A stretch of 63,741 bases of DNA, counting the filler, from Chrysochromulina tobinii (taxonomy: Eukaryota): the NCBI GenBank assembly GCA_001275005.1. It is 7 parts of 7 records of this genome, joined end to end, with 100 filler letters (N's around TTAATTAATTAA, not from the genome) between each part and the next. Parts side by side here need not be neighbours in the genome. Positions count along the whole stretch, not along the records: positions 53,742 to 58,142 come from JWZX01001427.1; 6 more parts are not named here. The stretch is one strand, 5' to 3'. This document shows, in pieces, positions 1 through 63,741 of the stretch. The notes beneath the pieces are model-generated. The model was not told where the DNA came from. It saw nothing but the letters and a program-made list of their open reading frames with translations, and did not search any database. Position numbers and translations under genes: made by a program. How positions within the stretch are numbered: position 1 is the stretch's first letter; each line of letters opens with the position of its first letter.

Positions 1-591
1 CCGGTGAAGCGCGCCTCGCTGGCAGACATCGTGCAGCAGAGCGGCGCCGAGAGTGATTCCGGCAGGTCGAAAACGCCCTCAGATGGGGTTCGCGCCTTGG
101 ATATGCAGAAGTCGTGGCGCGACAAGTTCAGGGGCCGCTCCAAGAAGAGCGAGCCCGGCACCTCGACCTGGAGCGACAAGTCGTACCGCGCGGGCAACAC
201 GTCGACCTGGAGCGACAAGTCGTACCGCGCGGGCAACGTAGAGACCTTCCAGTCCACGGTCCTCAACTCCACTGTCGTGCCAGGCGTGAGTACGCATGAT
301 GAAAGGTCCACTGAGACCTACACGCCTGACAAGAATGCGCCGGAAACGATGCCCAACACGGCCGGCAGCGGTGCGGGCAGCTCGAGTGGCGCTGGTAGCT
401 CTAGTGGTGCTGGTGTGCTCGGCGCCACCATCACGCCCGATTCGTTGTCCCGAACTTTAGGGAACACTTTTGGGAACACCTTTGGGAACGTCTTCGGAGC
501 CACGCTCCTCACCACCTTCACGCCCGGCTCGGCCGCCTCCACGGCCGACAAGACCAAAGGAGGCGATGTCGATGATGAGACCATGGTTTAG
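1..591 (+). CDS. 3' end of a hypothetical protein (low-complexity tail), start outside the window
   Basis: Frame is open from base 1 to TAG at 589-591, with GC-rich third positions and internal duplications (TSTWSDKSYRAGN x2, GSSSGA, GNTF). No recognisable domain. Confidence 0.5.
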   Translation, partial: PVKRASLADIVQQSGAESDSGRSKTPSDGVRALDMQKSWRDKFRGRSKKSEPGTSTWSDKSYRAGNTSTWSDKSYRAGNVETFQSTVLNSTVVPGVSTHDERSTETYTPDKNAPETMPNTAGSGAGSSSGAGSSSGAGVLGATITPDSLSRTLGNTFGNTFGNVFGATLLTTFTPGSAASTADKTKGGDVDDETMV

Positions 592-948
592 TTCCACGTA
601 ACCGAACGTCGGTGAAGTTCTGAGCTGGCACTTGAGTTCTGAGCTGGCATGTGCCAGCTCTGAGCATGTAACGAATCAGGGACCGCGCATATCATCGCAT
701 CGCATCTCCGAGGGGTTATGGCGTGTGCTACGCACGCTGACGGAGGCGATGTGGCACCGGCCGCATGCAAGGGACTCCCGGGGATGGCAGCCTGACTGAT
801 GAAAGCTCAGCAAAGTGCTCGCCTGGAGGCGACACAGGCTTGTTCATTGCACAACTGTGAACGGTATACTAGGGTGGTCGGGCGCGTGCCGAGGGAGGGG
901 ACACCCGCATGAACTGCCCCCGGGATTGCGAGGCAAGTTTGGAAGCGT

Positions 949-1024
949 CCGGATCCATACCATATGTACAGGCCGGAATCATACGCCGGAATCATACTAT
1001 GAAAGGCCGGATCCATACCATATG
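949..1024. repeat. Cluster of short direct repeats upstream of GH45
   Basis: CCGGATCCATACCATATG at 949 and 1007; GCCGGAATCATAC at 972 and 985. Confidence 0.7.
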
Positions 1025-1269
1025 AGGGCAACACAGGCGTGCAGTCCAGTACTACGGCGCCGTAGAGAGCCCCAACGTGAGTGGGTGCAGTGCAGGGTGC
1101 AGTGCGAGACTGGTCGGGTACAGTCGCAGTCGCGTGGTGTCGCCAAGCCCAAGGGTCGTTGTGTCGGTTCAGGAGGTGTGCATGTGCGGGGGAGGTTGCG
1201 TCCTGGGTAGGCGTTCGAACTTCTCGACTTTTTTTCCTTTTTTGCAAAGGCTCCCCACACAGGAACGCC

Positions 1270-3752
1270 ATGCCCAACAAGAAGAAGCCGACTGCGCCGA
1301 GTCGGTGTGCGGCTATCCTCGAGGATGACTCCGAACTCGACGACGACAAGGCGAACCTGGTCGACGACAGCGCTCCGGCGTACGCCGCGTTGCAACTCGG
1401 CAATACTCATGCTCACCGAGCGCCGGCGGCTGGCGTCACGCAGCTGCGACACAATATTGAGCTCGTCTCGTACCTTGTCCAAAGGCTTCCGCTTGGACTG
1501 CGTCTTGCAATCTTTGGTGGCCTCGGCTCGTTCCTGCTTATTTTCTTCGTCATTTTTGCAGCTGGTCTGCACCAGTTCCAGGCACAAGCACAGTCACCAC
1601 AGCCTCATCGGAGTTCATCTCACACGACTGTCCCCGATGTGTCCGCCGTCGCTCAGCAACGCCCGGCGAATGCGGCAAGCCACCCTCAACAGTATGCTCA
1701 TTCGCACGGACAAGCTCCCTCCGACGCCGCGCTCGTCTTGAACTCAGTCGAGTTCATCGAAATCGATGAGCCCTTCACGCCGCCGCCTCCACCTCCGCCG
1801 CCTCCGCCTCCGCCGCCGCTGCCCCCGCCCCCACAGCCAACCAACGACTTTCCCATAGTCGCCGGTGGCGTCGCCGGCTGGAGCGAGGGGCATACGACCC
1901 GGTACTGGGACTGCTGCAAGCCCACCTGCTCGTGGGCGAATAACGTACCGCTCGGAGCGACGCCATCGCGCTTCTGTGCGCGCGACGGTACCGAAGCCGT
2001 CAGCTCGGCCACTGATCGCCTCCGATGACCTCCGATGGCCTCTGATGGCCTCTGATGGCCTCTGAAGTGATGGCCTCCGATGGCCTCTGATGGCCTCTGA
2101 AGTGATGGCCTCTGATTGCAGGTGCCGAAGCCTTCAGCTCGGCCATGCCCTCCGCATGCCAACCCAATAAAAACGAGCTCGTCGGCGTGGCATGTGCTTA
2201 CACATGTGCGGCCGACGCGCCGTGGCGAGACGCGACCGATCCGTTGCTCTCGTACGGCTATGCTGCAGTGCCGGACAAGCGAGCATGTGGAGCCTGCTTC
2301 GAGTTCGAGTTCAGCGGCTCTGGCTACTACGACGCGACGCATGTGCAGCCCGGGCAGCCTGGGCAGCCGCCGCCCGATGAAACACGCGACGTCGGTTCGA
2401 TGCGCCTCCTAGGCAAGCGGATGATCGTCCAGGTGATGGCCTCTGATGACCTCTCTCATTAGGCAAGCTGATGATCGTCCAGGTGATGGCCTCTGATGAC
2501 CTCTCTCATTAGGCCAGCTGATGATCGTCCAGGTGATGGCCTCTGATGACCTCTCTCATGGACTCTCTCATGGACTCTCTAATGGCCTCTGATGGCTTCA
2601 GATGGTTGCTGGTGCCTATCTGATTGCGCCCCTCATCAGGCGTCCAATACGGGCTCGGACGTGCATGCAGGCCAATTCGACCTCTTGGTGCCTGCAGGCG
2701 AGTGGCAATTTCCCTTGATCTCCCTTGATGGCCTCTATGCATGCGGGCCTATTCGACCTCTTGGTGCCTGCAGGCGGCGTGGGCATCTACGACGCGTGCT
2801 CGGAGCAATGGAGCGTGCATGAGCGCCGCGTGCACCTCGGGGAGCAGTACGCTGAGTGCCTCGGACTGCCTCTGATGGCGTCGGTCTTGCCTCTGATTGC
2901 CTCTGATGGAGTTGGTCTGATTGGTCATCTGCCTCTAACTTCCTCTTACTGCCTCTGATTGCCTCTGATTGCATCTGATTGCATCTGATTGCATCTGATT
3001 GCCTTGATGGCCTCTGATTGCAGGTATGGCGGCATCTTGAGCACTTGCACTAATCAGCTTCGTCATCAGGACTCGCCGCCGCACCCCGCGTGCGCGCCCA
3101 GCAGCGCCGAGCATCGCTACGACAACGAGGCGTGCCATAACACGATCAAGGCGTGCGTCGCGAGCAAGTGTGTAGAACTCTTTGCTCCTTCACACCTCGC
3201 GCGGCTCCGTGAGGGCTGTGAATGGTTTGCGAACTGGTGCGACTCGATCCGAAGATGCGCCACTGATGACCTCTGATGACATCTGATGACCTCTGCTGAC
3301 AATGACATCTGAGGCCCTCTGATGACCATCTGATGACCTCTGATAACATTTGATGACCTCTGATGACCTCTGATGACATCTGATGACCTCTGATGACATC
3401 TGATGGTCTCTAGTGGGCCTCTGATGGCCTCATCTGATGACCTCCGAGTGCCTCTGATGCAGGGCTCTGATGGCCTCTGATGGCCTCTTTTGTACCTCTG
3501 ATGTACCTCTGATGTCCTCTGAAGCTCTGATGTCCTCTGATTGGCCCTGATTGACCCTGATTGACCCTGATTACGACCTAATTGGTCCATCCTTGCAGGT
3601 TCGAGGCGGCTAACGATCCAAAGATGCGCTGGCGGCGCGTACACTGCCCTGTGGGGATCTTCGCGGGCGGCATCCAAGGGGATGGCACGACACCGGCAGC
3701 GGCCCTGCTAGGCACCGCATCGACGATCATTGGTGCGAACACTGGGCGGTGA
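1270..3752 (+). CDS. GH45 endoglucanase, type II membrane-anchored; 6 exons: 1270-1987, 2122-2432, 2640-2697, 2774-2846, 3024-3236, 3599-3752
   Basis: GH45 signature TTRYWDCCKPTCSW; spliced frame continues ACGACFEFEF...GKRMIVQ|ASNTGSD...QFDLLVPA|GGVG...GEQ|YGG...GCEWFANW|FEAANDPKMRWRRVHCP. N-terminal TM helix and poly-Pro linker. Four GT-AG introns and one GC-AG intron (2698-2773) keep the frame. Confidence 0.9.
2012..3590 (+). repeat. Degenerate ~10-bp satellite (G/A)CCTCTGAT(G/T)G filling GH45 introns
   Basis: Arrays at about 2012-2118, 2433-2625, 2866-3020 and 3263-3575. Confidence 0.95.
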
Positions 3753-4513
3753 TCTGAGTCCGGAAAACCCCCGGATCTGAGACTTCGTGGAGAGTATTAG
3801 TAGAGTGCGCTTCATTTTATCTCTAATCATCGATTCCCGCATCCCGTAGTGTGTAGAAATGTGTGCGAAAATCATTAGAGTCCGCCGCTGCGCGTACGCT
3901 GCGCGCTGGCCCGCTGTTCCGCTCGCGTCGGCGCGCTCCTGCCGTGCGCTGCTCGAAGTCTATGCCGTCGAAGAACGAAGAGGGCAAGAGCCGTGGAAGT
4001 TGACTCTTGACAAGTTTTAGAGGACTGTCCACAAAAAGTGAGCTGAAGCTGTAGCGGAAACAATGACCACGAGACGAGATCCTGCTCCTGGATGGTATGA
4101 TGTATAACGGAAGCTTGACGTTTCAAGTGTTCCCTCTGGACCTAAACCAATCGTCTGGACATTTTTGTCCCACCATCACCGAACCCTGCCCGTACCGAAC
4201 CGTGTAAGTATGCTGTTCTATCCTACGGAGAACTGTAGACCGCTGTTGTCGCTGTATACACTGGTATACACACCCCGTTCTGGAGGCGGAACACACTCAG
4301 TCGTAAAATCAGGGTAAGCGGTACCAAGTCGTGGTCCCTGTGCTGCTGGAGCCGCGTCGCGCTTGCGCCTTGACGTACCGCCTACACCCAGAGAGATCTT
4401 CATGGACCCAGAGTGGCAAGACGGGCAGAAACAGGCTGACACCTGATTCACCCTCATCTCGTAAATCGCCGCGACGCCATGCTCTGCCTGACCCCCGGTA
4501 CACCCATGCCTCC

Positions 4514-7500
4514 CTATTCCTCTCCGAATGCCTCGCCTCGGCTGATTGGGCCGAGCTCGTCGGCAAACTTGGCGCACAGACCCTTCCACGCGCCGAGGCT
4601 GAGCCCAAACAGATGGCAGTGCGTCACTGCCTCCACGTACCTCTCAGACAGCACGGGCGCTTGCGGCCCATTGAAGGCGAGCATCTCGACGCCCACGGCA
4701 CCGTGACGGCCGACGATGAAGCCACGGCTGACGGGTTGCAGCTTCTCAAGTGCCGCATCGGATGATGAGATGGTGTCTACCTTGCCATCGCTCTGGTCGG
4801 CCGCGCCATCCGCCACAGCCACTATAAGGGCGTCGTGAGCGTCCTTGATGAGCATGACGGACCGCCGCCGCTGATTCGGAGTCGCAGGCGGTGACTTGGA
4901 CGGATCCGTCTCGCTGTACCGGGAGTGTTTGGGCGGCTCGCGCCCGCGGTGGACCCGGAGCTTGCCCACATCGACCAGGTAGAGCTGGACGGCGGGTGCG
5001 CCCTTGGTGATGACGGTGTCACTCTCGAGGAAGAGTTCGGGTTGGAGTACGAGGCAGATCTCAACGAGGGGGAAGAAGGTGAGGTTTCCGAGCGCGGGCA
5101 CATTGAGCAGGTGGTCACGATGCATCCATAGACCGAGGTCGCGGAGTAAAAAGGGCGGGAGCTCCTGGAGGAGATGCGCGTGCGAGATGCGTGGGTTGGA
5201 CGAGAGCACCCGGTAGTACGAGGCGATGCGCTTGGCCAGCATGTGCGGCAGCGGGTGATGCCTCATGTAGTGCTGCAGGTAGTCGGTCTGTGTCTGGAGC
5301 AGTTCCTCCTGGACGTCGCCCAGGCGCGCATACGATGAGATGAGACCGATGAGGTATGCGAACATCGAGGCCGCCACGAGCGCGAGCACTATGCAGAAGC
5401 CGGTCTCCCACGCGTTCTGCGGCCGCACGTCGCCAGACCCGATGCTCGCCATGTGGAAGAGAACAAAGTGGGCAGCGCGAAGGTACGACGTCCAAATGGT
5501 CACATGCGCCCAGTCCGCACGCTTCCAGGCGATGTCCTCGGTCATCCAATTGCGCCCGAGGGCGGAGAGGGGGAGCGTGTACGCATCGAAGAGGAACCAG
5601 CAGGCGAAAACGTGCGCGACGTAGATCCAGAAGCTCCAGGCACTCAAGAGGCGCGCCTGAGCCTTCGAGAGCCGAAGTTGAGGAGGCAGCCAGCCAAAGG
5701 CCACGCGGAAGTGCTCGAGGCAGCGCGAGCAGCGCAGCAAGCGCGGTAGGCGCAGCAGTGCGACGGCGAGCAGGATCGTCTTCGTATCACTCGTCGTCGC
5801 AAACCCGATCGGCGCCAAGGCTTCATATGGCAGTGTGGCGAGCACGTCCAGGCGCAGCTTAGCCTGGACATAGTGCGTGCGGATTGCCGCGTACGTGAGC
5901 TCGGACTTCATGAACCCATCGCGCCCGCGAGGGAGGAAGGGGAAGCAGTTGGCACGCAGCACCGAGTCGCACAGCAGGATCGCGTCGCAGGTCCATTGCG
6001 TCGCGAGCGCGGCCCACGCGCTGTCGACGCTCACCGGGCTACGCGGCCCGAAGGCGGCGATGATGAAGGGGATCGAGATCGCGAGATAGAAGGAGATCGC
6101 TGTCATCAACAGTTCCCACAGCTGCCGCGGCAGCGTCGAGGGTGGATAGACGTGATGGTAAGTCGCCGGATGCCGAACAGGGAGGACCGCATCGGTGGCG
6201 GGGGGGGGCACTTGCTCCTTGCTCGCCCGCCGCGACGACGGGCGCGAGGCGGGCGCCTCAACTGTTGGCGCCCACGACGGCGCCTCGACTGCTGGCGGCC
6301 GAGCAGAGGGCTCCGCTGCCGTCTGAGCGATGAGCTCCGCTGACGACTGTGGGATGAGCTCGACCCCAACGGTGCTTACCATTTTAGGCAACTCGACCCC
6401 AGCAGCGCTGACCGTCGGCGCTGAGCTCTCGACGTCCTCGGCACTGACACTCACGACTTGCGATAAGGGCGCCGAGCTGGGCGACCGCGGCCGACGCTCA
6501 AGACGACGCTTCCGGATGGCGAGACGGCCCGAGATTTGGACGGGCAAGATGAGGCGGGGCGCCGTGTCGCGGGCCTCGTCTAATTGCCCTCGTGATTGCC
6601 CTCCGAATTGCCCTGATTGCCCTGATGGCCCCGGCATGGCCTCGTCCGGAACGGCTTCCCGCACGATGCGTTCGTTGATAAATCGCTGGTTCGCACCCAT
6701 GGTGCGCACGAGCGACTCGAGCTTGGCAAGATACGCCGCGTCGTGATGCAGCCCGAAGAGCGCGCACGCCGCGTCGAGCTGCCGGCGCGTCAGTTGGATG
6801 ACGTGCGCCCGCGTCACCGCGCGCACCGAGGCATTGCGCGCGGTGCCTTGGAGAAAGAAGGAAACTTCCCCGAGCACCGCGCCGCTGCTTACGGTGGCGA
6901 CCACCTGCGACTTGGTGTGCTCGATCTGCTGCTTGGTGAAGCTCATCCTCTCGCCAAGGAGGTCTTCGGCTTTCTTGAGGCGCTGGACAGGCGTCGAGCG
7001 CACCTTGAGGCGGCCGCCGGTCGTGACGATCTCGAAGATGCCCTCGACGACGACGTACATGTCATACGTGCCTGTGTCGCCCTCGATCATCAGTAGCTCA
7101 CCCGGCGTGATGACGAGATCGCTCATCTCCTTGGTGATGTACCCGAGGACGGCCCGCGGCAAAAGGTCAGCAAGCTTCGTCTTGAGAAGCAACTCAAGGC
7201 GGATCGCCTTCGACGTCTCGAGCTGGAGCTGCGGCGGCAGCTTGCTCAACACGGCGTGATTCTTGCCGACGCCTCGGTAACCCGACCAGATGAGGTAGCG
7301 GACGACGCGATCCTGGAGCGCCGGCGGGACGGCATGGCTCGCCTGGACACGTTAAGGGCGCTTATGGCGTTGAGGTTAAATAGGGGGGGTAATTAGCAGT
7401 GCAAGTAGGAGGGCAAATAGGGCAGTTTAGGCAATCAGAGATGCCCGGGATGGCTCACCATGACCTTCTTCGTGTTGGCTAGCACGCACTCTTCCTCATG

Positions 7501-10500
7501 CTCCTCGTTGCCAATCAACGAGATCACGCTGACAACCGTGCCCTGGACTGCAGATACCACGGTCGCCATAACGACGATCATGAAGACCATGGTGTACGTC
7601 TCATGCATCGTGGTGGGCGCGACGTCACCGATGACGACGAACAGGAACGTGCCAAATGCAATGTAGAAACCGCGCAACCATGCAAGCACCGCAAGCGGCT
7701 GGCATGTGGCCGCGCCCTCGATGACGACGGGGTCGGTCGCCCACCTGTGGGGAGGGGATAGGGGGGCGCCGTGATGAGCACTTGCATGCTGGGCTGCACA
7801 CAGTGGGGTCAGTCGCCCACCACGAGTACGCAGACCACGTGTGTTCGCTCGTGTTGGACACGAAGGTCGCCTGGAAGTCTCGCAAGCCGATGATCGCCCA
7901 GGCGCAGCCTGCAAGGTGCGAGGTCACGAAGATGGCGAGCAGCATTCGGCCGAGGCGCACGTGCTGAATGTCGGTGGACGGCGAGCGCTCGAGCAGCCAC
8001 GCCTCTAGGCTGTACAGGTGACGTGGCAAAAGGACGAGCAGCGGCAGCCGTACGGCCCAGACGATGCTCGCCGTCTGCGCCGCCGCGTCCGACACCGCGT
8101 CGCCGCCGCTGCGCACGCCGGCCACCGCGATGGAGAGGATGTCGAGGATGAGCACAGCGGCGAGGAAGAGCGACGCAAAGGGCAGTACGTTGCGTGCCGT
8201 GAGACGCGCCGTCGTGGGCTCATCGATCGCCCCCTCGGTGCCGGCCGCGCGTGCGCGCACAGTGCGTAGCTGCACCACGAGCAAGTCGACGCCGATGGCC
8301 ACGTCGGCGAGGAAGTCGAAGACGCAGAGGCCGACCGAGTCGAAGTACTGCTGTGCGCTGGGCGCACTAGGGTCACAACTCTTCACGCCCCACGGGCTGT
8401 GAACTGTGGGAACGCCGTTGGGCTGGGGGAATAACGGCCAAGGCTGGTAGCCCCAGGCCTCGTTGGCCTCAAGGCGGTCGCGGTACAAGGCAGGCGTCAG
8501 TTGGAGCGCTTCCGACCATTCGATCGGCAGAGCAAAGTTCTCGTGCAGGCTCGCCCGTAACGTGTCGCCGCACAGCCGATAGAGGAGCAGTATGAACAGC
8601 AGAAGCGACCAGGCGTGCGACGAGCCGAGCCTCTTGGTAGCGGCGTCGAGGATCCGGTGGCACTGGTGCAGTCGCGCCGCCATGACCTTGTCTTGGCCGA
8701 GGATCTCGACAGCCGTGATGGACGCGGCGTCCTCAGTGACGCCTGCGAGGACGCCCGTGCCTAAGACGTCTTCTTCGCCCTGCGTAGAAGACGTCTTGTT
8801 CTTGGGCGAAGTGGTGAGCTTGTGCATGACCGCCTGGTCGCGCTGGGAGTTCGCATGGATCGCCTGCTGGGCATTCGCCTTGAGCGTCGGACCAAATTCA
8901 GCGAAGCGGCTCAGGAGCTCGTTGAAGGGCTTGCGGCGCAGTCGCAGGCACTCACACATCTGGACGGCGATGATGTCGTACCGATGTGTGACGCCCAACA
9001 AGAACTCGTCCGCGCCGATGCTGCCGCCCTCGTAGATCGTCTCTAGCAGGATTGTATTCGCGAGCGCATCCGCCATCACATCGGGCGTCGCTTTTCGCGG
9101 GTTGGACGGGTTGCTCATCGCCCTGCGAAGGAAGGTCATTCCCGTGGAGCGTGGATCTCGAACGTGTTTGATGCTCGGGGCACTGGAGCTGATGCTTGGT
9201 GAGCGTGTGGAGCTCGCCCGACCGGTCACCTCACTACTCTCACTACCCTCATCGCTGGACGCATCGGACATTCGGTCCATCTCATCCTCGGTGGGTTTTG
9301 CGCCCGTGCGCAAGGCGATCTTACCACGCCAAGGATTCGTGCCGAGTGCTGTGCCGAGAGCACCTGGCCGTGGGGGGAGGGGCGTAAGGGTGCCACCGGG
9401 CGAGTAGGGGCAGCGGTCGCCGAAGAGCTCGATCTCTTTCTCGATCTCGATCTCTTTGTCGAGCGAGGATCGAGCCGTCGGGGGCATTGGGGTGAAGGAG
9501 AGGGGGAGAGCGAACTGGTCCATCCTTGCTTCGACAGTAGAGCTGCGAGGTGATGTGTCGAGCTTCACCGATGCAAGAGAGAGATCTACCAGATAGCTAG
9601 TGGCTGGCCGTTCCGGCTGCCCTTCCGGTTCAGTGGCTGGGGGTCCGTGCGGCTCGGCCGAACTGGCACGCTGCTTCCTGTGCTGCGCCGACTGCGATGC
9701 GGCAGCGGCGTCCCCTGTGCCTGCGCTGTGGACGAGCTTGATCCGACGATGCGCCTCACCTCGCTTGAGAATGATGATGCCGGTCGTCACGTCGCCGGTC
9801 TGCGCGATGAATGAGTTTGGGACGACGAGCTCGACGTGCAGCAGCGCACACACCTCGAGCAGAAACGCCTCCGTACATTCGCGGAAGCACGAGACCGAGC
9901 GGACCTGATGAGGGAGGCCATCAAGGAGGTACTCAGTGGTATTCAGAGCAACCAGAGGTCATCCATGGCAATCAATGGTACTCAGAGGCAATCAGTCGTG
10001 CTCAGAGGCTCATCACGGCCATCACCACCGCCATCATCACAAGACCGCCATCATCACAAGACCGCCATCATCACGGCCATCATCACAAGACCGCCATCAC
10101 CACAGGCCCGAGCGAGCATACCATGCCAAGGTAACGATGCAATCATTCGCAATCATTCGCAGTCGAAAGCAATCAGTGAGCGCGGACCATGCCAAGGTAC
10201 AGATGCGCCGAGATGAGCACGTGCAGCGAAGGCGGGAGCGAATGAAGCAGCTTCGTCTCCGTGCGAACGCGCTCGCCGAGCTCGGCCAGCAAGATGATCT
10301 GCGAGCGCAGCGGTCCGGCGAGGCGATTACGGTGCACAAAGTCGTGTACGGCCGTTGCCTGCACGGTGCGTGCGGTCATCGCATCCATGAGGAGCGACAT
10401 GATCGCGGCGATGATCGCCGGGTAGAGCATACTGCCTGGAGCCTCTAGGATCAACATGGCCCAAGTCTCGGGGATCGTTCTGGGCACGATGTCGCCAAAG

Positions 10501-13500
10501 CCAATGGGACTCATCGCGACGGTCATCCAGTAGACCGAGCGCACGTACGCGTGGAAGGGGCTCATCTCGTCATCGGGAGATGCAATCTCGTCATCTCGTA
10601 TGAGCTCGCGCAGGTACACCGCGTCCCATGTGAGCCACGAGCCGCCCGTCCCGAAGTCGGACGCGCCAGCGAATGCATTGTCGCTCCGGACGAGGCCAAG
10701 CCACAGAAAGAGGCACCCGCTCCAGTGTAACCAAATGAGCCAGAAGAGGATCAGGTAGATCATGCGACGGATATGTAAGGACGGTGAGAGTGAGGGACGT
10801 TTCTGATGAATGTGGAAAAAGATCTCGCCAATCCAACTGCTAGTGCAGCGGAGGCGCACCAGCCGCGGCAGCATGAGGAACGGCGTTCCCGAAGGCGAAG
10901 GGTTCCACACGTAGCCTCCCCACTCCCATGGCAGGCAACACAGGACGTCGACGGCGATCCCAAGCCAGGCAAACCTGGAGCGGTCGCTCCGTCTCGATTC
11001 CTCGCGCTGGAGCTTCCCTGGGGGCATGAGCCAGTTGAGCTCGAGCGCGGCGACACACGCGGGGTTGTGCTGGCTCCACAGCTGCAGCCAAAGGACGACA
11101 TACGTCACTACGTCGGCGACCAGCCACCATGGGTTGAGGCCGGCGCGTCCCTCAAATGCGCAGCGGAGAGGGAGCACGAGGGCGAGGTAGCCGGCGGTGA
11201 GCAAGCGCAGCGTGAGCCAAAGGAATGGCAGCGTCTCTCCGCGCGACGCCCGGCTGTCCACTGCCGGCGCCTGGCTCATGATCCCCTTCGACGCCTGCAC
11301 GCCCATGACGGCGCGTTCTGCCGAGCGGCCGACGAAGAATCCGGTTGCAGACTGAGCCGACTGCTCGACGGCATGCTCACCGCCGTGATTGGTCGCCGCG
11401 CCACCGGCCATGACGCTGTCCACAGAGTGCCCAAGCTTAGCATGCATGTCAATCTCTGTCGACGGCGCGGGCTCCGTAGGAGGGGGCTCCGACTCGGGCG
11501 GTGTGGAGGGGGGGGAGGGAGGTGGCTCGCTGATGCCACCCACATCGCTGCCGGCACCCACAGACCACTGAACGAGCCGGGGTGCCGGCTCACTTGCCCG
11601 GAGCGGTGCTGCGTCAGGCATTGTGGGTGATAAGAAGGGCGATTGCGAGGAGGCAGCAGCTTCGCGCGCCGCAAGCAGCTGCACCACGTCGTTGCAGTGC
11701 AAGGCATGTACCTCCACGAAAGTCGCCGCTCGAAAGTCGGTGCGCGCTTGAACCACGCGCGTCGCAGCGGAAGGTAGGATGCAGTCACCCTCGTCGTATG
11801 CGCGGATCTGGCGGAGGCGATTGGCCGCGCGCTTTCGCCAGCGAGCGCTTAACGAATTCTCGGACAACACGCTGCGCTTCTGCGAACCCTCGGCCAAGGG
11901 GGAACCAGCGGCGCCACTCGAATTCTCCCTGACGGAGGCGTCTTCACATTCTTCCATCATTCCAAACTCAAGGACCATCCCTCGGACGAGCAGCCACGCG
12001 GTCGAGCACGTCTGCGGGACGATCGTGAGGGTGCCATCATCGGCGACGGACGAGCACTTGAGCAGATGCTCGTCCGTCGTGTAGATCACGGGGTAGAGCA
12101 GCCCGGCGAGGGCCGCGATCGTGTCCGCGTCCAAGCTGGCAAACGAGGGGATCGAGCGGAGCAGCTTGTGATTGAGTGCGAAGCGTACCTCGGAGCGGAG
12201 GGATGCAGGCAGCCCCGCAAAGAAGGTGCTCTCGTCGGCTCCTCTCAGGAAGAGCCATTGGTACTGCAGGTACTCCTGGATGCGCCTCGCGAGCTCCGGG
12301 GGGATCTTGTGTCTCTTGATGAAGGCGTCGGCACGCTCAACGCGCGCGAGCCACGTCTCCTTGAGCATGTTTGAGCCCTTGAGAGCCGGAATCAGTAGGC
12401 CGATCGAAGTACAGGCCGCAACCGTTGCCACAATTGAGGTGCAGACGTAGAAGATCAACTCTTCCAGCTTGGTGGGCACTATGTCACCGAAGCCGACGGT
12501 CGTAATCGTATTGGTTGCCCAGTGCAGCGCTCGCGCATAGTAGATCCAGGGATCTAACGGCCACCGAGACTCGAGCGCGAGCAAGTGAGACTAGGGAGAC
12601 TCAATCTGGGGAGACTCGATCTGGGGAGACTCGATCTGGGGAGACTCGATCTGGGGAGACTTGAGCGCGAGCACGCGAGTTGAGCAGCCAAGCACTCGGG
12701 CGCTGCGGCGGGCGCGGTGTCGTGCGTCAGCCATCCGGCGGCGGCGCACCCGACGGAGGCGGAGCGCGCTCAGCATCCCGACTTCTACACGTTTGAGGCA
12801 CCCACGAGCTGCCTAAAGCGACAAAGTCGACGTCCTGCCAGCCCGGCTCGTCGTCGACCCAGGTCCCCACCGCCTGCCATCCGCACGCAAACAGATGCAA
12901 CAGCAGGATGTACATGGGGAAGTAGGAAGTGATTCGAGCCCAGCCAACGGTGAAGCCCGCCTTGAAGCGCAGAAACCAGTAGGTCCCGCCAACCGGATTG
13001 CCTCGGGTGTTGGCGAGGCGCAGCAGGCGCAGAAGCGAGACATTCGTCCAGGTGCGCAGCGATGCATTGCTGAGCAGAAAGACCAGGTCGATCGGCATCC
13101 ACGCCAGTAGCCGGCGAAGGATCTCGAGGATGGCGATGCAGAGGCGGAAGGAGCGCCAGAACGGGGTGCCCTCCCCCTCGCCGCTAGCCTCCTCCTCTGC
13201 CTGCCTGACCGCTCCGATCGTCCGGTGCTCGACGAGCTCGGTCGGCGGAAGAAGCTGCCCCTGGGAGCGGGCGGCGCGGCGTCGAACATGCTCGCGCACC
13301 AGCGGCGTGATGCGGAGTGCGAGGAAAGCGACGTCCACGAGGTAGAGAGAGACGCAGTAGTTAGCAAGCTCTGGATACTGCAACGCCGGCCGGTCTGCGT
13401 ACTCGCCCCAGGTGGTCGACGTGAAACATGCGCGGAAGGGGAGCAGAAAGCCGTGCAAGATGCCGAAGACGCCGCTGCCCAAGTCGAACAAGGATTCTCT

Positions 13501-13848
13501 CCAGTTGCTCGCTGCTTCATTCTGAGCTTTGAGCTCCTCCAGTTGAGATGAATCATGTGAGACGTCCAGCACCGCGTGGGCCACTGAACGCCGGCGACCG
13601 CCCGGCTTCTGGCGAGCTACGGCTGGCGACTGCCAAGCACAAGCATCGGCCATGAGCGGCGGGCGCTTTTCCGGGGAAGGCGATTTTTCGGCGCTGGGCT
13701 GAGCGTGACGGCGCCAGTGGCGAAGCGTGACGGCGCACAGGCGAAGCGTGACGGCGCACTGGTGTAGCGCTTCGTTCGTCGTCACGATGTCACTGAACCT
13801 TCCCAAGTCAGAGGAGCTCGTCATTGAAGATGCCGAGCTTCGCTCCAT
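4514..13848 (-). CDS. Four-repeat cyclic-nucleotide-gated/EAG-like cation channel (CNGK-like architecture), ~2,880 aa; exons approx. 13848-12802, 12590-10188, 9904-7821, 7744-7459, 7342-4514
   Basis: Four S4 segments (LLRLLRL, LPRLVRLR, VRLPLL, LLRLPRLLR), four pore loops (TTVGFGD, SPIGFGD, FVVIGD, ASIGSGD), each followed by a C-linker (LP.xL..E/D) and a CNBD. Proposed exons sum to 8649 nt, in frame. Intron 1 boundaries and the start (13848 vs 13935) are uncertain. Confidence 0.85.
12594..12661. repeat. 15-bp tandem repeat GGGAGACTCGATCTG x~4.5 in channel intron 1
   Basis: Directly visible; flanked by a duplicated GAGACT(C/T)GAGCGCGAGCA segment. Confidence 0.9.
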
Positions 13849-13939
13849 ACTTGCGAAGATCGCAAAGCGATCAGCTGGCGGCCGCGCGGTGAGTGGCCGA
13901 TACAACAAGCATGACACGGCGCGGCTTCGCTTCATCCGC

Positions 13940-14039
13940 NNNNNNNNNNNNNNNNNNNNNNNNNNNNNNNNNNNNNNNNNNNNTTAATTAATTAANNNNN
14001 NNNNNNNNNNNNNNNNNNNNNNNNNNNNNNNNNNNNNNN
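13940..14039. other. Artificial contig linker
   Basis: 44 N + TTAATTAATTAA (stops in six frames) + 44 N. Confidence 0.99.
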
Positions 14040-14434
14040 CATCGCCCGGCTGGTTGTGAGAGCCGATAAAGGCCGGAGAGCCGTCTGGAACTATCGAGTC
14101 CATGACGTCTACAACGCCACTCACGAGTGTGCCCCGCCACGTTGCGCGTTGCACGGCCGGTCGTTCACGTGCGCCGGTCAGAAGACTTAGCTAATAGCTA
14201 AGACTTAGCTACGCCTACGGTACTAATATTAACTCTTCGCCTGAGGCGCCAACCAAACCGTCTTGTTACTCTTTCTAGATGACCCCCAGCACGATTCGGA
14301 GCCGTCCTCGGAGTGTGTCGCGGACCGAAGATACCGTCCGGGGTCTGAGTTTGTTCGGTTAGATGATTAGACGGTTCGAGTTGTTAGACGAGCACACCAC
14401 TTTGGGTCCTCAGGACCGGAAGTACAACTGGAGC

Positions 14435-15077
14435 TCATGGAGCGAGTGATCTCAAGGTCCACATCCCATCCTTGAGCCAATGCGTATTCTCGACGGCGAT
14501 TCCTTTGTTGTCGGCCGCGATCTGCTCAGACGACATTGTGGTCACGCCGATCGCGAGCGCGTGCTCCTTCCCCTCTGCGAAGATGCCCACCAGCGACTCT
14601 GCGGGCACAGGGTCCATATGACCGCCCGGCGAGGTGAGCCCGGGTGCCATGATGTTGGCGCCTGAGAGCACGAAGCGGATCGCGCCGCGGTCCACGCGGA
14701 ACTTGGGCAGGATGTCCGGATACTGGTGCAAGAGCCTCAGCGTCGGCAGCCATGGCCCCTGGCGGCACTGGAAGAAGATGAACTCGTTGTCGGGTGCTGG
14801 GCCGACGAGCACCTGGATGTTATCTTTGCATTTGCACATGATGAGGGAATCCTTTTTGGGCATAATCTCCTCGATGTACTCCTCGAGCGCTGGAAACTGC
14901 TGCAAAATCGTGGCTTTGATCTGCCGCTGGTCTGACGAGCGCACCGGCGCACTGGTTCGTATGTGCTCCTCCTTAGTGAACTGCGCACGCACGCCGGAGT
15001 TGCGAGTCAGACGATGTTTGTGGGCGGTGCTACTGTGTGCGAGGTGTCGAGAAAGGAGCACGTGCCTTGCGGAACAT
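14435..15077 (-). CDS. MCTS1: MCT-1/Tma20 translation reinitiation factor (pre-PUA + PUA); exon 1 15077-15066, exon 2 14980-14435
   Basis: MFRK|FTKEE..., PTLRLLHQYP, VDRGAIRFVLSGANIMAPGLTSPGG, AEGKEHALAIG, KGIAVENTHWLKDGMW; an 85-bp GC-AG intron restores the conserved MFxKF start. Confidence 0.93.
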
Positions 15078-15247
15078 GGTGCCGCGGATGTCGCGCCTAG
15101 AGCGAGTTCTTCCAATCCTGAAGAAAGAAGATGAATGCCCTCATCCAGGCCCCTACGTACACACGCCCCTTCGGTGAACTTCAACCTCTTCAACGAAATA
15201 TCAGTTCCACCGTCCGTTTTGTAAAACTCGTCTTCAACTTCGAAACG

Positions 15248-15976
15248 ATGGCTAAGCGGACAGCGGTGAGTGTCGACCCTCGCAGGGACTCGCGCCTGTG
15301 GAGCGAAGTGATCAAGACCGAGCAGAGCTTCATCCGGCGCTACCCAACCTCCCAGGAGCTGCAGGCCGCCAAGAAGAACGACGACATCACGGACATCCGC
15401 AAGATTACGAAGCAGCTAGAGCTGTGCAGTGCTGACTATTTATGGACGACCGAGGATGCCTCACCCGTCTCCATCACGGCGCCTACGCCAGCACCTGAAA
15501 AATGCGCTATGACGCAGCTCGCCGAGGGCGTGGGCGACGTGGAGACGACCTTCATGCGGCGGCGGCCGGACCCGTCTGATGGTGCTCGCCGAGCTGCGAC
15601 CGAGCAACATCCGACGATTGCGCCGTGGCAGATGTACGTCGACTGCTCGTACTGGAATAAGGACGCGCTCAACCGCTGGAACGCCCTTCAGCGCACCCAC
15701 GTGCTGCAGATGCCCGAGGTCAAACAACTCCGGCGCGTCGAGCCGACCATCTCGGGGCCGCACGCGGGGAGCGTGGTCGCGTGGCGCCGTAACGAGGTGC
15801 CCATCTCGCAGTGGGAGGCTTCTAAACGCGCCGAGGCTCTCTTCGAGGCCAAAAAGGTCGCCGCGACCGTCGAGGCGTCCGTCTCCAAGGTGGCACTCGC
15901 CGCCCTCCTCGATAAGGCGATGCACGTGTCGGGGAGTTATCCCTCCCCCCAGCGCGCAAAGTGGTTTGAGAGGTAG
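15248..15976 (+). CDS. Hypothetical protein (242 aa), divergent from MCT-1
   Basis: Clean ORF with coding-type codon bias; no domain recognised. Confidence 0.65.
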   Translation: MAKRTAVSVDPRRDSRLWSEVIKTEQSFIRRYPTSQELQAAKKNDDITDIRKITKQLELCSADYLWTTEDASPVSITAPTPAPEKCAMTQLAEGVGDVETTFMRRRPDPSDGARRAATEQHPTIAPWQMYVDCSYWNKDALNRWNALQRTHVLQMPEVKQLRRVEPTISGPHAGSVVAWRRNEVPISQWEASKRAEALFEAKKVAATVEASVSKVALAALLDKAMHVSGSYPSPQRAKWFER

Positions 15977-16275
15977 GTAGGAGCCCCAATACAATTACAA
16001 TTTCAGCTTTGAGGTGAAGCCGCGCCGTGGTAACCCACGCGTGAAGTCTCGGAGCGGAGTGACCTCCGTTGCTCCGAAGCTGTGGCCCCTATAACAGAAA
16101 ACTTCAGAAAACACGCAACAAAACACGTGGCCTAAGCGTCCACACAATTTGTAACCATCACACGGAAGCGGAAGTCGCCCACAGGACATTTTGCTGTGAG
16201 CGCACTTTGCTTCCGCGGACTGTGGGAAGACGAGTTCTCACGGATCTCAGTTTTCTCGCCCAACGAACGAAGCAA

Positions 16276-17163
16276 ATGCTCACGATTTCCTTCATACCTT
16301 TGGCCTTCTGCGCACCTCGGACCTTCTCTCATCCAGTGCGCGTGTACATTGAGGATACCGACGCATACCAAGTCGTTTATCACGGCAACTACCTGCGATT
16401 TTTCGAGAGAGCAGCGGCTGCTACGATAGCCGGAACAGCGCAAGTTGGCAAGCTTCTCCGTTCAGATGGGCTGGGCTTCGCGCTCTTATCGGCAAGTGGA
16501 CTCAAGTACTCAGCGCCAGCTGTGCTTGGCGATGCTTGTCATGTCGATTTAGAGCCGCACGAGACTACAGAAGCCGACGGCATCGTATCTTGTGCGGCTG
16601 CACTGATCCGCAACCGTGATGGTGAGGTTCTGTGCACCGCGAGTGATCTGCGGCTGGGCTGGGTGGGCGCAGACTCTGCCATCGCCGCCTGTGCCGGCGA
16701 GCCTCTGGGTGAGTATCCGGCAGCGTGTGAGTCGCCCGAGCTTCTGGAGCCGCTCTCCCTGCAGCTTGACGAGTGCTCGCCGGTGGGTACGCTCGGCATG
16801 CATGCGGCTGTGCGCTACTTCGAGCGCCACCGCACGCACTACCTTGGCGGACCCGAGAACTTAGCCGCCATGGCGGACACCGGCGTCAACGTCGTCGTGG
16901 CCAGAATCAACTGGTTGCGGCTGCTGCCCGAGGCACATCGTACGCGTGCAGGCGCGCCTCTTGTGCTGCGCTGCCGCGTGACGCTCAAGGCGCGGCAGGT
17001 CTTGTTTGAGCAGTGGCTGCTGCGCAAGGAGGACGCCGCCGATGGCATGCTGACGCCCGTCGCACGAGCGGACGTAACCTGCCTGTGCGTCGACGCGGCC
17101 GCTGGCCGCTTAGTGGCTGCGCCACCAATGGTAGTCGAACGGCTGAAGACGTACATGATATGA
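16276..17163 (+). CDS. Tandem hotdog-fold acyl-CoA/ACP thioesterase (YbgC/4HBT-like) with signal-like N-terminus
   Basis: VRVYIEDTDAYQVVYHGNYLRFFERA is the YbgC motif; second degenerate hotdog LDECSPVG...RYFERHRT; N-terminus MLTISFIPLAFCA. Confidence 0.85.
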   Translation: MLTISFIPLAFCAPRTFSHPVRVYIEDTDAYQVVYHGNYLRFFERAAAATIAGTAQVGKLLRSDGLGFALLSASGLKYSAPAVLGDACHVDLEPHETTEADGIVSCAAALIRNRDGEVLCTASDLRLGWVGADSAIAACAGEPLGEYPAACESPELLEPLSLQLDECSPVGTLGMHAAVRYFERHRTHYLGGPENLAAMADTGVNVVVARINWLRLLPEAHRTRAGAPLVLRCRVTLKARQVLFEQWLLRKEDAADGMLTPVARADVTCLCVDAAAGRLVAAPPMVVERLKTYMI

Positions 17164-17319
17164 TATGCTATCGCCATGTTAAGGCGCGCCCTGACAAGTG
17201 ACATAAAATAGCGCTCCTCACATTGTCTCAAGGACATCATATAAGGGTAGTCATGAATGTTCAGATGATTCTTAAATTCTGCGTCAGACTCTCTCAGTCT
17301 CACCGTCTCTCACCGTCTC

Positions 17320-17901
17320 TCAGGTCGGGGCGATCCCACTATACACACGCTGACACGATCCCGATAGCGCTGGCATCGGGACGCGGCACAGGGGGCATCG
17401 CACACGAGGTGTCGTGCGCCCATAGGCGCGGAGGCATTCGCCGCAGAAGCTGTGCTCATTCTCGCAAGCGATAGGTTCGGCGACCTGCTCCATGCAAATT
17501 GGACAGGCACCGCGGTCGTTGGCATCTGAATGATCCGACGAACTCGCGATGAAATCGGAGCGCTGATTTTGTGCTCGCGAACTCATTTGTTGGATAGCAG
17601 CCGCCACCTCCGCTGCCACCTCGAGGGCTTCGCTGAGCATGGTGCCAGTTATCTCGAGCTGCTCCTGGTTTGTGCGTGGAGTGTACAGCGTATAGCAGCT
17701 GCGCGGCGATCGGTATGTGGCCAGCCGCTTCTCTCTCGAGCTGATAGGCGAGGTTGTAAGGTTCAGAGGCGAGCTGATTGGCGAGGTTGTAAGCTGCAGT
17801 GGCGGGACGATCGGCATGCTGCGCCGCCGCTCCAAAAGTGGCGCAACTTGCGCGGCGGATCTCGGCAATTTTGAGGGCGTTCCGGTTGTGAGCCGAAACA
17901 T
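17320..17901 (-). CDS. C3HC4 RING-finger protein (start uncertain)
   Basis: CPIC...CENEHSFCGEC...CPLCR at the C-terminus. Confidence 0.8.
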   Translation of the reverse strand: MFRLTTGTPSKLPRSAAQVAPLLERRRSMPIVPPLQLTTSPISSPLNLTTSPISSREKRLATYRSPRSCYTLYTPRTNQEQLEITGTMLSEALEVAAEVAAAIQQMSSRAQNQRSDFIASSSDHSDANDRGACPICMEQVAEPIACENEHSFCGECLRAYGRTTPRVRCPLCRVPMPALSGSCQRVYSGIAPT

Positions 17902-18007
17902 GTAACGACACTTCCTCTCGTACAAAAGCACTGCATGGATGCGGGGGAGTACGGTGGGGGGGGTCTCACCGTGTTGTGTTTGGAAAGGGAGCCCACCGCC
18001 CGCGTTC

Positions 18008-18457
18008 ATGGAGACGGCGACAGCCTCGGAGCCCGACGAGGCCACGCTGCAGCTCGCAACTCATCAGCTAGATGCACTGATCACGCAGCGAGAACAGCGT
18101 TTGCAGCGCCAAGCACGCATCAAGACGCCGAGTCCAGCCATACAGAGCTACCGAGGCAAGAATCACGTTCTCATCTCACGGCGCAGCAAGCGAGTGTCGG
18201 TGCGTGCACGCTTGCGCAAGTTGCTCGAATCCGGTCAATTTAGGGAGGTGCACGTGCACGGGCTTGGTGCGGCGCTGGCTCTAGCGGTGGCAATTTCTGC
18301 GGAAATGGAGCTGGAGAGCGACGGCATGCTTGTGGCGCACGCTCGCACCTCCACTGAGGCAGTCATCGACCAGTTTGTCGAAGAGCACGAGGATGGACGC
18401 ACCGGCGCTGTGCGGCACAACTCGGCAATTCACATCACCCTACGGCGGACAGTATGA
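18008..18457 (+). CDS. POP7: RNase P/MRP subunit Rpp20 (Alba family)
   Basis: NHVLISRRS, EVHVHGLGAAL..AV, TSTE.VID, VRHNSAIHITL. Confidence 0.85.
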   Translation: METATASEPDEATLQLATHQLDALITQREQRLQRQARIKTPSPAIQSYRGKNHVLISRRSKRVSVRARLRKLLESGQFREVHVHGLGAALALAVAISAEMELESDGMLVAHARTSTEAVIDQFVEEHEDGRTGAVRHNSAIHITLRRTV

Positions 18458-18746
18458 GCTTTTGTTTATGTAGGCAGTGGTAGGAGCGCAACTCACCTGG
18501 ATGGACGGATCGCAACACCAGGAGTGTAGCTACCCAAGTGCTACATCCGATGTAGCCGAGTGTCCATCGACGAGTCGAGTCGCAGAGTCGCAAGGAGCGA
18601 AGAGAGTCGGCCGGTCCCTTCGTTTAGAATGTTGCACGCAATTTGGGTGCGAAAGCGGAAAGGTGTTTTCTTACTCCGCTTTTTTACGTCTGGGTGCGTC
18701 CGCGCGGTCCTGCATGAGCGTCGGCCTTGGCCTCTGGGCTTGTGAT

Positions 18747-19499
18747 CTATCCACTCTCATCCGCGTGCGCCGCATCGTTGCTCTTCGGTGTGGTCGCTTG
18801 CTCGTCTTCTCGTAATGACGTTGGTGCTGCGATCTTTGGAGGCATGTGGCGATTTGGCGGCTGCATCCTAGCGAGGGCATCACGCAAGTGAAAGCCGAAG
18901 CCAGTATTGGCAATCGTAATGAGGCCAGCGATGGCGCAGCTCCAACTACCGCTCGTCAACGCAATCGTCGCCGCGAAAAGTTGTAGCGTCACCCGGCCGC
19001 TCGACGTGGTTGCAAATCGGAAGTGGCGCCGCAGCAGTCGCCGCAGAAATGGCAGCCGAACCTGGTCCACGAGGAGCAAGGTGCCCAGCAAGCTCAGCCA
19101 AAAGCTCATCACCAGCCCGCGTATCGCCGCCAAGCCGCCCAGTCCGACGATCCGAAACTGCATCGGCGCGGATAGCAGCAGCAAAGCGCCATTGCCAGCA
19201 TCCGCTGCTCGTCGCAGGCGACGAAGCTGCCCCGGCGAGAGCATCGACAAGCCGGCAAAGCCGACCCGCGGGAGCTTGCCATGCGTCCGGCCGCGCGGTC
19301 GATCTCTTGGAATGTCTGCTCGCGCGGCCGCGGCCTCTGCTGCCAGCTCCGCTGCTATTCTCGCTTTCTCCGCTGATCTCGCTTCACTGAACGCCTCGCT
19401 GAGGTTCTCTTGACGTCCTTCTGCAGCTTCTCCCGGTCTAGGGCGCTCAGCCGACACGACGGCGCCCATGTAAAGGATTAGGAGCAGCGGACGCGTCAT
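18747..19499 (-). CDS. COPI-associated/TVP15-like Golgi membrane protein
   Basis: Signal peptide, several TM helices, LRRHFRFATTSSGRVTLQLF resembling the F.FL....GRG motif. Confidence 0.6.
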   Translation of the reverse strand: MTRPLLLILYMGAVVSAERPRPGEAAEGRQENLSEAFSEARSAEKARIAAELAAEAAAARADIPRDRPRGRTHGKLPRVGFAGLSMLSPGQLRRLRRAADAGNGALLLLSAPMQFRIVGLGGLAAIRGLVMSFWLSLLGTLLLVDQVRLPFLRRLLRRHFRFATTSSGRVTLQLFAATIALTSGSWSCAIAGLITIANTGFGFHLRDALARMQPPNRHMPPKIAAPTSLREDEQATTPKSNDAAHADESG

Positions 19500-19728
19500 G
19501 TAGGCAAGTGCCGCACGCCACCACTAAATACGCTCGAGCTCACCAAGACAAAGCGGCTCCCAAGAGTTCTCCCAAGCACGACCCCCACGAACACGCACCT
19601 TCGTAGTTTCCCGGCGCCGTGTTGAACCGTGCGAACGGCGAGGAGCGTTCAGACATGGGGGGTGAGATGCGTTCTGACGTGGGACGAACACATTGACTGA
19701 CTGAACGATGACCGGACTCATCGAGGCT

Positions 19729-20787
19729 CTACATTACATGATTCCTCGAGGTACAACAAGTTACCCTCCCCATCGTCAAAGGCTCGTCCTCCGTGACCTC
19801 GGACGAGCTCGCCTGATACTCATCCTCGTCATCATCACCCTCCGTTGAGGTCGCCGGCGCCGCGGCGCCGCCCACCTTGTGGCGCTGCGATTGTACGAGT
19901 GACTCGTACGAGTACATGGCAATGGAGCCGATCGCCAAGGCCGCGCCGGCGAGCATACGGGGCGCTGGCGCCGAGTCGAAGAAGAGAAAGCCGCCAAGGA
20001 GCGTGAGCATCATCTTGGTCTGCCCGAGGAGCACGATGGCAAGGGCCGATGTGATCTGGATGGTCACGAGCGACGATACGTTGAGCGCAAACGCCGCCAC
20101 GGCCGAGAGCAGCAGCAGCAGGCCGCGCTGCGATGTCCACACGTAGCCCTCAAGCTCGGTCAGGCTAGACGGGTCGAGGAGCGGCAGGGAGAGCAGCAGG
20201 AGCGCGAGCTGCGGGGCCCACGTCTTGTACATGAGCTCGAGAGACGTCCAACTGTGCTGCTGCAGCACTTCTTGCTGGAGTACCTTGAGAACAGCGCTGG
20301 CACATGCCGACGCGAGCGCTGTCGCAGCGCCCACCGCAGTGAATTGCACGTCACTCACGGTGGCAAGGAAAACACCCGCACACGCGCCGACCAGCGCAAC
20401 CGCTTGGCGTGGCGGTGGCACCTTGTTGTACAGGCATCGCTCGAGCGCACAGATGAGTGGCGTGACTAAGATCTTGCTGAGTTGGTAGAGCCCGACGCTG
20501 TTGCGCGCAAGTGACAGGTTGGACATGCCATTGTGTAGCGCCCACACGGCCGTGACCAAATGGATGCGCTCGGCTGACGCGGCTGTGCGCCATCGTACAA
20601 AGCCAGCGGCCGCGAGAATGACCAGGAGGACGAGGTTCACCGCGTAGTGAATCGCCGTGAGCATCACCGGAAACCTGAACTGCGCCGTGGTGAAAACTGC
20701 CTTATTAGCGAACACGACGCCTATGCCCGAGGCCACATTGGAGAGAAGCACGGCCACTTGCTGCGCCACTACTTGTACGGCAAACAT
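19729..20787 (-). CDS. Nucleotide-sugar/triose-phosphate transporter family protein (SLC35E3-like)
   Basis: About 10 TM helices; VFANKAVF, FRFPVMLT, NLSLARNSVGLYQLSKILVTP, LGQTK. Confidence 0.9.
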   Translation of the reverse strand: MFAVQVVAQQVAVLLSNVASGIGVVFANKAVFTTAQFRFPVMLTAIHYAVNLVLLVILAAAGFVRWRTAASAERIHLVTAVWALHNGMSNLSLARNSVGLYQLSKILVTPLICALERCLYNKVPPPRQAVALVGACAGVFLATVSDVQFTAVGAATALASACASAVLKVLQQEVLQQHSWTSLELMYKTWAPQLALLLLSLPLLDPSSLTELEGYVWTSQRGLLLLLSAVAAFALNVSSLVTIQITSALAIVLLGQTKMMLTLLGGFLFFDSAPAPRMLAGAALAIGSIAMYSYESLVQSQRHKVGGAAAPATSTEGDDDEDEYQASSSEVTEDEPLTMGRVTCCTSRNHVM

Positions 20788-21457
20788 TTCGTGCAGGGCT
20801 CCGGGGCGCAGCCGATCATGAACCAGACTGCGGACACAGCAGGTGTGATGCTCCTTTGTGAATGGTCCGATTTCGAAAAAGACTCTTCGAAAAAACCCCT
20901 GTCAGGAGATCCTGTCGATTATAAACCCTTATCTGTCAACGTAAAAAATCGAAATACGAAGTCCCGCTTCTTGTGTGGGACCCCGATTCGGTGTGCTGAA
21001 CGAGAATGTGAATCGTGATGCTCCGCAGCCCACCGCCACCGATGATGGTGAGTGTGGTGTTTGTGTACAATCACGAAAAGCGTCGTACGAAGAAAACTCC
21101 AGTGAATATTACACGGCTACGGGAAGGATAACGGATAATTGGAATTTTTCTAGTTTCATGCGAATCCTCCGGAAAAAAATGCACGCCTCTCGCCTGTCCT
21201 GACTCTTGTCGTGCGGTTCCGGTGCGGGAGGTGCGAGGATGCGGCGGTGACCAATCGTTATTACGTATGCACCTCGCCCTCAACCCCCAGGGAAACCCCG
21301 GATTTATCACACAGACTACCAAACCACTCATAAAAAAACCAGGCCTAAAAAAAAGCCATAGCAAGTAACCTCGGACCGGACCGGTATATGAGGCATCAAT
21401 CCGCGTGAACTTCACGGCGTGATCGGTACCGTTTCAAAACATACATTATTGTAACGG

Positions 21458-21653
21458 AAGTCAAGTCAAGTCAAGTCTATACATAAACTACAGACAACCG
21501 TACGGAAGCCTATCGAATGTGCTTCGGAAGAGCCAGCAGGGGAGGACGGGAGTCGATGGAGATGGCGGAGGGGGATCCATAATGAGGTGACACGTCATAA
21601 ATGCTGACAAGGTGAGAAGTAACGGGCCGAACTTGACTTGACTTGACTTGACT
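21458..21653. repeat. Inverted pentamer arrays (AAGTC)4 ... (ACTTG)4 flanking ~153 bp
   Basis: 21458-21477 and 21631-21653. Confidence 0.85.
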
Positions 21654-21709
21654 AACTCTTGACTAACGGAACATGTACAGAATCCAAGTACCCGAGCGCC
21701 GCGACGCGA

Positions 21710-22828
21710 ATGCGTGACTTCATGATCGGCGCCGTTTTCGGAGCTGTCTGCATGTGGCTGGCCTACGATTTGCGCGGCGGCGCGACAGAGTTCCGCGTGG
21801 CTCGTAGGCCAGTGGTTGCTGCAACCACTCCATGCATAATTGCGTCGTCTCCGTCTTGGTCTCCGCACCGCCGACTGCAGCAGGCAGACGCCTCTGCCAA
21901 TGCCGACAGCGCTGCTGCTATGTCCACGAAGCACGACCTAGGCGGCATCACGATCATCGGCGAGCATCTCTTGACGACAGTGCACGTGGCGCAGGTCACG
22001 CCCGAGGGCGCGATCGTCGTTCCGCCCGGCACGCGGCGCATCCTTTTTGAGATCGGCTGCTCGGACCGTGACACCATGGACGAGGCTGAGCTCGCGAAGT
22101 ATAATGACTCGTTCCTCATCTCGTTCGAGCCGCTATTAGACAAGTGCGCGCGCGCGCCCGTCATCAATATTGGGTTCTCGTATGCGCGGAAGTGCCACAA
22201 CACTGCTAACAAGCGTGTGTGCACACGCGCGCGCAGGTACGCGCGGCTGCTCGAGCGCGGCAACATCCGTTACAACAGGCAGCAAGTCGACCGCGCGACG
22301 CCGCTCGGCCACCACCACGCACGCGGTGTCGTGCTGCCCCTCGCCGTCTCCGCACGTGCCAAGCCGAAACTTGCCACCTTCAACGTTTCGCGCATCGCCG
22401 GCTGCTCTTCTCTACTTCGATTCAACGAAAAAACCTCGTGGGGCCGAGAGTGCTTCTCATATTTGAGGGATGAGGGGGCGAGAAAGGCGGGCGCATCCAG
22501 CATGCTTGAGATGCGCATGGTGCCGACAATTTCGATGGATCAAGCGCTGAGCCTTGCACCGGCCGCCCTGCCGATTGAGCTTCTCAAGCTCGACACGCAG
22601 GGGATGGATCTGAAACTGCTGCGATCAGCGAGCAAGGCGAACCTTGCGCGCGTGGCTGCGATCGAGCTCGAGGTCGTCAAGTCGGGCTGCACGACCCTCT
22701 ACATCGGCCAGGAGACGCACCTCGACGTCGACGCGTTCTTGCAGGAGCAGGGCTTCAAGCTTCAGTCGTGGAAGTGGGACCTCCGGTGCGAGGGGACGGG
22801 CTTCTTCAGGCGCCAAGATCTGATCTGA
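21710..22828 (+). CDS. FkbM-like SAM-dependent methyltransferase, type II membrane; in-frame 93-bp intron 22144-22236
   Basis: LFEIGC, SFEPL, LPLAVS, GCSSLL, IELLKLDTQGMD, LYIGQ; N-terminal TM; GT...GCAG intron. Confidence 0.8.
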   Translation: MRDFMIGAVFGAVCMWLAYDLRGGATEFRVARRPVVAATTPCIIASSPSWSPHRRLQQADASANADSAAAMSTKHDLGGITIIGEHLLTTVHVAQVTPEGAIVVPPGTRRILFEIGCSDRDTMDEAELAKYNDSFLISFEPLLDKCARAPVINIGFSYARKCHNTANKRVCTRARRYARLLERGNIRYNRQQVDRATPLGHHHARGVVLPLAVSARAKPKLATFNVSRIAGCSSLLRFNEKTSWGRECFSYLRDEGARKAGASSMLEMRMVPTISMDQALSLAPAALPIELLKLDTQGMDLKLLRSASKANLARVAAIELEVVKSGCTTLYIGQETHLDVDAFLQEQGFKLQSWKWDLRCEGTGFFRRQDLI

Positions 22829-23202
22829 GAGATAGTTTCGTCGCCAAGGCCAAGATCATATAGCGTCTTATGCCCGACGACGAGCAAGAGGATCGGTTTG
22901 CGTGGGCCTCATCAGACGCGTCGGCTTAGTAGGAGGTGGAGCGTAGGAGGAGGAGCGGAGGAGCCTGGGTGGGCGACGGTTTCGGCAAGGACGTTACCGT
23001 ACAAGGCGAGATTGCACAGGCCGAGCGCCAGGCCGAGCGCCAGGCGCCTGGCGTCGCCGCCATCGAGAGCACCTCATCCGCTCATCTCTCCGGACGCGCT
23101 CTACTCTCTCTCTCTCCTCAAACCAACATTCCTCTTACCGTTGTGCGTTGAAAGTTGTCGGCTTCACCTTCAGATGTGGCGCATGTTTTGTGCCGCGTGT
23201 GA

Positions 23203-25684
23203 CTACCGCCAAATTGTGACCCATGTGAGGCGCCGGCCTAGTGCTAGTCTGCTAGAAGACCCGCCGCGCTCCGTCGCCTGCCTGCAAGTCACGTCACTAC
23301 GACTTGACTTTCCTTGATTTGCCTGCAGGCCTTGATACGTATGTGGTCGAGCTTGCTTGTATGTGGTCCTTTTTGTTTGCGGGAGACGGCGAGGTTTGTT
23401 CGAGACGGCGAGGCACGGCTCAAGCGCCGCCACTGAGACCTTCTCGTTCTTGGCGAGAAACGGCGCGAGCAAACGCGGCCGGCCGCTCAATCCTGTCGCG
23501 AGCCGATCGAAGTCGTCGTCCCAGCCCGCGCCCGTGCCAAAGTGTGCGATAGGCACGTCGGGACGCAGGCTGCGCCGGACGCGCGCGTCCGGCACTGCCT
23601 TGGCATTGAGCACCTTGCGCAGGTCTGCCTTTGCTGCTGCCTCCTTTTGCTTGCCTCCGCTAGTGGAGCCCGCGGCACCCTCCGCACCGTCGCCGCACCC
23701 CTCCCCTCCCTCCTCGGCCTCCTCCTCTGCACAGCCTGCGGCGTACAAGCGGGCAATTGGGAGGCCCTCGTCCTTGCCCCCCTTTGGGCACCTCTTTTGA
23801 GAGATTGGGATCGAGTCCGTGATGACGAAGAGGATCGGATCGGACGGTGCGCCGGCCGCCAGAGGTGCCACGACCTTGAGCAACTTCGCCCTCCAGTAGT
23901 GAGGCTTCCCGTCGGCGAAGACGGTCGCGTGTGCATTCAGAAAGCGAGCGGTGCCCGCACCAAGCGCCAGCTCGATGTCATCGGTGTTGTACGCGTTGGA
24001 CAGAAGCACGAACAGATCGATCGCGGCGCAGATTGCGGCCCGGAGTGTCTCGGCGGCCCGGAGGTTGTCCATCAGCTCCCGACCGAGCAGGGCGTGGAAG
24101 GTGCCCACGGCCCAGTCGTGGCCGGGCTTGGCAGCAGCAGCGGCAAAGGACGGGGCAGCATCCATGGCCACGCCCTGATGGGCTTGACCGCTGATACGCG
24201 ATGAGTGGCGCTGTGCACGCACCAGCGGCGCCGGCGGCTCCAACGATCTCTGCGGACGAGGGGGCTCACGCCCCGTAGCCCGATGGGTATCCTGCAGCAT
24301 GGGAACGAATGATTGGTCGACATAGCTCGAGTCGCACCCGTGGAAGCACTCGACCTTGGCTGCCACGCAACGCACATAGGCGTTTGGAGCGTACGAGCTC
24401 AAATTTGCAAGCGAGCACTGGCGGCTACACCATCCATCCTGGAGTGAAGGAGTCACAGTGAACCACAATCGAAAAGCATCCTACCGTGAGCAACACCGAG
24501 TACACGAGCTGCTGGGGCGCTTGCTGGCCGCGTACGTGCCCGCGCCCTGCCGTGGTCGCGAGGAGGCGCGCGAGCTGCTCGAGATAACGCTGCTGCGCCT
24601 GCAGCTGCGCGACCCTCAGCAGCTCTCACTCAACAAGTTCATGGAGAGCTCGCCCACTCACCTGTGGTTCACTGTTGACTTCTGTGCAGCGACGCTTTCT
24701 GATGACAAGCGCCATCTCCTCGAGCCATCCCTGCTCGATGAAGAGCGATGGCTCGAGGACAACGAGCTCCTGGCCCTGGCGGCCAAAGTGATGCTGGGCA
24801 GCACGCCTGCCGAGGTGCGAGCTCGCCTGTCAGAACCCTTGTTTTCGGAGCTGCCGGTATCAAGCGTGCTGCGCGACCGTCTCGCCAAGGAGAAACTGCC
24901 AGTACCACGTCGGCGGGCGGCACAGCTCGTCGTGCTAGCCGGTGGCGCGCCGGCCATGGGCTTCTTGGATGGCGCCATTGCCACGGCGGGCTTTGCAGAG
25001 TGCTTTCATCAGCTGGCGCCCACGGTCGCGCTGGATGGCGTCGTGAGCAACACCGCGGCACGCGAATACTTCGAGCTGAGTGGGCCGGATGACGACCGTG
25101 GCATCGTGCGCTGCGTGCCGCCGAGCGCACTGCCCGGGCCTGCCGCCAGCTTCCGCGGCTCTGCCACTGTCCGTCGGGGACTCGGAGCCGAGGCACTGGC
25201 GCTCTTCATAGCAGCAATCGCGGCCACGAGCTCGGCTCCGAGCCATGTTTGCACGTCGGTATCGCTGGGCATGGCTCCCAGTGCGCTCGTCAGCCGTCCG
25301 AGGACTGCCTCGTGTTCTGCATCGGAAGGCTTCCGCGGGAGGTCCAGAACTCCGTCCATGATCTTGAGCCCGTGACACTTTCTAGCCTTGGCAAGCTTCT
25401 GGTTCCCATGGCCGCCGCGGATGGTCGCCGTGAATAGGGCCACGTCGCTCGTCATCGAGAGGGTGTAGACCATCGCGGCCATCGGATATCGCGCGTTGTC
25501 GGGTAGCCGCCTTTGCAGATAGGCCACCAAACTTGACAAGTTTCTGAAACCAACACACACCAGGAGGCCTTCGACGAAACACGTGGTCCTGTGCTCCAGC
25601 AGGTCAAATCTTCCTCGGCGCATAGGATTTACATTCAGCTGATAATCGACCCCGGCGATTTCGATGTGGCGGACCTCTGTGTGA
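23203..25684. pseudogene. Three abutting protein-like ORF segments in alternating orientation (- 23203-24468, + 24458-~25100, - ~25100-25684); possibly a scrambled gene
   Basis: No intergenic space and no convincing starts or stops; a 13-bp inverted repeat lies at the switch; the last segment is open to the contig end. Confidence 0.35.
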
Positions 25685-25784
25685 NNNNNNNNNNNNNNNN
25701 NNNNNNNNNNNNNNNNNNNNNNNNNNNNTTAATTAATTAANNNNNNNNNNNNNNNNNNNNNNNNNNNNNNNNNNNNNNNNNNNN
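25685..25784. other. Artificial contig linker
   Basis: N44-TTAATTAATTAA-N44. Confidence 0.99.
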
Positions 25785-25870
25785 GAGGAGGAGGAGGAGG
25801 AGGAGGAGGAGGAGGGCGAGGATGAGGATGAGGATGAGGAAGGCGAGTAGGAGGAGCAGGGAGGAGGAGG
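25785..25870. repeat. (GAG)n/(GAGGAT)n microsatellite at contig end
   Basis: Directly visible. Confidence 0.9.
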
Positions 25871-26175
25871 CGAAAGTAGGTAACCGGAACAGCTTGGGGG
25901 GGGCTGACCCCTGACGTAACTTGGCCGATGTCGATGCGGGGAAATGTATAATGTTCCGTCACTTTGTCGCTTTCCCAGCCTACCTTCTTCTTTTTTCATC
26001 CTCGATCTTGTGATGATGTACCAAAATCGCTTCGTACCGGACTAATCGGGACACTGGGTCAAAGATCAAAGACGACCCAGCGCGACACCGCCGCGACACC
26101 GCCGCCATCGCGTCCTCGAGCGAACAGATAACAGTCTCCCGCCGCTCCCCCGGCGCGCGGCTGTGGGGCTGCTCC

Positions 26176-28320
26176 TCACGCGTTGGTGACCTTGAATGAG
26201 CCGCCGCCCTTGCGGAACTCGTCCTGGATCGTGTGGAACTGGCGCGAGAACGGGTTGGGAGACAGGTCAGGGTAGTTGCTGGGCACCTCGACGAGCTGCA
26301 CGTCGCCGTCCTTGGCGCGCCCCTCGCAAAAGGGTGGCGGCTTGTCCGCGGACGAGTGGAATGGCGGCGGGCCGATGAGGAACTTGCACGGGAAGGAGCG
26401 GCCGGGCGTGCCGTGGCAGCACGGCGAGTAGAACGGGATGCAGCCAGCACGCGGGCCGACGCAGGCGCCGTCCTCGTAGCAAAAGTGTCGCGAGTAGGGC
26501 ACGAGAGCCGGCGCGAGACCGGCCCAGAGGGCTGCCTCCTGCCTCTCCTCAAAGCCACAGAAGCGGTCCTTGGCCACGGCGAGCTCGAGGACGCGCGTGC
26601 GTTCATAGGGCTTGAGTGCGGCGCGCGCCTCGTTGGCACTCATGGGGCCGGTCTTGAGCCGGACCCAGGAAGACTTGAGGGCGGGTGAGAGGCGCGGGTC
26701 CGAAAGGAAGCCAGACTCGCGGAAGGCGATGGGCAGCTCGGACTGGAACCAGCGTGGCAGGTTGAGGATGTGGTCTGCTGGGCAGTCGAAGGGAAGGGTC
26801 ATGCCAAACGCACCGCCCACGCGGCAGTGCTTCATCTCCTTCCAGATGTTGTCGCAGTAGCAGAGCATCCGAGGAAGCACCAGAGTGCGGTTGAGCGCGA
26901 TCGCGAGCGCGAGAGCGTCGCGCAGCACCGTGCGCAGCTGCGTCTCCTCGCGATTAAAGCGGTCGGCCGCCTGGGCGGTCGTCACGTTGCCCGGCAGGTA
27001 GTCGATCGGGAGGGTCGCAGCCTCGGGCGCGACCGCGAGGTAGTAGCCGTCGTTGAAGTACGAGGGAGGGTCCACCTGCCACACGCGCCCCTCGCGCATC
27101 CGCTGCCGCTTGCCGTACGGGAACGCGGAGTCGTCGCCATACTGATAAGTCATGTGCACCACAAAGGGGGGCGGATGATCTTTCTTTTGATAGAGGCGCT
27201 GCACGAAGAAGGTGTGACCGTTGGCAAAGTAGCGAAGCGGCAGGCGCGCGATCTTGATCTTGTCATTCCACGCGAGGAAGATGGGGCGGACCGCCGAACG
27301 GCCCTTCGGGTCGGGTGGCGGGTCCCAGGTCTTCGAGTGGAAGTTCTCGCGCATGAGCAGGTTGAGAGCCGCCTGGTCTCGCACCATAATGTCGCGCGTG
27401 CTCTCGATCTTCGCCTTCCACGCTCCGAGAAAGTCAAGCACTGCTTGGCGTGAACGCATGTACACGAGCCCTGTGTTGTGGTCCACGTGCCAGCAGCCGT
27501 TGTGCTGGTCGCCCTCGATGTCGATGCAGTCCGTGGTGGTGAAGATGTCGACGTGCTGCATCGGGAACTCGTTGACGAAGACGGCCGGGTTCCCCATCCA
27601 CCCCGTATCGGCGTCGCAGGCCCACACGTTGAACCCCATCCGCAGGACGCGGGTGTAGAAGGTCACCTTGAGGGCGGCCATGCGTTTGTATGCGCCGTAG
27701 TCGAAGCGCAGGTTGGCCGCATTCCTGTTCGCGATCGAGGTGCCCTCGATAGGCAGATGGTCGACGCCCGAAGCCTCGCAGATCTCGGCCATCCTGGCAT
27801 CGAGCGTGCCCACCACGGTCGTCGTCAAGCCCGCGCGACGCAGGTTGGCCACCCAGTTGAGCGCAAACGGCGCCATCGACGAGGACGCGAAGCTCACGTA
27901 CAGGTCGGTGCCCTTGCGCATGGCCGCGAGCCTGGGCGGTAGGGTTTCGCCCGGAGGCACGACCACGCGCTCCGCGAGCGGCACCTCCTCCGCCTCGACG
28001 GAAGGCGGTGGCGGAGGCATGTGCACCGCGATGAGCTCCGAGGCGTTGGACGCCGCCAATTGCGGCGGCACGTGCTGCTGCTGCGGCGCCTGCGACTGCT
28101 GCTGCTGCCGCGGCAGGCCAGCCGACTGCTGCTGTGTCTGTGGCACGCGGCCGGCCGATGATGCCCTGAGCATCGCCTCACGACTGGCGGCCGACGCGGC
28201 GGTGCCGCCCGAGACCTGAGCGCTCGAGGTGTAGGCGGCCGGTCGCGAGAAGTACATGTTGGCCAGGAGCAGTAGCGCGGCCGCGCCGACGAGCAGCCGG
28301 GCGCAGCGACCACCGCTCAT
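26176..28320 (-). CDS. GT77 nucleotide-diphospho-sugar transferase, XEG113-like arabinosyltransferase
   Basis: N-terminal TM; FALNWVANL, ACDADTGW (DxD), NTGLVYMR, DQAALN, FANGHTFF, ALAIALNRTLVLPRMLCYCD, CPADH. Confidence 0.9.
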   Translation of the reverse strand: MSGGRCARLLVGAAALLLLANMYFSRPAAYTSSAQVSGGTAASAASREAMLRASSAGRVPQTQQQSAGLPRQQQQSQAPQQQHVPPQLAASNASELIAVHMPPPPPSVEAEEVPLAERVVVPPGETLPPRLAAMRKGTDLYVSFASSSMAPFALNWVANLRRAGLTTTVVGTLDARMAEICEASGVDHLPIEGTSIANRNAANLRFDYGAYKRMAALKVTFYTRVLRMGFNVWACDADTGWMGNPAVFVNEFPMQHVDIFTTTDCIDIEGDQHNGCWHVDHNTGLVYMRSRQAVLDFLGAWKAKIESTRDIMVRDQAALNLLMRENFHSKTWDPPPDPKGRSAVRPIFLAWNDKIKIARLPLRYFANGHTFFVQRLYQKKDHPPPFVVHMTYQYGDDSAFPYGKRQRMREGRVWQVDPPSYFNDGYYLAVAPEAATLPIDYLPGNVTTAQAADRFNREETQLRTVLRDALALAIALNRTLVLPRMLCYCDNIWKEMKHCRVGGAFGMTLPFDCPADHILNLPRWFQSELPIAFRESGFLSDPRLSPALKSSWVRLKTGPMSANEARAALKPYERTRVLELAVAKDRFCGFEERQEAALWAGLAPALVPYSRHFCYEDGACVGPRAGCIPFYSPCCHGTPGRSFPCKFLIGPPPFHSSADKPPPFCEGRAKDGDVQLVEVPSNYPDLSPNPFSRQFHTIQDEFRKGGGSFKVTNA

Positions 28321-28463
28321 TGCACCGAGTGTGAAGAGAGAAGTTAAAAAGTTGTGAACACTGTCACCTTGTGATTCACGAAGCCAATCGTGCATGCACA
28401 CGAAAACAGTCCACCTTTCAGAATTTGTCTCGGGTTCCCTGGGTCCGCGGCACGTGAGTGGTT

Positions 28464-29411
28464 ATGAGAGTGCCACAATTCGTGAGTGGTTATGTGCTGC
28501 TGCGGAGCAGGCTGTGCACGAGCCAGTCTTTACTGCCCTCGATCCACTGCGGAAAACCCTGCTTGACTGGCCGGACATGCGGCAGCCTGCCCTACATCAT
28601 AGCAGGATTCACCTGTGAGGACTTTGCTCAAATCGGCTGCAATTGCCAGGGCTGCTGCACGAATCCATCGCCGCCGCCGCCGTTACCCCCGTCGCCGCTG
28701 CCTCCACCTCCGAGGCCTCCGCCTCCGAGTCTGCCACCGCCAAGCCCACCTCCGCCGTCGGCTCCTCGGCCATCTCTGCCACCACCACCGCCTTCCCCAA
28801 GCCCACCTCCACCCTCGGCTCCTCCGCCCATGCCGCCGCCGCCGTCACTACCACTACTGCCTCCCCCATCACGACCCCCACCATCGCCTCCGCCACCGTC
28901 ACCGACGCGATCACCGTCGCCATCGCCAGCGCCTGTGCCGCCGCAGCCGCTGGCGACTGCTGTGGAGATGACGGCCTGGTGGTTCTCGGCGGGCATCATC
29001 TGCGGCGGCGCCACACTCCTTTTCGCACGCCATCGGTCAGCCCGTAACGACAAGAATATTCACCAATATTCGCGCGCGCACACTCAAGACGTTACTCAAG
29101 ACGTTACTCAAGACGACACGGCGAATGCATGCAGGGCGACACGTTACACCGTCCGATTTGGGTCGAGGCGTTACATGTACCCGGGGCGTTACACTCGGAG
29201 GGCCGATTCGGACGTTGACTACAACGATGGTGCCACGGTCGTAGGCTACAATGACGGTGCCACGGTCATAGGCTGCAACGACGGTGCCACGGTCATAGGC
29301 TGCAACGACGGTGCCACGGTCATAGGCTGCAACGACGGTGCCACGAGCGTTGGCGCCAACGACGGCGCCACAAATTACAACGACGGTGCCACGGTTTTGG
29401 ATTATGCCTGA
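28464..29411 (+). CDS. Extensin-like Pro-rich membrane protein with Cys-rich N-terminal module
   Basis: C-x-rich segment (TCEDFAQIGCNCQGCC), SPPPP runs, a TM helix, and 24-bp tandem repeats (NDGATVIGC) at about 29220-29400. Confidence 0.65.
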   Translation: MRVPQFVSGYVLLRSRLCTSQSLLPSIHCGKPCLTGRTCGSLPYIIAGFTCEDFAQIGCNCQGCCTNPSPPPPLPPSPLPPPPRPPPPSLPPPSPPPPSAPRPSLPPPPPSPSPPPPSAPPPMPPPPSLPLLPPPSRPPPSPPPPSPTRSPSPSPAPVPPQPLATAVEMTAWWFSAGIICGGATLLFARHRSARNDKNIHQYSRAHTQDVTQDVTQDDTANACRATRYTVRFGSRRYMYPGRYTRRADSDVDYNDGATVVGYNDGATVIGCNDGATVIGCNDGATVIGCNDGATSVGANDGATNYNDGATVLDYA

Positions 29412-29827
29412 CGGTCCCACACGAGTCGCGGGGGGGGGGTCGTTCGGATAAAACTTGAGAAAGGGTCAGTTGAAACGACACACAAGGTACCGACCAGCCA
29501 CTACATGTACTACTGTCCACGAAACACAGACTGGCGCTGCGGTCGCGTCGCTCGGTGGACTAACACACCGGCGAGGATTTTCAAGGATCCGGACCCACCC
29601 ACCGCCCCAGCCACGCTACATCTATCGGCCCACTTGCGAGCCATTTTTGGATCTATTGTTCACGTGAATGCCCCGCGAGATGGTCCCTCGACTGCGACCT
29701 TGGCGATCCCTTTCGGCAGCCGAATTTTCTCCTTCCTCAGTCGTCAGACGGAAGGAACTTCTTCCACCCATTTCTTGGCGCCACGACCTCTTTAATCTTT
29801 GCTTCGGTGTGCGCGTCCGCCCTCGCC

Positions 29828-32002
29828 ATGCCTTCATCCAAGGTGCGCGTCGTGCAATGGAACGTGCTCGAAGACGGGCTGAGTGACACGCCTCATGCGA
29901 TCTCATTCCCGCCCGCCTTCGTCACGGCCTTTGGCGCGCTGGCAAGCGAGCTGAGCATGGACGCAGACGGGAGGCCATTCTTCGGCTTCTCCACTTCGCG
30001 CGACTTTACGGCATTGCCGGAGGTGGTGCCCATCGACTCGCTGCACGCGCTTATGGGCTTCGTGGACGTGTTGTACAATGCGTGCTACCACGCCACGGGC
30101 GGCGAGGCGCAGCTGGACGGCGTGACGCTGGGCAACACGTTGCGTACGCTCTTCCTGACGAGCGCACTCACGGACGCGACGGCGGCGCCAAGCATGGCGA
30201 ATGCATGGGCGTGCTCCGCCTTCGAGTCCGAGCTGCACAAGGCAACCGCTGGCCTCGGGGATGTCGAGGTGGCACGCGCCAGGCTGTGGGAAGTCCGAGG
30301 GCAGATCTTCGAGCCTCGGCACGGGACGCTGCGCTGGCCAGGCGCACTGGCCGCGCGGATCGCCAAGCGCGGCTCGCCCCTGTATCGCACGTGGATGGGC
30401 CTCGATAGGAGTCATCAGCCCATCGTTCGTGGCCTACGTCTCTTCTATGCGCCGACCGAGACGGCGCTCGACGACGAGCGTACGGCAAGCGCGCTGCGCC
30501 GCTTCTGCCGTGTCGTGCGGGCGGGCGCACCCGCGACGACGCCCTCGACGGACCTCGAGGCGAGCTTGGAGGGCGGCGAGGGCGGCGGCGAGGGCGAGGG
30601 CGGCGGCGAGGGCGACGGCGCGAGGGCGCTGATCGAGATGGTGCTCGCGCCTGATGACACTCTCCTCTCGCTGCGCACGCCGACTCTCGCGGCCGCGCTG
30701 CACTGGCTCGTGCAGCGGATGTGTGAGCATGCAGGCAACAACCCGAGGGCAGCAGCGGCGGTGGCTGCCTTTTGCGCGACGTGCCCGGTGGGCGAGGGCT
30801 CGGCGGCGGCCTCGGTGGTCAGTACGGCGGTGGCCAATACGATCGCCGATGACGCTGGCGCTCCATACGACGATGCGAGCACCGCCGCCACTCTGGACGC
30901 AGGCTCGAGCCCGAGCGCTTGGGCGACGGCCATCTACGCGCGTCTAGCAGCGCCTCTGGCGGCATGGCAGCGGAGTTCGGGGCTTGGCGAGCGGCACGCG
31001 CGGGTGAGTGCCACGCTGTCGCGCGTCAGCCCTGACCTGCTCTGTGCCGTCGAGGCGGACGCTTCCTGGCGCGCGCTGCCGCTGCCAGCGGGGCGGCGGT
31101 ACGTGGCAGCTGAAGGTAAGGGAACTGCTCGGATTGTGTACGATGCGGACCTCTTCGAAGAGGCCACCGTCGCGACGTGCGGCGTGGAGGTGCCGAAGGC
31201 CATCCGCAGCCTTCGGGAGCGCGGCGCAGCCGAAAGTGCGGTGGCGCCCAAATCGTCGCGAGTGCTGCTGCTGCGCCGTAAGGCGGACGGTCGGCTGCTG
31301 CTGCTGCTCGCCGCCCACTTGGAGAGTGGCAAGCCAAGCGATAGCGTCAAGGTGGCCCTCCGCGCGGCACAACTCAAGGCGCTCCTGGGCGAGCTCGAGG
31401 AGGCCGCTTCGGCCCTACGCCAGGCCGGACGACAGGCGGTGCTCATCGTAGCTGGGGATCTCAATGCGGTGCGCGAGGAGTTTCTGTACGGCAACAGCGA
31501 CGCCTTCTTTGAGGCCCCTGGCGTTCAAGCGATCGTGCCCCCGCTCCGCCGCCCCTCTCACGGCGCGGCGCGGATCGAACCGCCGGAGCCCCCGCTGGCA
31601 AAGCTCGGAGAGTCTGGCGAACTCTGCCTGGCATGCGCATCCGCTGACGGCGGCTGGCTGCGGGAGGTGTCGGCGGCGCCCGCGTGCGTGGCGGCCCAAG
31701 GCCATCCGGTGTGCACACGTGCCGGCTCCAACATGGCCATCGATTTCGTTCTGCTCGGCAGCCTCGGCGGCGGAGGCGGCGACGGCTCGGGCGGCAGTGG
31801 CTCGGACGGCGACGGCTGCTCGGGTGCACCGTATGCGCTCGTGCCGCCAGAGGACGTCGCTGCGTGTGCTGACCCCGTCGACGGCACGCGCGTGGCCATA
31901 GGGCAGTGGGGAAGCGACCACCTCCCCGTCGGGGCGGATCTCGAGATCGAGCTGCACCATCAGAGATGCGAGAGGGAAGGCTCACAAGAGAACAACGAGT
32001 GA
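29828..32002 (+). CDS. Endonuclease/exonuclease/phosphatase (CCR4/nocturnin-like) with large insertion
   Basis: VRVVQWNVL, PDLLCAVE, AHLESG, AGDLNA, IDFV, GSDHLPV. Confidence 0.85.
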   Translation: MPSSKVRVVQWNVLEDGLSDTPHAISFPPAFVTAFGALASELSMDADGRPFFGFSTSRDFTALPEVVPIDSLHALMGFVDVLYNACYHATGGEAQLDGVTLGNTLRTLFLTSALTDATAAPSMANAWACSAFESELHKATAGLGDVEVARARLWEVRGQIFEPRHGTLRWPGALAARIAKRGSPLYRTWMGLDRSHQPIVRGLRLFYAPTETALDDERTASALRRFCRVVRAGAPATTPSTDLEASLEGGEGGGEGEGGGEGDGARALIEMVLAPDDTLLSLRTPTLAAALHWLVQRMCEHAGNNPRAAAAVAAFCATCPVGEGSAAASVVSTAVANTIADDAGAPYDDASTAATLDAGSSPSAWATAIYARLAAPLAAWQRSSGLGERHARVSATLSRVSPDLLCAVEADASWRALPLPAGRRYVAAEGKGTARIVYDADLFEEATVATCGVEVPKAIRSLRERGAAESAVAPKSSRVLLLRRKADGRLLLLLAAHLESGKPSDSVKVALRAAQLKALLGELEEAASALRQAGRQAVLIVAGDLNAVREEFLYGNSDAFFEAPGVQAIVPPLRRPSHGAARIEPPEPPLAKLGESGELCLACASADGGWLREVSAAPACVAAQGHPVCTRAGSNMAIDFVLLGSLGGGGGDGSGGSGSDGDGCSGAPYALVPPEDVAACADPVDGTRVAIGQWGSDHLPVGADLEIELHHQRCEREGSQENNE

Positions 32003-32214
32003 GTGTACCCGGGCTATGCCTCGCCTATGGGTTGTATTTCATAACGTCGATATCGATTCGATTACGAATAACTATCGGTCCGATGTTGATGTTGCATGTT
32101 CATCTGAGTACAGAGAGGCCACATCGCATGGTAATCGCAAATCGGTCTCGGCGCCTCCCAGGGTCCCAGCCTCTCCAGCATCTGCTCTTATGTGTACTGT
32201 ATGCTCTCCTCGCG

Positions 32215-34188
32215 TCAACCGTCATGCCCTCGCGTGCACCGCCAAAGTGGGCTTACCGCCAAGCGCTTCGCCTCCAACCTTTCTGCCGCAGCTCTGACGC
32301 TCCAGCCCCTCCAAAGCTCCTCCTCCAATGCCTCTGACGCCGCCTTCTCGGCCTCCACCGCGGCCTCCTCAGCCTCCACCGCGGCTTCCTCGGCCTCCAC
32401 CGCGGCTTCCTCGGCCTCCACCTCGGCCGCGGCCGCGGCCCTCTCAGCCACAGCGACATCGACCGCCGCGGCCGCCGCGGCCTCTGCGGCCTCTGCGGCC
32501 TCCGCAGCCGCCTCAGCAGCGACCCTCTCGGCTGCTGCTGCCTCAGCAACAGCCTCAGCTGCCTCGACCGCCTCGGCTGCCTCGGCCACTGCGGCCGCCG
32601 CGGCCGCCGCAACCGCCGCAACCGCCTCGGCAGCGACCTTTTCGGCGGCCGCTGCCTCAGCAACAGCCTCAGCCGCCGTGGCAGCCTCCGCTGCTGCTGC
32701 TGCCTCTCTCGCCGCTTGCTCGCCCTCCACTTGTTTGGCCACCAGTCTCTCCACCTCGGCCGTCGATGCCGCCTCAGCAGCCGCCGCTGCCTCGGCCGCT
32801 GCGACCGCCCAAGTAGCCACCGCCGCCTCGGCTGACGTCGTGGCCGTCGCCTCTGCCACCTCTGCCGCCTCTGCTGCGGCTTCGACCGCCGCCTCTGTCG
32901 CCGCCTCCAGCGCGACGCGTGCATCAGAGAGCTCTCCTCGCTCGACACGGCGCTCCTTGTCGAAGGCCGTAGGCTGCGGTGTGAACAAAACGGCCGCCGC
33001 CGGTGCCTCGGCTTGCCCCTGATTGCCTCCATCTGATTGCCTCTGATTGCCTCTGATTGTCTCTGACGTGGTGGAGGCCGCCGCCGGTGCCTCGGCTACC
33101 TCTGCCTCCGCCACGTCGGCCGTCTGGTTGCCTCTGATTGCCTCCGCCACGTCGGCGACCGCCTTTGCAGCAGCCTCGGCCGCCGCAGCCTCGGCCGCCG
33201 CAGCCTCGGCCGCCGCAGCCTCGGCCGTTGCTATGGCTATCACCGCCCCCTCCGCAAACTCTCTCTCGAAAGAAGCCGACTTGTCTTCGGTCTGCGCCTG
33301 CACGAACGTCTCCTCGGTCGCGTTGCCCCGAGCAATCAACGCCGCTACGACCGCCAACCCGCCACCTCGCGCGAGCAGCGCCACCTCTTCCTCTCTGTTG
33401 GCCCTGGCAGCCGCCGCCTCCGCAACCGCCTTGGCCGCTGCTTCCTTCGCGGCGGCTTTGGCCTTTGCATCTGCGGCTGCCGCCTGGGCCGCTGCCCGAA
33501 CCTCCGCTTCGCGCCGGCGCCGTGGCGCCGCCCTTTTCCCTCCGATCGTGACCGCATTCTCCGCACCAGCGCTCGACGCATCGCTTGACGACCGGACCAG
33601 TGCCGGAATCCCTACGAGCGCGCCTGTCGCGCTCAGTCCCACGATCCCAAAGGCCAACGCGCGCCGGTCCGGCGACGCGATATTGTCAGCGTTTGACGAC
33701 GCAACCTTCGAGTTCGCATCGGATGCTGGCCCACCAAAAAGTGCCTGGAGGGAGAAGGATGGCGGTGGCGGTGGCGGCGGCGGCAGCTTGGGCGGCGGCA
33801 GTGCAAACAGAGACATGAGGTCTAAAGGCTTGGGTGCGGGCGGTGGCGGCGGCGGCAGCTTGGGCGGCGGCAGTGCAAACAGAGACATGAGGTCAAACTG
33901 TTTGGGTGCGGGCGGGGGCGGCGGTGGCTTGGTCCGACCAGAGAAGAAGGATGAGAGGTCGAATGCGAGCCCATCGGAGACGCCTTCATCACTCTCTCCG
34001 AGCCCATCGGAGACGTCTTCATCACTCTCTCCAGCGACTACTGCTCGTTTGAGATGTTCTTTACTGTCTCCAGCAGCGAGAGCCTCGTACTCCGTCATGC
34101 AAGGGTTGGAACGCGCACCTAAGCGGATAACTTTATGAGACACGAGTAGCAGGCTACTGTGGGCCAGAGTCAACAAGAACGCGACCAT
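32215..34188 (-). CDS. Ala/Glu-rich low-complexity protein with signal-like N-terminus, Pro repeats and hydrophobic segments
   Basis: 657-aa ORF with ~72-bp coding duplications and a long EAAA helical region. Confidence 0.6.
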   Translation of the reverse strand: MVAFLLTLAHSSLLLVSHKVIRLGARSNPCMTEYEALAAGDSKEHLKRAVVAGESDEDVSDGLGESDEGVSDGLAFDLSSFFSGRTKPPPPPPAPKQFDLMSLFALPPPKLPPPPPPAPKPLDLMSLFALPPPKLPPPPPPPPSFSLQALFGGPASDANSKVASSNADNIASPDRRALAFGIVGLSATGALVGIPALVRSSSDASSAGAENAVTIGGKRAAPRRRREAEVRAAAQAAAADAKAKAAAKEAAAKAVAEAAAARANREEEVALLARGGGLAVVAALIARGNATEETFVQAQTEDKSASFEREFAEGAVIAIATAEAAAAEAAAAEAAAAEAAAKAVADVAEAIRGNQTADVAEAEVAEAPAAASTTSETIRGNQRQSDGGNQGQAEAPAAAVLFTPQPTAFDKERRVERGELSDARVALEAATEAAVEAAAEAAEVAEATATTSAEAAVATWAVAAAEAAAAAEAASTAEVERLVAKQVEGEQAAREAAAAAEAATAAEAVAEAAAAEKVAAEAVAAVAAAAAAAVAEAAEAVEAAEAVAEAAAAERVAAEAAAEAAEAAEAAAAAAVDVAVAERAAAAAEVEAEEAAVEAEEAAVEAEEAAVEAEKAASEALEEELWRGWSVRAAAERLEAKRLAVSPLWRCTRGHDG

Positions 34189-34493
34189 TGTTTGGGATCG
34201 AGATTATTGACGAATTTGGAAAGATAATTGACTCATCAAGTCGTGCTAATACCAAATTCGGTCAGCAGTAGACCGAGTCGCGGCGGGTAAGTGAGTCACA
34301 CGGAAATCACCCGCGAAGCGCACTGCGGCCGTGTGTCACACCTTCCAAGCCGAGAAATGAGTGGCCGCTCACTGTGTCGCCATTCGCTTTACGCTTATAC
34401 AAAGTCCAAGCCCATTCAGTACGCCCCCTCGACCCGCGCCATCTTTCAGCCTGCCGCCCTCAGCGCTTGACCTTACCCTCATTTTGACCCTTG

Positions 34494-35972
34494 TTATGCT
34501 TGGCTCGGCTTGGCTCGTGTCGGTTTGGCTCTAACCTTCGGCGAGGCTTTTGTCGAGCCACTTTGGTGCGGCGCCTCTGTCTTTTTCACTTTGGCGCGGC
34601 GGAGGCTCTCGTTGAGCTCGGTGTAATCAATCTGGCCCGAGCCTCCCTGGTCGAGGTCACCAAAGATCTTGTCGAGATCGCCCTTGCCGCATGGGAACCC
34701 CATCCCCTTGAGCGCCGCCCCAAACTCCTTCTTGTCCACGGTGCCGGAGCCGTCCGTATCCCACTCGCGGAACAAGTCGAGCACTCGCCCACGCGACGCA
34801 TCGAGCGCCTCCCGGAGTGCCCACTGGATGTACTCGGACAGGTCCACCGAGCCACTGTGGTCCTGGTCGAGCTGGTTGAAGATAGCCAGCACCTCCGTCT
34901 CGGAGGGCGTGGGCGCGCCCTCGCGAGCGCACTTGGACGCCCACATCCGACTAAACTCTTCGAAGCCGAGGTCGTTGGTGCCGTCCGCGTCCTGCGCGGC
35001 AAAATCGTCGTAGCTGGCCCGCATCTTCGACGTGAGGTCGTCCTTGGATGTAGCTTCCTTGGATGGGGCCTTCTCGAGCGGAGCCTCGTTGGGTGGAGCC
35101 TTCTGCTTGGGTGGGGGCAAGGCGCTCGCCTGCGCCTGCGCGAGCGCCAACTGGAGCTCGTGCAGCTGCTTCTCGAGATCGCCTCGCATGGCGATCGCCT
35201 CGCGCAGCAGTTGGCTGCGCTGCTCGGCAAGCAGCCGACCCAGCCGCGCCTCGGTCGCCTCGTGCTCGGTCTTCTGCTGCGCCTCGAGCAGCCGCCGCGC
35301 CTCGCGCCCGATTCGATCTTCGTCGGTCATCTCGGCCCACTTCGCCTGCAAGAGCTCAAACTTGTCGGCCCACTCGGCGCCATCTCGCGTGGCGAGCTTG
35401 AGCTGTCGAAGGTATTCGAGCGCCGCCTCTCGCGCCTCGCCCACCGTCACGCCAAGCTCACGCATCTTGACGCCATACTCCGAGTGTAGCTCCGTGATCG
35501 CCGCCTCCGCGTCCGCCCGCCGCTTGCGCTCGGTGCCGAGCTGCTCACGTATCGTCAGCTTGGACTCCTCCAGGAGCGCAAGCCGCCAACTCTCGCGCCA
35601 GCGCACGTAGCTCCATACAAACTTGGGCCGTTGGAGGCGCATAGCCGCCTGTCGGAGCACAGTCCTCTGATGAGCCTTCTCATAGTACAGCTCCGACCAC
35701 GCTTGCCAGCCCATTGCGAGCTCCTTTCTGCCCATTCGGCGCGCGGCGAGGGCCGACAGATGCTCGACGCGCCTCTCTCGCGTGCGCGCTTCACGCTCCT
35801 CTTGCCGACGCTCGCGTTCGGCCTCATACCCCTCGCCGCGAAGCATCGCCTCACGCGCCGCCGCAAGCTCCGCCCGCAGCCTCTCGCATTCCGCCGCGAG
35901 AGTGCCGTGACTCGTGCCGAGCTCGACCGCACGCAGCTCCGCGGCGAGGGCGCCACGCCGCAGGCTGGCCGC
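34494..35972 (-). CDS. Coiled-coil protein with C-terminal four-EF-hand domain (5'-truncated by gap)
   Basis: EF loops DADGTNDLGFEEF, DQDHSGSVDLSEY, DTDGSGTVDKKEF, DQGGSGQIDYTEL. Confidence 0.88.
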   Translation of the reverse strand, partial: AASLRRGALAAELRAVELGTSHGTLAAECERLRAELAAAREAMLRGEGYEAERERRQEEREARTRERRVEHLSALAARRMGRKELAMGWQAWSELYYEKAHQRTVLRQAAMRLQRPKFVWSYVRWRESWRLALLEESKLTIREQLGTERKRRADAEAAITELHSEYGVKMRELGVTVGEAREAALEYLRQLKLATRDGAEWADKFELLQAKWAEMTDEDRIGREARRLLEAQQKTEHEATEARLGRLLAEQRSQLLREAIAMRGDLEKQLHELQLALAQAQASALPPPKQKAPPNEAPLEKAPSKEATSKDDLTSKMRASYDDFAAQDADGTNDLGFEEFSRMWASKCAREGAPTPSETEVLAIFNQLDQDHSGSVDLSEYIQWALREALDASRGRVLDLFREWDTDGSGTVDKKEFGAALKGMGFPCGKGDLDKIFGDLDQGGSGQIDYTELNESLRRAKVKKTEAPHQSGSTKASPKVRAKPTRAKPSQA

Positions 35973-36072
35973 NNNNNNNNNNNNNNNNNNNNNNNNNNNN
36001 NNNNNNNNNNNNNNNNTTAATTAATTAANNNNNNNNNNNNNNNNNNNNNNNNNNNNNNNNNNNNNNNNNNNN
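35973..36072. other. Artificial contig linker
   Basis: N44-TTAATTAATTAA-N44. Confidence 0.99.
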
Positions 36073-39000
36073 GCCGCCTTCGCCGCCGCCCTCGCCGCCT
36101 CCGCCCCCGCCGCCGCCCTCGCTGCCGCCCTCGCCCCCGCCACCCTCGATGCCGCCCACGCAAATGGTGCGCGCGCTCGCGCTGCTCTACGAGGCCACGG
36201 GCGGCGACACGTGGCGCAACAACTTCAACTGGCTGTCCGGCGAGCCGTGTGTCGACGGCTGGTTTGGCGTGCACTGCTGCCCCCAGTCACTCCCGGTCCT
36301 ACGCGGAGACGACGAGTGCACCGCCGATGGCGGCGGTGCCACTGGCGTGCGCACAACGCAGGGCAGCGCCGCCTGCCACTCGGGATCAGTCACGGGCACC
36401 GCGCTCGACCTCGCCACCTGCGTCGTCGTCAAGGTGCTGCTGCCGTCCAACAACCTGATCGGCTCCCTCGAGGGCGCGCTCGGCGACCTGCAAAACCTGC
36501 AGCACCTCGACCTCTCAGGCAACGCGCTGTTCGGTGCGCTGCCGTCGACAGCAGACTGCCTACCGCAGCTCACGTCACTCGACCTGGCGCAGACGCGCTC
36601 GTGGGACGACCAGGGCGGCGTCACCGGCACCGTGCCCGTGTGGCTCCTCGATCGCCTCAAGTCGCTGGCGCCGCTGCGCCTCGCCAACAATGCCTTCGAC
36701 GACCCGACGGCCGCCGAGTCCGCTGCCGCGATCCGCCGACTCTGGCTGCGTTGCTCGACGCTCGGCGCGGAGCAGTGCTCGGGCGTGCCGCCGATTGGCT
36801 GCAGCGCCTTCAACCGCCAGGGCCAGCGCTACGAGGTAAAGCTCGACGGCCTCGGATGCGTGCGCTGCCCGACGCCCCTCGAAATCATCGGCATCGCCGT
36901 TGTCATCGCGGTCGTCGTGCTGTTCCTTGTGCTGGGCGTGGGCGGGTTCACGCGCTTCATGCGCAAGTACCCGGAGTACGCCAAGACCCACGTCGCCTCG
37001 TTCATGATCATTGTGGGCCACCTGCAGATGCTCACCATCATCGGCAGCATGCAGCTTGGCTGGCCGCTCGTCATCCAGCAGATCCTCGCGAGCATCAACC
37101 TGCCGCTCATGGGCTACATCCCGTTGCCGTGCATCCTGACCGACCCGGTGCTCAAGGCGCTGCTGAGCTACGCGGAGACCGCCGTCGTGCTGCTGCTGCT
37201 CGTGAGCTTCTGGGTCGTCGCGCAGTGCTCGCGCAAGGCGTGGGCCGAATACAACCTGAGCGTGCTCTTCGGCTTCCTCTTCACTGTCGGCCTCCGTGCG
37301 AGCGCGACCCTCTTCATGCGCTACGACGAGGACCAGACTCGGCTGATCATCGCCCGCCTCGTGGCGACGCTCCTCTGGCTCTTCTGGCTCTTCCTGCTCC
37401 GGCGCTTCCGCGGGCTGCTGGTGACGGCGGCGGCGGCAGAAGCGAGGGCGGCTGCGGCAAAAGCGTGGGTTGAGGCAGCGACTGAGGCGGCGGAGGCGGC
37501 GAGGGTGGCGAGGGCGGCGAGGGCGGAGGCAGTGCTCTTGCAGAAAAAGGCGCGCGGCGCGGCAGATGCGGTGCGCTACCTGACCGAGCGGTACAGGAGC
37601 GACGACGGCCCGGGCGGCGCGCGCTGGCCGCTCCGCTCGCAGTGGCAGCTCGTCGTGTGGGCGCGGCAGGGGCTTCTCTTCCTCGTGTCCTTTTTCATGG
37701 ACTGTGTGATGTCGTTCTCGCCGTACGAGGCGCACCGGGCTGCACGCTACGTCTTCGCCGCGCTCGCGATCGCGGTCCTCGGCGGCTTCTGGCAGCTGCA
37801 GGCCTGGCGTCGGCCGTACGCGATGCCTCGGCACTATTGGCTCGAGGCCCTCCTCTACGCGGTCGACATCTCGGCCATCGTTCTTGCCTGCTTGTATGGC
37901 GCACACACGAACGACGGCGCGGTGCAGGATGGGTTCGGGCGGCTGGCGCTCGAGCTGATCCTTGGTGCGCTGCTCATTGTCTCCGTGGTCGGTGCGGCGA
38001 TGCGTGTCTTCTGGGACGTCACGGAAGAGCGCAAGAGGTGGCGTGAGTGGGTGCCTCCGTCCCTTCCAACTATTGATGAACCAATCGAGGCCGCCCTCCG
38101 CGACGGCGCGGTGCGCCTCATCGACTGTGCCTGGCTGCTGGATTACGATCGCTCGGATAGGCAGCTGCCGCGCGTCACCAAGGTGGTGGCACGCCTCTCT
38201 TCCAACGAGCCGACGGGCGTGCTGATTCGTCGGTTGGCGACGCACTGCGGGACCTCGTCCATCTGCATCACGCTGGAGGTGGCCTCGGCAGCCTCGCTGC
38301 CCCCCTCGCCGCCTCCCTCTCCTCCGGAGGTGCAGCCCGAGCTGGCCGAAGCGGGTGGTCACCGACAGGGTGGCGGAAGAGCTGGCGCGAGGATGAGGCA
38401 GGAGCAGGAAGAGTTCGATCAGGAAGAGTTCGATCTGGCGCTCGCTCTCTCTGCGTCGCTGGCTGAGCAAGAGCAAATAGAAGAACGCGACCGCCTCGCC
38501 GCCGCAGCGCGCGTCGCCGGTCGGACGGGCGTGAACGAGCGCACGGATGCTTCGCCTGCTCAAAGCTCGACGGTGATTGCACCACGGAGCAGCGCGCCCC
38601 TGGCCAGCGAGCCCCCACTCCACCACAACGACTCGATTCCGTTGCCGCTGCAACCAAATAGATCACGATCGGCCATGCACGAGCGCAACGAGCCGGCGCG
38701 CGTGCACGCGACGGGCGTGAGAACGCGCACGAATGCGTCACCCCTTCAAAGCTGGACAGCGCTTGCACGGTGGTGGAGCAGCGCGCGAGTGGCACCCGAG
38801 TTCGCAGCCAGCGCTCCGCCGCCGAGCTCTGATTCGAATTCTTTTCACGTCACCTTCCACCTCAGCACGTTCAACGAGGTCGCCCCGCTCACCGCAGCCG
38901 GCCTGCGCCGCAAGGCCGAGGCGGTTAAGGAGAGGCTGGCTGTGCTTGGGGCCGAGGGCATCAGAATTGTCACGGGAAAGCCCTTTCTGCCACGCTGCCA

Positions 39001-40465
39001 GGACATGCCGGAAGAAGCTTTCCTGGAGCCCCAGGACGCCGCGGCCCTCTTCAGGCGGCCGCGGCGCGGCGTTCGTGGCGCTCGTGTCCTCAGCTACTGC
39101 TGGCGCATGCCTGGCATGCCCGACCCCGACGGCTGCACGCTTGAAAAGATCCGCGGCTACATGAACCTGGAGAGGGGCAGACAAGGCGGCGAGTACGGTC
39201 TTTTTGTGGACGTTGCTTGCCTGCCGCAGAACTATGCGTTGCCGTCGTGGCACGCCATGGAGGCGATCACGAAGCGCTTCGGCACCGAGGCGGACATTGG
39301 CCCACTCACCGTGCTCAAGTTTGAATTGGAGCACGTCGCCACGGAGGAAGAGGCGCAGGTTTGCGTCGACAAGGTCGTCTCCCTATGCGAGCAACAGCGC
39401 TGGGAGCTGGCCCCCCTGGCGGACTTTGAGAGCCTCGGCCTGAGCTCGCGCGGCCACGTCAGTGTGCTCGTCCAAGAGCGTTACATCATGGGCGTGAGCC
39501 GCTTCGACAAGGGAGCCTCTCCCGAAGGCTACGTGCGCTTCCGCACGCCTCACGACGCGAACGCGGCACGGCACCATCCAGACTTCATGTTCGGCGGCAA
39601 GGAGCCAGAGCTGATGGGCGAGCACGTCTTCGAGAATGAGCTCAAGTTCAAGCGCGGCCTCTCCGTCATGGGCTGCCTCTACGCGTCCGCCACAGGTACC
39701 TGTGTGCTGCAGCTCAAGGCACCGCCAGGCGAGCTCAATGGTGACGACGTCGCGCCGAGCGAGCTCGTCTCCGAGCGCATGGGGACCGTCTTCGTCGTGT
39801 CGCTCAGAGACAAGTCGCTCGATGAGCCAGCACGCCGTCGCTGGCTCGAGGAGCTGCACGAGGAGCTGGGTGACGGCGTAATGGCCTGCGAGAAGGGGCC
39901 CTGGGGTGAGGTAGTGGTGCGTGTTTATGGCGAGACGGCGGCACGCGCCGTGCGCACGCTGAACGAGGGCGGCTACCCGCTTCGTCGCAAGGATCGCGTG
40001 GTGTACCCAGTGTACAACTTGCGGCCGTACGGCTCGCGCGGGTGGCCGACCTTTGAGACGTCCGCTGCCTCGATTGTGCTCGCGCACCACACGCAGCGAA
40101 CGCCTCCCGTCGCGCAGGCGGAGGAGAGCGGTCCAAAGCTCATCAACATCGACCTGATCGACGCCCCACGTGTGGTGGAGGTCGTGCAGTCACCGGAGCG
40201 CCACCTCCTGCAGTGCAAGAAGAAACTGCTCTCGAAGCAAATCTTTTTCACCGGGAAAGGCGACCAGAAGGATGTCGTCCAGCTGCTCTTTGATTTTGAG
40301 GACTCAGTCTCGGTAGAGGTTGATCAGAGGCGCGCCAGACACTCGAAGTTCTCAACAGAGGACCTCGAGCACGAGCATGCCGCGAGGCAGGAGTATGCCG
40401 AGAGGCTGGGCGATGCGCGCAGGACGCGATCCCGCAAGCTGCTGCAGCGCCTCACCTTCCTCTAG
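36073..40465 (+). CDS. LRR receptor-like multipass membrane protein with cytoplasmic UIM and HET/TIR-like domain (5'-truncated)
   Basis: LRRNT cap (LYEATGGDTW...NW...C..WFGVHC), plant-type LRRs (LQHLDLSGNALFGALP), 8-9 hydrophobic helices, UIM EEFDLALALSASLAE, HET-like motifs VLSYCW/HPDP-like PDPDG, FVDVACLPQ, MGCLYA, YGSRGWPTFE. Confidence 0.8.
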
Positions 40466-40626
40466 GAGCCGATTCCTCACCTTCCTCTAGGAGCCGATGC
40501 CTTGCCTACCTCTAGGAGCCGATGCCTTGCCTTCCTCTAGGAGCCGATGCCTTGCCTTCCTCTAGGAGCCGATGCCTTGCCTTCCTCTAGGAGCCGATGC
40601 CTTGCCTACCTCTAGGAGCCGATGCC
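40451..40626. repeat. 25-bp tandem repeat x7 seeded on the stop codon of the LRR-HET gene
   Basis: CTTGCCTTCCTCTAGGAGCCGATGC units; the first copy contains the TAG stop. Confidence 0.95.
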
Positions 40627-41082
40627 CGTCCTCCACGTCTTCGGGCGCGTTGCCCTCTTGCCTTCCCGGGCCGACGCCTGAATGCATAGAATGGTTCTTG
40701 GTGGCGGATGACGTGCGTGAGTCCCGAGCGCCCTGGGCTACATTCGGAATGGGATTGGGACCGGATGCAAAGGTGTTGGCAGGGTGCGAAGGTGTGTGTG
40801 CAGCAGCCGCTCCATCGCATGGAACATGGGATTCTGGTCGCCGTTGTCCGACTCCGAGCCCAGGCGACGACATGGGCGACGATGGTCGATGTCGGTGAGT
40901 CGCAGTCGGTCCGGTCGCCGTGGAGCCCGCCCGCGAGGGCGACCTGGTGCGTGAGCTCCGAGCCGGTAAGGACCTCTCGGAACGGGAATCGCTAGGGGGC
41001 ATTTGCGCCGTACGGCCTTGTAGCGGGCGTTATGTTCATAGGGAGCATGCACCGTGGAGTTTTGTAACGCCACAACCACCGC

Positions 41083-42315
41083 TCACCGCTCCTCAACGCG
41101 CGCTCTGATCGCCCGTCCCACATGCGTCCCCATCGCAGTCCGCCGAAGCAGCAGCCGGTCGCCCACCCTCAAGTCCGTCACGCTCCTCGGCTCGAGCCCT
41201 GCCTCCCCCTCGACCATCACGCGAACCGTCTCGGCCTGCTGCAGGAAGACCTGCCCGCTGGCCCCGTCCGACTCGAAGGAGATGAGGAGCAAGGGGCGCG
41301 GCTCCACCTTGCAACGACCCACCGTGAGCGACCGTTGACTCCCCTGCGCATCGGTGATGAGCACCTGGTCACCAGGTCGAATCTCGTCCAGGTACTTGGT
41401 CGTCTCGTCGGCGAGCAGTACGTACGAGTGCACCGGGCCCGCGTTGACACGAAACGGACGCGCGGGCACGAGGGCCCCGTGGAGCGTCTCGCCGTGGACG
41501 AGGCTGAGCAGCTTGGCAGATGAGCCCACGAGGGCGCCTTCGCCCACGCGCAGCAAGCTCGTGAAGTCGAGGGCGACCCGATCGCCGACGCCGCCGCTCG
41601 CCACTGCGGTGACGACACCAACGCTGAGCGCCGTCGTGGTCAGCGCCGGCGCGTCCTCGGCAACGGCGAGCTCGTCGGCGATCTCGTCGGCGAGAGCCGA
41701 TGAGCGCGCCAATGCGCGCGTTTCGTCAATCTCGGTGCGCTGGGCTCGCGCGATCGACCCCGCCTGCCACAGCATCACTCGCCGTACGTCGTCCTCCTCG
41801 TCTGGCGGCGCGAGGACCAGCGCGCCCACGCCCAGCTGCAACGCAAACGCGAGGCCTGGGACTTGCTGCGCACTGAGCGCCGTGACCGCTACCTGTGACG
41901 GCGTGCCATCGCACACGGAGACGAGGTTCTCCGCCGGGATCATCGTCCACTCCGCCTCGGTGGTAGCATCGAGGTGAATCCAGCTGGCCGAGCCCACAGC
42001 GGCCATCGCGGCCGACTGACCGGCGGGATCAGCGGCCATCGCTCGCACTCCCAGTCGCTCGCCGGCGAGGCCGAGGAGAGGCGCTGTCGGCTGATCGAGC
42101 GGCATCGGTGCGGCAGAGATCACGTCGCACGGAGGAAGATCCTCCGGGATACCATGCAACGTGACCGAAAGCCAGTCGACGAGAATCGCGTCAACGGGTG
42201 CATTGGCGGCGCCCTCACACTTGGAGAGTGCGGCGGACATATCCGGCGAAGCCACGGCGCGCAAATCAGCCCAGAGCTTCATCGCGGTGCAGAGGAGATG
42301 GACGACGACGAGCAT
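41083..42315 (-). CDS. 3-dehydroquinate synthase type II (archaeal/plant DHQS family)
   Basis: IPAENL, GDRVALD.TSLL..GEG.LVGS, RPFRVNAGPVHSY, TKYL.E, VGRCKVE.RPL, LQQAETVR, HVG.....VEER. Confidence 0.92.
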   Translation of the reverse strand: MLVVVHLLCTAMKLWADLRAVASPDMSAALSKCEGAANAPVDAILVDWLSVTLHGIPEDLPPCDVISAAPMPLDQPTAPLLGLAGERLGVRAMAADPAGQSAAMAAVGSASWIHLDATTEAEWTMIPAENLVSVCDGTPSQVAVTALSAQQVPGLAFALQLGVGALVLAPPDEEDDVRRVMLWQAGSIARAQRTEIDETRALARSSALADEIADELAVAEDAPALTTTALSVGVVTAVASGGVGDRVALDFTSLLRVGEGALVGSSAKLLSLVHGETLHGALVPARPFRVNAGPVHSYVLLADETTKYLDEIRPGDQVLITDAQGSQRSLTVGRCKVEPRPLLLISFESDGASGQVFLQQAETVRVMVEGEAGLEPRSVTDLRVGDRLLLRRTAMGTHVGRAIRARVEER

Positions 42316-42595
42316 ACACCGCGCAGCACGCGTGGTGAGCGCGCGACGCTCTAAGAAAACAAACACCACATTGTGCTTGGGTCGAAATCAAACAGTGGCT
42401 ATGAAAACACCTCTGAGGAATTCTGCTGTTCAACACAACGCGCGCGCGCGCCGACCCCAGGCGGCGGAATTCACCAGCGCCTCGGCACGGCGCGACGTCG
42501 GCTCCCCGCGGGAAACACGCCCACTACAACCACGTTCCGAGATCATTCGGACTTCGCCACCCTGCACAGCCCGTCCACCGTCGACGCCGATTTCG

Positions 42596-44128
42596 TCACG
42601 CGGCGGGCACGACGCCCACGCCGCTCTCGATCGCCATCCACTCGAGCCATCGCGGCACCTCGTTACCGGTGCGCTGGAGCAGCACGGCGAGCTCCGAGAT
42701 GAGCGCTCGCGACGACGCGTCGGTCACAATCGTGGTCTTGCGACCCGAGTGGCCGCCTCGGCCAGTAAGGCTGAGCCGTTGGGCGTATTCTGCCATCGAG
42801 CTTGGCAGGTCGAAGCTGATGACGTTCCCAATCGGGCCGAGCTGCGCAATCTCGTCCGCGAGAGATCCGAGCGCCGTATCGGTGGCGACGAGGACCCGCG
42901 CACTGCCGCTCGCGAGCCGTGCGAGGAGCGCGTCCTTCTCGGCGCGCTTCGGCCTGTCCGTCGCGATCGCGGCCACCGGGAAGCCCTCCTCCTTGAGGAA
43001 GTACTCGACCGCCTCGCACTGCCGACGCGACCCGACGAAGACGAGACTCAGGCACGGCACCGTCGGCGGCGGCGCACTCGCCGTGGTGTGAATGTGAATG
43101 CTCGCCACGGCGCTCGCGCTGCCGCCGCTGCTGCCGCTGCTGCTAGAGGGCGGCGCGGCGGGGGGCGCGGCGGCCGCCGACGAGGGCGGCGGCACGAGCG
43201 CCGTCGCGGGCGCGGGCAGCGCGCCGCTCGAGTCCTTGCCCGCCCGCAACAGCGCCGCGAGCACCGGCTGCTTGCCCGTTTCGTGCCATCGGGTTTCGTC
43301 ACAGAAGGCGACGCCCTGGCGGACGAGGGGTGTGAAGGCCTGGGCGATCCACGGCTGCGCGGCGGTCAGCTGCACGTGCCCGAGCACGCCGCCCTTGAAC
43401 AGAAACGGCGTCACGCGACGCAGGGGTGCCGTCAGCGCGGCGCACGTGACGAGGGTTTGACGTTCCGCCGGGAGCGGCAAGCCTTCGTCAAGCACGACGC
43501 GCCGCAGGTGCGCGTCGTACCCGCCATCAAACGTGGCGTCGGCGCCGATCAGGACGAGGTAGCGTACGGCGCGCAGCGAGATCGACCCTCGCTCGAGGAG
43601 GTCGTGGAGTCGGCCAGGCGTCGCCACGACGAGGCCCGCCGAGGGCTCGCATGCACTGACGCTCGCGTCGATGGGGACGCCGCCGCACGCGAGCGCGCAT
43701 CGCACGCTCGTGCCATGCGCGAGGGTGCGCGCCGCGTCGGACGCGTACGTAGCGAGCTTTCGCGTGGGCGTCAGCACTAGCGCGCGCGGCTGGCACTTGG
43801 CCGTGGACGCCTTGGGGTCGACGGTCGAAGGCGGCGGCCGCGTGTCGAGCGCGAGCATGCCGATGAGCGCGAGCATGATCGGCGCGACCTGCTCGTCACC
43901 GCGCGGTGCGGCGCCCACGATGGCGAGGTCGCGACCCGCGAGCACGAGCGGCGCCGCGTACTTTTCGAGCGGCGGGATCTCCCGATCGGCGACTGCCTTG
44001 AGGAGCGGTGCGGGCAGCTCCGAGAGCTCAGCGTACGTTGCGATCGGCATGCGCAAGGGCAGGTCGGGGCCATCGCACTGGATGGTGTACTGCAGCCCGC
44101 TCTCGTCGTTCGTGCGCGGAGCGGCCAT
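42596..44128 (-). CDS. DDX3/Ded1-like DEAD-box helicase homolog with degenerate catalytic motifs
   Basis: Retains P.ALVLTPTR.LA, GG, ATPGRL.D, RQTL, LVFV, VLVATD, VI.FDLP, L......EVP.WL. Walker A, DEAD, SAT and HRIGR are altered. Confidence 0.85.
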   Translation of the reverse strand: MAAPRTNDESGLQYTIQCDGPDLPLRMPIATYAELSELPAPLLKAVADREIPPLEKYAAPLVLAGRDLAIVGAAPRGDEQVAPIMLALIGMLALDTRPPPSTVDPKASTAKCQPRALVLTPTRKLATYASDAARTLAHGTSVRCALACGGVPIDASVSACEPSAGLVVATPGRLHDLLERGSISLRAVRYLVLIGADATFDGGYDAHLRRVVLDEGLPLPAERQTLVTCAALTAPLRRVTPFLFKGGVLGHVQLTAAQPWIAQAFTPLVRQGVAFCDETRWHETGKQPVLAALLRAGKDSSGALPAPATALVPPPSSAAAAPPAAPPSSSSGSSGGSASAVASIHIHTTASAPPPTVPCLSLVFVGSRRQCEAVEYFLKEEGFPVAAIATDRPKRAEKDALLARLASGSARVLVATDTALGSLADEIAQLGPIGNVISFDLPSSMAEYAQRLSLTGRGGHSGRKTTIVTDASSRALISELAVLLQRTGNEVPRWLEWMAIESGVGVVPAA

Positions 44129-44229
44129 CGAGGCGGAGACGATAGAGATGAGGTTCCGTGCGCCTCGAATCGGGTTCGTCATTCCGTCGCACAGTTTCAC
44201 AGAAGAAAACTGAAAACTCCTCGACGCCG

Positions 44230-44653
44230 CGTTCGTCGCAATTGAGAGCGGGTTGAGCGTCAGAGCGAGCAGCAGCAGCAACGTCTTCAATCGGGTGGCG
44301 CCATGGATTGCGCCTTGATACTCTTTGAAGACGAACAGCCCGTACAGCATGCCAGTGACGCCAGCGGCACAGCCGAAGCCGAAGGCGACCGGGCTCGAGA
44401 TCCCCGCGTGCAGCTCGGCAAAGTAGCACAGGTAGCCCACTGCGATGCACACGCCCGCGCTACTAGTCCAGACCACCTGACGCCGAGTGAGCCCGAGCCC
44501 TGATGTTGGTGATGAGGCTTGAGCGGGATGCAATATGAATATCAGAGGCCATCAGAGGCAATCAGCGAACCATCTGACGCCGAGTGAGCCCGCGGACTTG
44601 GGCGCCGTGTCGAGCGAGTTCGGTCTCCTCTTGGAAGAGACACCCATACGCCT
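44230..44653 (-). pseudogene. Fragment of a DMT/TMEM144-like membrane transporter with one intron (44477-44570)
   Basis: AG...VGYLCYF...PVAFGFG...GMLYGLFVFKEYQG resembles the DMT C-terminus. No upstream part or own stop is evident. Confidence 0.45.
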
Positions 44654-44892
44654 GCACGACGAAAGGGATATTGTACAATCTCAACACACTGAACACAATC
44701 ATCTCAACATGACAGATACACACGCAGTTGCAGATACAATCTCCTTCAATCGTACCGGTAACTCCAAGGAGGCCATCTCCTTTCCATCACAAAGAACCTT
44801 TCCACCATGCGTTCCATAGTACGCGCATGTGCATGAGTACCCCTCGCGGTCCTCCCTTGCGCGCCTTGGGCAACAGCTCAAAGAATGCTCCC

Positions 44893-46917
44893 TCAATATG
44901 CCTCAAACCCGTACTCAACTTGCCTGCTTGCTTCGTTCGCTTGGGTTGCTTGCTTGCTTGTTGTGCTTGCTACGATCGCCGCGAGCCACTCGGTGGGTGG
45001 CACCAACTGGATTCGCAACTCCACCTCGGCCGCCCCCAGGACCGATCCGAAGGCCCTTTGGAACTCGCCTGCACGAAAGTGCTCATTGTCGTACGGCACT
45101 GGCGCCTCGTTCACGAAGAGGAGGATGCGGTCGACGGGGATGCGTGAGGAAGTACTCTTGTCCTGACGGTAGTACTCTTTGAGCAGAGGTAGGACGAGCT
45201 TCTCCTTCATCACGCTGCGCGGATTGTTGACGTCGGACATATTGATGCTCCATGAGAAACGCACCTCGTGTCGATACCCCTCGGGCAGCTGGGCCGTGTC
45301 CTTCGGTCCGGCGTCGGCATGCACGATGACGCTCAGCGGAAGCATCTGCTTCACATTCACGGCTGTCTTGGCCGCTTCTTTGGCTGCCAAGGCAGCCGCG
45401 GCGGCCTCCTCCTTTGCGGCCTTGGCAGCGTCCTTGGCGCTTTCGTCCTCCACTACGGCACCACCGCGAGAGCGTACGAGCGCCGTAAGCCACTCGCGGG
45501 GCGGCACGAACTGCAACCGCACCTGCACCACTGACGGGTCCGACTTGGGCAAACTAGCCGACTCGGGCAAGGGCGCCGACTTGGGCGAGGGCGCCGACTT
45601 GGGCGACTTTTTCTTGGGCGACTTTTTCTTCTTGGGCGAGGAGGAAGCTTCCTTCTTGGATGTCTGGTCACGCTCGTTGGACGTTGCGCCCGTCGTGATG
45701 ACCTCGGACGCGGCGGTATGCACATCTGCTGGTGCGAGTCCTTGCATGACGAGCTCCTCTTTGCTCAAGGCGGCACCGTCCTCGCCTTCAATGTACGGGA
45801 ACGCCTTACCGGCCTTGACTGTTGCATCCTCGGCACTGACACCCACATCCTCGGCACTGGCACCCACTGCCTCGGATCCGGCCCCCAGGACTGCTCCGAA
45901 GGCCCTTCGGAGCTCGCCTGCACGAAAGTGCTCATTGTCGTACGGCACCGGCGTCTCGTTCACGAAGAGGAGGATGCGGTCGACGGGGATGCGTGAGGAC
46001 GTACTCTTGTCCTGACGGTAATACTCTTTGACCAGAGGTTTGACGAGCTTCTCGTTGAGCAAGCTGCGCGGATCGTTGACGTCGGACATATTAATGCTCC
46101 AAGAGAAACGCACCTCGTGTCGATACTCCTCGGGCAGCTGGGCCGTATCCTTCGGTCCGGCGTCGGCATGCACGATGACGCTCAGTGGAAGCATCTGCTC
46201 CTCCTTCGGGGAAGCCTCTCCCTTCTTCTTCTTCTTCTTGGTGCCACTGGATGCCTTGGCGGAAGTGGCAACGATCCTTGACGAAGGCGCCGGCGAGCTC
46301 ATCTCCGGTTTCTCTGGTTGTTTGGCGAACGTCAACAGCTGCCCGAGCCTTGCTCCGCGGGAATTTCTACGGGCATCAGACCTCGGCGTCCCAGTGACTG
46401 GTGCAATCTCCGCGGGCAAGATCGCCGTCGCGTCATCATCTGTGGCCACCCGTGGTGGAATCTCCGTGAAGATTAGCGTCGCGTCATGGTCGGTGGCCGC
46501 CACGTCCACCACGTCGGCCGCCCTGCCAAAGACTGCCTCGGAGCCCTCCTCCACCTCCTCCTCCACCTCGCCCTCCGCCTCCTCAGCGGGCGTAGCATCC
46601 ATCGCTGGGGAGAGGACGTGGATGACGGCCTCCTCGTCACTATTCTCCTCGTCAAGAGCAGCACCATTGTCCACGATGACCTGGCCGCGCAGGCTCATAA
46701 GTGCGGTTTTCACCTCCTTCATCGGCACCCTGCCCATGCTGAGTGGCGCAAGCATGGCATCGATCTCCGCATCACTCAGTCCCTGCAGCTGTGCCAGATT
46801 CCTTCCGACCTGATTTTCGACGGCCTCCGCGAGGCCTGATAAATGATCGATGCCAGCCATGGCTAGCCAATCCGCGACGGGGTTCTCGGCCAGAGGCGAG
46901 ATCGTGTGCACGTCCAT
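44893..46917 (-). CDS. Hypothetical protein with SAM-like N-terminus and a ~105-aa domain present twice
   Basis: VADWLAMAGI...SAM-like; near-identical repeats at about 45030-45349 and 45880-46198. Confidence 0.75.
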   Translation of the reverse strand: MDVHTISPLAENPVADWLAMAGIDHLSGLAEAVENQVGRNLAQLQGLSDAEIDAMLAPLSMGRVPMKEVKTALMSLRGQVIVDNGAALDEENSDEEAVIHVLSPAMDATPAEEAEGEVEEEVEEGSEAVFGRAADVVDVAATDHDATLIFTEIPPRVATDDDATAILPAEIAPVTGTPRSDARRNSRGARLGQLLTFAKQPEKPEMSSPAPSSRIVATSAKASSGTKKKKKKGEASPKEEQMLPLSVIVHADAGPKDTAQLPEEYRHEVRFSWSINMSDVNDPRSLLNEKLVKPLVKEYYRQDKSTSSRIPVDRILLFVNETPVPYDNEHFRAGELRRAFGAVLGAGSEAVGASAEDVGVSAEDATVKAGKAFPYIEGEDGAALSKEELVMQGLAPADVHTAASEVITTGATSNERDQTSKKEASSSPKKKKSPKKKSPKSAPSPKSAPLPESASLPKSDPSVVQVRLQFVPPREWLTALVRSRGGAVVEDESAKDAAKAAKEEAAAAALAAKEAAKTAVNVKQMLPLSVIVHADAGPKDTAQLPEGYRHEVRFSWSINMSDVNNPRSVMKEKLVLPLLKEYYRQDKSTSSRIPVDRILLFVNEAPVPYDNEHFRAGEFQRAFGSVLGAAEVELRIQLVPPTEWLAAIVASTTSKQATQANEASRQVEYGFEAY

Positions 46918-47069
46918 CAGCAAAAGAGGGAGAGACCGTCCGGTCTCGCAAGAGACTAATTCCGCAACTAATCACCGAAACTGATTTCGAAACTATTTTA
47001 GATAAGAACTTCGGAGAAGAATTTCGGATACATGAAGATTGTGACATTCATCTTGGAGGCGTCCAAAGC

Positions 47070-49726
47070 TCACTTCTTCCCAAAGTTCTTCCCAAAGCTG
47101 ATCACGTCCTGCTCCGCTGGGTGCTCCGCCTTCGGCAGCTTGGCAGCGCCCTTGCCCCCGAACGTGCCCGCTGCCTTCTTTGTGGTGACCGTAGGCGCCC
47201 GCGACTGCGCGGGCGTCGTGCTGGTCGACGGCACCGTCACCGTCGCAGGCGGAGGAGGCTTGAGCTTCGGAGTGACGCACCGTGTGGGGGCAGCCTTGGT
47301 GGCGCTCGACACGGCGCTCGTGCTCCCGCTGCTGCTGCCGCCGCCGCTTGCCGCCGCCGGCTTCGTCACAGCCGGCTTCGTCACAGCCGTCACAGCCGGC
47401 TTCGTCACAGCCGCCGGCTTCGTCACAGCCGGCTTCGTCACAGCCGTCACAGCCGGCTTCGTCACAGCCAACGCTGCCATACCGCCCGCCGCGGCGCCCT
47501 TGTCCGGCACAGCAGTAGCACCGCATCTCTCCTTTGACCTCACCTCCAGAGGACGCTCACGACTGGACTCGCCTCCAGCCGTCAAAGGTTTAGTCAAAGG
47601 AAGTTCCTCATCTTCGCTCACGCTGTCCATCTGAGCCTCCCTCATTAGGGAGGACGCCAGCTTGCAAGTACGGCCAGCTGTGCCTCGAGCCGCCTTGAGG
47701 GACTTCCCCACAGCCGCCTTGAGAGACTTCCCCACAGCCCGTCCCCCCACGACCCCAACGGCTCCCCCCCCCATCGAGGAGCCACGTGGCTTTGGCGCCC
47801 TTCGCGCCAAACTGAGCGCTTCGAGCCGCTCCTCCAAACGCGTCGTCTTGAGCGCTCGAAAGTAGCCGCGGCATGCATGCGCGCAGCCGAGGAAGACCAT
47901 CAACACGAAGCCGATCGCGAGCATCAGTGGCCCCGTGTCCGTCGGCTGGGCACGCCCGGGACGACGGCCCCCCAACACCGGTGCGCTGGCGTTGGCGGCG
48001 GCGGCGCATGCTGGGCAGATGCTGAGGACGTCGGTGGAAGAGAGCGAGGCGAGCGCTGCAAGCTTGCTGGCCTCTGCTGAGCCTTCGAGCGGCAGCGACC
48101 AGTTCTTACTCACCTGTGATCCGGGGGGGCAATCAGAGGTCATCAGAGGTCACTCACCTGTGATCCGGGGGGGCAACAAGACGACAGCCGAAGGGCCTTC
48201 AGAGGCCATCAGAGGCCATTAGAGGTCATTTGCGAATCTGCTGTCATCAGCGGCACGCACAAGTCCGCCAGTATCATCGCTATCTGGGTTGAGTGCGAAG
48301 TAGAAGATGCCAAAGCCGCGCTGCTTGAGGTACGGGATCGCCCAGTCTTGCCACTGACGATCCTGATCGGTGTATCTCCCCCCGATCTCCCCGAGCACGA
48401 TTGGTCTGTGGGTGAGCTGCTGCGCGAACGCAAAGTGCGCCTCCCACACCTGATGAGGGACGCCATCAGGGTGAGCTGCTGCGCGAACGCAAAGTACGCC
48501 GCCCACACCTGATGAGGGTCGCTATCAGGGGAGAGGGAACTCAGCGGCCATCGGTGCGCCACCCTGACCTCGGGCATATTGGCGGGAAAGCGCTGGTCAT
48601 CAAAGTAATGCTGCTGGTACACTGACGGGCCGTACACATGGGGCGAGTAGACGAGCTTCTCCTGGTTGGACAGGTGCACCTGTGACAGGGGTGAGTGGGG
48701 GTGAGTGGGGGTCCAGGCTCATCACCTGCTGAAGCCGCGTGCAGCGTCTAAAGGGAGTAGAGGATGGCAGCGCGTCTAAGTAAGGCGAATTAGAGGCGCA
48801 TTATAGAGGCTCATTCGAGGCTCATTAGAAGCTCATTAGAGGCTCATTCAAGAGGCGCATCACCTGCTGCACACGCGCTCCGATGAGGTTCTCGCCCCAC
48901 CAGATGCCCGCTCCTGGGTCGTCGCCATTAGGTGCGCCCGGGTTATATCCGACCCCCTCGACAAAGATCAACCATCGAGGGCATTCACGCAGGACGTGGT
49001 CGCCGAGGTCCTCCGCACCCAAATTCCAATCGATCGCCAACCCTTTGGCCCACGACGCGCCGTGCGGCTCGTTGGTGATGCTGCGTACGCGCGGCGCAAG
49101 CGCGCCCAGGACAGCACGCCAGACCACGTGGGCTCAGCGCGAGAAAGCAAGTGGGGAGTGGCCTCGAGGGCTCTGAGGGCGCTCGAGATTCGTTCGAGAT
49201 GGCGGCTCGCGCACTCGGCGGCGATCACGTTCCACTCGCCACAGAGGACGGCCGCGAGCTTGCTCCAAGACGTCTTGACACGCGACACGGGCCAGCCGAT
49301 GTCGTCGTCGTACCAGAGCCCTTTGCCAGGCCACGCGTCATGCCTCAGCCGGTGCGCGGCCACCATGACAAGCATGCCGCGCTTGGCGGCCTCGCGGCAA
49401 AGGATGGTGAACATCTCGAGGTAGCGCGTCTGGAAGAATAACGGGTCCTCCGACTCGGCGGTGTGCACGATATCGTCCTTCTCGATGAACTCGTGCGCAA
49501 ACAGCAGCCGGATCGCGTTGAACTTGTGCCGCTGCAGGAAGTCGAGGTAGAAGCCGACCGGGTGCCTGTCGAGGCCTCCGGGCGGACCGCAATACGTTTC
49601 GCTGCCGAACCAATTGATGCCCTTGATGTGGAAGGCGTTGTCGCCGCTGACGGAGGCGTACAGCGTGCCGTCGCGGCCGCTGAGCTCGAAGAGGTCAGTG
49701 GCGCTGCGGCTCGCGCCAATGCCCAT
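47070..49726 (-). CDS. GH5 endoglucanase/cellulase with C-terminal TM and basic repeat tail; exons 49726-49215, 49080-48864, 48679-48569, 48449-48261, 48113-47070
   Basis: IKGINWFGSET, FNAIRL, AAD|ITNEPHG (acid/base E), VEGV, WWGENL, VYSPHVYGPSV, LGEIGG (nucleophile E), NPDSDDTGGL|VSKNW; GT-AG introns keep the frame. Confidence 0.9.
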
Positions 49727-50264
49727 GCGCCTCGCCGGCGCGCTGAGCCTGAGGCTCGTCACAGAGGAACGCGTGGCTGTTCGGGTTTAATACATGTACA
49801 AACGCATGCAATATATGAAAATGAAATAAACACGATAGTTTGAAAAAGGTTTCGTCACATCACTATAACCGAGCCGAAGCCAGGAATATCAATAGTCTCC
49901 GCACCTACGGCGATGCCCCATGGGCTAGCCACTGGCGCCGCGCCGGACGTCACTGCCGCCGCCCCCACGTCCTGCAGATAAGCACACACACACGCCGCTC
50001 TCTCAACAGCTCGCGACGACTCTGCGAGCCCGCTTCCTTCACGGACCACACTCGTACGCAGGCTGCACACCCCAATATGAAGCACGCCTCATTCACAGCC
50101 TCATTCACAGCCAGCCGTCAATCCTCAAATTGGACGCCCATCACGACGCCCGAGCCGACGATCCGCCAAAGCGCCCGCCAAAGCGCCCAATCGGACCGCG
50201 CACAAGGCCGCCCCCACGCACGTAGGCATGCCACTCACCAAGGCCGCTTCACTTGCCCACGGCC

Positions 50265-52085
50265 TTACATGCCAAACGCGTCCAAAAAGTCGTCGGCCGT
50301 CGCGTTGCCGCCGTGCACGTCGACCTCGGACGCGTCAAACTTGTGCATGCCGCCCGCCACCTTGACGCCCTGGGCCTCGAGCGCCTGCATCTTGGCGATC
50401 CTCTCGTCCTCCTCCTTCTCCTTCTGCTTGGCTTTGAGAGCGTTCTCCTCAATCTTCTTCTTCATCTCCGCCGCCTCCTGCTCCTTGAGCGCCTTGAGGT
50501 CGAATGCCGGCTCCGACGGTGCGGCCGGTGCGGCGGCGGCGGCCTTGGGCGGCGGCGGCGGCGCGCCCGAGAGCAGCGCAGCGAGCGCCTGCAGCGGGTT
50601 CTCTGGCCGAGTCTTCGAGATCGTATTGAGCGCCGCGTTGAGCGTGGGCATCACCTGCTTGAGGTACGCGGCGAGCTCCGTCTTTCCCTCATCCATCTCG
50701 GTGATCTGCTCAGGTGTGGGCACGAACTGCGGCGGCGAGGGGCCCTTCTTGGGCTTGCCGTAGATCTTCTCCATCGTCGTCACGAAGGGGATGAAGGTCG
50801 TTCCGCCCATGTACTCGACCAGCGCATCGGGTACCTTGATGCCGCACTTGGTCTGGTAATTCTCGATGACGCAGCAGAGGGCACGCTCGGTGGCGCAGAG
50901 CGTCGAGTTGAGCATGTGGCAATAGAGCTTCTTGCCGTCCTCGGTCTTGCCCTGGGTCCCAAAGCGCACCTCGAGCCGGCGCGACTGGTAGTCGGTGCAG
51001 TTCGAGCAAGAGACAAGCTCGCGATGCGCCTTGGAGCCTGGGAACCATGCCTCGAGGTCGTACTTCTTGGCGGCCGCGTCGTTCAGGGCGCCCGAGACGA
51101 TGTTGACGACGCGGTACGGGATGCCGAGCGACTGGTAAAACTCTTTGCAGTTGTTGATCATCGTCTGCTGCATCTGCTCCGACTCGTCGCCGATCGGCGA
51201 GGTGACGCAGAACTGCTCAATCTTCTCAAACTGGTGCACGCGGAAGATGCCTGCTTGGTCTCGTCCGTGCGAGCCTGCCTCCTTGCGGAAGCAGGTGGAG
51301 TAGCCCGCGTACTTTTTGGGCAGCGCCTTCGGGTCCATCCACTCCTCGTAGTGGTACCCGCACAGCGGTTGCTCGGAGGTGGCGATCAGGTACTGGTCCT
51401 CGGCGCCTCCGGTGACCTTGTACAGCTGCTCATCAAAGTCGGCGAGCTGCGCCACCTTACCCATGAGCGACTTGTTCATGACGAAGGGCGTCTGCACCAT
51501 CGTGTGCCCGCGCTCCGAAAGGAACTGCACCCCGTACGAGATCAGCGCCTGGTTGAGCCGCATGCCCATCCCAGTCAAGAAGTAGCCGCGCGAGCCCGCG
51601 ACGACCGAGCCCTTGGCCGTGTTCGCGAGGCCGGCGAGCTGGATGAGGTCGTAGTGCGAGAGCATCCATTCCTCGCTCTCGAAGACGCCGTTCGCGTCCT
51701 CCACGCGGTTGTTGTCCTCGTTATCGGACACGGGCACGTCATCGGGCACAAGGTTGCCGATCGTGACGAGCGTGGTGTCGCGCGCCTCGATGAGCTCCTT
51801 CTCCTTGGCCTCCAGCTTCGTGATTTCGGCCTCGGCATCCTGCTTCTCCGCCATCAGCTCGGGAGGCGGGGCCTCCTTCTTCTTCATGAACTCGCCAATC
51901 TTCTTCTGCACCTGGTTCAACACCTTTTTGGCATTGTCGAGCCCGCCGCGGGTCGTGCGCCACTCGGTGTCGAGCTCGATCACCTTGTCGACCAGCGAAA
52001 CATCCTTGTGGCGCCGCCGCTGCGACTCACGCACGATGTCCGGGTTGCCGCCCCGGTCGACGCGAAATAGGTCGATGTCCAGCAT
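50265..52085 (-). CDS. SARS1: Cytosolic seryl-tRNA synthetase with C-terminal Dpy-30/RIIa-like extension
   Basis: MLDIDLFR, IGNLV, YLIATSEQPL, CFRKEAGSHGRD..GIFRVHQFEKIEQF, ELVSCSNCTDYQSRRL, HMLNSTLCATER. Confidence 0.98.
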   Translation of the reverse strand: MLDIDLFRVDRGGNPDIVRESQRRRHKDVSLVDKVIELDTEWRTTRGGLDNAKKVLNQVQKKIGEFMKKKEAPPPELMAEKQDAEAEITKLEAKEKELIEARDTTLVTIGNLVPDDVPVSDNEDNNRVEDANGVFESEEWMLSHYDLIQLAGLANTAKGSVVAGSRGYFLTGMGMRLNQALISYGVQFLSERGHTMVQTPFVMNKSLMGKVAQLADFDEQLYKVTGGAEDQYLIATSEQPLCGYHYEEWMDPKALPKKYAGYSTCFRKEAGSHGRDQAGIFRVHQFEKIEQFCVTSPIGDESEQMQQTMINNCKEFYQSLGIPYRVVNIVSGALNDAAAKKYDLEAWFPGSKAHRELVSCSNCTDYQSRRLEVRFGTQGKTEDGKKLYCHMLNSTLCATERALCCVIENYQTKCGIKVPDALVEYMGGTTFIPFVTTMEKIYGKPKKGPSPPQFVPTPEQITEMDEGKTELAAYLKQVMPTLNAALNTISKTRPENPLQALAALLSGAPPPPPKAAAAAPAAPSEPAFDLKALKEQEAAEMKKKIEENALKAKQKEKEEDERIAKMQALEAQGVKVAGGMHKFDASEVDVHGGNATADDFLDAFGM

Positions 52086-52494
52086 GCTTGAGGGTTTCTC
52101 CCGTCGGCGCGCTTGCGATACTCACTATCAGATTATCGCGTGACACGCGGTTCATCTGGAACTGTGAACGTGATTGGTCGTGTGAGAACTACTACATTTT
52201 TGTGCTCCTTTCACAATCATTAAGTCCGAGGTTTCCAGGGGTCGCATCCTTACGGCGATCCCGGAGCGCCGAACTCGCGGCACAACTCGCCTGTGGAAAC
52301 CTCTCTGGCACCGCGACGACCTCGCCACCCACCAACCCTGTGGACCGAGGTTTGCAGGTTTCCATCGAATTTTTTTTCGAGCGTCGCGAAAAGAAACCGA
52401 GCGAGCCGAGTGCTTGCGTTCGCTTTCCGAGCGATCGCTCGCATTCCTCTTGCTCGTCGTGGAGCACATCCAGCGCGTCGTCGCCCCTTCTTCG

Positions 52495-53641
52495 ATGATG
52501 TTGGGCACCTTCCTGCTCGTCGTCGCTGCCGAGAGCGTAACCTCTACACCCTTTGTTGGGGCAAACGCGCTGCGGGCGAGTCATCAGCTCTTCCTCGGCG
52601 GCACCTCGCCTCCTCCCCATTCACTCTGCATGAACACGTCCGTGGACGCCTCGGACAACTATTGCGACAGCGCGGGCTCCGAGTTGCCGATGTGCGCGTA
52701 CGGCGCCGACTGCGTGGACTGCGCCCCGCGCATGCCGCGCTCGCCCCCGCATCCACCGGTCTCCAGCCCACAGCGCGCCCCCGCGTCAACACCTCCGGCA
52801 CCCCCTGCCCTTTTCATCAACACTGTCGCTCGCATCGGAATGCCAGCTGATGCCTCGGATGGCTGCTGCGACGACGGCGGCCCGGGCGCCGAGTACCCGG
52901 ACACCGACTGCGCCGACTGTGGCATGCGCCAACCGCTGCCTCTGCAGACCGCTAGTTCACCCCCCGGCAAGGGCATCTGCTCGGAGACGTGCTTCTGCGC
53001 CGATGGCGCCAACTGCGGATCGCACACCGCCGTGCAATCGTCGCCGCCGCCCTTGGCTCTACCGCCTCCGTCGCCTCCAAGGATGCCGCCCACTCCTGGC
53101 AGCATCTCGGCCGGCACGCCCTCGCCACCCTCGCCAAAGCCAACGGCCCCTCCGCCGCTGGCCGCACCCTCGCCACCGCGGCCTTCGCCACCGCCGCCGC
53201 CGATGCAGCCCCCCTCGTCGCCCCCGCCGAGTTCGCTGCCGCCGCCCCACGGCGCCACCCCTCACACGCATGCCAACTCTGCAGCCACTGGATGCAAGGC
53301 CACCGCTCTCCAAGGTGAGAAGGGTCGATTCGCTTGCCTGCTCTCGATGGTCTTCTTCGCGATGGCTGGCCTGGTCGCACGGTTGGTGGGGCTGTGTAGA
53401 GCACTGCGTTCGAGCACGATGCGAGACGGGACGCAAGGAGCACGTGGGAGTCGGCGAGGAAGGTCGCAGCCGGGATGTGCTCGATGGAGAGTCTGGCTGG
53501 CTATCCTCCTCAGCTTCGACAGGATGGCGAACGTGGAATGCCAAAGTACCTCCGGGTGCCCGGCTAGTTGGTACTTGGTGCCCGGCGACTGCCCCGATTG
53601 GGGTACAATCAACGGTTATGGCGGTGGCCAGGTTGTTAGCC
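52495..53641 (+). CDS. Secreted or membrane Cys-rich, Pro-rich protein, partly eroded repeats (3'-truncated)
   Basis: Signal peptide; repeated C.DGGPGAEY/C.YGADC.DC..R modules, several internally deleted; SPPP stalk; hydrophobic segments. Confidence 0.55.
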
Positions 53642-53741
53642 NNNNNNNNNNNNNNNNNNNNNNNNNNNNNNNNNNNNNNNNNNNNTTAATTAATTAANNN
53701 NNNNNNNNNNNNNNNNNNNNNNNNNNNNNNNNNNNNNNNNN
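53642..53741. other. Artificial contig linker
   Basis: N44-TTAATTAATTAA-N44. Confidence 0.99.
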
Positions 53742-53893
53742 ATCCGTTCTGCCGGGGTGCCCATGGATGTCTCATGCCCGTCATCGTAGATGTGTCGACC
53801 CATCCGGCGTGAGCTGTGAATGGTCGCCTCGGTAGGAGTTTGGCCCAGGTAGGACCCCCGAGAGGCCGGCGTGAGTCGAGACGGAGGACGTTG

Positions 53894-56800
53894 TTAGAGG
53901 AGGCGCGGCGGCCCCGCTTTCCTGACGCGTCGTTTGACCGACGCGTCGGTCAGGGCGGCTGCGACAGTGTCGTGCGTGGCGGGGTAATGGTGCCCCTCGC
54001 ACTCCACGATGTAGGTGTGCTTGGAGAGGTTGCCCGCCGCGAACGTGTACGCACCTGCGTACGCGACGACGCGTGCGTCCGAGTACTCTCCGTCGTCCCA
54101 GCCCCAAAATGAGTTGTGTAGACGAACTGATTGCCCGACGACGCCCCAACTTTCCTCGCCTGCTTGGGCGAGCGCGACGTGGTCCCCTATGTTGTAGAGA
54201 ACTCGCTTGGCGTCCGGTTCGGCGGTGCCCTTCGCTACGTCGCCTGTGGCAGGGGTGGCGCGGCGTTTGCCGTGCTTGGCGCCGCCCCCGACCGTCGGAT
54301 TCTCTCGCGCGGTGCGGCCTGCCTTGGCCGTGCGGGCTGCCTCGGCGTCAATGGCCGCGAGAGTGGCCTCGTTCTCGGCAAGCACGGCTGTAGGGTCAAC
54401 CTCGGGAAGGTCCTCGGGCGCAGTGCCGTCGGACTCGACGTGCATGTCCGTGGCCATGTCGACGTAGTCGGCGTACCGTTGGGCTTCCATGCGAGCGTAG
54501 ATACGCATGGCCTCGGGCGTCTTCCACCGGACGAGCGACTGGATGACGCCCTCGATGGCGTCGACGGGGATGCCGTCGGTTCTGGCCCCGCGTCGCGCGT
54601 ACAGGCGGGTAGCGATGGTGATGCGACAGCTGTGCCATGAACGCTTCGCTGCCTCCGTTTCCGTCATTACCTTGGGCAGGAGCGAGTGGAGCAGCGCGTC
54701 CGCCTGTTTGCCGGTGAAGGGCCTGTTGTCTCCGGTCGGCGAGAAGGCGGGCCACCAGGAGCGCTCGCGCTCGGGGCATGGGTGTGCCATTTCCCATTGT
54801 TGCCAGTGTCGCGCGAAGTTGAGGGGGTTCTTGTCATCGTAGCGGAACCACATGTCGCGCCCGCCCCATTCAATGTTGAGGCGGTCGCACTTGGAGGGGG
54901 CGGACTTGCCCCTTAGGAGGTCGCCGTTCTTGCGAGAGGCGATGACCTCGGGGGAGCTCGGTAGGTCGTTGCCGTCCTTGTCGACCCATGCGAAGCTCGC
55001 GCGGCGTACGAATGAGTCGCCCTCGAAGGAGGCGGTCCACTCGTCCTTCCGTGCGCCCGTGGAGAGCGCGTAGCCGAATGCCGTGAGGACCGCCATCCGT
55101 AGAACGTCGCTCCACGCGGTGAGGGTCGTCACCGGCCTCGTGAGGAGCGCGAGGATCTCGAGCACGTGCCGGCTCGAGAAGGGCTGCTTGCGGTTCGGTA
55201 TGAAGGCCTCGTCGCCCCAGCGTGCCTTGTACCGCGCGCAGATGCCCTTGAGCACGCCCCGTACCTCGGTGAGGTCGGGCGTGTATCGCCCGCAGTCGCG
55301 CATGACGCGCCTCCAGCCGTAGAGGGCGAGCAGCGCGCTCGTGGGCATGCCTTGCCCGTACCCTGCGCGCCGTCGCCGTGCGGACGGGGCGATCATCTGG
55401 GCGATCCAGACGAGCGCCAGGATGGCGAACCATACTTCGCATAGTACGTCGGTGGAGGTAGAGACGGAGCGCGGTCGCATCCACGGGTTGTTGGTGGCTT
55501 CTGCGAAGCGCCGGACCCACGTGAACCCCCACTCGTCGGCCCCTGTCGTTCCGTGGGGGATGCCCGCATCGCGTGCCTCCGCGGCGTCGATGATGATGCC
55601 GCGGAGGAGGTCGGGTCGATCGGGGCAAAGCGCATACTGCGATTCGTGTGTAGTCAGCCTGTGTGCGACGTCGTGGGCGGCCTGCCGCCGCGCCTCCGCG
55701 GCGGTCTTAGGCTGCGGTGACCTCGATCGAACTTGGGGGTACGCCGCGATCGCCTGGTCGATCGCCTCCGTGGAGGCGGCGACGTGCTGCCGGCGGGGGG
55801 AACCGCGGCGTGCGAGCGCGTCGATGACGTCGTCGCACGCGGCTGCCCCGGGCAACGAAGAGCGGGCGAGGGGCCGGCGTGTGGCGCCGGCCATCGCAAA
55901 CGGAGGCGATGGCGCCGCGGCTGTGGCTGCGCAGTGCGGAGCGAGCCGCGGCGAGGCCCGTCGCAGCGGCGCGGGCGTCGTGCCCAAAGTGGGGTGTTCC
56001 CTGGCCGTCGGCGGCGGTCGGGGCGCACTTACGAGTGGGGGCGGTGACGCTGCCGCCGCGCCCTGGGCGTTGGGCATGTCGCCGATCATGCTGGGGTTGT
56101 GCGTCCCCCTTGTGGTCGCATGTGCCATGGTGTATGCGTCCCAGGTCGCTTCGACGGCTGCGCGGAATTCGTCCCATGATGATGAGCGCTGAGCCTGCGC
56201 GGTGTCGTCGAGCGTGTCTCGAGGGTGTGCGTACGGCGGCGTCCATCGATCAGTGCGCTCCCGCGGGGGGGGCGCTACGGGGGGCGCGCTGCGCCCTCGG
56301 GGCGTGTTTTTGGCCGTGAGCGCGCGTAGGTCGCTGCTCAGGTCGTCGTAGCCGCTCGACGTGTGCGTCGTGGACTCGTCCGTCTCGAGCCAGGGAGCAA
56401 GCTGTGCGAGGAGTTCGTCGTCGATGCCCATCTCCTCGTCAGGGGGGCCGCCTTGAGGCGCGAGGATTGTGTTAATCCGTGTGCGTTTGGGCGTACGCGG
56501 TGTCGCACCTGTCATTGCGCCCTTAGAGACCGCCGTGCTCGGAGGGGAAGGCGGGAAGGTCGGCGGCGGCGTTGCGGCGGGCACGCCCGCGCGCAGACGT
56601 TCGTCTCCGAGTGAGACCAGGCTGTTGACGGCGGAGACCTCGTCGGGTGAGCATGCCGATGGGGGTCCGTCCGATTGGCTGCTGGAGCCGGCTTGCCCCG
56701 TTGGCACCGTCGCTGCCGCTTCCGCGCTCGCCTCGGCGAGGATGCATGCCTCGATTTTGTCGACCCATTGTTCGCAGGTGCGCTGGGGGCAGCCGTAGGC

Positions 56801-58142
56801 GGCGCCGGCCTGCGCTGGCGAGGCAAAGAGGTGCGGCCTGCGTAAGAAGCGGCACGCCGCTTGCACGGCGGTGAGGGCGGACGTCTTGATCCTCCCTGAG
56901 CCTGTCCGTTGGGCGATCATGACGGACCAGCGCGCGATCTCGATGGTGTCAGGTGCGTCGCTGTGCAGGGCGCCGTCGAGCAAGTCGAGGAGCTCGGCCA
57001 TTGAGTACTGAGCGATGGGCATGTCACCCGTCATGCTCAGATTGTGCGTGCCCCTTGACGTTGAGTGCCGGCTGCCTGTGGTGGACTCGTCATCAGATGC
57101 GTCGGAGTCGTTCAGGTCGAAGTGCGGCAGGCTCTCGAGCCTCGCTCGCCATTCGCCGCGCCTTAGCCCTAGCCATTCTTTAAAGACATGCATGACCTGC
57201 TCAGAGAGAAGTATGTCGATGCGACCTTGGCGATGCTCCGCGTCTTCGAGGCGCCGCCGTCGCGGGGCTCGTTCGACTGGATCGCATCTGCATTGGCACA
57301 TGCATCCGCAGCCGCAGCCGACGGGCCAGCACAGATCGCAGAAACGGCCCTCGTCAGGGTAGACTGGCAGTGGGCAGGCGGGGCAGGCACACCACGCTAT
57401 TGCCCCTTCTGGAAGCGGGGGGGGCGCCGTCCGAGCCAGCTCGCTGAGCTGGCCGCTTCTTGACGGGTCGCGGTCGACGCGGTGTCCAGGGCGTTCGCGT
57501 GGGGCCGCGTCTACCTCGGCGAGGCGGGCGCGCACCTCGTTGTGCGCGTTAGAGAGCCGCTCCTGCAGCTGTCTGTACTCCTCCTCGCGTGCGGGCAGCT
57601 GCGCGCGTGCGTCCTCGAGTTCGGCGCGAGCCCGGTCGCGCTCCACGCGAGCATCGTCTCGTTCGTCTCGCATTCTCCGACGGGCCACTCGGCGTGCCGC
57701 CCGTTGTTCGCGCTGCGACCTGGCGGCTTGCTGGAGTAGGGCGTCGATTCGAGCTTGCGCGGTGGCGGCGGCGCGCTCTGCCCGTCGTGCGTCGGCCGCG
57801 CGCGACTCTCGTTGGTCCCGCCACCATTGCGTCGGGTTCTGCCCAGCGGGGAGCCCGAGGGCGAGGGCGGTCGCGCGGCTCGCTGCGGCGGTGGCCCAGC
57901 CGGTCGTGCTGCCGTGCCGTGTCCCCTGGGCCGCGCTTGCAGCTTCCGCGCGCGTTTGCTGCTCGATTTCGAGCATCCATGTTCTGCACATGCTCTCCGT
58001 GCAGCGAGTTTCGCACACCTGCTCCGTATAGCTCGCCGCGAAACCGATCGAGGGGAACATGTGTGGCCTGCGTAGGCATCGGCACGCGGCTTGCACCGCG
58101 ACGACGATGAGGAGCGCGCTGTTATAGGGCCGCCGGTCGAGG
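53894..58142 (-). mobile_element. Tyrosine-recombinase element (DIRS/Ngaro/Crypton-like), intronless ORF of >1,400 aa, open at the 5' contig end
   Basis: YR catalytic residues R (STGARKDE, ~55050), K (SKCD), HxxR (HSCR, ~54623-54634), RW (~54525) and Y (AMRIY, ~54498), preceded by a helical core-binding region. No RT/RNase H in this contig. Confidence 0.85.
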
Positions 58143-58242
58143 NNNNNNNNNNNNNNNNNNNNNNNNNNNNNNNNNNNNNNNNNNNNTTAATTAATTAANN
58201 NNNNNNNNNNNNNNNNNNNNNNNNNNNNNNNNNNNNNNNNNN
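58143..58242. other. Artificial contig linker
   Basis: N44-TTAATTAATTAA-N44. Confidence 0.99.
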
Positions 58243-60879
58243 CAACCTCCAAGTCGATCGATCCTTTGTTGCCAGTGGAGACGTTCTCAATGCGACCACC
58301 GGTCCGGAGAGGCTCAACGCGGCAGTCGCGAAACAGAGCTCTGTGACGTGCCCTGCGACGGCCTTCAGCTGCCCGACCGCGACCTTGCGCAACAGCTCCG
58401 TCGAGGCTTCAGCACTCACGGGACTCCGCGCGGACGTGAGTCTCGCAGTGATGGCCAGCAATGTGCGTTTGGCCAACGGCGTGGCAGCGGACCTTTTCGT
58501 GACGCTCCTGGATACCTCTGATCTCATCGCGAGCCTCTCCGAAGCGACCCACGTGAACGTGAGCATCACCATATCTTCGCTGTATGCCCAGTACGTGCAC
58601 CCGCGTCTCGGCCTCATCATCATCCGGGGCAATCTCCCACCCCCACCGCCAGCGCGAGCGAGCGACGCGAGCGCCGCAACCATAGACGCGGTCACGACTG
58701 CTGTGACAACTGTAGTTGCAGCTGCCGTGGCTGCAGCGGTCGCAGGAGCTGTTGCCGGTTCCGTGGGTGGCGCCGCGGGCGGTGCTGCTGGTGGCGGTGC
58801 AGGTGGCGGCGGTGCAGGTGGCGGCGCCGGTGGCGGCGTGGCTCCGCTCATCTTTGGAGTGCAGCGCTTCAGCGCGTCTTCTGGGCTGGCCGCCAACCAG
58901 AGCGAGTTGCAGAGCGGAGTAGCTGGTGGCATGGGATGGGCCTCGGGGTCCTTTGGCGCCTTTGGCGGCAGCGGCGGCGGCGACGACGGTGGCGGCAGCC
59001 GGCGACGGCTATCCATCTGGCTGGCACGGCGGCTGGTTGACCTGAGTGAGAATGCAACCAGCAGCGACGCGGACATCAACGGGAGCAACACGGACGACTT
59101 CTTCGACTGTGTTGATTGGGGGCGGCGGCGGCTCAACGAAGGAGGTGGCGGGGAGGGGGGATCGGCAACAGAGTGTGGCGAGGACGCGCCGGACACGCTG
59201 GCCGCTCTCATCGACAACCTAGTGACGTTCGTCATGGCCATGTCGCTCGTCACGTCCATCCAAGTGTGCGTGCAGATCTACTGGATGAAGCGCATGAATA
59301 AGAAATACTACGAGCAGAAAGAGAAGGAACCGGACAAGTTTTCCATGGGCAAGGGCAGCCCGTTCAGGCCGCTTCCCGGCGTCTTCGTCTTTCCAAACAT
59401 GCAGAACCTCGTCATGTCACTCTTCGTCACCGGGCTGGTCAGGAAGTCCATAGAGCTGCTGCTGGACACGAATATCACGTGCACCATAGCCCAATGCCGC
59501 TGGCCGGGTCTCATCATCCTCGTCGTCGTTGGGCTGTTCTTTCTGTCGGGCTTCGTGACGCTGCTTCACTTTTGGTGGTATTACTCTGCGGACTCGTGGG
59601 AGTGGTTCGAGCCTGCGGATCTGTCAGAGGTGGATGATCCGGCGTTCTGGCTGGTCTCGAAGATACGCCTTCGGTGCTGTCCAGACAGAATCCGAGGCAA
59701 GAGATTCAACCTGGTGAATCGCGTACGCGGTGACTGGACCAAGTCCGAGGAAGACGTCGTGGAGCCCGACCGCACAGAGCGACTTCTCGCCCATCCGGTG
59801 GTGCTCCTCCGCCCACGTGCAGGAGATGCAATCGACGGCAATAAACTGCTCTGGCTCAACCGCGCCTCGGGTAGCTATGGGATCAGCGGCGTCTTGTACG
59901 AGTGGCTGCTCCTCCTCATTCAGCTGAGCATCGCGATCCTCACAGGCATCGGCCCTGCCATCGAGCCGGGCTCTCCTGAGGCCGACGCGCAGATGTACGC
60001 GGTGATCTGCCTGCAATATGGCATTGCAGTGTACACGATGTTTGGCGGCCCGTCCGCGGACCGCATCGACAACTTTGTGATCACCGCGCAGTACCTGACA
60101 GAGGGCACGTGCACGCTCCTGCTGCTCGTGTCGGGCTTCCCCGAGCTGTTCGATCTCCAGCCTCTGATTCAAATGGTTGTCTTCTTGCTGCTGCTCTTCG
60201 GGATGTTCATTCCCATCCTTGAAAAAGGGTACGAAGCCATCGTGGTGCAGCTGATCAAGTGCGTGTACAACATGGAGGAGATGTCAATCACGGAGTGCTG
60301 CATCGCCATTGTAGGCTTCCTTGCAGCCATCCCTAGCATGCTTGCGGCGCTGGTGGGCGTGGATGCCGGGGATGGCCTCATGGAGACGTTTGTTGAGAAA
60401 GTGGTCAACGCTGCCGCGGACGTGGCGGAAGAGGCCGCAGCCATCGCTGCTGTCATGGACAACCTTCTGTTCAACATGCGCCAAAAGTATGCGGCTAGCA
60501 AGTTCAACGCTGTGGCCAGAAAGCGACACGGGAAGAAGCAAAGAGCGGCCACGAAAGTTCAATCCAAGGTCCGGGCTCACCAAGTGCGCACCAGACAGCG
60601 GTGGCAAGGCGCCGGAGAAAGGGATCTGGCAGCCATCCTGATCCAAAGGGCCTTCCTCACCAAGAGGAACCTGAAACGCGAGGGCGTCTCGCTAAAAAGG
60701 GTGCTGATCAATCAGCTTCGGTACAGGACGGTCTTGAAATCACGCGTGGGCATTGGCTCGCACTGGACAAACGTTGGTCCTGAGAAGCCCTCGGCGGGCT
60801 CTGAGATATTTAGCAAGCGTCTCGCAGCTGCCCTGCGCACGAAGCAGGAGTTCAGCGACGAGGAAGTTGGCGCTTTTGA
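58243..60879 (+). CDS. Large multipass membrane protein with C-terminal IQ motifs (truncated at both ends)
   Basis: Ala/Gly-rich stalk, about 8 TM helices, IQ-like AATKVQSKVRAHQVR and AAILIQRAF. Confidence 0.75.
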
Positions 60880-60979
60880 NNNNNNNNNNNNNNNNNNNNN
60901 NNNNNNNNNNNNNNNNNNNNNNNTTAATTAATTAANNNNNNNNNNNNNNNNNNNNNNNNNNNNNNNNNNNNNNNNNNNN
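60880..60979. other. Artificial contig linker
   Basis: N44-TTAATTAATTAA-N44. Confidence 0.99.
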
Positions 60980-61375
60980 AAGGTGCACGTGCGAGTGGAG
61001 CGCGCGGGCGCGGAGGAGGCGAGCCTCGAGGTCTCGCTCAAAGGTCTCTCGACCGTCTCGGACCTCGGTGAGCTCCTGGCCAAGCAGATGGTCGAAGAGC
61101 TCAGCATCGAGGAAGCCTTCAAGCTGTACTACAAGGACGCGGAAGGGGACACGATGCTCGTGACGGCGTCCTCGTCGTTTTGCGATCTGATCTACTCAGA
61201 GCTCATTACGGCCAAGGTGGACGCGCTCTCGCTCCCCGCGCCCGCGCCCGCGGCGGCGGACGAGAGGAGGAAGAAGAAGAAGGACGACAAGGGCAAGAGC
61301 TCGCCCTCGTCCTCGTCGACCAGGCCGAAGAAGCCGAGCAAGCGCGTGGAGCCGAAGTGGGATGGAATTGAATGA
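60980..61375 (+). CDS. C-terminal PB1-domain fragment
   Basis: OPCA-like motif KLYYKDAEGDTMLV followed by a Lys-rich tail. Confidence 0.7.
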   Translation, partial: KVHVRVERAGAEEASLEVSLKGLSTVSDLGELLAKQMVEELSIEEAFKLYYKDAEGDTMLVTASSSFCDLIYSELITAKVDALSLPAPAPAAADERRKKKKDDKGKSSPSSSSTRPKKPSKRVEPKWDGIE

Positions 61376-62168
61376 CGCGGCAATCGACGAGATTGACGAA
61401 GTGTGACTGTGATTGACGAGCTGCGGCAATCGCGGAGCAGTGCGGCACAGATTGGCGCGATTGCCGCAATTGACGAGATTGATGAGGTGCGGCTATGATG
61501 GTGGCTGCTCTTTTCTACGTTGGCGACTTGGCGTGGGAGCAGCCGGGGGCGATTGCGCGAAGAGTCAGGTGATCTACTTCTGTTTGGGACGCGAGGGGCG
61601 AGGCCGAGCAGCGAGCAGGAGCTAGACTCACAAGACTGCCAGAGGGCGCGCCACGACCGGCCGCCGTTCCGGCTAGAAATGTATTTTTTTTTTGTCCATT
61701 ACTAGTACCCATACGTCGTGCTACGTGTCTGTGTACGATCTCGCGATAGTCGAGTCGATACGCGGCGTCTGTGCGTCAAGTGTCGAGTGTGCGTGATAGC
61801 TTTGGGTTCTCGTTCTTTGCGACGTCACGTGAAGGGCTGAAGGCCACGCACGATTGGATCAACCGCATGTGGCCAACCCGCAAGCACCCCGACGAACCAT
61901 CTACTACGCTCTCTACCGGGTACCTTGAACGAGCTCGAGCAAAAGTGCCGCGTCTGCCCTGAGGTTCCCCGTCGCCCGGCCGACCATGACCGCCACGCTC
62001 TGTACAGTACTAGGGACACGATCCCTATGCCTGGGTCCCCCGCTCCTCCCTCGCCACCACTGTGCGTTGCCGATGCACCTACACTGTGCGTTGCCGTTGC
62101 ACCTACTTATCCTTCCGTTCGCTCGGCGCGGAGCCGCCATCGATGCGCGAGATCGTCAGCAGCTGCGA

Positions 62169-63428
62169 TCAGTCCTGCACGCCGCAGCGCATGTTGGCTG
62201 GGACCGCAGCGTCGATCTTCTTGGGGTACGGCAGATTGAGGCCCGCCATCAGCTCGACGAACTCGCTCTTCGTCTTGGTGAGGCGCGGGTTGGTGGCCTT
62301 CTCGGCGCCGATCGTCGAGTAGCGCCGCCCTTTGTAGTCGTGCGCCGGGTAGACGAGCGTCGTATCGGGCATCGTGAAGAGCCTCGTGTGAACGGACTCG
62401 TACAGCGTCTCGGAACTGCCCCCCTGGAAGTCGGTCCTTCCACAGCCGCCGATGAGCAAAACGTCACCCGTGAAGACGACTTGCATGGTCGGGTCGTAGT
62501 AGCACACGCATCCGGCCGTGTGTCCGGGGGTCGCGATCACGCGGAGCCGCCGCTTGCCGTTGGCCCAGGTCACCTCCTCGCCGTCCTCAAGCAGGATGTC
62601 CGCGCTCGCGCCGGACGCGCGGCTGATGGCCGATCGAACCGGGATCTTGTCGTTGCCTAACTTGGCCTTGAGCAGACCGGAGCCGGTGATGTGGTCGGCG
62701 TGCGCGTGGGTATTGAGCGCGAGGACGAGGGTGCACCCAGCCTGCTGGATGGCCGCGAGGTCACGCTCCACCTGCTCAAGCACCGGGTCGATGATGATTG
62801 CCTCCTTGCTCTCGAGGTCAGTGAGTATGTAGGTAAGGGTGGACGAGCCACCTCCAGAGGGTGCGTCTTCATCAAACAGCTGCAGCACTCCACCGGGCAT
62901 CGGGATGATGACCTCGCCCTGCCTCTTTGCGAGCGCCTGCCACAGGTGCGCGTCGCCGGCTGGACCGCCGGCGTTGTAGACGTGCGAGTAGCCGGCTTCG
63001 AGTAGGTGCGCTGCCGTTGCGCCAGCACGCCGACCAGAACGACAATAAACGATCAGAACCGTCTCCTTGTCTGCGGGAAGGGCGCTTAGTGGGACCACGC
63101 CATCCTGCAGGGGCGCCGAAATCGCTCCGAGGAGCGCCCGGAACACACCATCGATGGCCTCCGAGGAGTTCGGCGGCCTCACGTCGACGAGCACTGCGCC
63201 GCCGTCGAGCGCCTCAACGAGGAGATTTGCGAGGCTAGAGCTGTCTGGCGGTGCCTCCATATGGTTCTGAGCCCACACGGAAGGTCCTGCTGCTGCTTCC
63301 AAATGGTTCTGAGCCAACACGGGACGTACCACGGGACGTACCAGGGGAACGGCGGGAAACATGGACTCAGACATCACCACCTCACCAATGACGTCATCGA
63401 GACCGAGGTCGGTGTCCTTGTCGCTCAT
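62169..63428 (-). CDS. Rhodanese-persulfide dioxygenase (ETHE1-like) fusion
   Basis: Rhodanese LVDVR...VYCRSGRRA; ETHE1 SST.TY, IIDPV, NTHAHADHITG, TPGHT, FTGD.LLI.GCGRTDFQGG, YPAHDY, ANMRCG. Confidence 0.93.
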   Translation of the reverse strand: MSDKDTDLGLDDVIGEVVMSESMFPAVPLVRPVVRPVLAQNHLEAAAGPSVWAQNHMEAPPDSSSLANLLVEALDGGAVLVDVRPPNSSEAIDGVFRALLGAISAPLQDGVVPLSALPADKETVLIVYCRSGRRAGATAAHLLEAGYSHVYNAGGPAGDAHLWQALAKRQGEVIIPMPGGVLQLFDEDAPSGGGSSTLTYILTDLESKEAIIIDPVLEQVERDLAAIQQAGCTLVLALNTHAHADHITGSGLLKAKLGNDKIPVRSAISRASGASADILLEDGEEVTWANGKRRLRVIATPGHTAGCVCYYDPTMQVVFTGDVLLIGGCGRTDFQGGSSETLYESVHTRLFTMPDTTLVYPAHDYKGRRYSTIGAEKATNPRLTKTKSEFVELMAGLNLPYPKKIDAAVPANMRCGVQD

Positions 63429-63587
63429 TAATGTTGGGTCCTACGAGGTCGCGGGGAGCAGCGGGGTTATGGGACTCGGAAGACTTCGCCGGGAGAGACG
63501 CGCACATTTAAGGCGCAGGTACTAAAAAAGAGTTTTTTTTACTTATTAATTCTTCAAACAACGAACGTCAATTGAAATTGAGGTTGT

Positions 63588-63725
63588 TGCTCAACCCGGA
63601 CTTATTTCGTGACGGTATGCTCAACCCGGACTTAGTAAGTCCGGGTTGAGCTAAGTCCGGGTTGAGCATATGGTTTGCGAAATAAGTCCGGGTTGAGCAT
63701 ATGGTTTGCGTGCTCAACCCGGATT
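63588..63725. repeat. Nested palindromic repeat cluster (MITE-like)
   Basis: GCTCAACCCGGACTTA unit: forward near 63588, 63618 and 63711 (variant); reverse at 63636, 63652 and 63683. Confidence 0.9.
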
Positions 63726-63741
63726 AGCTAGTGTGACCGTG

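Follow-up and report, generated by a model that had tools for sequence, protein, structure and literature searches.

Introns bordered by long exon copies in a 64-kb window of the Chrysochromulina tobinii genome: anatomy and a tentative origin in staggered-break repair

The origin of new spliceosomal introns is a long-standing open question, and the cases caught in the act are few, namely introners, the neointrons of Daphnia and a handful of tandem duplications. In Daphnia pulex, neointrons are ascribed to the repair of staggered double-strand breaks and show repeats of exon ends at the intron's opposite end, and young introns hold more internal direct repeats, which are read as marks of repeated staggered breaks (PMC4202315). 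Introners, reported also in a Chrysochromulina sp. (PMC9860276; bioRxiv 10.1101/2020.10.14.339549; PMC12130899), are flanked by repeats of fixed length, 3-9 bp in general and 4 bp in the Chrysochromulina family, whose members bring their own 5' site. In addition, a survey of direct repeats, 4-30 bp long and lying on or close to intron borders, reads them as footprints of insertion (PMC11782384).

The stretch of DNA analysed here, called the window, comprises 63,741 nt (64 kb, filler included) of C. tobinii assembly GCA_001275005.1. The intron set consists of 11 hand-curated introns in three genes of this one window: five in a GH45 endoglucanase gene (I1 to I5, plus strand), three in an ion channel gene (IA, IB and IC, minus strand) and three in a GH5 gene (a, b and c, minus strand). 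An automatic scan of all GT/GC...AG pairs for register-locked repeats was swamped by self-matches of arrays, and its seed filter missed I1; the curated set was used instead. An exon-derived copy is denoted A, and the filler between two A copies is denoted B (A-B-A). Coordinates are collected in Table 1.

Table 1. Features of the window, with the basis of each assignment
Feature	Coordinates	Strand	Basis
GH45 endoglucanase gene, six exons; coding continues upstream in open frame	1081..3752	+	PF02015 Pfam match, exons 1 and 2
GH45 I1, 134 nt, GT-AG, phase 1; A1 plus 10-nt array ending TTGCAG	1988..2121	+	reading frames; ortholog L006 contiguous
A1 of GH45 I1, copy of exon 2 start, source of GT donor	1987..2011	+	23/25 to 2121-2145
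Filler B of GH45 I1, CTGATGrCCT array with higher-order 25/35-nt repeats	2012..2120	+	unlike flanks
A2 of GH45 I1, functional copy, last G of acceptor into exon 2 start	2121..2145	+	repeat alignment
GH45 I2, 207 nt, GT-AG, phase 0	2433..2639	+	RNA joint skipping 207 nt, GT..AG
50-nt unit in three tandem copies, 23 nt of exon 2 end followed by 27 nt of I2 start	2410..2559	+	49/50 between neighbours
A of GH45 I3, exon 3 end including CAG/GCG; gives first 3 nt (GCG) of GCGAGT donor	2662..2700	+	37/39 to 2738-2776
GH45 I3, 76 nt, GC-AG, phase 1; 37-nt filler plus copy of exon 3 end	2698..2773	+	RNA joint skipping 76 nt
GH45 I4, 177 nt, GT-AG, phase 2, array intron	2847..3023	+	sequence, alignment tests
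GH45 I5, 362 nt, GT-AG, phase 2; degraded copy of exon 6 start plus ~340-nt array	3237..3598	+	ortholog L006 contiguous
A1 of GH45 I5, copy of 3598-3629 with 7-nt deletion	3236..3260	+	6/7 + 15/16
Channel IB, 116 nt, GTGAGCCATcCCG vs next exon GCGAGCCATgCCG (11/13)	7343..7458	-	7459 vs 7343, 12/14
Channel IA, 76 nt, GT-AG, first 16 nt a copy of the next exon (15/16), filler not array	7745..7820	-	7821 vs 7745, 16/17
Channel IC, 283 nt, GTCCGC again at next exon start	9905..10187	-	10188 vs 9905, 7/7
Two further A-B-A structures, gene strand not assigned	32992..33156	.	direct repeats
Transporter fragment, 22-27-nt direct repeat (23/27) around ~75-nt insert with array sequence	44472..44598	-	repeat alignment
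GH5 intron c, 147 nt, with two copies (25/25) of acceptor and exon start (TTGCCCCCCCGGATCACAGGTGAGT)	48114..48260	-	repeat alignment
59 nt duplicated in pure tandem (55/59), taking in the final 19 nt of GH5 intron b, the acceptor and the first 40 nt of exon	48411..48528	-	repeat alignment
GH5 intron b	48450-48568	-	holds part of 59-nt tandem duplication
GH5 intron a, 184 nt; exon end with donor recurs inside it, 15/17	48680..48863	-	repeat alignment

Two classes of structure are present. Class 1, made up of GH45 I1, I3 and I5, channel IA and IB and, weakly, IC, is A-B-A with an A of 7-39 nt (the flank repeats measure 7, 14, 17, 25, ~31 and 39 nt), and Class 2, made up of GH45 I2, GH5-b and the copy number of GH45 I3, is a plain tandem duplication of a junction inside an existing intron. 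In I1, I5, IA, IB and IC the A copy begins G/GT, the donor being the start of the exon copy, and B ends CAG, which is the acceptor; the exon copy itself provides the donor in four to five introns. I3 is reversed, that is, A ends CAG/GCG and the exon copy supplies the AG. The period of the repeat equals the length of the intron in I1 (134), I3 (76), IA (76) and IB (116), so splicing restores the original reading frame; in I5 the period is 362 in the first part and 369 beyond an indel. AG/GY occurs inside the duplicated piece only in I3 (CAG/GCG) and in the transporter repeat (CAG/GT, with CAG/AT in copy 1), and I1, I5, IA, IB and IC have only G/GY, at the start of the piece.

The duplicates listed in the original prediction were recovered at their sites. 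The start of I1 copies the start of the next exon (22/24 from the GT, 23/25 overall), I2 holds two extra 50-bp copies of exon end plus donor, making three units that agree at 49/50, and the 34/36 exon-end copy that closes I3 extends to 37/39 over the full repeat. I5 begins with a partial copy of the next exon, GGTGCGA against GGTTCGA (6/7) and, past the 7-nt indel, CGATCCGAAGATGCGC against CGATCCAAAGATGCGC (15/16). Repeats are likewise present in the channel gene (16/17, 12/14 and 7/7), in GH5, where duplicated acceptors and a duplicated donor had been claimed (55/59, 25/25 and 15/17), and in the transporter fragment (23/27). In the filler of I1, I3, I5 and IA no similarity to either flank was detected (shuffle p 0.13-0.98, 8/8 comparisons), and therefore a foreign filler was inserted between the copies.

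Class 1 anatomy resembles that of an insertion whose target-site duplication is long and variable. Our preferred reading, which we hold at a probability of about 45%, is that the introns copying the next exon at their start were born in the repair of staggered breaks, with foreign filler placed between the filled-in copies of the overhangs. A staggered break would form in an exon by two nicks 7-40 nt apart, repair would fill the overhangs and leave two A copies with foreign filler between them, and that filler may be copied or captured from existing arrays. Array filler would bring a branch-point-like CTGAT, a pyrimidine run and an AG, the TGA found every 10 nt would put stops in all three frames, and only spliceable insertions would persist in coding sequence. 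Two A copies could give rise to further tandem copies by unequal exchange or slippage, as in I2 (x3), I3 (1.5 to 4.5 units) and GH5-b (59 nt x2), and arrays may expand by the same route. As in D. pulex, an unrelated insert lies between the repeats, but the D. pulex repeats are 4-12 bp (33 cases) and those described here 7-39 nt, the insert here is mostly one species-specific 10-nt array bringing the acceptor, and presence/absence among individuals was shown for D. pulex (PMC4202315). The footprints surveyed more widely are like those described here, but they average 11.4 bp and belong to old introns of all classes, whereas here they are long, nearly identical and register-locked with the splice sites (PMC11782384).

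The mechanism first put forward for these introns was tandem duplication across an AG/GT proto-splice site. In its pure form it would make the whole intron exon-derived, with arrays arising later, and Drosophila precedents exist in which the duplicated exon gives the splice sites, the length equals the period and stops appear in the unspliced form (PMC2891723). The equality of period and intron length agrees with it, as does CAG/GY in I3 and in the transporter repeat. However, the interiors of I1, I3, I5 and IA have no detectable likeness to their supposed source, identity between the A copies being 92-95% even now, and the idea is contradicted for I1, I5 and IA; foreign filler lies between the copies, unlike in exon tandem duplication (PMC2891723), where the interior is exon-derived. 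As B does not come from the flanks, these introns are not simple tandem duplications across AG/GT. Moreover, A alone (17-39 nt) is too short for an intron, and it has no terminal AG in I1, I5, IA and IB. This explanation is thus very unlikely.

The similarity of intron ends to flanking exons exceeds chance. In local alignment to the flanking exon or junction that belongs to them, 9 of the 11 introns of this curated one-window set score above all 110 cross-intron pairs, drawn from the same 11 introns, in one class or more; channel IB lies at the 95th percentile, and nothing was found for GH45 I4. I5 has a local score of 13 against a null maximum of 9. When the start of the intron is compared in locked register with the start of its own downstream exon, four introns score 18, 13, 7 and 6 (matches of 22/24, 15/16, 11/13 and 6/6), the maximum in the 110 cross pairs being 5, and for exon end against intron end GH45 I3 scores 30 (34/36) against a cross-pair maximum of 6. 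At positions 3-8, own pairs match at 39/66 and cross pairs at 1.95 of 6 on average, and 0/20000 permutations reached the observed value. For the six introns that have no long boundary copy, the residual match is not significant (p 0.07-0.30), and I4 shows no significant exon copy, with GTACGC against GTATGG giving 4/6 at positions 1-6. All 11 downstream exons start with GY, like donors, a feature shared with introners as described for dinoflagellates.

B is mostly the high-copy 10-nt CTGATGrCCT array of this genome. In DNA run X9 the depth is ~60,000-96,000 per array bin against ~100-250 in unique bins. The motif is common to GH45, GH5, the transporter and the locus near position 33000, is tandem with no defined element ends, and stands in sense orientation in 4/4 genes; CTGAT-like clusters number six in the window, too few for an annotation-free statistic. 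Tandem repeats in the introns of Emiliania have been remarked on, and a literature search for 10-nt intron repeats in haptophytes found no report. The 20-mer of the array is absent from the viral_contigs collection. In many unrelated contigs the arrays end ...CCTCATCAG/G and then run into unique sequence (loose ends). This conserved 3' end suits a mobile element no less than it suits a random filler.

A mobile, introner-like element has to be weighed, one built from the 10-nt array, with a 3' end that is conserved (...CCTCATCAG or ...TTGCAG) and an acceptor of its own, and taking its donor from the target-site duplication. The very high copy number of the array, in which it resembles introners although it is a tandem motif, the array ends in unrelated contigs and the identical 21-nt 3' end common to I1 and I4 all speak for it. 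Furthermore, a 3' site borne by the insert and a 5' site from the flank repeat, as in I1, I5, IA and IB (I3 being reversed), are known in introners (PMC9860276; bioRxiv 10.1101/2020.10.14.339549), which derive from many kinds of transposons, including non-LTR and unknown types (PMC12130899). Target-primed reverse transcription of array RNA, e.g., excised intron RNA, with 5' truncation would agree with a long, variable duplication and with inserts of variable length. Against this, flank repeats of 7-39 nt go far beyond the 3-9 bp of introners (PMC9860276), and, variable in length, they do not fit a transposase of fixed cut. There are no clear terminal inverted repeats, only a weak 6-nt symmetry CTGATG ... 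CATCAG seen by eye, no Pfam match to a transposase or reverse transcriptase among 111 ORFs of the window, and no family identical from end to end was seen, unlike in introners. In IA and IB the filler is no array, and its sole match to the rest of the window is one at 19/21. Short fillers are also similar to sequence at a distance of a few tens of bases: the 19-nt filler between the copies in GH5-c is 17/19 identical, by eye, to an array ~50-70 nt upstream. Lastly, local duplications are common in the window outside introns too, including A-B-A and tandem structures with unrelated fillers. We regard the mobile element as rather unlikely. Because like duplications lie outside introns, the process would be a general mutational one, with intron birth as its selected by-product. 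Replitrons were considered as a vector and set aside, since they have no flank repeats of a comparable kind (PMC10288648).

The duplicates had been predicted to be recurrent in unrelated genes and young, and this is upheld: the copies are 86-100% identical overall, the A copies of I1, I3, I5 and IA 92-95%, against a third-codon identity of 47%, over 81 codons, to the GH45 ortholog L006 (72% identity). The exon translations of GH45 are colinear with L006, which has one intron of its own elsewhere and a single G/GTGCCGAA at the I1 site; judged against it, both differences between A1 and A2 of I1 are derived in A1. L006 is uninterrupted at 5/5 GH45 intron sites, though it is possibly a transcript contig rather than genomic DNA, and retained introns are common in the haptophyte E. 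huxleyi (PMC4028052); for this reason its lack of the five introns is no proof of absence. Another relative, L007 (44% identity), was rejected as intron evidence, being probably prokaryotic, with lipoprotein-like N-termini and a second converging frame.

It might be asked whether the introns are old and the exon copies secondary, left by unequal exchange or slippage where introns are rich in repeats. In I2 and GH5-b a junction inside an existing intron is duplicated purely in tandem, GH5-a, GH5-c and IC have internal junction copies (in IC, exon end plus donor, 10140-10120 vs 10206-10186, 19/21), the unit number of I3 ranges from 1.5 to 4.5 between assemblies, and minisatellite-like duplications are common across the window. 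Indeed, GH5-a, GH5-c, the internal copy of IC, I2 and GH5-b are secondary duplications and are uninformative on the origin of those introns. However, the copy in I1, I5, IA and IB begins precisely at the donor, which it forms, so that an exact replacement of the old 5' end would be needed four or five times over; period and intron length agree, and L006, possibly a transcript, has none of the five GH45 introns. Old introns with later copies are therefore an unlikely explanation, and birth in staggered-break repair remains our preferred one for those whose start copies the next exon.

An assembly artefact, which the prediction had named as a danger, is extremely unlikely. The assemblies L002, L004 and L005 are identical to the window over 1001-2776 (100%) and nearly so over 2662-4200 (99.87%), the two mismatches falling in the repeat overlap; I1, I2, I4 and I5 are unchanged in them, and structurally they differ only in how many 76-nt units I3 holds, 1.5 copies here and 2.5, 3.5 and 4.5 in those three assemblies. 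Two contigs, L001 and L003, are broken within the I3 repeat. The differences in unit number could stem from assembler loops, the inner units being identical. Against an artefact, the copies differ by point changes and an indel, a DNA contig of X9 spans IB with no difference, and RNA joints agree with the gene models.

RNA confirmed the predicted junctions in part. Joints were found for I2, where an X14 contig joins 2432 to 2640 and the first donor (2433) alone is in use, and for I3, and X13 contigs have loose ends at 9905 and 10182 in keeping with splicing of IC. No spliced joint for IA and IB was among the RNA contig alignments listed, and the splicing of these two hence rests on the channel model, a 2533-aa frame with 0 stops. 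The spliced frame of GH5 is continuous. Runs X11-X13 gave no spliced GH45 joint, their matches being mostly to arrays.

These footprints are unusually long and fresh. Individual introns show target, insert and recruited splice site at the level of single bases, and birth (A-B-A) stands apart from later growth (tandem copies). Should the pattern extend to the whole genome, this alga would lend itself to studies of how often introns are born, of break repair versus a mobile repeat as the cause, and of the reason why one 10-nt motif fills the introns. Gene finders are warned of duplicated donors and acceptors inside introns. A bolder picture, conceivable although doubtful, is an active intron factory that works with no transposase, in which cassettes of the 10-nt repeat, with branch site, acceptor and three-frame stops, would be pasted from DNA or excised intron RNA into staggered breaks of 7-40 nt; the duplicated exon edge would become the donor, growth would follow by tandem copying of junctions, and GH45 would have gained five introns after the split from its 72% ortholog.

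Similar structures are found near position 33000, inside a 662-aa minus-strand frame (32218-34203) for which no relative was found and whose strand was not fixed by base composition at codon positions. The first A-B-A there is a 22/22 repeat around a 62-nt array with a period of 84, and the second is an 18/18 repeat around 18 nt with a period of 36.

Within the window (G+C ~62%) exons are long and introns few, and the best named relatives of a seryl-tRNA synthetase frame are Emiliania huxleyi (66%) and Prymnesium sp. (65%), which makes the source a haptophyte alga other than Emiliania. Introns were curated in three genes. Those of the GH45 endoglucanase gene (I1 to I5) were modelled from reading frames and colinearity with a 72%-identical ortholog, L006. 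A contig of the RNA run X14 joins 2432 to 2640 and skips 76 nt inside the I3 repeat, so that the predicted junctions are borne out for I2 and I3, and the first of three I2 donors is the one used. GC donors such as that of I3 are frequent in the haptophyte E. huxleyi, at 56% of 241 curated junctions in the excerpt cited (PMC4028052). Removal of IA, IB and IC from the cyclic-nucleotide-gated-type channel gene gives a single open frame of 2533 codons with 0 stops, and the IC junction is seen as loose ends of contigs of a second RNA run, X13; the GH5-like gene minus its introns GH5-a, GH5-b and GH5-c has an unbroken frame with typical GH5 motifs. The channel model holds two ion-transport domains and cyclic-nucleotide-binding domains, with three introns only. 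Freshwater metatranscriptome contigs of X13 and X14 match the channel gene (4200-12400) at two identity levels, ~98-99% and ~90-94%, which suggests that the same species and a close relative are present in these samples.

Genes, curated introns and local repeats, with positions along the whole stretch
Feature	Position	Strand	Length or detail	Basis
GH45 endoglucanase gene		+		Pfam PF02015
Cyclic-nucleotide-gated-type channel gene	~4517-12590	-		
GH5-like gene	near 48000-49300	-		
I1 (GH45)	1988-2121	+	134 nt	
I2 (GH45)	2433-2639	+	207 nt	
I3 (GH45)	2698-2773	+	76 nt, GC-AG	
I4 (GH45)	2847-3023	+	177 nt	
I5 (GH45)	3237-3598	+	362 nt	
IA (channel)	7820-7745	-		spliced open frame
IB (channel)	7458-7343	-		spliced open frame
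IC (channel)	10187-9905	-		spliced open frame, X13 RNA loose ends
GH5-a	48863-48680	-		continuous spliced frame
GH5-b	48568-48450	-		continuous spliced frame
GH5-c	48260-48114	-		continuous spliced frame
72-nt tandem duplication	33767-33894		56/56 bases identical	
Minisatellite	40455-40630		25-nt unit, outside any curated intron	
Minisatellite	47356-47430		15-33-nt units, outside any curated intron	
A-B-A structures	949, 12566, 32992, 33103			

The original prediction held that introns are built here from duplicates of the adjoining exon or junction, by tandem duplication across an AG/GT proto-splice site, and every repeat that it listed is present in its place. The 11 curated introns were scored against 110 control pairings of an intron with another intron's exon. 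When the start of each intron was compared, in register and ungapped, with the start of the exon that follows it, I1 scored 18 (22/24), IA 13 (15/16), IB 7 (11/13) and IC 6 (6/6), against a control maximum of 5; for exon end and intron end of I3 the score was 30 (34/36) and the control maximum 6. When gapped local alignment was used and copies of the donor or acceptor junction inside introns were scored as well, nine of the 11 (I1, I2, I3, I5, IA, IC, GH5-a, GH5-b and GH5-c) lie above all 110 controls in one class or more; IB is at the 95th percentile of controls, and I4 gave no signal in these tests against the 110 control pairs. Over positions 3-8, own pairs agree at 39/66 places and cross pairs at 1.95/6 on average, the observed sum being reached by 0 of 20000 permutations; when the five strong introns are left out, the other six are not significant (p 0.07-0.30). 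The downstream exon starts with GT or GC in all 11 introns.

Introns of the first class have the form A-B-A, in which A is a copied exon piece, B a filler and the second A the real exon. I1 consists of A1 (25 nt from the G preceding GT, 23/25) and a 109-nt array of the tandem 10-nt unit CTGATGrCCT ending in TTGCA, and the acceptor is completed by the first G of A2. I5 shares this plan with a degraded A1 (6/7, a 7-nt deletion, 15/16) and an array of ~340 nt, and the plan is also found in IA (16/17), IB (12/14) and IC (7/7), the fillers of IA and IB being non-array sequence. I3 reverses the plan: A, formed by the final 39 nt of exon 3, holds CAG/GCG and is followed by a 37-nt filler and by A' (37/39), which closes the intron. 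In these six introns repeat period and intron length are the same, and splicing therefore gives back the uninterrupted frame. The alignment score of filler with flank sequence fell inside the shuffled range in 8/8 comparisons (p 0.13-0.98), and the A copies are still 92-95% alike where filler shows no flank similarity; the filler is not tandemly duplicated flank sequence that has since decayed. Pure tandem duplication, as originally proposed, fails at this point and is very doubtful, although the duplicates behind the proposal are real, young and present in unrelated genes. The observation of exon copies in introns is confirmed and its interpretation partly supported. Part of the IA filler (7766-7786, minus strand) matches the exon just upstream of IC (10205-10225) at 19/21, with E ~0.04 within the window, a match that may be coincidental or may mark a templated insertion.

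In the second class, a junction within an existing intron has been multiplied by plain tandem duplication. I2 carries a 50-nt unit of exon end plus donor three times (adjoining units 49/50), and in GH5-b a 59-nt stretch across the acceptor is doubled (55/59). A copied junction with filler occurs in GH5-a, GH5-c and the inner copy of IC; the 19-nt filler of GH5-c agrees at 17/19, counted by eye, with array 50-70 nt upstream. Secondary slippage in old introns accounts well for this class but leaves unexplained the four to five introns whose donor is an exon copy, and is an unlikely origin.

One search of metagenome contigs, with exon 2 as the query, gave five same-organism loci from other assemblies (L001 to L005). 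Three of them (L002, L004 and L005) are identical to the window across I1, I2, I4 and I5, with 100% identity over 1001-2776 and 99.87% over 2662-4200 (2 mismatches, both in repeat overlap). The sole structural difference among assemblies is I3, which has 1.5 copies of its 76-nt unit in the window, 2.5 in L004, 3.5 in L005 and 4.5 in L002; L001 and L003 terminate inside this repeat. Its inner units are mutually identical, so their number may be the assembler's choice. The junction from the second-type copy to filler, being absent from the window's I3, must exist in the reads of the other samples, and it is very unlikely that the duplicates are an assembly artefact.

The duplicates had been thought recent, and this holds: the A copies agree at 86-100% against 47% at third codon positions between the window and L006 (81 sites), so the duplications are far younger than the split from the lineage of L006. 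With L006 as reference, both differences between A1 and A2 of I1 are derived in the intronic copy. L006 is contiguous at 5/5 GH45 intron sites, but it may be a transcript contig, and intron retention is described as very common in E. huxleyi in the part cited of PMC4028052, so its contiguity only suggests that the five introns are absent from its lineage. It retains a single intron of its own (292 nt, GTAGGC...TTGGCAG, L006 342-633) at a site where the window is intronless; therefore, at least one intron position is not common to both. That intron contains 10-11-nt CCCTTGGC-like repeats, and the start of the downstream exon recurs in it as an exact 8-nt copy placed 36 nt ahead (start to start). 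A 44%-identical GH45 locus with lipoprotein-like N-termini, a converging second frame and no introns is probably bacterial, and was set aside as evidence on introns.

The array unit lies in the sense strand in 4/4 genes. With one TGA per 10 nt, three frames are all closed within 30 nt (arrays at 2007-2120, 2852-3021, 3263-3582 and others); the antisense strand has zero stop codons. The branch-point consensus is CTRAY, and CTGAT in the unit, which fits it, is a putative branch-point-like motif. In the DNA run X9 depth is ~60,000-96,000 in array bins versus ~100-250 in unique bins, so the array is very abundant in the genome. In many DNA- and RNA-run contigs, as loose ends, the array exits into unrelated sequence through ...CCTCATCAG/G, an ending also found in I2, IC and GH5-b. 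The main rival, a tentative possibility, is a mobile element made of the array, whose flank repeat would be long and variable and which might insert by target-primed reverse transcription of intron RNA. In its favour are this conserved 3' end and the high copy number; against it are the heterogeneous fillers, the short fillers templated nearby, the non-intronic cases and the lack of element genes among the 111 ORFs scanned in the window. I1 and I4 share their last 21 bases (2103-2123 and 3005-3025), TGATGGCCTCTGATTGCAG plus GT of the next exon.

The best reading is staggered-break repair, with a probability of about 0.45. Both overhangs of a staggered break would be filled in to give the two A copies, and filler would be joined between them, in most cases array sequence copied or captured from arrays already present. 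Of the events in coding sequence, only those that the spliceosome removes exactly would survive, which would explain why A starts with G/GY or ends with AG/GY, why B ends with AG and why the arrays have sense orientation. With two A copies in place, unequal exchange could add units and the arrays could expand.

In the excerpts cited, introners bring a single splice site with them and recruit the second from a flank repeat of 3-9 bp, while in a Chrysochromulina family the repeat is 4 bp long and the element carries its 5' site (PMC9860276); dinoflagellate elements have 3-8 nt repeats and leave downstream exons starting with GH (bioRxiv 10.1101/2020.10.14.339549); in Daphnia neointrons, 4-12 bp of the exon end recur at the far end of the intron and further repeats lie inside it, with staggered-break repair proposed (PMC4202315); and tandem-duplication introns are a few Drosophila cases (PMC2891723). 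As far as these excerpts go, the present introns work like Daphnia neointrons and like "acceptor-carrying" introners, but differ from them in repeat length and variability, in having a tandem array as filler and in showing secondary growth through duplicated junctions.

Many local repeats also lie beyond the curated introns. By a rough count, ~9-10 repeat loci occur in ~2.9 kb of curated introns with 45-nt flanks versus 15-18 in the other ~60.8 kb, an excess of about twelve-fold that is uncertain, as unannotated introns may hide in the remainder. The stretch 32992-33156 is low-complexity, open on both strands and holds two A-B-A structures with perfect repeats (22/22 flanking a 62-nt array and 18/18 flanking 18 nt); relatives of a 662-aa minus-strand frame in this region were sought and not found. 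The A-B-A periods there, 84 and 36 nt, are both multiples of three, whereas none of the intron-associated periods is (134, 76, 362, 116, 283, 59, 44, 97 and 50), a contrast that would fit selection on a strand-blind DNA-level process. The tandem duplication at 33767-33894, if read on the minus strand, is an in-frame repeat of PPPPPPAPKxxDLMSLFALPPPKL. At the 5' end of the channel gene (12566-12673, minus strand) an 18-nt repeat (17/18) surrounds four copies of the 15-nt CCCAGATCGAGTCTC; the array within this A-B-A is a different one, of local origin, and the end of its 15-nt unit resembles that of the flanking 18-nt repeat.

Follow-up and report, generated by a model that had tools for sequence, protein, structure and literature searches.

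Tandem arrays of the unit GCCTCTGAT(G/T) in the haptophyte Chrysochromulina tobinii are, with a probability that we put at roughly 0.6, the slippage-prone core of dispersed GT/GC-AG introns bordered by host-exon duplications of 15-46 bases, and the last CTGAT motif, positioned 12-42 bases before the acceptor, is the likely branch point of these introns. The family has members in many unrelated genes, both in the haptophyte and in its lake relatives. Its arrays are not free-standing additions but the variable central part of a larger element, whose 5' and 3' modules are conserved.

Satellite-bearing introns in the window

In the whole stretch of DNA that was analysed (the window; 63,741 nt, with a G+C content of 62.6%), CCTCTGAT occurs 38 times where 2.04 occurrences are expected, a number reached in none of 100 shuffles, and 26 of the 38 copies lie within 2039-3541, without exception on the + strand. 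Tandem Repeats Finder reports arrays with a period of 10 at 2007-2100, 2852-3021 and 3263-3571 (30.5 copies in the last of these), as well as a threefold repeat of 50 bases at 2410-2559 with two units in each copy. The earlier note had described 2012-3590 as one satellite; the repeat is real, but what lies there is not a single array: the repeats belong to five separate introns of a GH45 gene (1988-3598, + strand), which are filled by GCCTCTGAT(G/T) arrays. The tail of the frame 1081-2025 matches the Pfam family GH45, and the profile is colinear across intron 1, exon 1 matching profile positions 2-32 at its end and exon 2 matching positions 52-101. Excision of the five segments given below yields a single continuous frame that ends in a stop codon. 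The GH45 introns possess a GT or GC donor and an AG acceptor and restore the frame upon removal, as U2-type introns do.

1988..2121, + strand: GH45 intron 1, 134 nt, GT-AG; period-10 array at 2007-2116; ends in CTCTGATTGCAG
2433..2639, + strand: GH45 intron 2, 207 nt, GT-AG; the 3' module TGATTGCGCCCCTCATCAG at 2621-2639 forms its end
2698..2773, + strand: GH45 intron 3, 76 nt, GC-AG; element-borne donor GCGAGT, then CTTGAT units
2847..3023, + strand: GH45 intron 4, 177 nt; donor GTACGCTGAG; period-10 array at 2852-3021
3237..3598, + strand: GH45 intron 5, 362 nt; array of about 30 units at 3263-3571

Intron 1 contains a 25-nt copy of the start of the downstream exon (2 mismatches), followed by the array; the additional 50-nt copies in intron 2 consist of the exon end, the donor and two units; and in intron 3 a diverged copy of about 37 nt of the upstream exon end provides the acceptor. 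The consensus of the unit is free of AG, as the earlier note had it, but the real introns contain some: 20 non-terminal AG dinucleotides are found in the five GH45 introns, against about 56 expected at the frequency of 5.9% across the window. An RNA-library contig (X13; 2819-2969) runs unspliced through the border between exon 4 and intron 4. Folding of the intron 5 RNA gives a z-score of -5.0 against shuffles, and since the structure is a ladder of helices of 1-2 pairs, as is typical of tandem repeats, we draw no inference from it.

A lake-metagenome contig (L035) is orthologous to 2536-3883, with almost identical exons. The 76-base intron 3 is missing from it exactly, with the duplicated junction present just once. 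The 50-base repeat of intron 2 likewise occurs there in one copy only, the array of intron 4 is shorter by one unit, and intron 5 differs by an 11-base deletion and by several indels of unit scale. The differences between the window and this relative consist of slippage and of either a recent gain or a precise loss of intron 3. With their head-to-tail units and a copy number that changes between relatives, the arrays resemble slippage-driven minisatellites, and the unit-sized indels bear out the growth by slippage that had been among the earlier proposals; the absence of intron 3 from a near-identical relative is consistent with the further proposal that an insertion would be spliceable at once. 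The telomerase-like activity, also among those proposals, finds no support in the data. The presence or absence of an intron between close relatives, a property of introners, comes from this sole orthologous pair; the scanned loci described below, among which overlaps within one contig and some near-identical pairs were all that turned up, gave no further such case.

Further arrays of the window lie in minus-strand genes, namely those for a cyclic-nucleotide-binding ion channel and a DEAD-box helicase and a putative GH5 gene, the earlier label of which has a Pfam match, but a weak one (E 0.019) that is under the cut-off.

7343..7458, - strand: channel-gene intron, 116 nt; diverged junction duplication of about 13 nt (GTGAGCCATCCCG / GCGAGCCATGCCG)
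9905..10187, - strand: channel-gene intron, 283 nt, GT-AG; the 6-nt GTCCGC is common to both ends
44480..44600, - strand: short array of three units, sense; with a copy of GGGCTCACTCGGCGTCAG on either side; upstream of the DEAD-box helicase frame
48114..48260, - strand: arrays in the putative GH5 gene, sense; duplicated GCCCCCCCGGATCACAG|GTGAGT junction
48450..48527, - strand: two 3' modules (TGATGGCGTCCCTCATCAG, TGATAGCGACCCTCATCAG), each ahead of a copy of a duplicated exon segment of about 40 nt
48680..48863, - strand: CTAAT-variant array (GCCTCTAATGA units) in the putative GH5 gene, sense; CAGCAG|GTGATG duplicated within it

All window arrays listed at the outset are sense to the flanking coding strand according to a codon model, but antisense copies at 6580-6630 and 32992-33160 had been missed. 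The segments 7343-7458 and 44477-44570, named earlier as array-bearing introns, are likewise sense; the former, however, has a single intact CTCTGATTGCC unit among decayed ones, and the latter has neither an exact canonical excision solution nor a supporting RNA contig. The intron 9905-10187, which contains degenerate units and the 3' module TGATGGCCTCCCTCATCAG, is spliced in RNA contigs of run X14, with loose ends at 9905 and 10182. Among the satellite introns it is the only one for which removal from RNA is seen in the RNA contigs over 1-13900 and 36073-53641; these include no spliced contig for the GH45, helicase or GH5 introns. RNA joints between arrays (e.g. 2065 to 3313, 44565 to 48128) were rejected as splicing, since their short sides and extra letters identify them as cross-matches between repeats. 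At 7745-7820 lies an intron of 76 bases that has a duplicated junction (16 bases) and no satellite, which speaks against a strict need for the motif. The window also encodes a seryl-tRNA synthetase fused to a Dpy-30 motif, whose nearest named proteins come from Emiliania huxleyi (66%) and Prymnesium (65%).

Architecture and splicing signals of the dispersed family

Metagenome contigs were scanned for three consecutive units, which gave 132 loci with 136 arrays, or 108 non-redundant arrays after merging by shared flank words. The DNA runs that contain the stretch studied here are labelled as mixed-culture metagenomes, and small shares of it occur in freshwater and marine metatranscriptomes. Successive units in the scanned loci are spaced by exactly 10 in 614 of 654 steps. 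The layout of a copy is a duplicated exon piece, an optional donor module (GTGAGTCTCGTCAATTGCC or GTACGCTGATG), a variable number of units, and an optional acceptor module (GCCTCCCTCATCAG). In some copies the donor module follows immediately past an exon CAG. The motif CATCAG is present no more than 45 nt downstream of the array in 35 of 94 arrays, versus 2 of 94 for a control window placed 300 nt further along; GT or GC follows it directly in 34 of the 35, and in 24 it stands at one constant spacing, ...CTGAT(K)GCCTCCCTCATCAG|, which places the CTGAT adenine at -17. Four such acceptor modules are found in the window, every one of them sense. Similar introns with shared 3' and 5' modules in many unrelated genes (108 arrays from 132 loci) are a property of introners.

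The link of arrays to duplicated junctions, drawn before from the window, extends to the scanned loci: the best direct repeat across the array scores at least 12 in 47 of 84 arrays, as opposed to 16 of 84 mismatched controls. A non-satellite direct repeat scoring at least 13 was detected in 43 of the 84, while 41 possess no clear flanking duplication. For 28 of the 43 duplication-bearing arrays (23 with GT and 5 with GC donors), an exact GT/GC..AG excision leaves one copy of the duplication, a figure that is not clean, because the reverse-orientation control (CT..AC/GC) can also be solved in 13 of the 43. In these 28 introns, whose median length is 108, the duplication measures 15-46 nt (median 23.5) and contributes a splice site, as the target duplication of introners does. 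It provides the donor in 18 introns, where the duplicate starts with GT or GC and the element brings the acceptor, and the acceptor in 10, where the element brings the donor and the duplicated exon end gives the AG. Such duplications are not fixed and short as in introners derived from DNA transposons, and there are no clear terminal inverted repeats; the only inverted match, CTGATGA...TCATCAG, comprises 7 nt and lies between the unit and the acceptor module. No link to a transposase and no reverse transcriptase, poly-A tail or other mark of a retroelement was seen. Pure tandem duplication of exon sequence was rejected as the source of these introns, given that the non-exon satellite and the modules sit between both copies.

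The adenine of the last YTRAY motif is found 12-42 bases before the acceptor in all 28 duplication-defined introns, and exactly at -17 in 13 of them. GH45 intron 5 contains 28 YTRAY motifs, the last with its adenine at -18. The final CTGAT of introns 1 and 4 has its adenine at -7, which is probably too near the acceptor for use; the preceding adenines are at -32 and -17, respectively. That the arrays supply branch points, as the earlier note proposed, fits this placement (-12 to -42, with a mode at -17), and judged from sequence the repeated CTGAT likely acts as a splicing branch point, its actual use remaining our inference. The organism does not depend on the YTRAY motif: the same gene cluster holds an intron, supported by RNA, at 12554-12749 (- strand) that has a different, AG-containing repeat of 15 nt and no YTRAY in its last 42 nt. 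A search of the window against Rfam families, including the hoped-for U2 snRNA, gave no matches. The claims of AG poverty and of TGA stops in every sense frame hold beyond the window: the 28 introns contain 46 AG against 511 CT in 3237 bases, and an open frame exists on the sense strand in none of the 108 arrays and on the antisense strand in 106.

These properties suggest how a newly inserted copy might fare. An element, or a copy of an existing intron, would be pasted in at a staggered break or by template switching, the latter possibly from another intron at AG|GT microhomology. Sense copies could then be spliced out immediately, since a CURAY-like motif, a pyrimidine-rich tract poor in AG, and stops in every frame all come with the unit. 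The branch point would lie in the last unit or units, the AG-poor tract would guard the choice of acceptor, and the in-frame stops would flag unspliced RNA.

A rival account, possible in our view and yet rather doubtful, regards the arrays as neutral filler: functionless products of slippage in which only the terminal modules or the last unit matter, with a polarity that simply follows the spliceable orientation. Unit number indeed varies between near-identical relatives whose exons are unchanged, internal units have decayed (e.g. in 7343-7458), and the fixed acceptor module already holds one CTGAT at -17. Furthermore, CTGAT is only slightly, and weakly, better kept than the rest of the unit, with mismatches in the window introns at 43 of 365 CTGAT positions and at 40 of 219 remaining positions; this comparison was confined to the window introns, and the per-position tally of the scanned loci was discarded, because the arrays there were delimited by YTGAT and the tally was biased accordingly. 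Functionless filler does not sit well, however, with the ten introns with a duplicated acceptor that have no acceptor module and in which array units are the sole YTRAY motifs within -17 to -42, nor with the fourfold AG deficit and the lack of an open sense frame, both of which extend throughout the arrays and beyond the last unit.

Orientation, antisense copies and the mode of insertion

The strand of the flanking coding sequence was called with a codon model trained on 14 Pfam-backed frames of the window; this caller was correct in 35 of 37 held-out chunks of 600 nt and in 74 of 81 chunks of 300 bases. Among the 108 non-redundant arrays, 71 are sense and 5 antisense to the flanking coding strand, and 32 were left uncalled because their flanks are short or weak. 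The earlier note had claimed that arrays within genes are sense and had proposed to count their orientation; run on the metagenome arrays, the count is strongly skewed (71 versus 5 among the 76 called) and upholds the claim. It is also conservative, because array sequence left over in the flanks would push a call towards antisense. Coding flanks on opposite strands were found for 1 of 38 arrays, versus 70 of 400 random positions in the window, 60% of which already lie between same-strand coding flanks, for which reason we do not firmly claim a depletion of arrays between genes. The genome is gene-dense.

Copies in the opposite orientation are informative about the origin of this polarity. Two sets are found in the window:

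6580..6630, + strand: relative of the unit with a 9-nt period (CCCTGATTG), antisense in the open minus-strand channel frame, where it is read as (A-I-R)n
32992..33160, + strand: two clusters of units, bracketed by exact direct repeats of 22 nt (spacing 84) and 18 nt (spacing 36), respectively

Both clusters at 32992-33160, with spacings divisible by 3, lie within a minus-strand frame of 662 codons and likely represent in-frame insertions in antisense orientation, the strand of this Ala-rich frame (32218-34203) being weakly called. At the scanned loci, four of the five arrays called antisense are inside frames of the other strand; frames of 638 and 686 codons cross the arrays of loci L023 and L050, which are read as ...IRGHQRSSE.... 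The fifth (L071) is likely an error of the caller, because it possesses the standard duplication and the acceptor module. Each of the four antisense inserts with flanking repeats shows a spacing divisible by three: 78 in L050 (counted by hand from the printed sequence), 69 in L119, and 84 and 36 in the window.

We infer that antisense copies persist only as in-frame coding inserts. Such copies would offer AG-rich look-alikes of acceptors and no stops, and this would restrict their survival to in-frame insertion into coding sequence. Their presence in reading frames, together with flanking repeats of their own, indicates that insertion proceeds at least sometimes in both orientations, and selection likely sorts the outcome; since the antisense copies exist as in-frame coding inserts, selection appears to us the better explanation of the polarity.

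An orientation-specific mode of insertion, by RNA-based or transcription-coupled copying such as retroposition or reverse splicing, would alternatively have elements enter in sense from the start, and nearly all arrays being within genes, together with the strong skew itself (71 sense, 5 antisense), would accord with it. The long target duplications point in the same direction: their variable length (15-46 nt) is more typical of target-primed insertion than of cut-and-paste transposition. We nonetheless consider this route unlikely, as antisense copies with flanking duplications of their own are present in reading frames, neither a reverse transcriptase nor a poly-A tail nor any further sign of a retroelement was seen, and reverse splicing would give no duplication. 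That the repeated UCUGAU is instead a platform to which a splicing enhancer, a silencer or some other RNA-binding factor is recruited, with no pairing to U2, is very improbable in view of the constant spacing of -17 to the acceptor, which is what a branch site is expected to show, even though the motif is repeated, strand-specific and transcribed, with arrays bordered by many different flanks in the RNA-library contigs of four metatranscriptomes.

We tentatively put forward a bolder possibility. The haptophyte may be gaining introns at present by means of a satellite cassette (branch point, pyrimidine tract and acceptor) that is pasted in with a long copy of the target, perhaps by template switching that requires no transposase; sense insertions would be born spliceable, and antisense insertions would turn into new coding sequence of the IRGHQRSSE-like type. 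If this is true, one repeat feeds intron gain and protein innovation alike.

Relation to known systems of intron gain

The origin of new spliceosomal introns, and the reason why they are spliced from the outset, is an old open question. Here, the splice signals stem partly from the duplicated host exon and partly from a repeat that combines stops and an AG-poor tract with a motif resembling a branch site. One intron that differs between near-identical natural relatives renders intron birth, the redundancy of branch sites and the fate of antisense copies testable, both in a culturable alga and in lake populations. The loci analysed here contribute the satellite, its polarity, the two classes of splice-site origin, the antisense coding copies and the polymorphic intron.

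In the introns of Trichomonas and Giardia, a fixed motif extends from the branch site to the acceptor. The family studied here resembles these in its conserved 3' cassette with a presumed branch adenine at a set distance from the AG; in contrast to them, its cassette is preceded by a tandem array of its own motif and is part of an inserted element. In Daphnia, introns have reportedly been gained at repaired staggered breaks with short direct repeats, a finding attributed to Li et al. in 2009. An intron of the potato RdRp gene was reportedly gained by tandem duplication of an exon piece containing AGGT (PMC4974935). As in both cases, direct repeats of exon sequence bracket the new intron and the duplicate creates a splice site; unlike them, the filler is neither unique nor a pure duplication, and identical filler (satellite and conserved modules) recurs at more than 100 loci.

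Among haptophytes, the genome paper on E. huxleyi (Read et al., dated 2013) is said to mention short tandem repeats in introns. The E. huxleyi introns are high in repeats (bioRxiv 10.1101/283549), and GC-AG introns are prevalent in this alga (PMC4028052). Introns rich in repeats and GC donors (in 5 of the 28 introns) are features that the present haptophyte has in common with it. Full-text searches turned up no haptophyte study that describes the unit or a satellite restricted to the sense direction of introns, with the proviso that Read et al. may describe related repeats; in the term-searched text of the C. tobin genome paper (PMC4580454), the word intron occurs once, and intron repeats are absent.

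Introner elements have reportedly been described in Micromonas and Aureococcus (work credited to Huff, Zilberman and Roy in 2016), and a survey by Gozashti et al. in 2022 is said to have covered introners across many eukaryotes; they are also known in dinoflagellates. The satellite-bearing introns differ from introners, whose duplication is short and of fixed length, in having long duplications of variable size (15-46 nt); where introners have a unique sequence as their body, that of the present family consists of a 10-nt satellite whose copy number varies, and either end of the element may be missing, with no clear terminal inverted repeats and no transposase link seen. They share with introners the multi-copy family of similar introns in unrelated genes, the target duplication with one splice site taken from the element and the other from the duplication, and the differences in presence or absence between close relatives. 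Among the known kinds, the satellite-cored intron family is, by this comparison, closest to the algal introner elements.

Repeated donors and antisense copies in reading frames

Satellite units of the approximately 10-nt, CTGAT-bearing repeat are found both beside splice donors and, in antisense, within open frames:

2410-2559, plus strand: 50-nt unit in three copies (GH45 gene, exon 2/intron 2), in each of which the end of exon 2 and a GT donor are combined with two satellite units
6580-6630, plus strand: 9-nt-period relative of the satellite unit, antisense within the open frame of the ion channel gene (4517-7351, minus strand)
32992-33160, plus strand: two clusters of satellite units, each bracketed by exact direct repeats, with spacings of 84 and 36 nt

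Since every 50-nt copy possesses its own GT donor, three equivalent donors stand in series in the GH45 gene; the orthologous lake relative (L035) carries a single copy of this unit. In the channel frame, the 9-nt-period repeat is translated as (Ala-Ile-Arg)n between the cNMP-binding and ion-transport domains. The clusters at 32992-33160 lie within a long Ala/Glu-rich frame on the opposite strand (32218-34203, minus strand), a gene whose strand call is weak; this frame matched no Pfam family. Antisense arrays at two metagenome contig loci (L023 and L050) are traversed by open frames of 638 and 686 codons, respectively, yielding peptides of the type ...IRGHQRSSE...; the satellite is apparently also a source of coding sequence.

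Introns lacking the satellite or filled with another repeat

7745-7820, minus strand: 76-nt GT-AG intron candidate whose flanks carry a duplicated junction of 16 nt (GTGGGCGACYGACCCC)
12554-12749, minus strand: 196-nt GT-AG intron, with support from an RNA contig joint (run X14)

The CTGAT satellite is absent from the 76-nt candidate. Its body is matched by RNA contigs from several runs that then continue into unrelated sequence. This pattern suggests that the candidate, too, is a dispersed intron module. The 196-nt intron is packed with a distinct 15-nt tandem repeat (GGGAGACTCGATCTG on the plus strand) that includes AG, and no branch-point-like YTRAY motif is present within its final 42 nt.

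Other features of the window

N-run pairs: 13940-14039, 25685-25784, 35973-36072, 53642-53741, 58143-58242, 60880-60979
50268-52121, minus strand: seryl-tRNA synthetase with a C-terminal Dpy-30 motif

Each of the six N sites consists of two 44-base runs separated by 12 bases; these pairs look like masked stretches rather than assembly gaps of natural size. The combination of seryl-tRNA synthetase and Dpy-30 is an architecture also seen in the protein of E. huxleyi and in several unnamed proteins from metagenomes.

What the first reader, a model, noticed from the sequence alone, without database searches (positions are those of the whole stretch)
36073..40465. LRR ectodomain + multipass membrane core + UIM + HET/TIR-like effector in one polypeptide: candidate algal immune receptor
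Seen: a Pro stalk, an LRRNT cap with plant-type LRRs, a Cys-rich juxtamembrane region and 8-9 TM helices. The cytoplasmic part has ALRDGAVRLIDCAWLL...LPRCQDMPEEAF...VLSYCW..PDPDG (~39090), FVDVACLPQ (~39205), MGCLYA (~39670) and YGSRGWPTFE (~40030). Established: these parallel the HET (PF06985) motifs ALSYxW, WIDxxCIxQ, MxxIY and RxWxxQE; HET is a TIR-related cell-death effector in fungal NLR-type systems. Inference: a Toll-like logic (surface LRR sensing linked to an NADase-like effector) built on a multipass scaffold. I do not recognise this as a described receptor class.
Basis: partly seen in the sequence, partly recalled or inferred. Interest (0 to 1): 0.78.

Follow-up and report, generated by a model that had tools for sequence, protein, structure and literature searches.

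The report
Haptophyte LRR receptor with HET-like domain
This 5'-truncated gene of a Chrysochromulina-like alga encodes a plant-type leucine-rich-repeat surface domain joined through a predicted nine-helix membrane core to a conserved cytoplasmic domain that Pfam does not name and that is likely a distant relative of the HET/TIR cell-death and immune-signalling domains, so it would be a Toll-like receptor layout built separately in haptophyte algae.

Summary
One uninterrupted ORF (36149..40465, 1438 aa) carries a Pro stalk, plant-type LRRs, a Cys-rich stretch, about 9 membrane helices and all four quoted motifs at the stated places. The gene is cut at its 5' end by a contig join. An identical-start metagenome contig keeps the frame open for 913 more codons.

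The cytoplasmic part is a roughly 300-aa alpha/beta domain found in 370 cluster representatives, and every named one is a haptophyte protein. Pfam HET and TIR models miss it in 0 of 105 relatives scanned.

Support for a HET/TIR relationship is weak but consistent:
- It beats 229 of 230 column shuffles.

Here the domain is split by a 227-aa disordered insert and carries RRM/ferredoxin-like inserts. The UIM is a motif match present in only 2 of 30 homologues.

Topology is predicted N-out, C-in. The LRR is the most conserved part (omega about 0.35, against 0.6-1.2 elsewhere), which argues against an arms-race sensor. NADase activity and an immune role are untested.

Verdict: a real, undescribed variant of a known kind.

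The parts
36074..36148 (+). Tail of a Pro/Ser-rich stalk, in frame and open to the contig edge. The rest of the ectodomain is missing from the window.
   Evidence: Searches show the joiner at 35973-36072. L003 is identical over the first 328 nt and stays open 913 codons further upstream. Paralogues carry the same stalk after more ectodomain and, in P0022, a signal-peptide-like start.
36149..36868 (+). Ectodomain, aa 1-240. It holds an LRRNT-like cap (aa ~7-46), about 4 plant-type LRRs (aa ~92-190) and a Cys-rich juxtamembrane stretch (aa 196-240).
   Evidence: LRR_8 31.8 bits against cut-off 27. PDB best hit GSO1 at 4.2e-35, with 80 sequences at E<=1e-6. Median 85.5% identity to 17 homologues. 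Omega 0.29-0.53.
36875..38008 (+). Predicted 9-helix membrane core, aa 243-620. Helices at aa ~243-273, 275-300, 333-360, 364-391, 395-420, 495-523, 526-554, 560-588 and 595-620.
37409..37630 (+). Predicted cytoplasmic loop between TM5 and TM6, aa 421-494, Ala-rich and helical. This is where 10 of 29 paralogues carry a second, divergent copy of the cytoplasmic domain.
38069..38218 (+). N-terminal piece of the family domain, aa 641-690, including IDEPIEAALRDGAVRLIDCAWLL, directly after the last membrane helix.
   Evidence: Family HMM positions 29-60 match aa 607-684. In compact relatives the same motif is contiguous with the core.
38219..38899 (+). Poorly conserved, largely disordered insert, aa 691-917, that splits the domain. 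It contains the UIM-like motif at 38423-38476 (aa 759-776).
   Evidence: Median 37.5% identity. pLDDT below 50 for aa ~720-749 and 790-892. UIM pattern in 2 of 30 homologues. No Pfam hit. RNA-library contigs lie inside it and no clean splice joint is seen.
38162..38992 (+). Predicted ferredoxin-like module made of two halves (aa ~672-711 and ~897-948) around the disordered insert.
38900..40381 (+). Core of the family alpha/beta domain, aa 918-1411. Conserved blocks: LPRCQDMPEEAF (38987-39022), VLSYCW..PDPDG (39086-39133), FVDVACLPQ (39203-39229), MGCLYAS (39668-39688), RGWPTFE (40037-40057), PKLINIDL (40133-40156), FFTGKGD (40244-40264).
39272..39652 (+). Insert A, aa ~1042-1168, between the FVDVACLPQ strand and the MGCLYAS helix. 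Predicted RRM/UHM-like fold.
39785..40018 (+). Insert B, aa ~1213-1290, between the TCVLQL strand and RGWPTFE. Predicted RRM-like fold.
   Evidence: Foldseek tandem-RRM matches span both inserts. Strand-helix-strand-strand-helix-strand pattern in AF2. RRM_1 hits in 5 of 41 compact relatives. No Pfam hit on this piece itself.
40382..40465 (+). C-terminal helical tail, aa 1412-1438, and stop codon. Paralogues continue here with kinase, PDZ, RING, zf-CCHH or EF-hand domains.

Best explanation
The uninterrupted ORF 36149..40465 (open up to the contig edge at 36073) encodes the last 1,438 residues of a haptophyte membrane protein with a plant-type LRR ectodomain, a predicted nine-helix membrane core and a family-conserved cytoplasmic alpha/beta domain that is likely a distant HET/TIR-superfamily module and would serve as the receptor's signalling output.

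Shown directly:
- the ORF, the LRRs and the conserved motifs;
- membership of a large gene family whose named members are all haptophyte proteins;
- the split of the domain by an insert;
- the 5' truncation.

Predicted:
- nine helices with the N-terminus outside and the C-terminus inside;
- a strand-helix core with the order LSYxW strand, FxDxx[CS]LPQ strand, MxxLYAS helix, VLQL strand, RGWxxFE helix;
- RRM/ferredoxin-like inserts in the loops that flank the conserved D, Q, W and E residues.

Inferred mechanism. A conserved extracellular ligand is bound by the short SERK-like LRR, or by the missing distal ectodomain. The change is passed through the membrane core and brings cytoplasmic domains together. 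The domain then acts either as a nucleotide- or NAD-cleaving enzyme, using the near-invariant Glu (E1303 here) as TIR and nucleoside deoxyribosyltransferase folds do, or as a homotypic scaffold. Paralogue-specific tails (kinase, RING, PDZ, EF-hand) would diversify the output.

A role in defence or cell death is plausible from the NACHT fusions but is not shown.
For: Architecture:
- One ORF.
- LRR.
- 9 helices and the positive-inside count of 18 against 6 K/R.
- Cytoplasmic-type domains (kinase, RING, PDZ, EF-hand) follow the domain in paralogues.
- A second copy of the domain sits in the TM5/TM6 loop in 10 of 29 paralogues, which fits an even number of helices between the two sites.
- Paralogue P0022 has a signal-peptide-like start upstream of the same stalk.

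Family:
- 370 hits at E<=1e-3 among 1.84 billion representatives.
- Named members come from Chrysochromulina tobinii, Emiliania huxleyi and Haptolina brevifila.
- LRR + multi-TM + domain recurs in distant members, including E. huxleyi P0206.
- The window protein keeps every invariant residue.

HET/TIR link:
- hhalign of the family (41 sequences) against 32 Pfam-positive bacterial HET proteins scores 28.2, E 0.014, with three blocks in the predicted register. 1 of 60 column shuffles reaches that score.
- A second family alignment (55 sequences) scores 26.9, E 0.01. 0 of 170 shuffles reach it.
- As a benchmark, the published HET-TIR link scores only 21.6, E 0.035, in the same set-up.
- NACHT fusions in P0088/P0180 (the latter named nlrc3 in C. 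tobinii) and in P0102.

Expression: contigs from four RNA libraries cover 22-26 of 30 bins, including the insert.
Against: - Pfam HET and TIR models hit none of P0001, 64 distant relatives or 41 compact relatives, the last set even at E<=10. PADLOC hits 0 of 41.
- hhalign probability is only 3-4%, and one shuffle exceeded the first score.
- Family versus TIR_2 is at noise level, E 0.28 and 0.38.
- Foldseek finds no PDB or BFVD match at E<=0.001.
- Every Z for the core is under 6, where the tool warns that only a common arrangement may be shared. About a third of the rows are GT-B glycosyltransferase halves.
- The equivalence of E1303 to the TIR catalytic Glu was not checked on coordinates.
- The membrane part of the model has low confidence.
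- The LRR is the most constrained region: omega is lower than in the TM and domain regions in 12 of 12 locus comparisons. Several of those loci are the same paralogue from different assemblies. That is unlike hypervariable immune LRRs.
- The RNA evidence consists of short contigs at 95-99% identity that may come from paralogues or from DNA in the libraries.
- L003 differs from the window in clustered patches, so some assembly chimerism among paralogues is possible.
Confidence: 0.5

Rival explanations
1. The architecture is as described, but the cytoplasmic domain is a separate, so far unnamed Rossmann-like alpha/beta fold family. Its resemblance to HET/TIR would be convergent or limited to a common strand-helix arrangement, and its chemistry would be unrelated, for example sugar-nucleotide or other ligand binding.
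Against: Three blocks align to HET with identical inner spacing (D-x-x-C/S-x-P; M-x-x-x-Y; R-x-W-x-x-x-E) and in the same order. The score exceeds 229 of 230 shuffles. The first-ranked hit in both VIA searches is a TIR. NACHT fusions fit a death/immune effector module.
Confidence: 0.25
2. The domain is HET/TIR-related but non-catalytic. It would work only as a homotypic adaptor, as animal TLR TIR domains do, in a housekeeping or developmental sensor of a conserved ligand (cell-cell contact, prey or environment sensing) and not in defence.
For: The LRR is the most conserved part: median 85.5% identity and omega 0.29-0.53. Paralogues share the sensor and differ in their output tails. Neighbouring genes are housekeeping and there is no defence cluster. 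HET enzymatic activity is not established (PMC10197012, passages read).
Against: Near-invariant acidic and polar residues (E in 54 of 55, D in 53 of 55, Q in 55 of 55) suggest a pocket and not only a protein surface. The family includes NACHT fusions. Omega of 0.6-0.9 in the domain is high for a housekeeping adaptor.
Confidence: 0.2
3. The long ORF is an artefact: a chimeric metagenome assembly of paralogues, two neighbouring genes read through, or a decaying pseudogene.
For: The gene sits at a contig edge. L003 differs from the window in clustered patches. 15 of 35 related loci break just upstream of the LRR. Omega near 1 in the TM region for some pairs.
Against: 1,438 codons with no stop in 66% G+C DNA. 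The exact protein and 10 close cluster members are on record from other contigs. Co-linear architecture appears in 17 or more homologues and in the E. huxleyi reference genome. All invariant family residues are kept.
Confidence: 0.05

Closest known systems
HET domain (Pfam PF06985), the fungal heterokaryon-incompatibility cell-death domain, also annotated in some bacteria, stramenopiles and haptophytes (PMC4986451, passages read)
   Same: Same order of conserved blocks with the same inner spacing: a strand ending in S-Y-x-W, then hydrophobic-x-D-x-x-C/S-x-P, then M-x-x-x-Y-x-(S/A) followed by a hydrophobic strand, then R-x-W-x-x-x-E. It is also found at the end of NACHT proteins and forms large, fast-evolving paralogue families.
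   Different: It is not recognised by the Pfam HET model (0 of 106 proteins). It has extra family-specific blocks (RRQDLPxEAF, HPDPxG, PKLxdI, FTGxgD). Here it is membrane-tethered after a multipass core, split by an insert and decorated with RRM-like modules.
TIR domains (PF01582, PF13676), including NADase TIRs of SARM1, plant NLRs, SPARTA and SpbK
   Same: TIRs are the best structural matches, over about 95-105 residues of the core. The strand-helix order is the same in the AF2 model. A near-invariant Glu sits at the start of the third helix in a W-x-x-x-E context; that this resembles the plant TIR SxWCLxEL motif is recalled, not tested.
Plant LRR receptor kinases and co-receptors (GSO1, FLS2, SERK/BAK1 ectodomains)
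   Same: Plant-type LRR consensus with an N-cap and Cys pairs (E down to 4.2e-35). The repeat number is short, as in SERKs.
   Different: It has nine predicted membrane helices, where those plant receptors have one. There is no kinase in this copy, though some paralogues add one after the family domain. The LRR follows a long Pro-rich stalk and further distal modules.
Toll-like receptors (LRR ectodomain, one TM helix, TIR)
   Same: The logic of an extracellular LRR coupled to a cytoplasmic TIR-like module.
   Different: Multipass core, plant-type LRRs, and a HET-like domain in place of a canonical TIR. No evidence of common descent of the whole architecture.
Membrane-anchored TIR proteins of Gephyrocapsa (Emiliania) huxleyi expressed during virus infection (PMC12489294, passages read)
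   Same: Haptophyte proteins with an extracellular region or several TM helices followed by a cytoplasmic TIR with a conserved Glu.
   Different: Those carry Pfam-detectable TIR domains and, according to the paper, no LRR. The present family is missed by such TIR searches.

Membership tests
HET (PF06985) | Scores above the Pfam gathering threshold | tested here: not met
   No HET hit for P0001 at E<=1, for 0 of 64 distant relatives at E<=0.01, or for 0 of 41 compact relatives at E<=10.
HET (PF06985) | Conserved blocks (S-Y-x-W-G; W-I-D-x-x-C-I/V; M-x-x-I-Y; R-x-W-x-x-Q-E) in order | tested here: met
   hhalign aligns blocks 2-4 in register with 32 Pfam-positive HET proteins. Block 1 (LSYxW) precedes them in the family alignment but lay outside the local alignment.
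HET (PF06985) | Significant profile-profile similarity | tested here: inconclusive
   E 0.014 at probability 3.2% and E 0.01 at probability 4.1%. 1 of 60 and 0 of 170 shuffles reach the scores. The HET profile is shallow and bacterial only.
HET (PF06985) | Induces cell death when expressed | not testable with these tools
   Needs expression in a host.
TIR (PF01582 / PF13676 and related) | Sequence or profile match to TIR models | tested here: not met
   No TIR family among the Pfam hits of 41 relatives at E<=10. PADLOC hits 0 of 41. hhalign against 30 TIR_2 domains gives E 0.28 and 0.38, within the shuffle range.
TIR (PF01582 / PF13676 and related) | Flavodoxin-like TIR fold | tested here: inconclusive
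TIR (PF01582 / PF13676 and related) | Catalytic Glu in the third helix, and NAD+ cleavage | not tested
   Glu is conserved in 54 of 55 family domains.
Plant-type LRR ectodomain | LRR models above threshold and similarity to solved LRR receptor ectodomains | tested here: met
   LRR_8 31.8 bits against cut-off 27. GSO1 at 4.2e-35, with 80 PDB sequences at E<=1e-6.
UIM (ubiquitin-interacting motif) | Match to the UIM model, and conservation across the family | tested here: not met
   No Pfam hit on aa 685-918 at E<=10. The pattern occurs in 2 of 30 homologues. Only a recalled consensus fits.
RRM / UHM fold (inserts A and B) | RRM model match or clear structural match | tested here: inconclusive

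The most novel reading that the evidence does not exclude
Haptophyte algae possess their own class of surface immune or death receptors. A plant-type LRR ectodomain is coupled through a nine-helix core to an enzymatic HET/TIR-like nucleotide-cleaving domain gated by built-in RRM-like lids. The same effector domain is reused in NACHT-type intracellular sensors. The family diversifies in its cytoplasmic output and not in its sensor, under pressure from giant viruses or bacteria.
Probability: 0.2. Interest if true: 0.85.

Novelty: new variant of a known kind. Interest (0 to 1): 0.6.

Why it matters
Haptophytes such as Emiliania, Chrysochromulina, Prymnesium and Phaeocystis drive blooms that are ended by giant viruses and programmed cell death, yet their sensing and death machinery is almost unknown.

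This family gives a concrete and testable candidate. It is an abundant effector-like domain with no Pfam, PADLOC or PDB sequence match: 370 cluster representatives at 50% identity. It is tethered to LRR receptors and also fused to NACHT.

If the HET/TIR link holds, two things follow:
- The Toll-like 'LRR outside, TIR-like inside' logic would extend to a fourth eukaryotic lineage, on a different membrane scaffold.
- It would offer a route to the still unknown biochemistry of HET domains.

It also corrects the older statement that E. huxleyi lacks LRR receptors (PMC2939053, passages read; compare P0206).

Tried and rejected
Searches that found nothing useful:
- Whole-genome search of the window's own assembly: not held.
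- ESM Atlas, two calls: only a MORN cluster at 0.76, then nothing.
- PDB profile search with the family alignment: two irrelevant hits at E 0.15 and 0.31.
- Foldseek against PDB and BFVD with the compact model: nothing at E<=0.001.
- PADLOC: 0 of 41.
- Profile search of the 5.8-billion-protein set with A2: 14 family members, none carrying a HET annotation.
- Pfam and PDB on the upstream ectodomain of L003: nothing.
- Earlier findings of this scan: nothing by place or by sequence.

Calls that failed:
- The search for related loci in viral contigs with A2 failed for lack of a conserved stretch and was not pursued.

Structure and complex predictions without a result:
- Complex prediction of two copies of the compact domain returned 'no answer', score 0.00, and the alignment was not used. 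This is no evidence either way.

RNA:
- Four lake metatranscriptome runs are held only as short contigs. Uncovered bins, and the joints 38283>38849 and 38330>38848 (which carry replaced letters and probably come from paralogues), say nothing about splicing. Whether one transcript spans the gene is not resolved.

Ideas considered and dropped:
- An intron in the low-complexity insert. It is open in frame and RNA-library contigs lie inside it.
- A conserved UIM. The pattern is present in only 2 of 30 homologues.
- A defence gene cluster. The neighbours are a DHQS II, a DEAD-box helicase and a seryl-tRNA synthetase.

Literature. Four searches found no description of this family. Supplements were not opened.
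Full report
**What is in the window.**

The window is seven contigs joined by N44-TTAATTAATTAA-N44 linkers. The finding lies at the very start of the contig 36073..53641. A single ORF runs from 36149 to 40465 on the + strand (1438 aa, P0001). Its frame stays open upstream to 36074 and reads a Pro/Ser-rich stretch.

The other ORFs listed over it are the usual long frames of 66% G+C DNA. The genes to the left of 36073 belong to another contig. The true neighbours on the right are housekeeping genes: a 3-dehydroquinate synthase II, a DEAD-box helicase and a seryl-tRNA synthetase.

**The gene is cut at its 5' end.**

A metagenome contig, L003, is identical to the window over the first 328 bases. 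It keeps the same frame open for 913 further codons. These encode:
- Cys-rich repeats;
- a beta-rich module of about 190 aa;
- a Pro-rich stalk of about 200 aa.

None of these has a Pfam or PDB sequence match. Paralogues P0011, P0017, P0021 and P0022 show the same stalk preceded by more ectodomain. P0022 starts with a signal-peptide-like sequence.

Fifteen of 35 related metagenome loci break within about 900 nt upstream of the LRR. The Pro repeat is probably what breaks the assemblies.

**Checking the observation.**

- *LRR.* The ectodomain is a plant-type LRR. LRR_8 scores 31.8 bits against a cut-off of 27 when the ectodomain is scanned alone. Eighty PDB sequences match at E<=1e-6, mostly plant LRR receptor kinases and SERK/BAK1-type co-receptors, the best being GSO1 at 4.2e-35.
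- *Membrane helices.* Hydropathy gives ten candidate segments. AlphaFold2 on aa 240-1438 gives nine long helices, with pLDDT only 40-80 there.
- *Topology.* With nine helices, the predicted cytoplasmic loops hold 18 K/R and the predicted outer loops 6.
- *UIM.* The UIM-like string fits a recalled consensus, but it has no Pfam hit and occurs in only 2 of 30 homologues.

**The family.**

HMMER with aa 640-1438 against 1.84 billion representatives finds 370 proteins at E<=1e-3 and 112 at E<=1e-10. Named members come from Chrysochromulina tobinii, Emiliania huxleyi CCMP1516 and Haptolina brevifila. The rest are unnamed metagenome proteins. The organism is therefore a Chrysochromulina-like haptophyte. 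The closest homologue is 97-98% identical.

Close homologues share the whole LRR-TM-domain layout. Many add further domains after it: kinase, PDZ, RING, zf-CCHH or EF-hand. Ten of 29 carry a second, divergent copy of the domain in the loop between helices 5 and 6.

Distant members take several forms:
- compact proteins of 300-500 aa, often one N-terminal helix plus the domain;
- LRR + multi-TM + domain proteins, including E. huxleyi P0206;
- MORN fusions;
- two soluble NACHT proteins, one of which clusters with a C. tobinii protein named nlrc3.

Up to four distinct loci occur in one metagenome assembly.

**Anatomy of the cytoplasmic domain.**

Compact relatives define a unit of about 300 aa. 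Its blocks, in order, are:

IDxxLxxALxDGxIRLLxCxWL / RRQDLPxEAF / LSYGWxTxxHPDPxG / FWDFxSLPQ / FxxxLxxMxxLYAS / VLQL / YNxxPYxxRGWCxFE / PKLxdI / FTGxgD.

In 55 aligned domains the residues W, Q, M, Y, S, G, W and F are invariant. E is kept in 54 and D in 53. The window protein keeps all of them.

In P0001 the unit is split. Profile positions 29-60 match aa 607-684, directly after the last helix, and positions 42-310 match aa 918-1411. Between them lies a poorly conserved (median 37.5% identity) and mostly disordered insert.

Three further modules are predicted:
- *Inserts A and B together* match tandem-RRM proteins: best Foldseek E 4e-3 at probability 0.96, with no row at or below 0.001.

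RRM_1 hits occur in 5 of 41 compact relatives, but not on the window's own inserts.

**Is it HET/TIR-like?**

*Sequence models say no.* Pfam HET and TIR hit neither P0001, nor 64 distant relatives, nor 41 compact relatives at E<=10. PADLOC hits none, and the PDB profile search finds nothing.

*A real HET profile for comparison.* I found one Pfam-positive HET gene among 401 bacterial genomes. I collected 62 relatives of it, all annotated PF06985, and aligned 32 of them.

*Family against HET:*
- hhalign of the family against this profile gives score 28.2, E 0.014, probability 3.2%.
- Column-shuffled controls average 15.8 (sd 3.4). One of 60 reaches the score, and reversed profiles give 18-20.
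- A second family alignment (55 domain-only sequences) gives 26.9, E 0.01, probability 4.1%. None of 170 shuffles reaches that score.

*Benchmark and direct TIR comparison:*
- The accepted HET-TIR relationship (PMC4986451, passages read) scores only 21.6, E 0.035, between the same HET profile and 30 bacterial TIR_2 domains. The test therefore has low power.
- Family against TIR_2 directly is at noise level, E 0.28 and 0.38.

*Structure:*
- AlphaFold2 of the compact relative P0077 is confident (pLDDT 88.6, pTM 0.88). It places the blocks on a strand-helix-strand-helix-strand-helix core.
- Foldseek finds nothing at E<=0.001 in PDB or BFVD.

*My reading.* A distant HET/TIR-superfamily relationship is more likely than not, at roughly two in three. 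The domain is not a member of Pfam HET or TIR as those families are defined.

**Topology and side.**

- nine predicted helices;
- the K/R count;
- a signal-peptide-like start in a paralogue;
- the Cys-rich ectodomain;
- cytoplasmic-type domains after the family domain;
- a second domain copy four helices upstream.

All of this is prediction.

**Selection.**

Among homologues the LRR ectodomain is the most conserved part. Median identities are 85.5% for the LRR, 72-73% for the membrane core and 64% for the domain.

Nei-Gojobori estimates against 12 paralogous loci give dS of about 0.2-0.3, so the expansion is recent. Some of these loci are the same paralogue from different assemblies.
- Omega is 0.29-0.53 for the LRR.
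- Omega is 0.66-1.16 for the membrane core.
- Omega is 0.61-0.90 for the domain.
- The LRR has the lowest value in 12 of 12 comparisons.

High G+C may inflate omega overall, but the contrast within one gene stands. This is the opposite of a hypervariable immune LRR. The family keeps one sensor and varies its membrane and output parts.

**Expression.**

Contigs from four lake metatranscriptome libraries cover 22-26 of 30 bins of the gene at 95-100% identity, including the insert. They show no clean splice joint inside the ORF. They are short and may come from paralogues or from DNA in the libraries. They cannot show a single transcript.

**Mechanism proposed.**

I take this to be a receptor. 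The following steps are all inferred:
- A conserved ligand is sensed outside.
- The nine-helix core transmits the change.
- Cytoplasmic HET/TIR-like domains are brought together.
- The pocket formed by the invariant D, Q, W and E residues then cleaves a nucleotide such as NAD+, or the domains signal as a scaffold.
- The RRM-like inserts sit in the loops that flank this pocket and could gate it or bind RNA.
- Paralogue-specific tails diversify the output.

NADase activity is not established even for HET (PMC10197012, passages read). A defence or death role rests only on the NACHT fusions and on the family's expansion.

**Known and new.**

Already in print:
- HET homologues in Haptophyceae (PMC4986451, passages read).
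- Membrane-anchored Pfam-TIR proteins of G. huxleyi that lack LRRs (PMC12489294, passages read).

Four literature searches found no description of this family or of an LRR / nine-helix / HET-like architecture. I did not open supplements. I file it as a new variant of a known kind.

Noticed in passing
window 13940-14039, 25685-25784, 35973-36072, 53642-53741, 58143-58242, 60880-60979: The window is seven contigs joined by N44-TTAATTAATTAA-N44 linkers. Genes on either side of a linker are not real neighbours.
   Followed up: yes
window 41083-42369 (-): This ORF matches only the C-terminal half (profile 163-344) of the archaeal-type 3-dehydroquinate synthase II (PF01959, 1.1e-64). The N-terminal half is probably in another exon. 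It is an unusual shikimate-pathway enzyme type for an alga.
   Followed up: no
window 50265-52085 (-): A seryl-tRNA synthetase ORF carries a C-terminal Dpy-30 motif (PF05186, 2.2e-06).
   Followed up: no
window 40479-40580: RNA-library contigs from two runs skip 75-100 bases just 3' of the stop codon, with CT..AC ends (GT..AG on the minus strand). This could be an intron of a minus-strand transcript or a 3'-UTR variant.
   Followed up: no
L003 compared with window 36875-37100 and about 39785-40018: L003 is identical to the window in the LRR, the domain start and the insert, but differs in clustered patches in TM1-2 and in RRM-like insert B. This suggests gene conversion among paralogues or a chimeric assembly.
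   Followed up: partly
L026 and L027 (two ends of one 32-kb metagenome contig): Two paralogues of the receptor lie on one contig. In addition, 15 of 35 related loci end within about 900 nt upstream of the LRR, at the Pro-rich repeat.
   Followed up: partly
L003 3253-5991 (+): The missing distal ectodomain holds several CxxxCDDGGPGxxxxxCxxGTDCxxCG-type Cys-rich repeats, His/Ser/Pro-rich linkers and a beta-rich module of about 190 aa. It has no Pfam or PDB sequence match.
   Followed up: partly
L156 117-1990 (-): In a bacterial genome the only Pfam HET gene found among 401 genomes has two same-strand neighbours just upstream of it. One is a 146-aa TIR-like ORF (KVFFSFKYED...) and the other a 211-aa SLOG/LOG-like ORF. 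It looks like a small defence-type cluster; the names were judged by eye only.
   Followed up: no
window 34494-35846 (-), on a different contig: A 450-aa ORF with a coiled-coil-like N-terminal part and three EF-hand-like loops near the C-terminus (DQDHSGSVD, DTDGSGTVD, DQGGSGQID).
   Followed up: no
P0206 (E. huxleyi EMIHUDRAFT_195665): The E. huxleyi reference genome encodes an LRR + multi-TM + family-domain protein. A 2010 survey stated that LRR receptors are absent from E. huxleyi (PMC2939053, passages read).
   Followed up: partly

Follow-up and report, generated by a model that had tools for sequence, protein, structure and literature searches.

The open frame at 53894–58141 on the minus strand of the analysed DNA from Chrysochromulina tobinii represents, with a probability of about 0.9, the 3′ part of a giant second open reading frame (ORF2) of a tyrosine-recombinase (YR) retrotransposon of the order DIRS, whose relatives carry a reverse transcriptase (RT) and RNase H (RH) upstream of the recombinase and are bounded by split repeats of the Ngaro/PAT type. 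Both contig ends truncate the copy studied here, which probably possesses the set of parts seen in these relatives. An earlier note on this DNA had offered two readings, an undescribed YR DNA transposon without RT and the distal ORF belonging to a DIRS-type element of unusual make-up. The latter is supported by the upstream RT-RNase H of the relatives, by their split repeats (A1...B1A2B2) and by the continuity of the contig with RT-bearing contigs; the former is not supported, since the relatives carry an RT-RNase H part that is continuous with the window sequence. The unusual features are the fusion of RT, RNase H and recombinase in one ORF, a variable slot that is bordered by a linker motif, and, in distant relatives, cytosine-methyltransferase domains resembling the situation in dinoflagellate SymbioDIRS.

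Contig and open frame

The analysed stretch (the window, 63,741 nucleotides) consists of seven contigs with N spacers between them. The element lies on a contig of 4,401 bases, and no other parts of it were found on the six remaining contigs of the window. The contig contains:

53742–58142, minus strand: whole contig, flanked by N spacers; an interior segment of the element that begins within ORF2 and ends shortly ahead of B1, the first 3′ repeat
53894–58141, minus strand: 3′ part of ORF2, 1,415 codons plus stop, 5′ end open
53742–53893, minus strand: 3′ untranslated sequence of 152 bases, from the stop codon to the expected B1, 87.9% identical to 6963–7092 of the related contig L004

The minus strand reads as one open frame of 1,415 codons from 58141 to 53897 with a stop codon at 53896–53894, in agreement with the single frame of more than 1,400 residues, filling its contig, that had been noticed earlier. 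At its 5′ end the frame lacks a stop and, therefore, the gene runs off the contig. Searches with the window ORF2 protein identified 29 relatives with E-values from 0 to 7e-64. The reverse complement of the contig aligns to L004 at 2613–4231 and 4607–7092 with 79–83% identity, and the alignment stops one base before B1 of L004 (7093). The dN/dS of the window frame versus L004 is 0.27 over 1,407 aligned codons, which, together with the values of 0.09 for the recombinase catalytic domain and 0.16 for the C-terminal barrel (see below), indicates that the frame is coding rather than a chance frame in GC-rich DNA. Values of dN/dS versus L008 for the N-terminal modules of the window were ignored, because the alignment in this region is not homologous.

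Tyrosine recombinase

The recombinase occupies the following positions:

55187–55720, minus strand: N-terminal helical recombinase domain of the core-binding type (residues about 808–985; model residues 19–196)
54398–55186, minus strand: tyrosine-recombinase catalytic domain (residues about 986–1248), assigned by fold and alignment
55049–55051, minus strand: catalytic residue R1031
54890–54892, minus strand: catalytic residue K1084
54632–54634, minus strand: catalytic residue H1170
54623–54625, minus strand: catalytic residue R1173
54524–54526, minus strand: catalytic residue W1206
54497–54499, minus strand: catalytic residue Y1215

The complete catalytic set reported earlier (R-K-H-R-W-Y) is present, in the contexts ARKDE (R1031), SKCDR (K1084), HSCR (H1170 and R1173), RW (W1206) and IY (Y1215), and the R, E, K, H and R residues are invariant in an alignment of 22 sequences that includes relatives down to 34% identity. 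The tryptophan of Cre lies nine residues ahead of the tyrosine, and the spacing in the window recombinase is the same.

Pfam searches with the whole window protein and with four pieces of it found no RT, RNase H or integrase, and no family at all, and in its close relatives RT, RNase H and integrase families were likewise missed; a sequence search of the PDB with the window protein and an 18-sequence profile returned only one low-complexity match (E 0.12). The domain assignments therefore rest on predicted structures. The model of residues 790–1415 has a pLDDT of 80.3. In a Foldseek comparison with the PDB, the matches listed through rank 21 were all Cre, followed by XerH, Tn1549 integrase and XerA; the best match was Cre 1ma7_A, with an E-value of 4e-4, a probability of 1.00 and a TM of 0.66 on the target. 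VIA-align, run on 48,161 chains, gave a Z-score of 14.6 for an archaeal Xer and 14.4 for Cre (1kbu_A, rmsd of 3.6 over 291 residues), the latter aligned across model residues 29–457. Each of the 27 chains with a Z-score of at least 8 is a recombinase, a type IB topoisomerase, Ndc10 or one of two integrase-like regulators, SroF and MrpR. An ALOG domain (8p5q) matched the N-terminal recombinase domain (model residues 73–194) with a Z-score of 7.2. Moreover, the family PF00589 was matched above its cut-off in three relatives (P0027, P0120 and P0143). As modelled, the recombinase thus has a two-domain Cre/Xer-like fold.

The predicted fold and the catalytic set are shared with Cre and Xer (1kbu, 4a8e) at a sequence identity of only 10–13%. 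Unlike these enzymes, the window recombinase has insertions in its catalytic domain and is fused to a polyprotein and a C-terminal barrel. A search with a recombinase profile for relatives of shorter or similar length found only members or fragments of the same family, and no named outgroup.

C-terminal barrel

The recombinase is followed by a predicted small domain:

53912–54202, minus strand: small beta barrel, SH3/Tudor/chromo-barrel-like (residues about 1314–1410), followed by a basic tail, KRRVRKAGPPRLL

The small, beta-rich aromatic domain that the earlier note had seen behind the recombinase is modelled as a small beta barrel, with strands between model residues 526 and 600 (pLDDT 79–93), and is conserved in relatives with identities as low as about 40%. 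Its suggested Tudor/SH3-like nature agrees with the fold matches, which are weak; in Pfam, none of eight members of the family gave a match at E up to 10. The domain may belong to the Royal-family readers (Tudor, chromo-barrel, PWWP, BAH), which have a five-stranded SH3-like barrel and an aromatic cage. Foldseek probabilities were 0.80–0.82 for the MSL3 chromo-barrel, 0.69–0.85 for the Rtf1 Plus3 domain and 0.57 for the 53BP1 Tudor domain. The VIA-align Z-scores, obtained for the barrel modelled as part of residues 790–1415, were 4.5–5.3, a range that the tool calls common, for BAH, a designed SH3, KOW, SMN Tudor, PHF19 Tudor, the RBBP1 chromodomain and PWWP; the rmsd to SMN Tudor was 2.4 over 54 residues.

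Accessory modules and linker motif

The region ahead of the recombinase contains a truncated helix-turn-helix (HTH)-like module, a charged stretch, a Cys cluster, the linker motif and a second HTH-like module, followed by a proline-rich linker, the linker motif again, and then the recombinase and the barrel:

57857–58141, minus strand: module M′ (residues 1–95), with the first AVQAACRxLRRPH copy, possibly helix-turn-helix, cut at the contig end
57422–57856, minus strand: Arg/Ala/Glu/Gln-rich stretch (residues 96–240), presumed helical from its composition; dN/dS 0.34
57284–57397, minus strand: Cys cluster, candidate metal-binding module (residues 249–286), 13 Cys in 38 residues
57002–57067, minus strand: linker motif copy 1 (residues 359–380), RHSTSRGTHNLSMTGDMPIAQY
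56702–56956, minus strand: module M (residues 396–480), with the second AVQAACRxLRRPH copy; dN/dS 0.51
56057–56122, minus strand: linker motif copy 2 (residues 674–695), AHATTRGTHNPSMIGDMPNAQG, about 110 residues before the recombinase

Module M′ (dN/dS 0.45) forms an internal repeat with residues 425–437, and in the relative P0008 it gave a sub-threshold match to HTH_23 (16.5 bits versus a cut-off of 24.6). The charged stretch corresponds to the coiled coil of the earlier note; within it, residues 105–216 include 28 Arg, 26 Ala, 14 Glu and 10 Gln out of 112. The dense Cys cluster lies where the earlier note had placed it; the surrounding region (residues 241–300) has a dN/dS of 0.08 versus the nearest relative, and the cluster is kept in three relatives (P0004, P0005 and P0024-like) and was found in 4 of 241 proteins by one regular expression. 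A search of the ESM Atlas with residues 1–424 returned nothing usable. The accessory modules are real and without a match to any Pfam family.

The linker motif, conserved and 22 residues long, borders a variable slot that separates RNase H from the recombinase. This slot, holding the HTH-like module, the Cys cluster and the charged helical stretch, is an unusual feature. A role of the linker at the DNA level, as a splice or recombination site, was rejected, as synonymous sites vary between the copies and no dinucleotide is fixed among them, which favours a role at the peptide level. A 2A-like skipping site was also rejected as a general explanation, with NPGM found at the aligned position only in P0018 and NPGP in none.

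Reverse transcriptase and RNase H in the relatives

Within a single ORF, relatives of 2,000–2,450 residues contain an N-terminal region and RT-like and RNase H-like domains upstream of the part seen in the window; in every long relative, the recombinase follows RT-RNase H on the C-terminal side. The motifs are DDxxHMFFQF, MNMGxRxASK and YTDD, then SDAC...ESDATAS...ANALPDAGSR. All three enzymes, RT, RNase H and recombinase, are encoded by a single ORF in P0005–P0009, L007, L011, L015, L017 and L024. The RT-RNase H part and the downstream part of L004 and L005 are in different frames; thus, one unbroken ORF is not present in every copy.

The model of the RT-RNase H segment of L014 (11561–14140) has a pLDDT of 90.9 and a pTM of 0.75. 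Foldseek returned at least 500 matches at E up to 0.001, headed by the RTs of MoMLV, HERV-K, XMRV, CaMV and HIV-1 (E 3e-12 to 1e-9). With VIA-align, the Z-score was 15.3 for MMLV RT (326 residues, model residues 27–663) and 14.9 for Ty3 RT, and RNase H1 matched residues 679–808 of the modelled segment with a Z-score of 12.0. As predicted by these models, the Pfam-invisible domain of the relatives is an RT of retroviral/Ty3 fold followed by RNase H. None of ten diverse RT-RNase H segments matched the Pfam RT or RNase H families at E up to 10. Extension upstream through the relatives gave RT-RNase H and an ORF in the position of gag, as in the standard gag-RT-RH DIRS layout that the earlier note had named, with an RT that is not of the standard kind.

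The window itself displays only a recombinase and non-enzymatic modules, as would an RT-less, Crypton-like tyrosine-recombinase DNA transposon with accessory DNA-binding modules. This reading is very improbable: motif C of the RT is YTDD in 14 of 30 relatives and YTDN in four more, a stretch matching the RT-RNase H of P0006 is present in 26 of 27 loci (short in some), and split direct repeats frame the element, with the window contig ending at a repeat boundary.

An RT-RNase H profile matches 796 clusters (50% identity) at E up to 0.001. Among 22 distant relatives found with this profile, the cytosine-methyltransferase family PF00145 lies ahead of the RT-like part in seven (six above the cut-off), and PF00589 was found in six. 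Methyltransferase families were detected neither in the window protein nor, with E-values of up to 0.01, in 19 relatives, a threshold that a divergent one may escape.

Continuity with RT-bearing contigs

The absence of an RT from view, pointed out in the earlier note, is true of the contig and reflects where the assembly ends:

58055–58142, minus strand: overlap with the end of L006, a metagenome contig with RT-RNase H, 88 identical bases in frame

The frame of L006 runs from the end of RNase H through a linker motif into the first 29 residues of the window protein. L014 matches L006 with 96.4% identity across 3,408 bases and extends, at 89%, into the window contig, where it covers the first 402 bases. 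Additionally, L004 and L005 each hold both halves on one contig (79–83% identity). A contig of the DNA run X2 extends beyond 58141, and the added sequence matches that of L006 at 27 of 30 positions. The 88-base overlap sits at contig ends in both assemblies and could be a node common to several copies. The RT is out of view only because the assembly broke just there, and the element is accordingly an atypical representative of a known group rather than a transposon of a new kind. Since RT, ORF1 and repeats are absent from the window contig, the full anatomy is taken from relatives of 79–96% identity.

We consider it unlikely that this copy has lost its 5′ part or is defective in another way, lacking RT and relying on full-length copies of a family as described here. 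The contig does lack RT, the related L004 and L005 contain frame breaks, and stops are present in L019, L020, L021 and L025. However, the frame stays open as far as the contig extends, and the in-frame overlap with L006, together with the run contig that continues with L006-like letters, argues for a continuation of the gene.

Termini, ORF1 and copy number

Full relatives have the layout A1-ORF1-giant ORF2-B1-A2-B2 and a total length of about 10–12 kb. In L025, A1 (4906–5095) equals A2 (14565–14755; 93.7%) and B1 (14364–14567) equals B2 (14822–15025; 97.5%), and the same four repeats are found in L024. B1/B2 pairs also occur in L004, L005, L015, L020 and L021; in the first three, the two copies show 100% identity. 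A self-comparison of L025, L024, L015 and L004 on both strands detected only direct, and no inverted, terminal repeats.

ORF1 (800–900 residues) is conserved across subfamilies at 21–43% identity. It has no Pfam match, the ESM Atlas gave only a 0.76 lead to zf-CCHC clusters, and no CCHC motif was found in 12 ORF1 translations; its identity as gag is therefore an assumption from position. Of the features that had been suggested for a search, RT and split direct repeats were found in the relatives; a methyltransferase was not detected in the window protein or the 19 relatives scanned, and a capsid gene was not seen in the 10–12 kb units.

Protein clusters of the relatives have up to 72 members, and each DNA run contains 48–91 contig pieces in three likeness classes. 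Transcription is suggested by 13 short pieces in one metatranscriptome, with 18 of 30 bins of the stretch lacking a piece in the RNA run used and DNA carry-over possible. All 85 relatives examined are named 'hypothetical protein' or are unnamed in databases, as are all named cluster members that were looked up. The intact frame and purifying selection would also be expected of an immobile single-copy host gene, domesticated from a mobile-element recombinase. This is highly implausible given the many diverged copies within the same samples, the identical terminal repeats of L004, L005 and L015, and the gene models P0337, P0341 and P0342, which fuse element pieces to unrelated host domains and thereby suggest insertion at different sites. 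An integrated virus or polinton-like element using a tyrosine recombinase has an equally slight chance: such elements with recombinases occur in algae, according to published abstracts, but a collection of viral contigs contains no relative, RT-RNase H is present, and capsid, polymerase B and packaging genes were not seen in the 10–12 kb units.

Proposed mechanism and significance

As a DIRS-order retrotransposon, the element would be transcribed and its RNA copied by the RT; the split repeats would allow completion of the cDNA to a closed unit that has a single A-B junction and that the recombinase would insert by conservative recombination. The barrel, the HTH-like modules and the Cys cluster would contribute to selecting or holding the DNA or chromatin target. 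The repeated linker motif would mark a site of processing or docking within a polyprotein that contains no recognisable protease. Tyrosine-recombinase retrotransposons are said in PMC12440569 to have no protease, and the linker is a concrete, testable candidate for polyprotein processing in such a class.

A broader synthesis would place the family in a deep, mostly unannotated branch of YR retroelements with a giant RT-RNase H-recombinase protein and a cargo slot, in which the 22-residue His-Asn linker would be a protease-independent processing site, the Tudor-like barrel would steer insertion to marked chromatin, and the scaffold would have gained methyltransferase, NUDIX, ubiquitin, NADAR and nucleoside-kinase domains elsewhere, including in dinoflagellate SymbioDIRS. 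Taken together, this picture is speculative and, in our judgement, rather doubtful.

Among retroelements, tyrosine-recombinase retrotransposons are, to our knowledge, the class that is understood least, and most of their diversity in protists has yet to be charted. The present family is large, as judged from the 796 profile-matching clusters, and is named at most 'hypothetical protein' in the sources. Since Pfam is blind to it, standard annotation will overlook the element or label its pieces as host genes; annotators should read a short contig that a recombinase ORF 'fills' as a fragment, left by the assembly, of a 10–12 kb element. The fused polyprotein with its variable cargo slot and chromatin-reader-like barrel makes the family a natural system for the study of host-domain capture and target choice.

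Comparison with known elements

In the literature searched, no account was found of this family, of an ORF that fuses RT, RNase H and recombinase, or of a DIRS-order recombinase that carries a barrel. A close likeness is described in PMC8547959 for Cafeteria burkhardae, which has four Ngaro types of about 6 kb with the layout A1-[ORFs]-B1A2B2. These Ngaro-like elements and the window family share the repeat arrangement, the order of RT/RNase H and tyrosine recombinase behind a first ORF that is gag-like here by position, and a recombinase with HxxR and catalytic tyrosine; a methyltransferase was not detected in the 19 relatives of the window protein that were scanned. In contrast to Ngaro, as presented there, the window family has a length of about 10–12 kb, an ORF1 of 800–900 residues, extra modules between RNase H and recombinase, a barrel after the recombinase, and a single ORF of 2,000–3,100 codons that fuses RT, RNase H and recombinase instead of separate ORFs. 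PF00078 and PF17919 find the Cafeteria RT and RNase H, and nothing in the window family.

SymbioDIRS-Dnmt3 of Symbiodinium, as outlined by de Mendoza et al. 2018 (PMC5890265), has the recombinase in a separate ORF and a cytosine methyltransferase inside Pol. It shares with the window family the A-coding-B-A-B repeats and the presence of accessory domains as parts of the polyprotein Pol, and the seven distant relatives with PF00145 resemble it by description. The window clade differs in that it shows no cytosine methyltransferase in the proteins scanned, has recombinase and RT in the same ORF, and resides in an alga, Chrysochromulina tobinii, rather than a dinoflagellate.

PAT-like elements, according to PMC6681497, are likewise tyrosine-recombinase retrotransposons with split direct repeats and RT before recombinase; as a difference from PAT-like and DIRS1-like elements, an adenine-methyltransferase domain was not detected in the window family, and the inverted terminal repeats and internal complementary region of DIRS1-like elements are absent from it. 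In VIPER-like elements, the recombinase ORF precedes RT/RNase H, opposite to the order observed here. Finally, Cryptons have a recombinase without RT and no long terminal repeats, whereas the window family has both an upstream RT-RNase H and split direct repeats.

The open frame and its conservation

The frame lies on the fifth of the seven contigs of the 63,741-base window and fills it; since N spacers join separate contigs, the neighbouring contigs do not represent physical context. The main features are as follows.

53742–58142, contig, 4,401 bases
58141–53897 (minus strand), 1,415 open codons, stop at 53896–53894
57284–57397, Cys cluster, residues 249–286
57002–57067, linker motif, one copy
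56057–56122, linker motif, another copy

The frame is open at its 5′ end, and the gene therefore runs off the contig. Pfam searches with the whole protein and with four pieces, and a PDB sequence search, returned no match, and no further piece of the element was found in the six other contigs of the window. The ratio dN/dS was computed by domain against L004, the nearest full relative on a metagenome contig (79–83% DNA identity).

Table. dN/dS of the frame against L004
Catalytic domain: 0.09
N-terminal recombinase domain: 0.12
Barrel: 0.16
Cys cluster: 0.08
Charged stretch, two M modules, proline-rich linker: 0.34–0.51
All 1,407 aligned codons: 0.27

The whole frame behaves as coding sequence, with the enzyme parts under the strictest constraint. 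The giant ORF, which the earlier note described well, is real.

The neighbouring contig contains an intronless frame of 606 residues (50265–52085, minus strand), which we take to resemble seryl-tRNA synthetase by sequence. Two long frames on the flanking contigs (52414–53641 and 58343–60879, both plus strand) run into the N spacers; one contains many proline repeats of the SPPPP type, and the other combines hydrophobic stretches of a multi-pass pattern with a basic, IQ-like tail.

Recombinase and C-terminal barrel

The signature of the tyrosine recombinase (YR) comprises ARKDE (R1031), SKCDR (K1084), HSCR (H1170, R1173), RW (W1206) and IY (Y1215), and an alignment of 22 relatives, with identities down to 34%, shows no variation at the R, E, K, H and R. 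The catalytic set is present, as was first noted. The C-terminal 626 residues were modelled with AlphaFold2 using this 22-sequence alignment (mean pLDDT 80.3). Among the matches listed by Foldseek against the PDB, only Cre appears down to rank 21 (best match E 4e-4, probability 1.00, TM 0.66 on the target), followed by XerH, Tn1549 integrase and XerA. An independent comparison with 48,161 chains using VIA-align matched the model to an archaeal Xer (Z 14.6) and to Cre (Z 14.4, rmsd 3.6 over 291 residues, model residues 29–457), with phage, integron and lambda integrases next. The 27 chains with Z of at least 8 are recombinases, type IB topoisomerases, Ndc10 and the integrase-like regulators SroF and MrpR. 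The N-terminal recombinase domain matches the ALOG domain with Z 7.2.

The C-terminal aromatic domain, described earlier as small and beta-rich, is a confidently predicted beta barrel (model residues 536–615). Its VIA-align matches are weak and include the AIPP3 BAH domain (Z 5.3), a designed SH3 barrel and KOW (both 5.0), SMN Tudor (4.9, rmsd 2.4 over 54 residues), PHF19 Tudor (4.7), and the RBBP1 chromodomain and PWWP (both 4.6); the Foldseek match to the MSL3 chromo-barrel is also weak (probability 0.80–0.82). These fold matches suggest that the predicted domain is an SH3-like barrel, possibly related to Tudor or chromo domains.

Reverse transcriptase and RNase H in the relatives

A search with residues 840–1415 found 29 proteins, including P0002 (98% identical, 1,099 aa), P0005 (88%, 2,180 aa), P0006 (87%, 2,445 aa) and P0007–P0009 (66–67%, 2,224–2,427 aa, on 10–11 kb contigs). 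Upstream of the part covered by the window, the long relatives contain reverse transcriptase (RT)-like motifs A to E (DDxxHMFFQF, MNMGxRxASK, YTDD, WLSEK...GGRLVLNGGFGC), followed downstream by RNase H-like SDAC, ESDATAS and ANALPDAGSR. Pfam identified an RT family in none of 19 relatives (E up to 0.01) and had no match to any of 10 diverse RT-RNase H (RT-RH) segments at E up to 10; a family profile found no solved relative by sequence.

A model of the RT-RH region of the metagenome locus L014 (11561–14140, 860 residues), built from a 48-row alignment, has a pLDDT of 90.9 and a pTM of 0.75. It has at least 500 Foldseek matches at E up to 0.001, the top ones being MoMLV, HERV-K, XMRV, CaMV and HIV-1 RT (E 3e-12 to 1e-9, 570–700 columns). 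In VIA-align, it matches MMLV RT (Z 15.3, 326 residues, model residues 27–663) and Ty3 RT (Z 14.9), while residues 675–808 match RNase H1 (Z 12.0) and HIV RNase H (Z 10.1). The predicted structure settles the identity of this region, which sequence searches did not recognise, as RT plus RNase H.

Motif C reads YTDN, not YTDD, in one clade (P0019, P0021, P0022 and P0025), replacing the second catalytic Asp; the clade otherwise retains long open frames.

Continuity across the contig ends

With no RT in view, the earlier note had left open a new YR DNA transposon or the distal ORF of an unusual DIRS-type element. Read in gene orientation, the window contig opens with an 88-base stretch that is identical to the end of the metagenome contig L006, whose RT-RH region is in frame with the window ORF and reads from the RNase H end through a linker motif into the first 29 residues of that ORF. 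L014, 96.4% identical to L006 over 3,408 bases, crosses this joint and is 89% identical to the window contig over the 402 bases that follow its start. Both halves, RT-RH and the window part, are found on single contigs in L004 and L005. In the DNA sequencing run X2, 88% of the words sampled from the window contig are present, and an X2 contig extends past 58141, agreeing with L006 at 27 of 30 places. The opposite end of the window contig falls one base short of the B1 repeat of L004. The overlap with RT-RH contigs and the stop at B1 indicate that both contig ends are assembly breaks in a repeated element. The RT-RH upstream in relatives, continuous with the window through L006 and L014, argues against an RT-less transposon.

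In L004 (2–2521 versus 2052–6956) and L005 (1–3915 versus 3446–8350), the RT-RH and downstream parts of the giant ORF (ORF2) are in different frames that overlap by about 470 bases, which would reflect a programmed shift or else a copy that has suffered a frameshift.

Anatomy of the whole element

A single scan of metagenome contigs yielded 27 loci. In L025, the terminal direct repeats A1 (4906–5095) and A2 (14565–14755) are 93.7% identical, and B1 (14364–14567) and B2 (14822–15025) 97.5% identical; A2 is abutted by B1, and the unit measures about 10.1 kb. The four repeats are likewise present in L024, and B1/B2 pairs in L004, L005, L015, L020 and L021 (100% identical in the first three). The search for termini suggested in the earlier note thus yielded split direct repeats in L025 and L024, and no inverted terminal repeats in L025, L024, L015 or L004. 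A conserved ORF1 of 800–900 residues (21–43% identity) precedes the giant ORF in every subfamily, with no Pfam match and no CCHC knuckle, giving the layout A1-ORF1-ORF2-B1-A2-B2. Based on L014, the window contig and the L004 repeats at the 3′ end, we estimate the element of the window's subfamily at about 12.4 kb.

The upstream RT-RH of the relatives and the split direct repeats support the second of the two readings. With a probability of about 90%, the frame belongs to a DIRS-order element with Ngaro/PAT-type repeats, in which it forms the distal part of ORF2, and not to an RT-less transposon.

The stretch of ORF2 that encodes its N-terminal part, between ORF1 and RT, contains tandem repeats of 273, 165 and 75–81 bases (L005 1–701, L006 1021–1491, L019 2769–3645, L025 7718–8437, L027 7432–8151). 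L010 is a circularly permuted contig whose two 123-base ends (1–123 and 12184–12306) are identical, such that the RT leaves the 3′ end and resumes at the 5′ end; this could reflect collapsed split repeats, a tandem array or a circular form.

Variable slot and linker motif

The interval between RNase H and recombinase varies across the family. In the window, its order is M′ (a helix-turn-helix-like module), charged stretch, Cys cluster, linker motif, M (the second module copy), proline-rich linker and linker motif; the Cys cluster was correctly placed from the outset. The charged stretch is the putative coiled coil of the earlier note and, by its composition, is presumed helical. P0005 has the Cys cluster without the M′/charged part, and P0006 and P0007 lack both. 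Among more distant members, ubiquitin occurs in P0022 and P0028, NUDIX in P0024 and DUF4326 in P0026.

The module borders are marked by a 22-residue motif, xHxT[ST]xGxHN[LP][SN][ML]xG[DN]MP[IN]A[QH]x, with one to three copies per protein. It occurs in 16 of 30 proteins (the window's and the 29 found with residues 840–1415) and in the L011 and P0033 lineages, and the deeper clades lack it. Synonymous differences among its copies indicate constraint on the peptide. The motif at the end of the RT-RH model is in a linker predicted with low confidence. DIRS-order elements are described as lacking a protease in a passage of one report (PMC12440569). We infer that the motif is a putative processing or docking site. 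P0018 alone has a 2A-like ...NPGM at the aligned place.

Family size and copies

At E up to 0.001, the RT-RH profile matches 796 clusters (50% identity), of which 470 remain at 1e-10 and 173 at 1e-30; the proteins are up to 3,629 residues long. A Pfam scan of 22 distant long matches found DNA_methylase (PF00145) ahead of the RT-like part in seven (six above cut-off), Phage_integrase in six (two above cut-off), and NADAR and deoxynucleoside kinase in one each, and no RT family in any. Near-identical protein clusters have up to 72 members. Contig pieces aligning to the window contig number 69, 91 and 48 in DNA runs X1, X2 and X8, and their three likeness classes are consistent with several diverged copies per sample. 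Thirteen pieces in one freshwater metatranscriptome fall on 12 of 30 bins, four of them at 99% identity or above, which hints at transcription of the element.

Gene models P0337, P0341 and P0342 fuse pieces of the element's recombinase region to unrelated host domains and are likely insertions beside host genes. The host-like domains are ribonucleotide reductase small chain, PAD_porph and DAGAT; P0342 matches the window at 100% identity, with 18% of the query aligned.

Proposed mechanism and relation to known elements

Under the published split-repeat model, the element would pass through an RNA intermediate, reverse transcription with repeat-guided completion would produce a unit with one A-B junction, and the recombinase would insert it conservatively, without target duplication. 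From the present analysis, the barrel, the M modules and the Cys cluster may contribute to target choice, and the linker motif may act in processing or docking.

The element belongs to a large, almost unannotated branch. Its RT is clear in structure but divergent in sequence, its fused polyprotein has a cargo slot, and its recombinase carries a reader-like barrel. In a Prymnesium parvum preprint, one passage reports 'Ngaro LTRs' overlapping integrase-like gene models (10.1101/2022.10.25.513657). The A1-ORFs-B1-A2-B2 layout is given as a mark of Ngaro, PAT-like and VIPER-like elements in two reports (PMC8547959, PMC6681497), and the methyltransferase-bearing distant relatives fit the published description of SymbioDIRS-Dnmt3 of Symbiodinium (PMC5890265).
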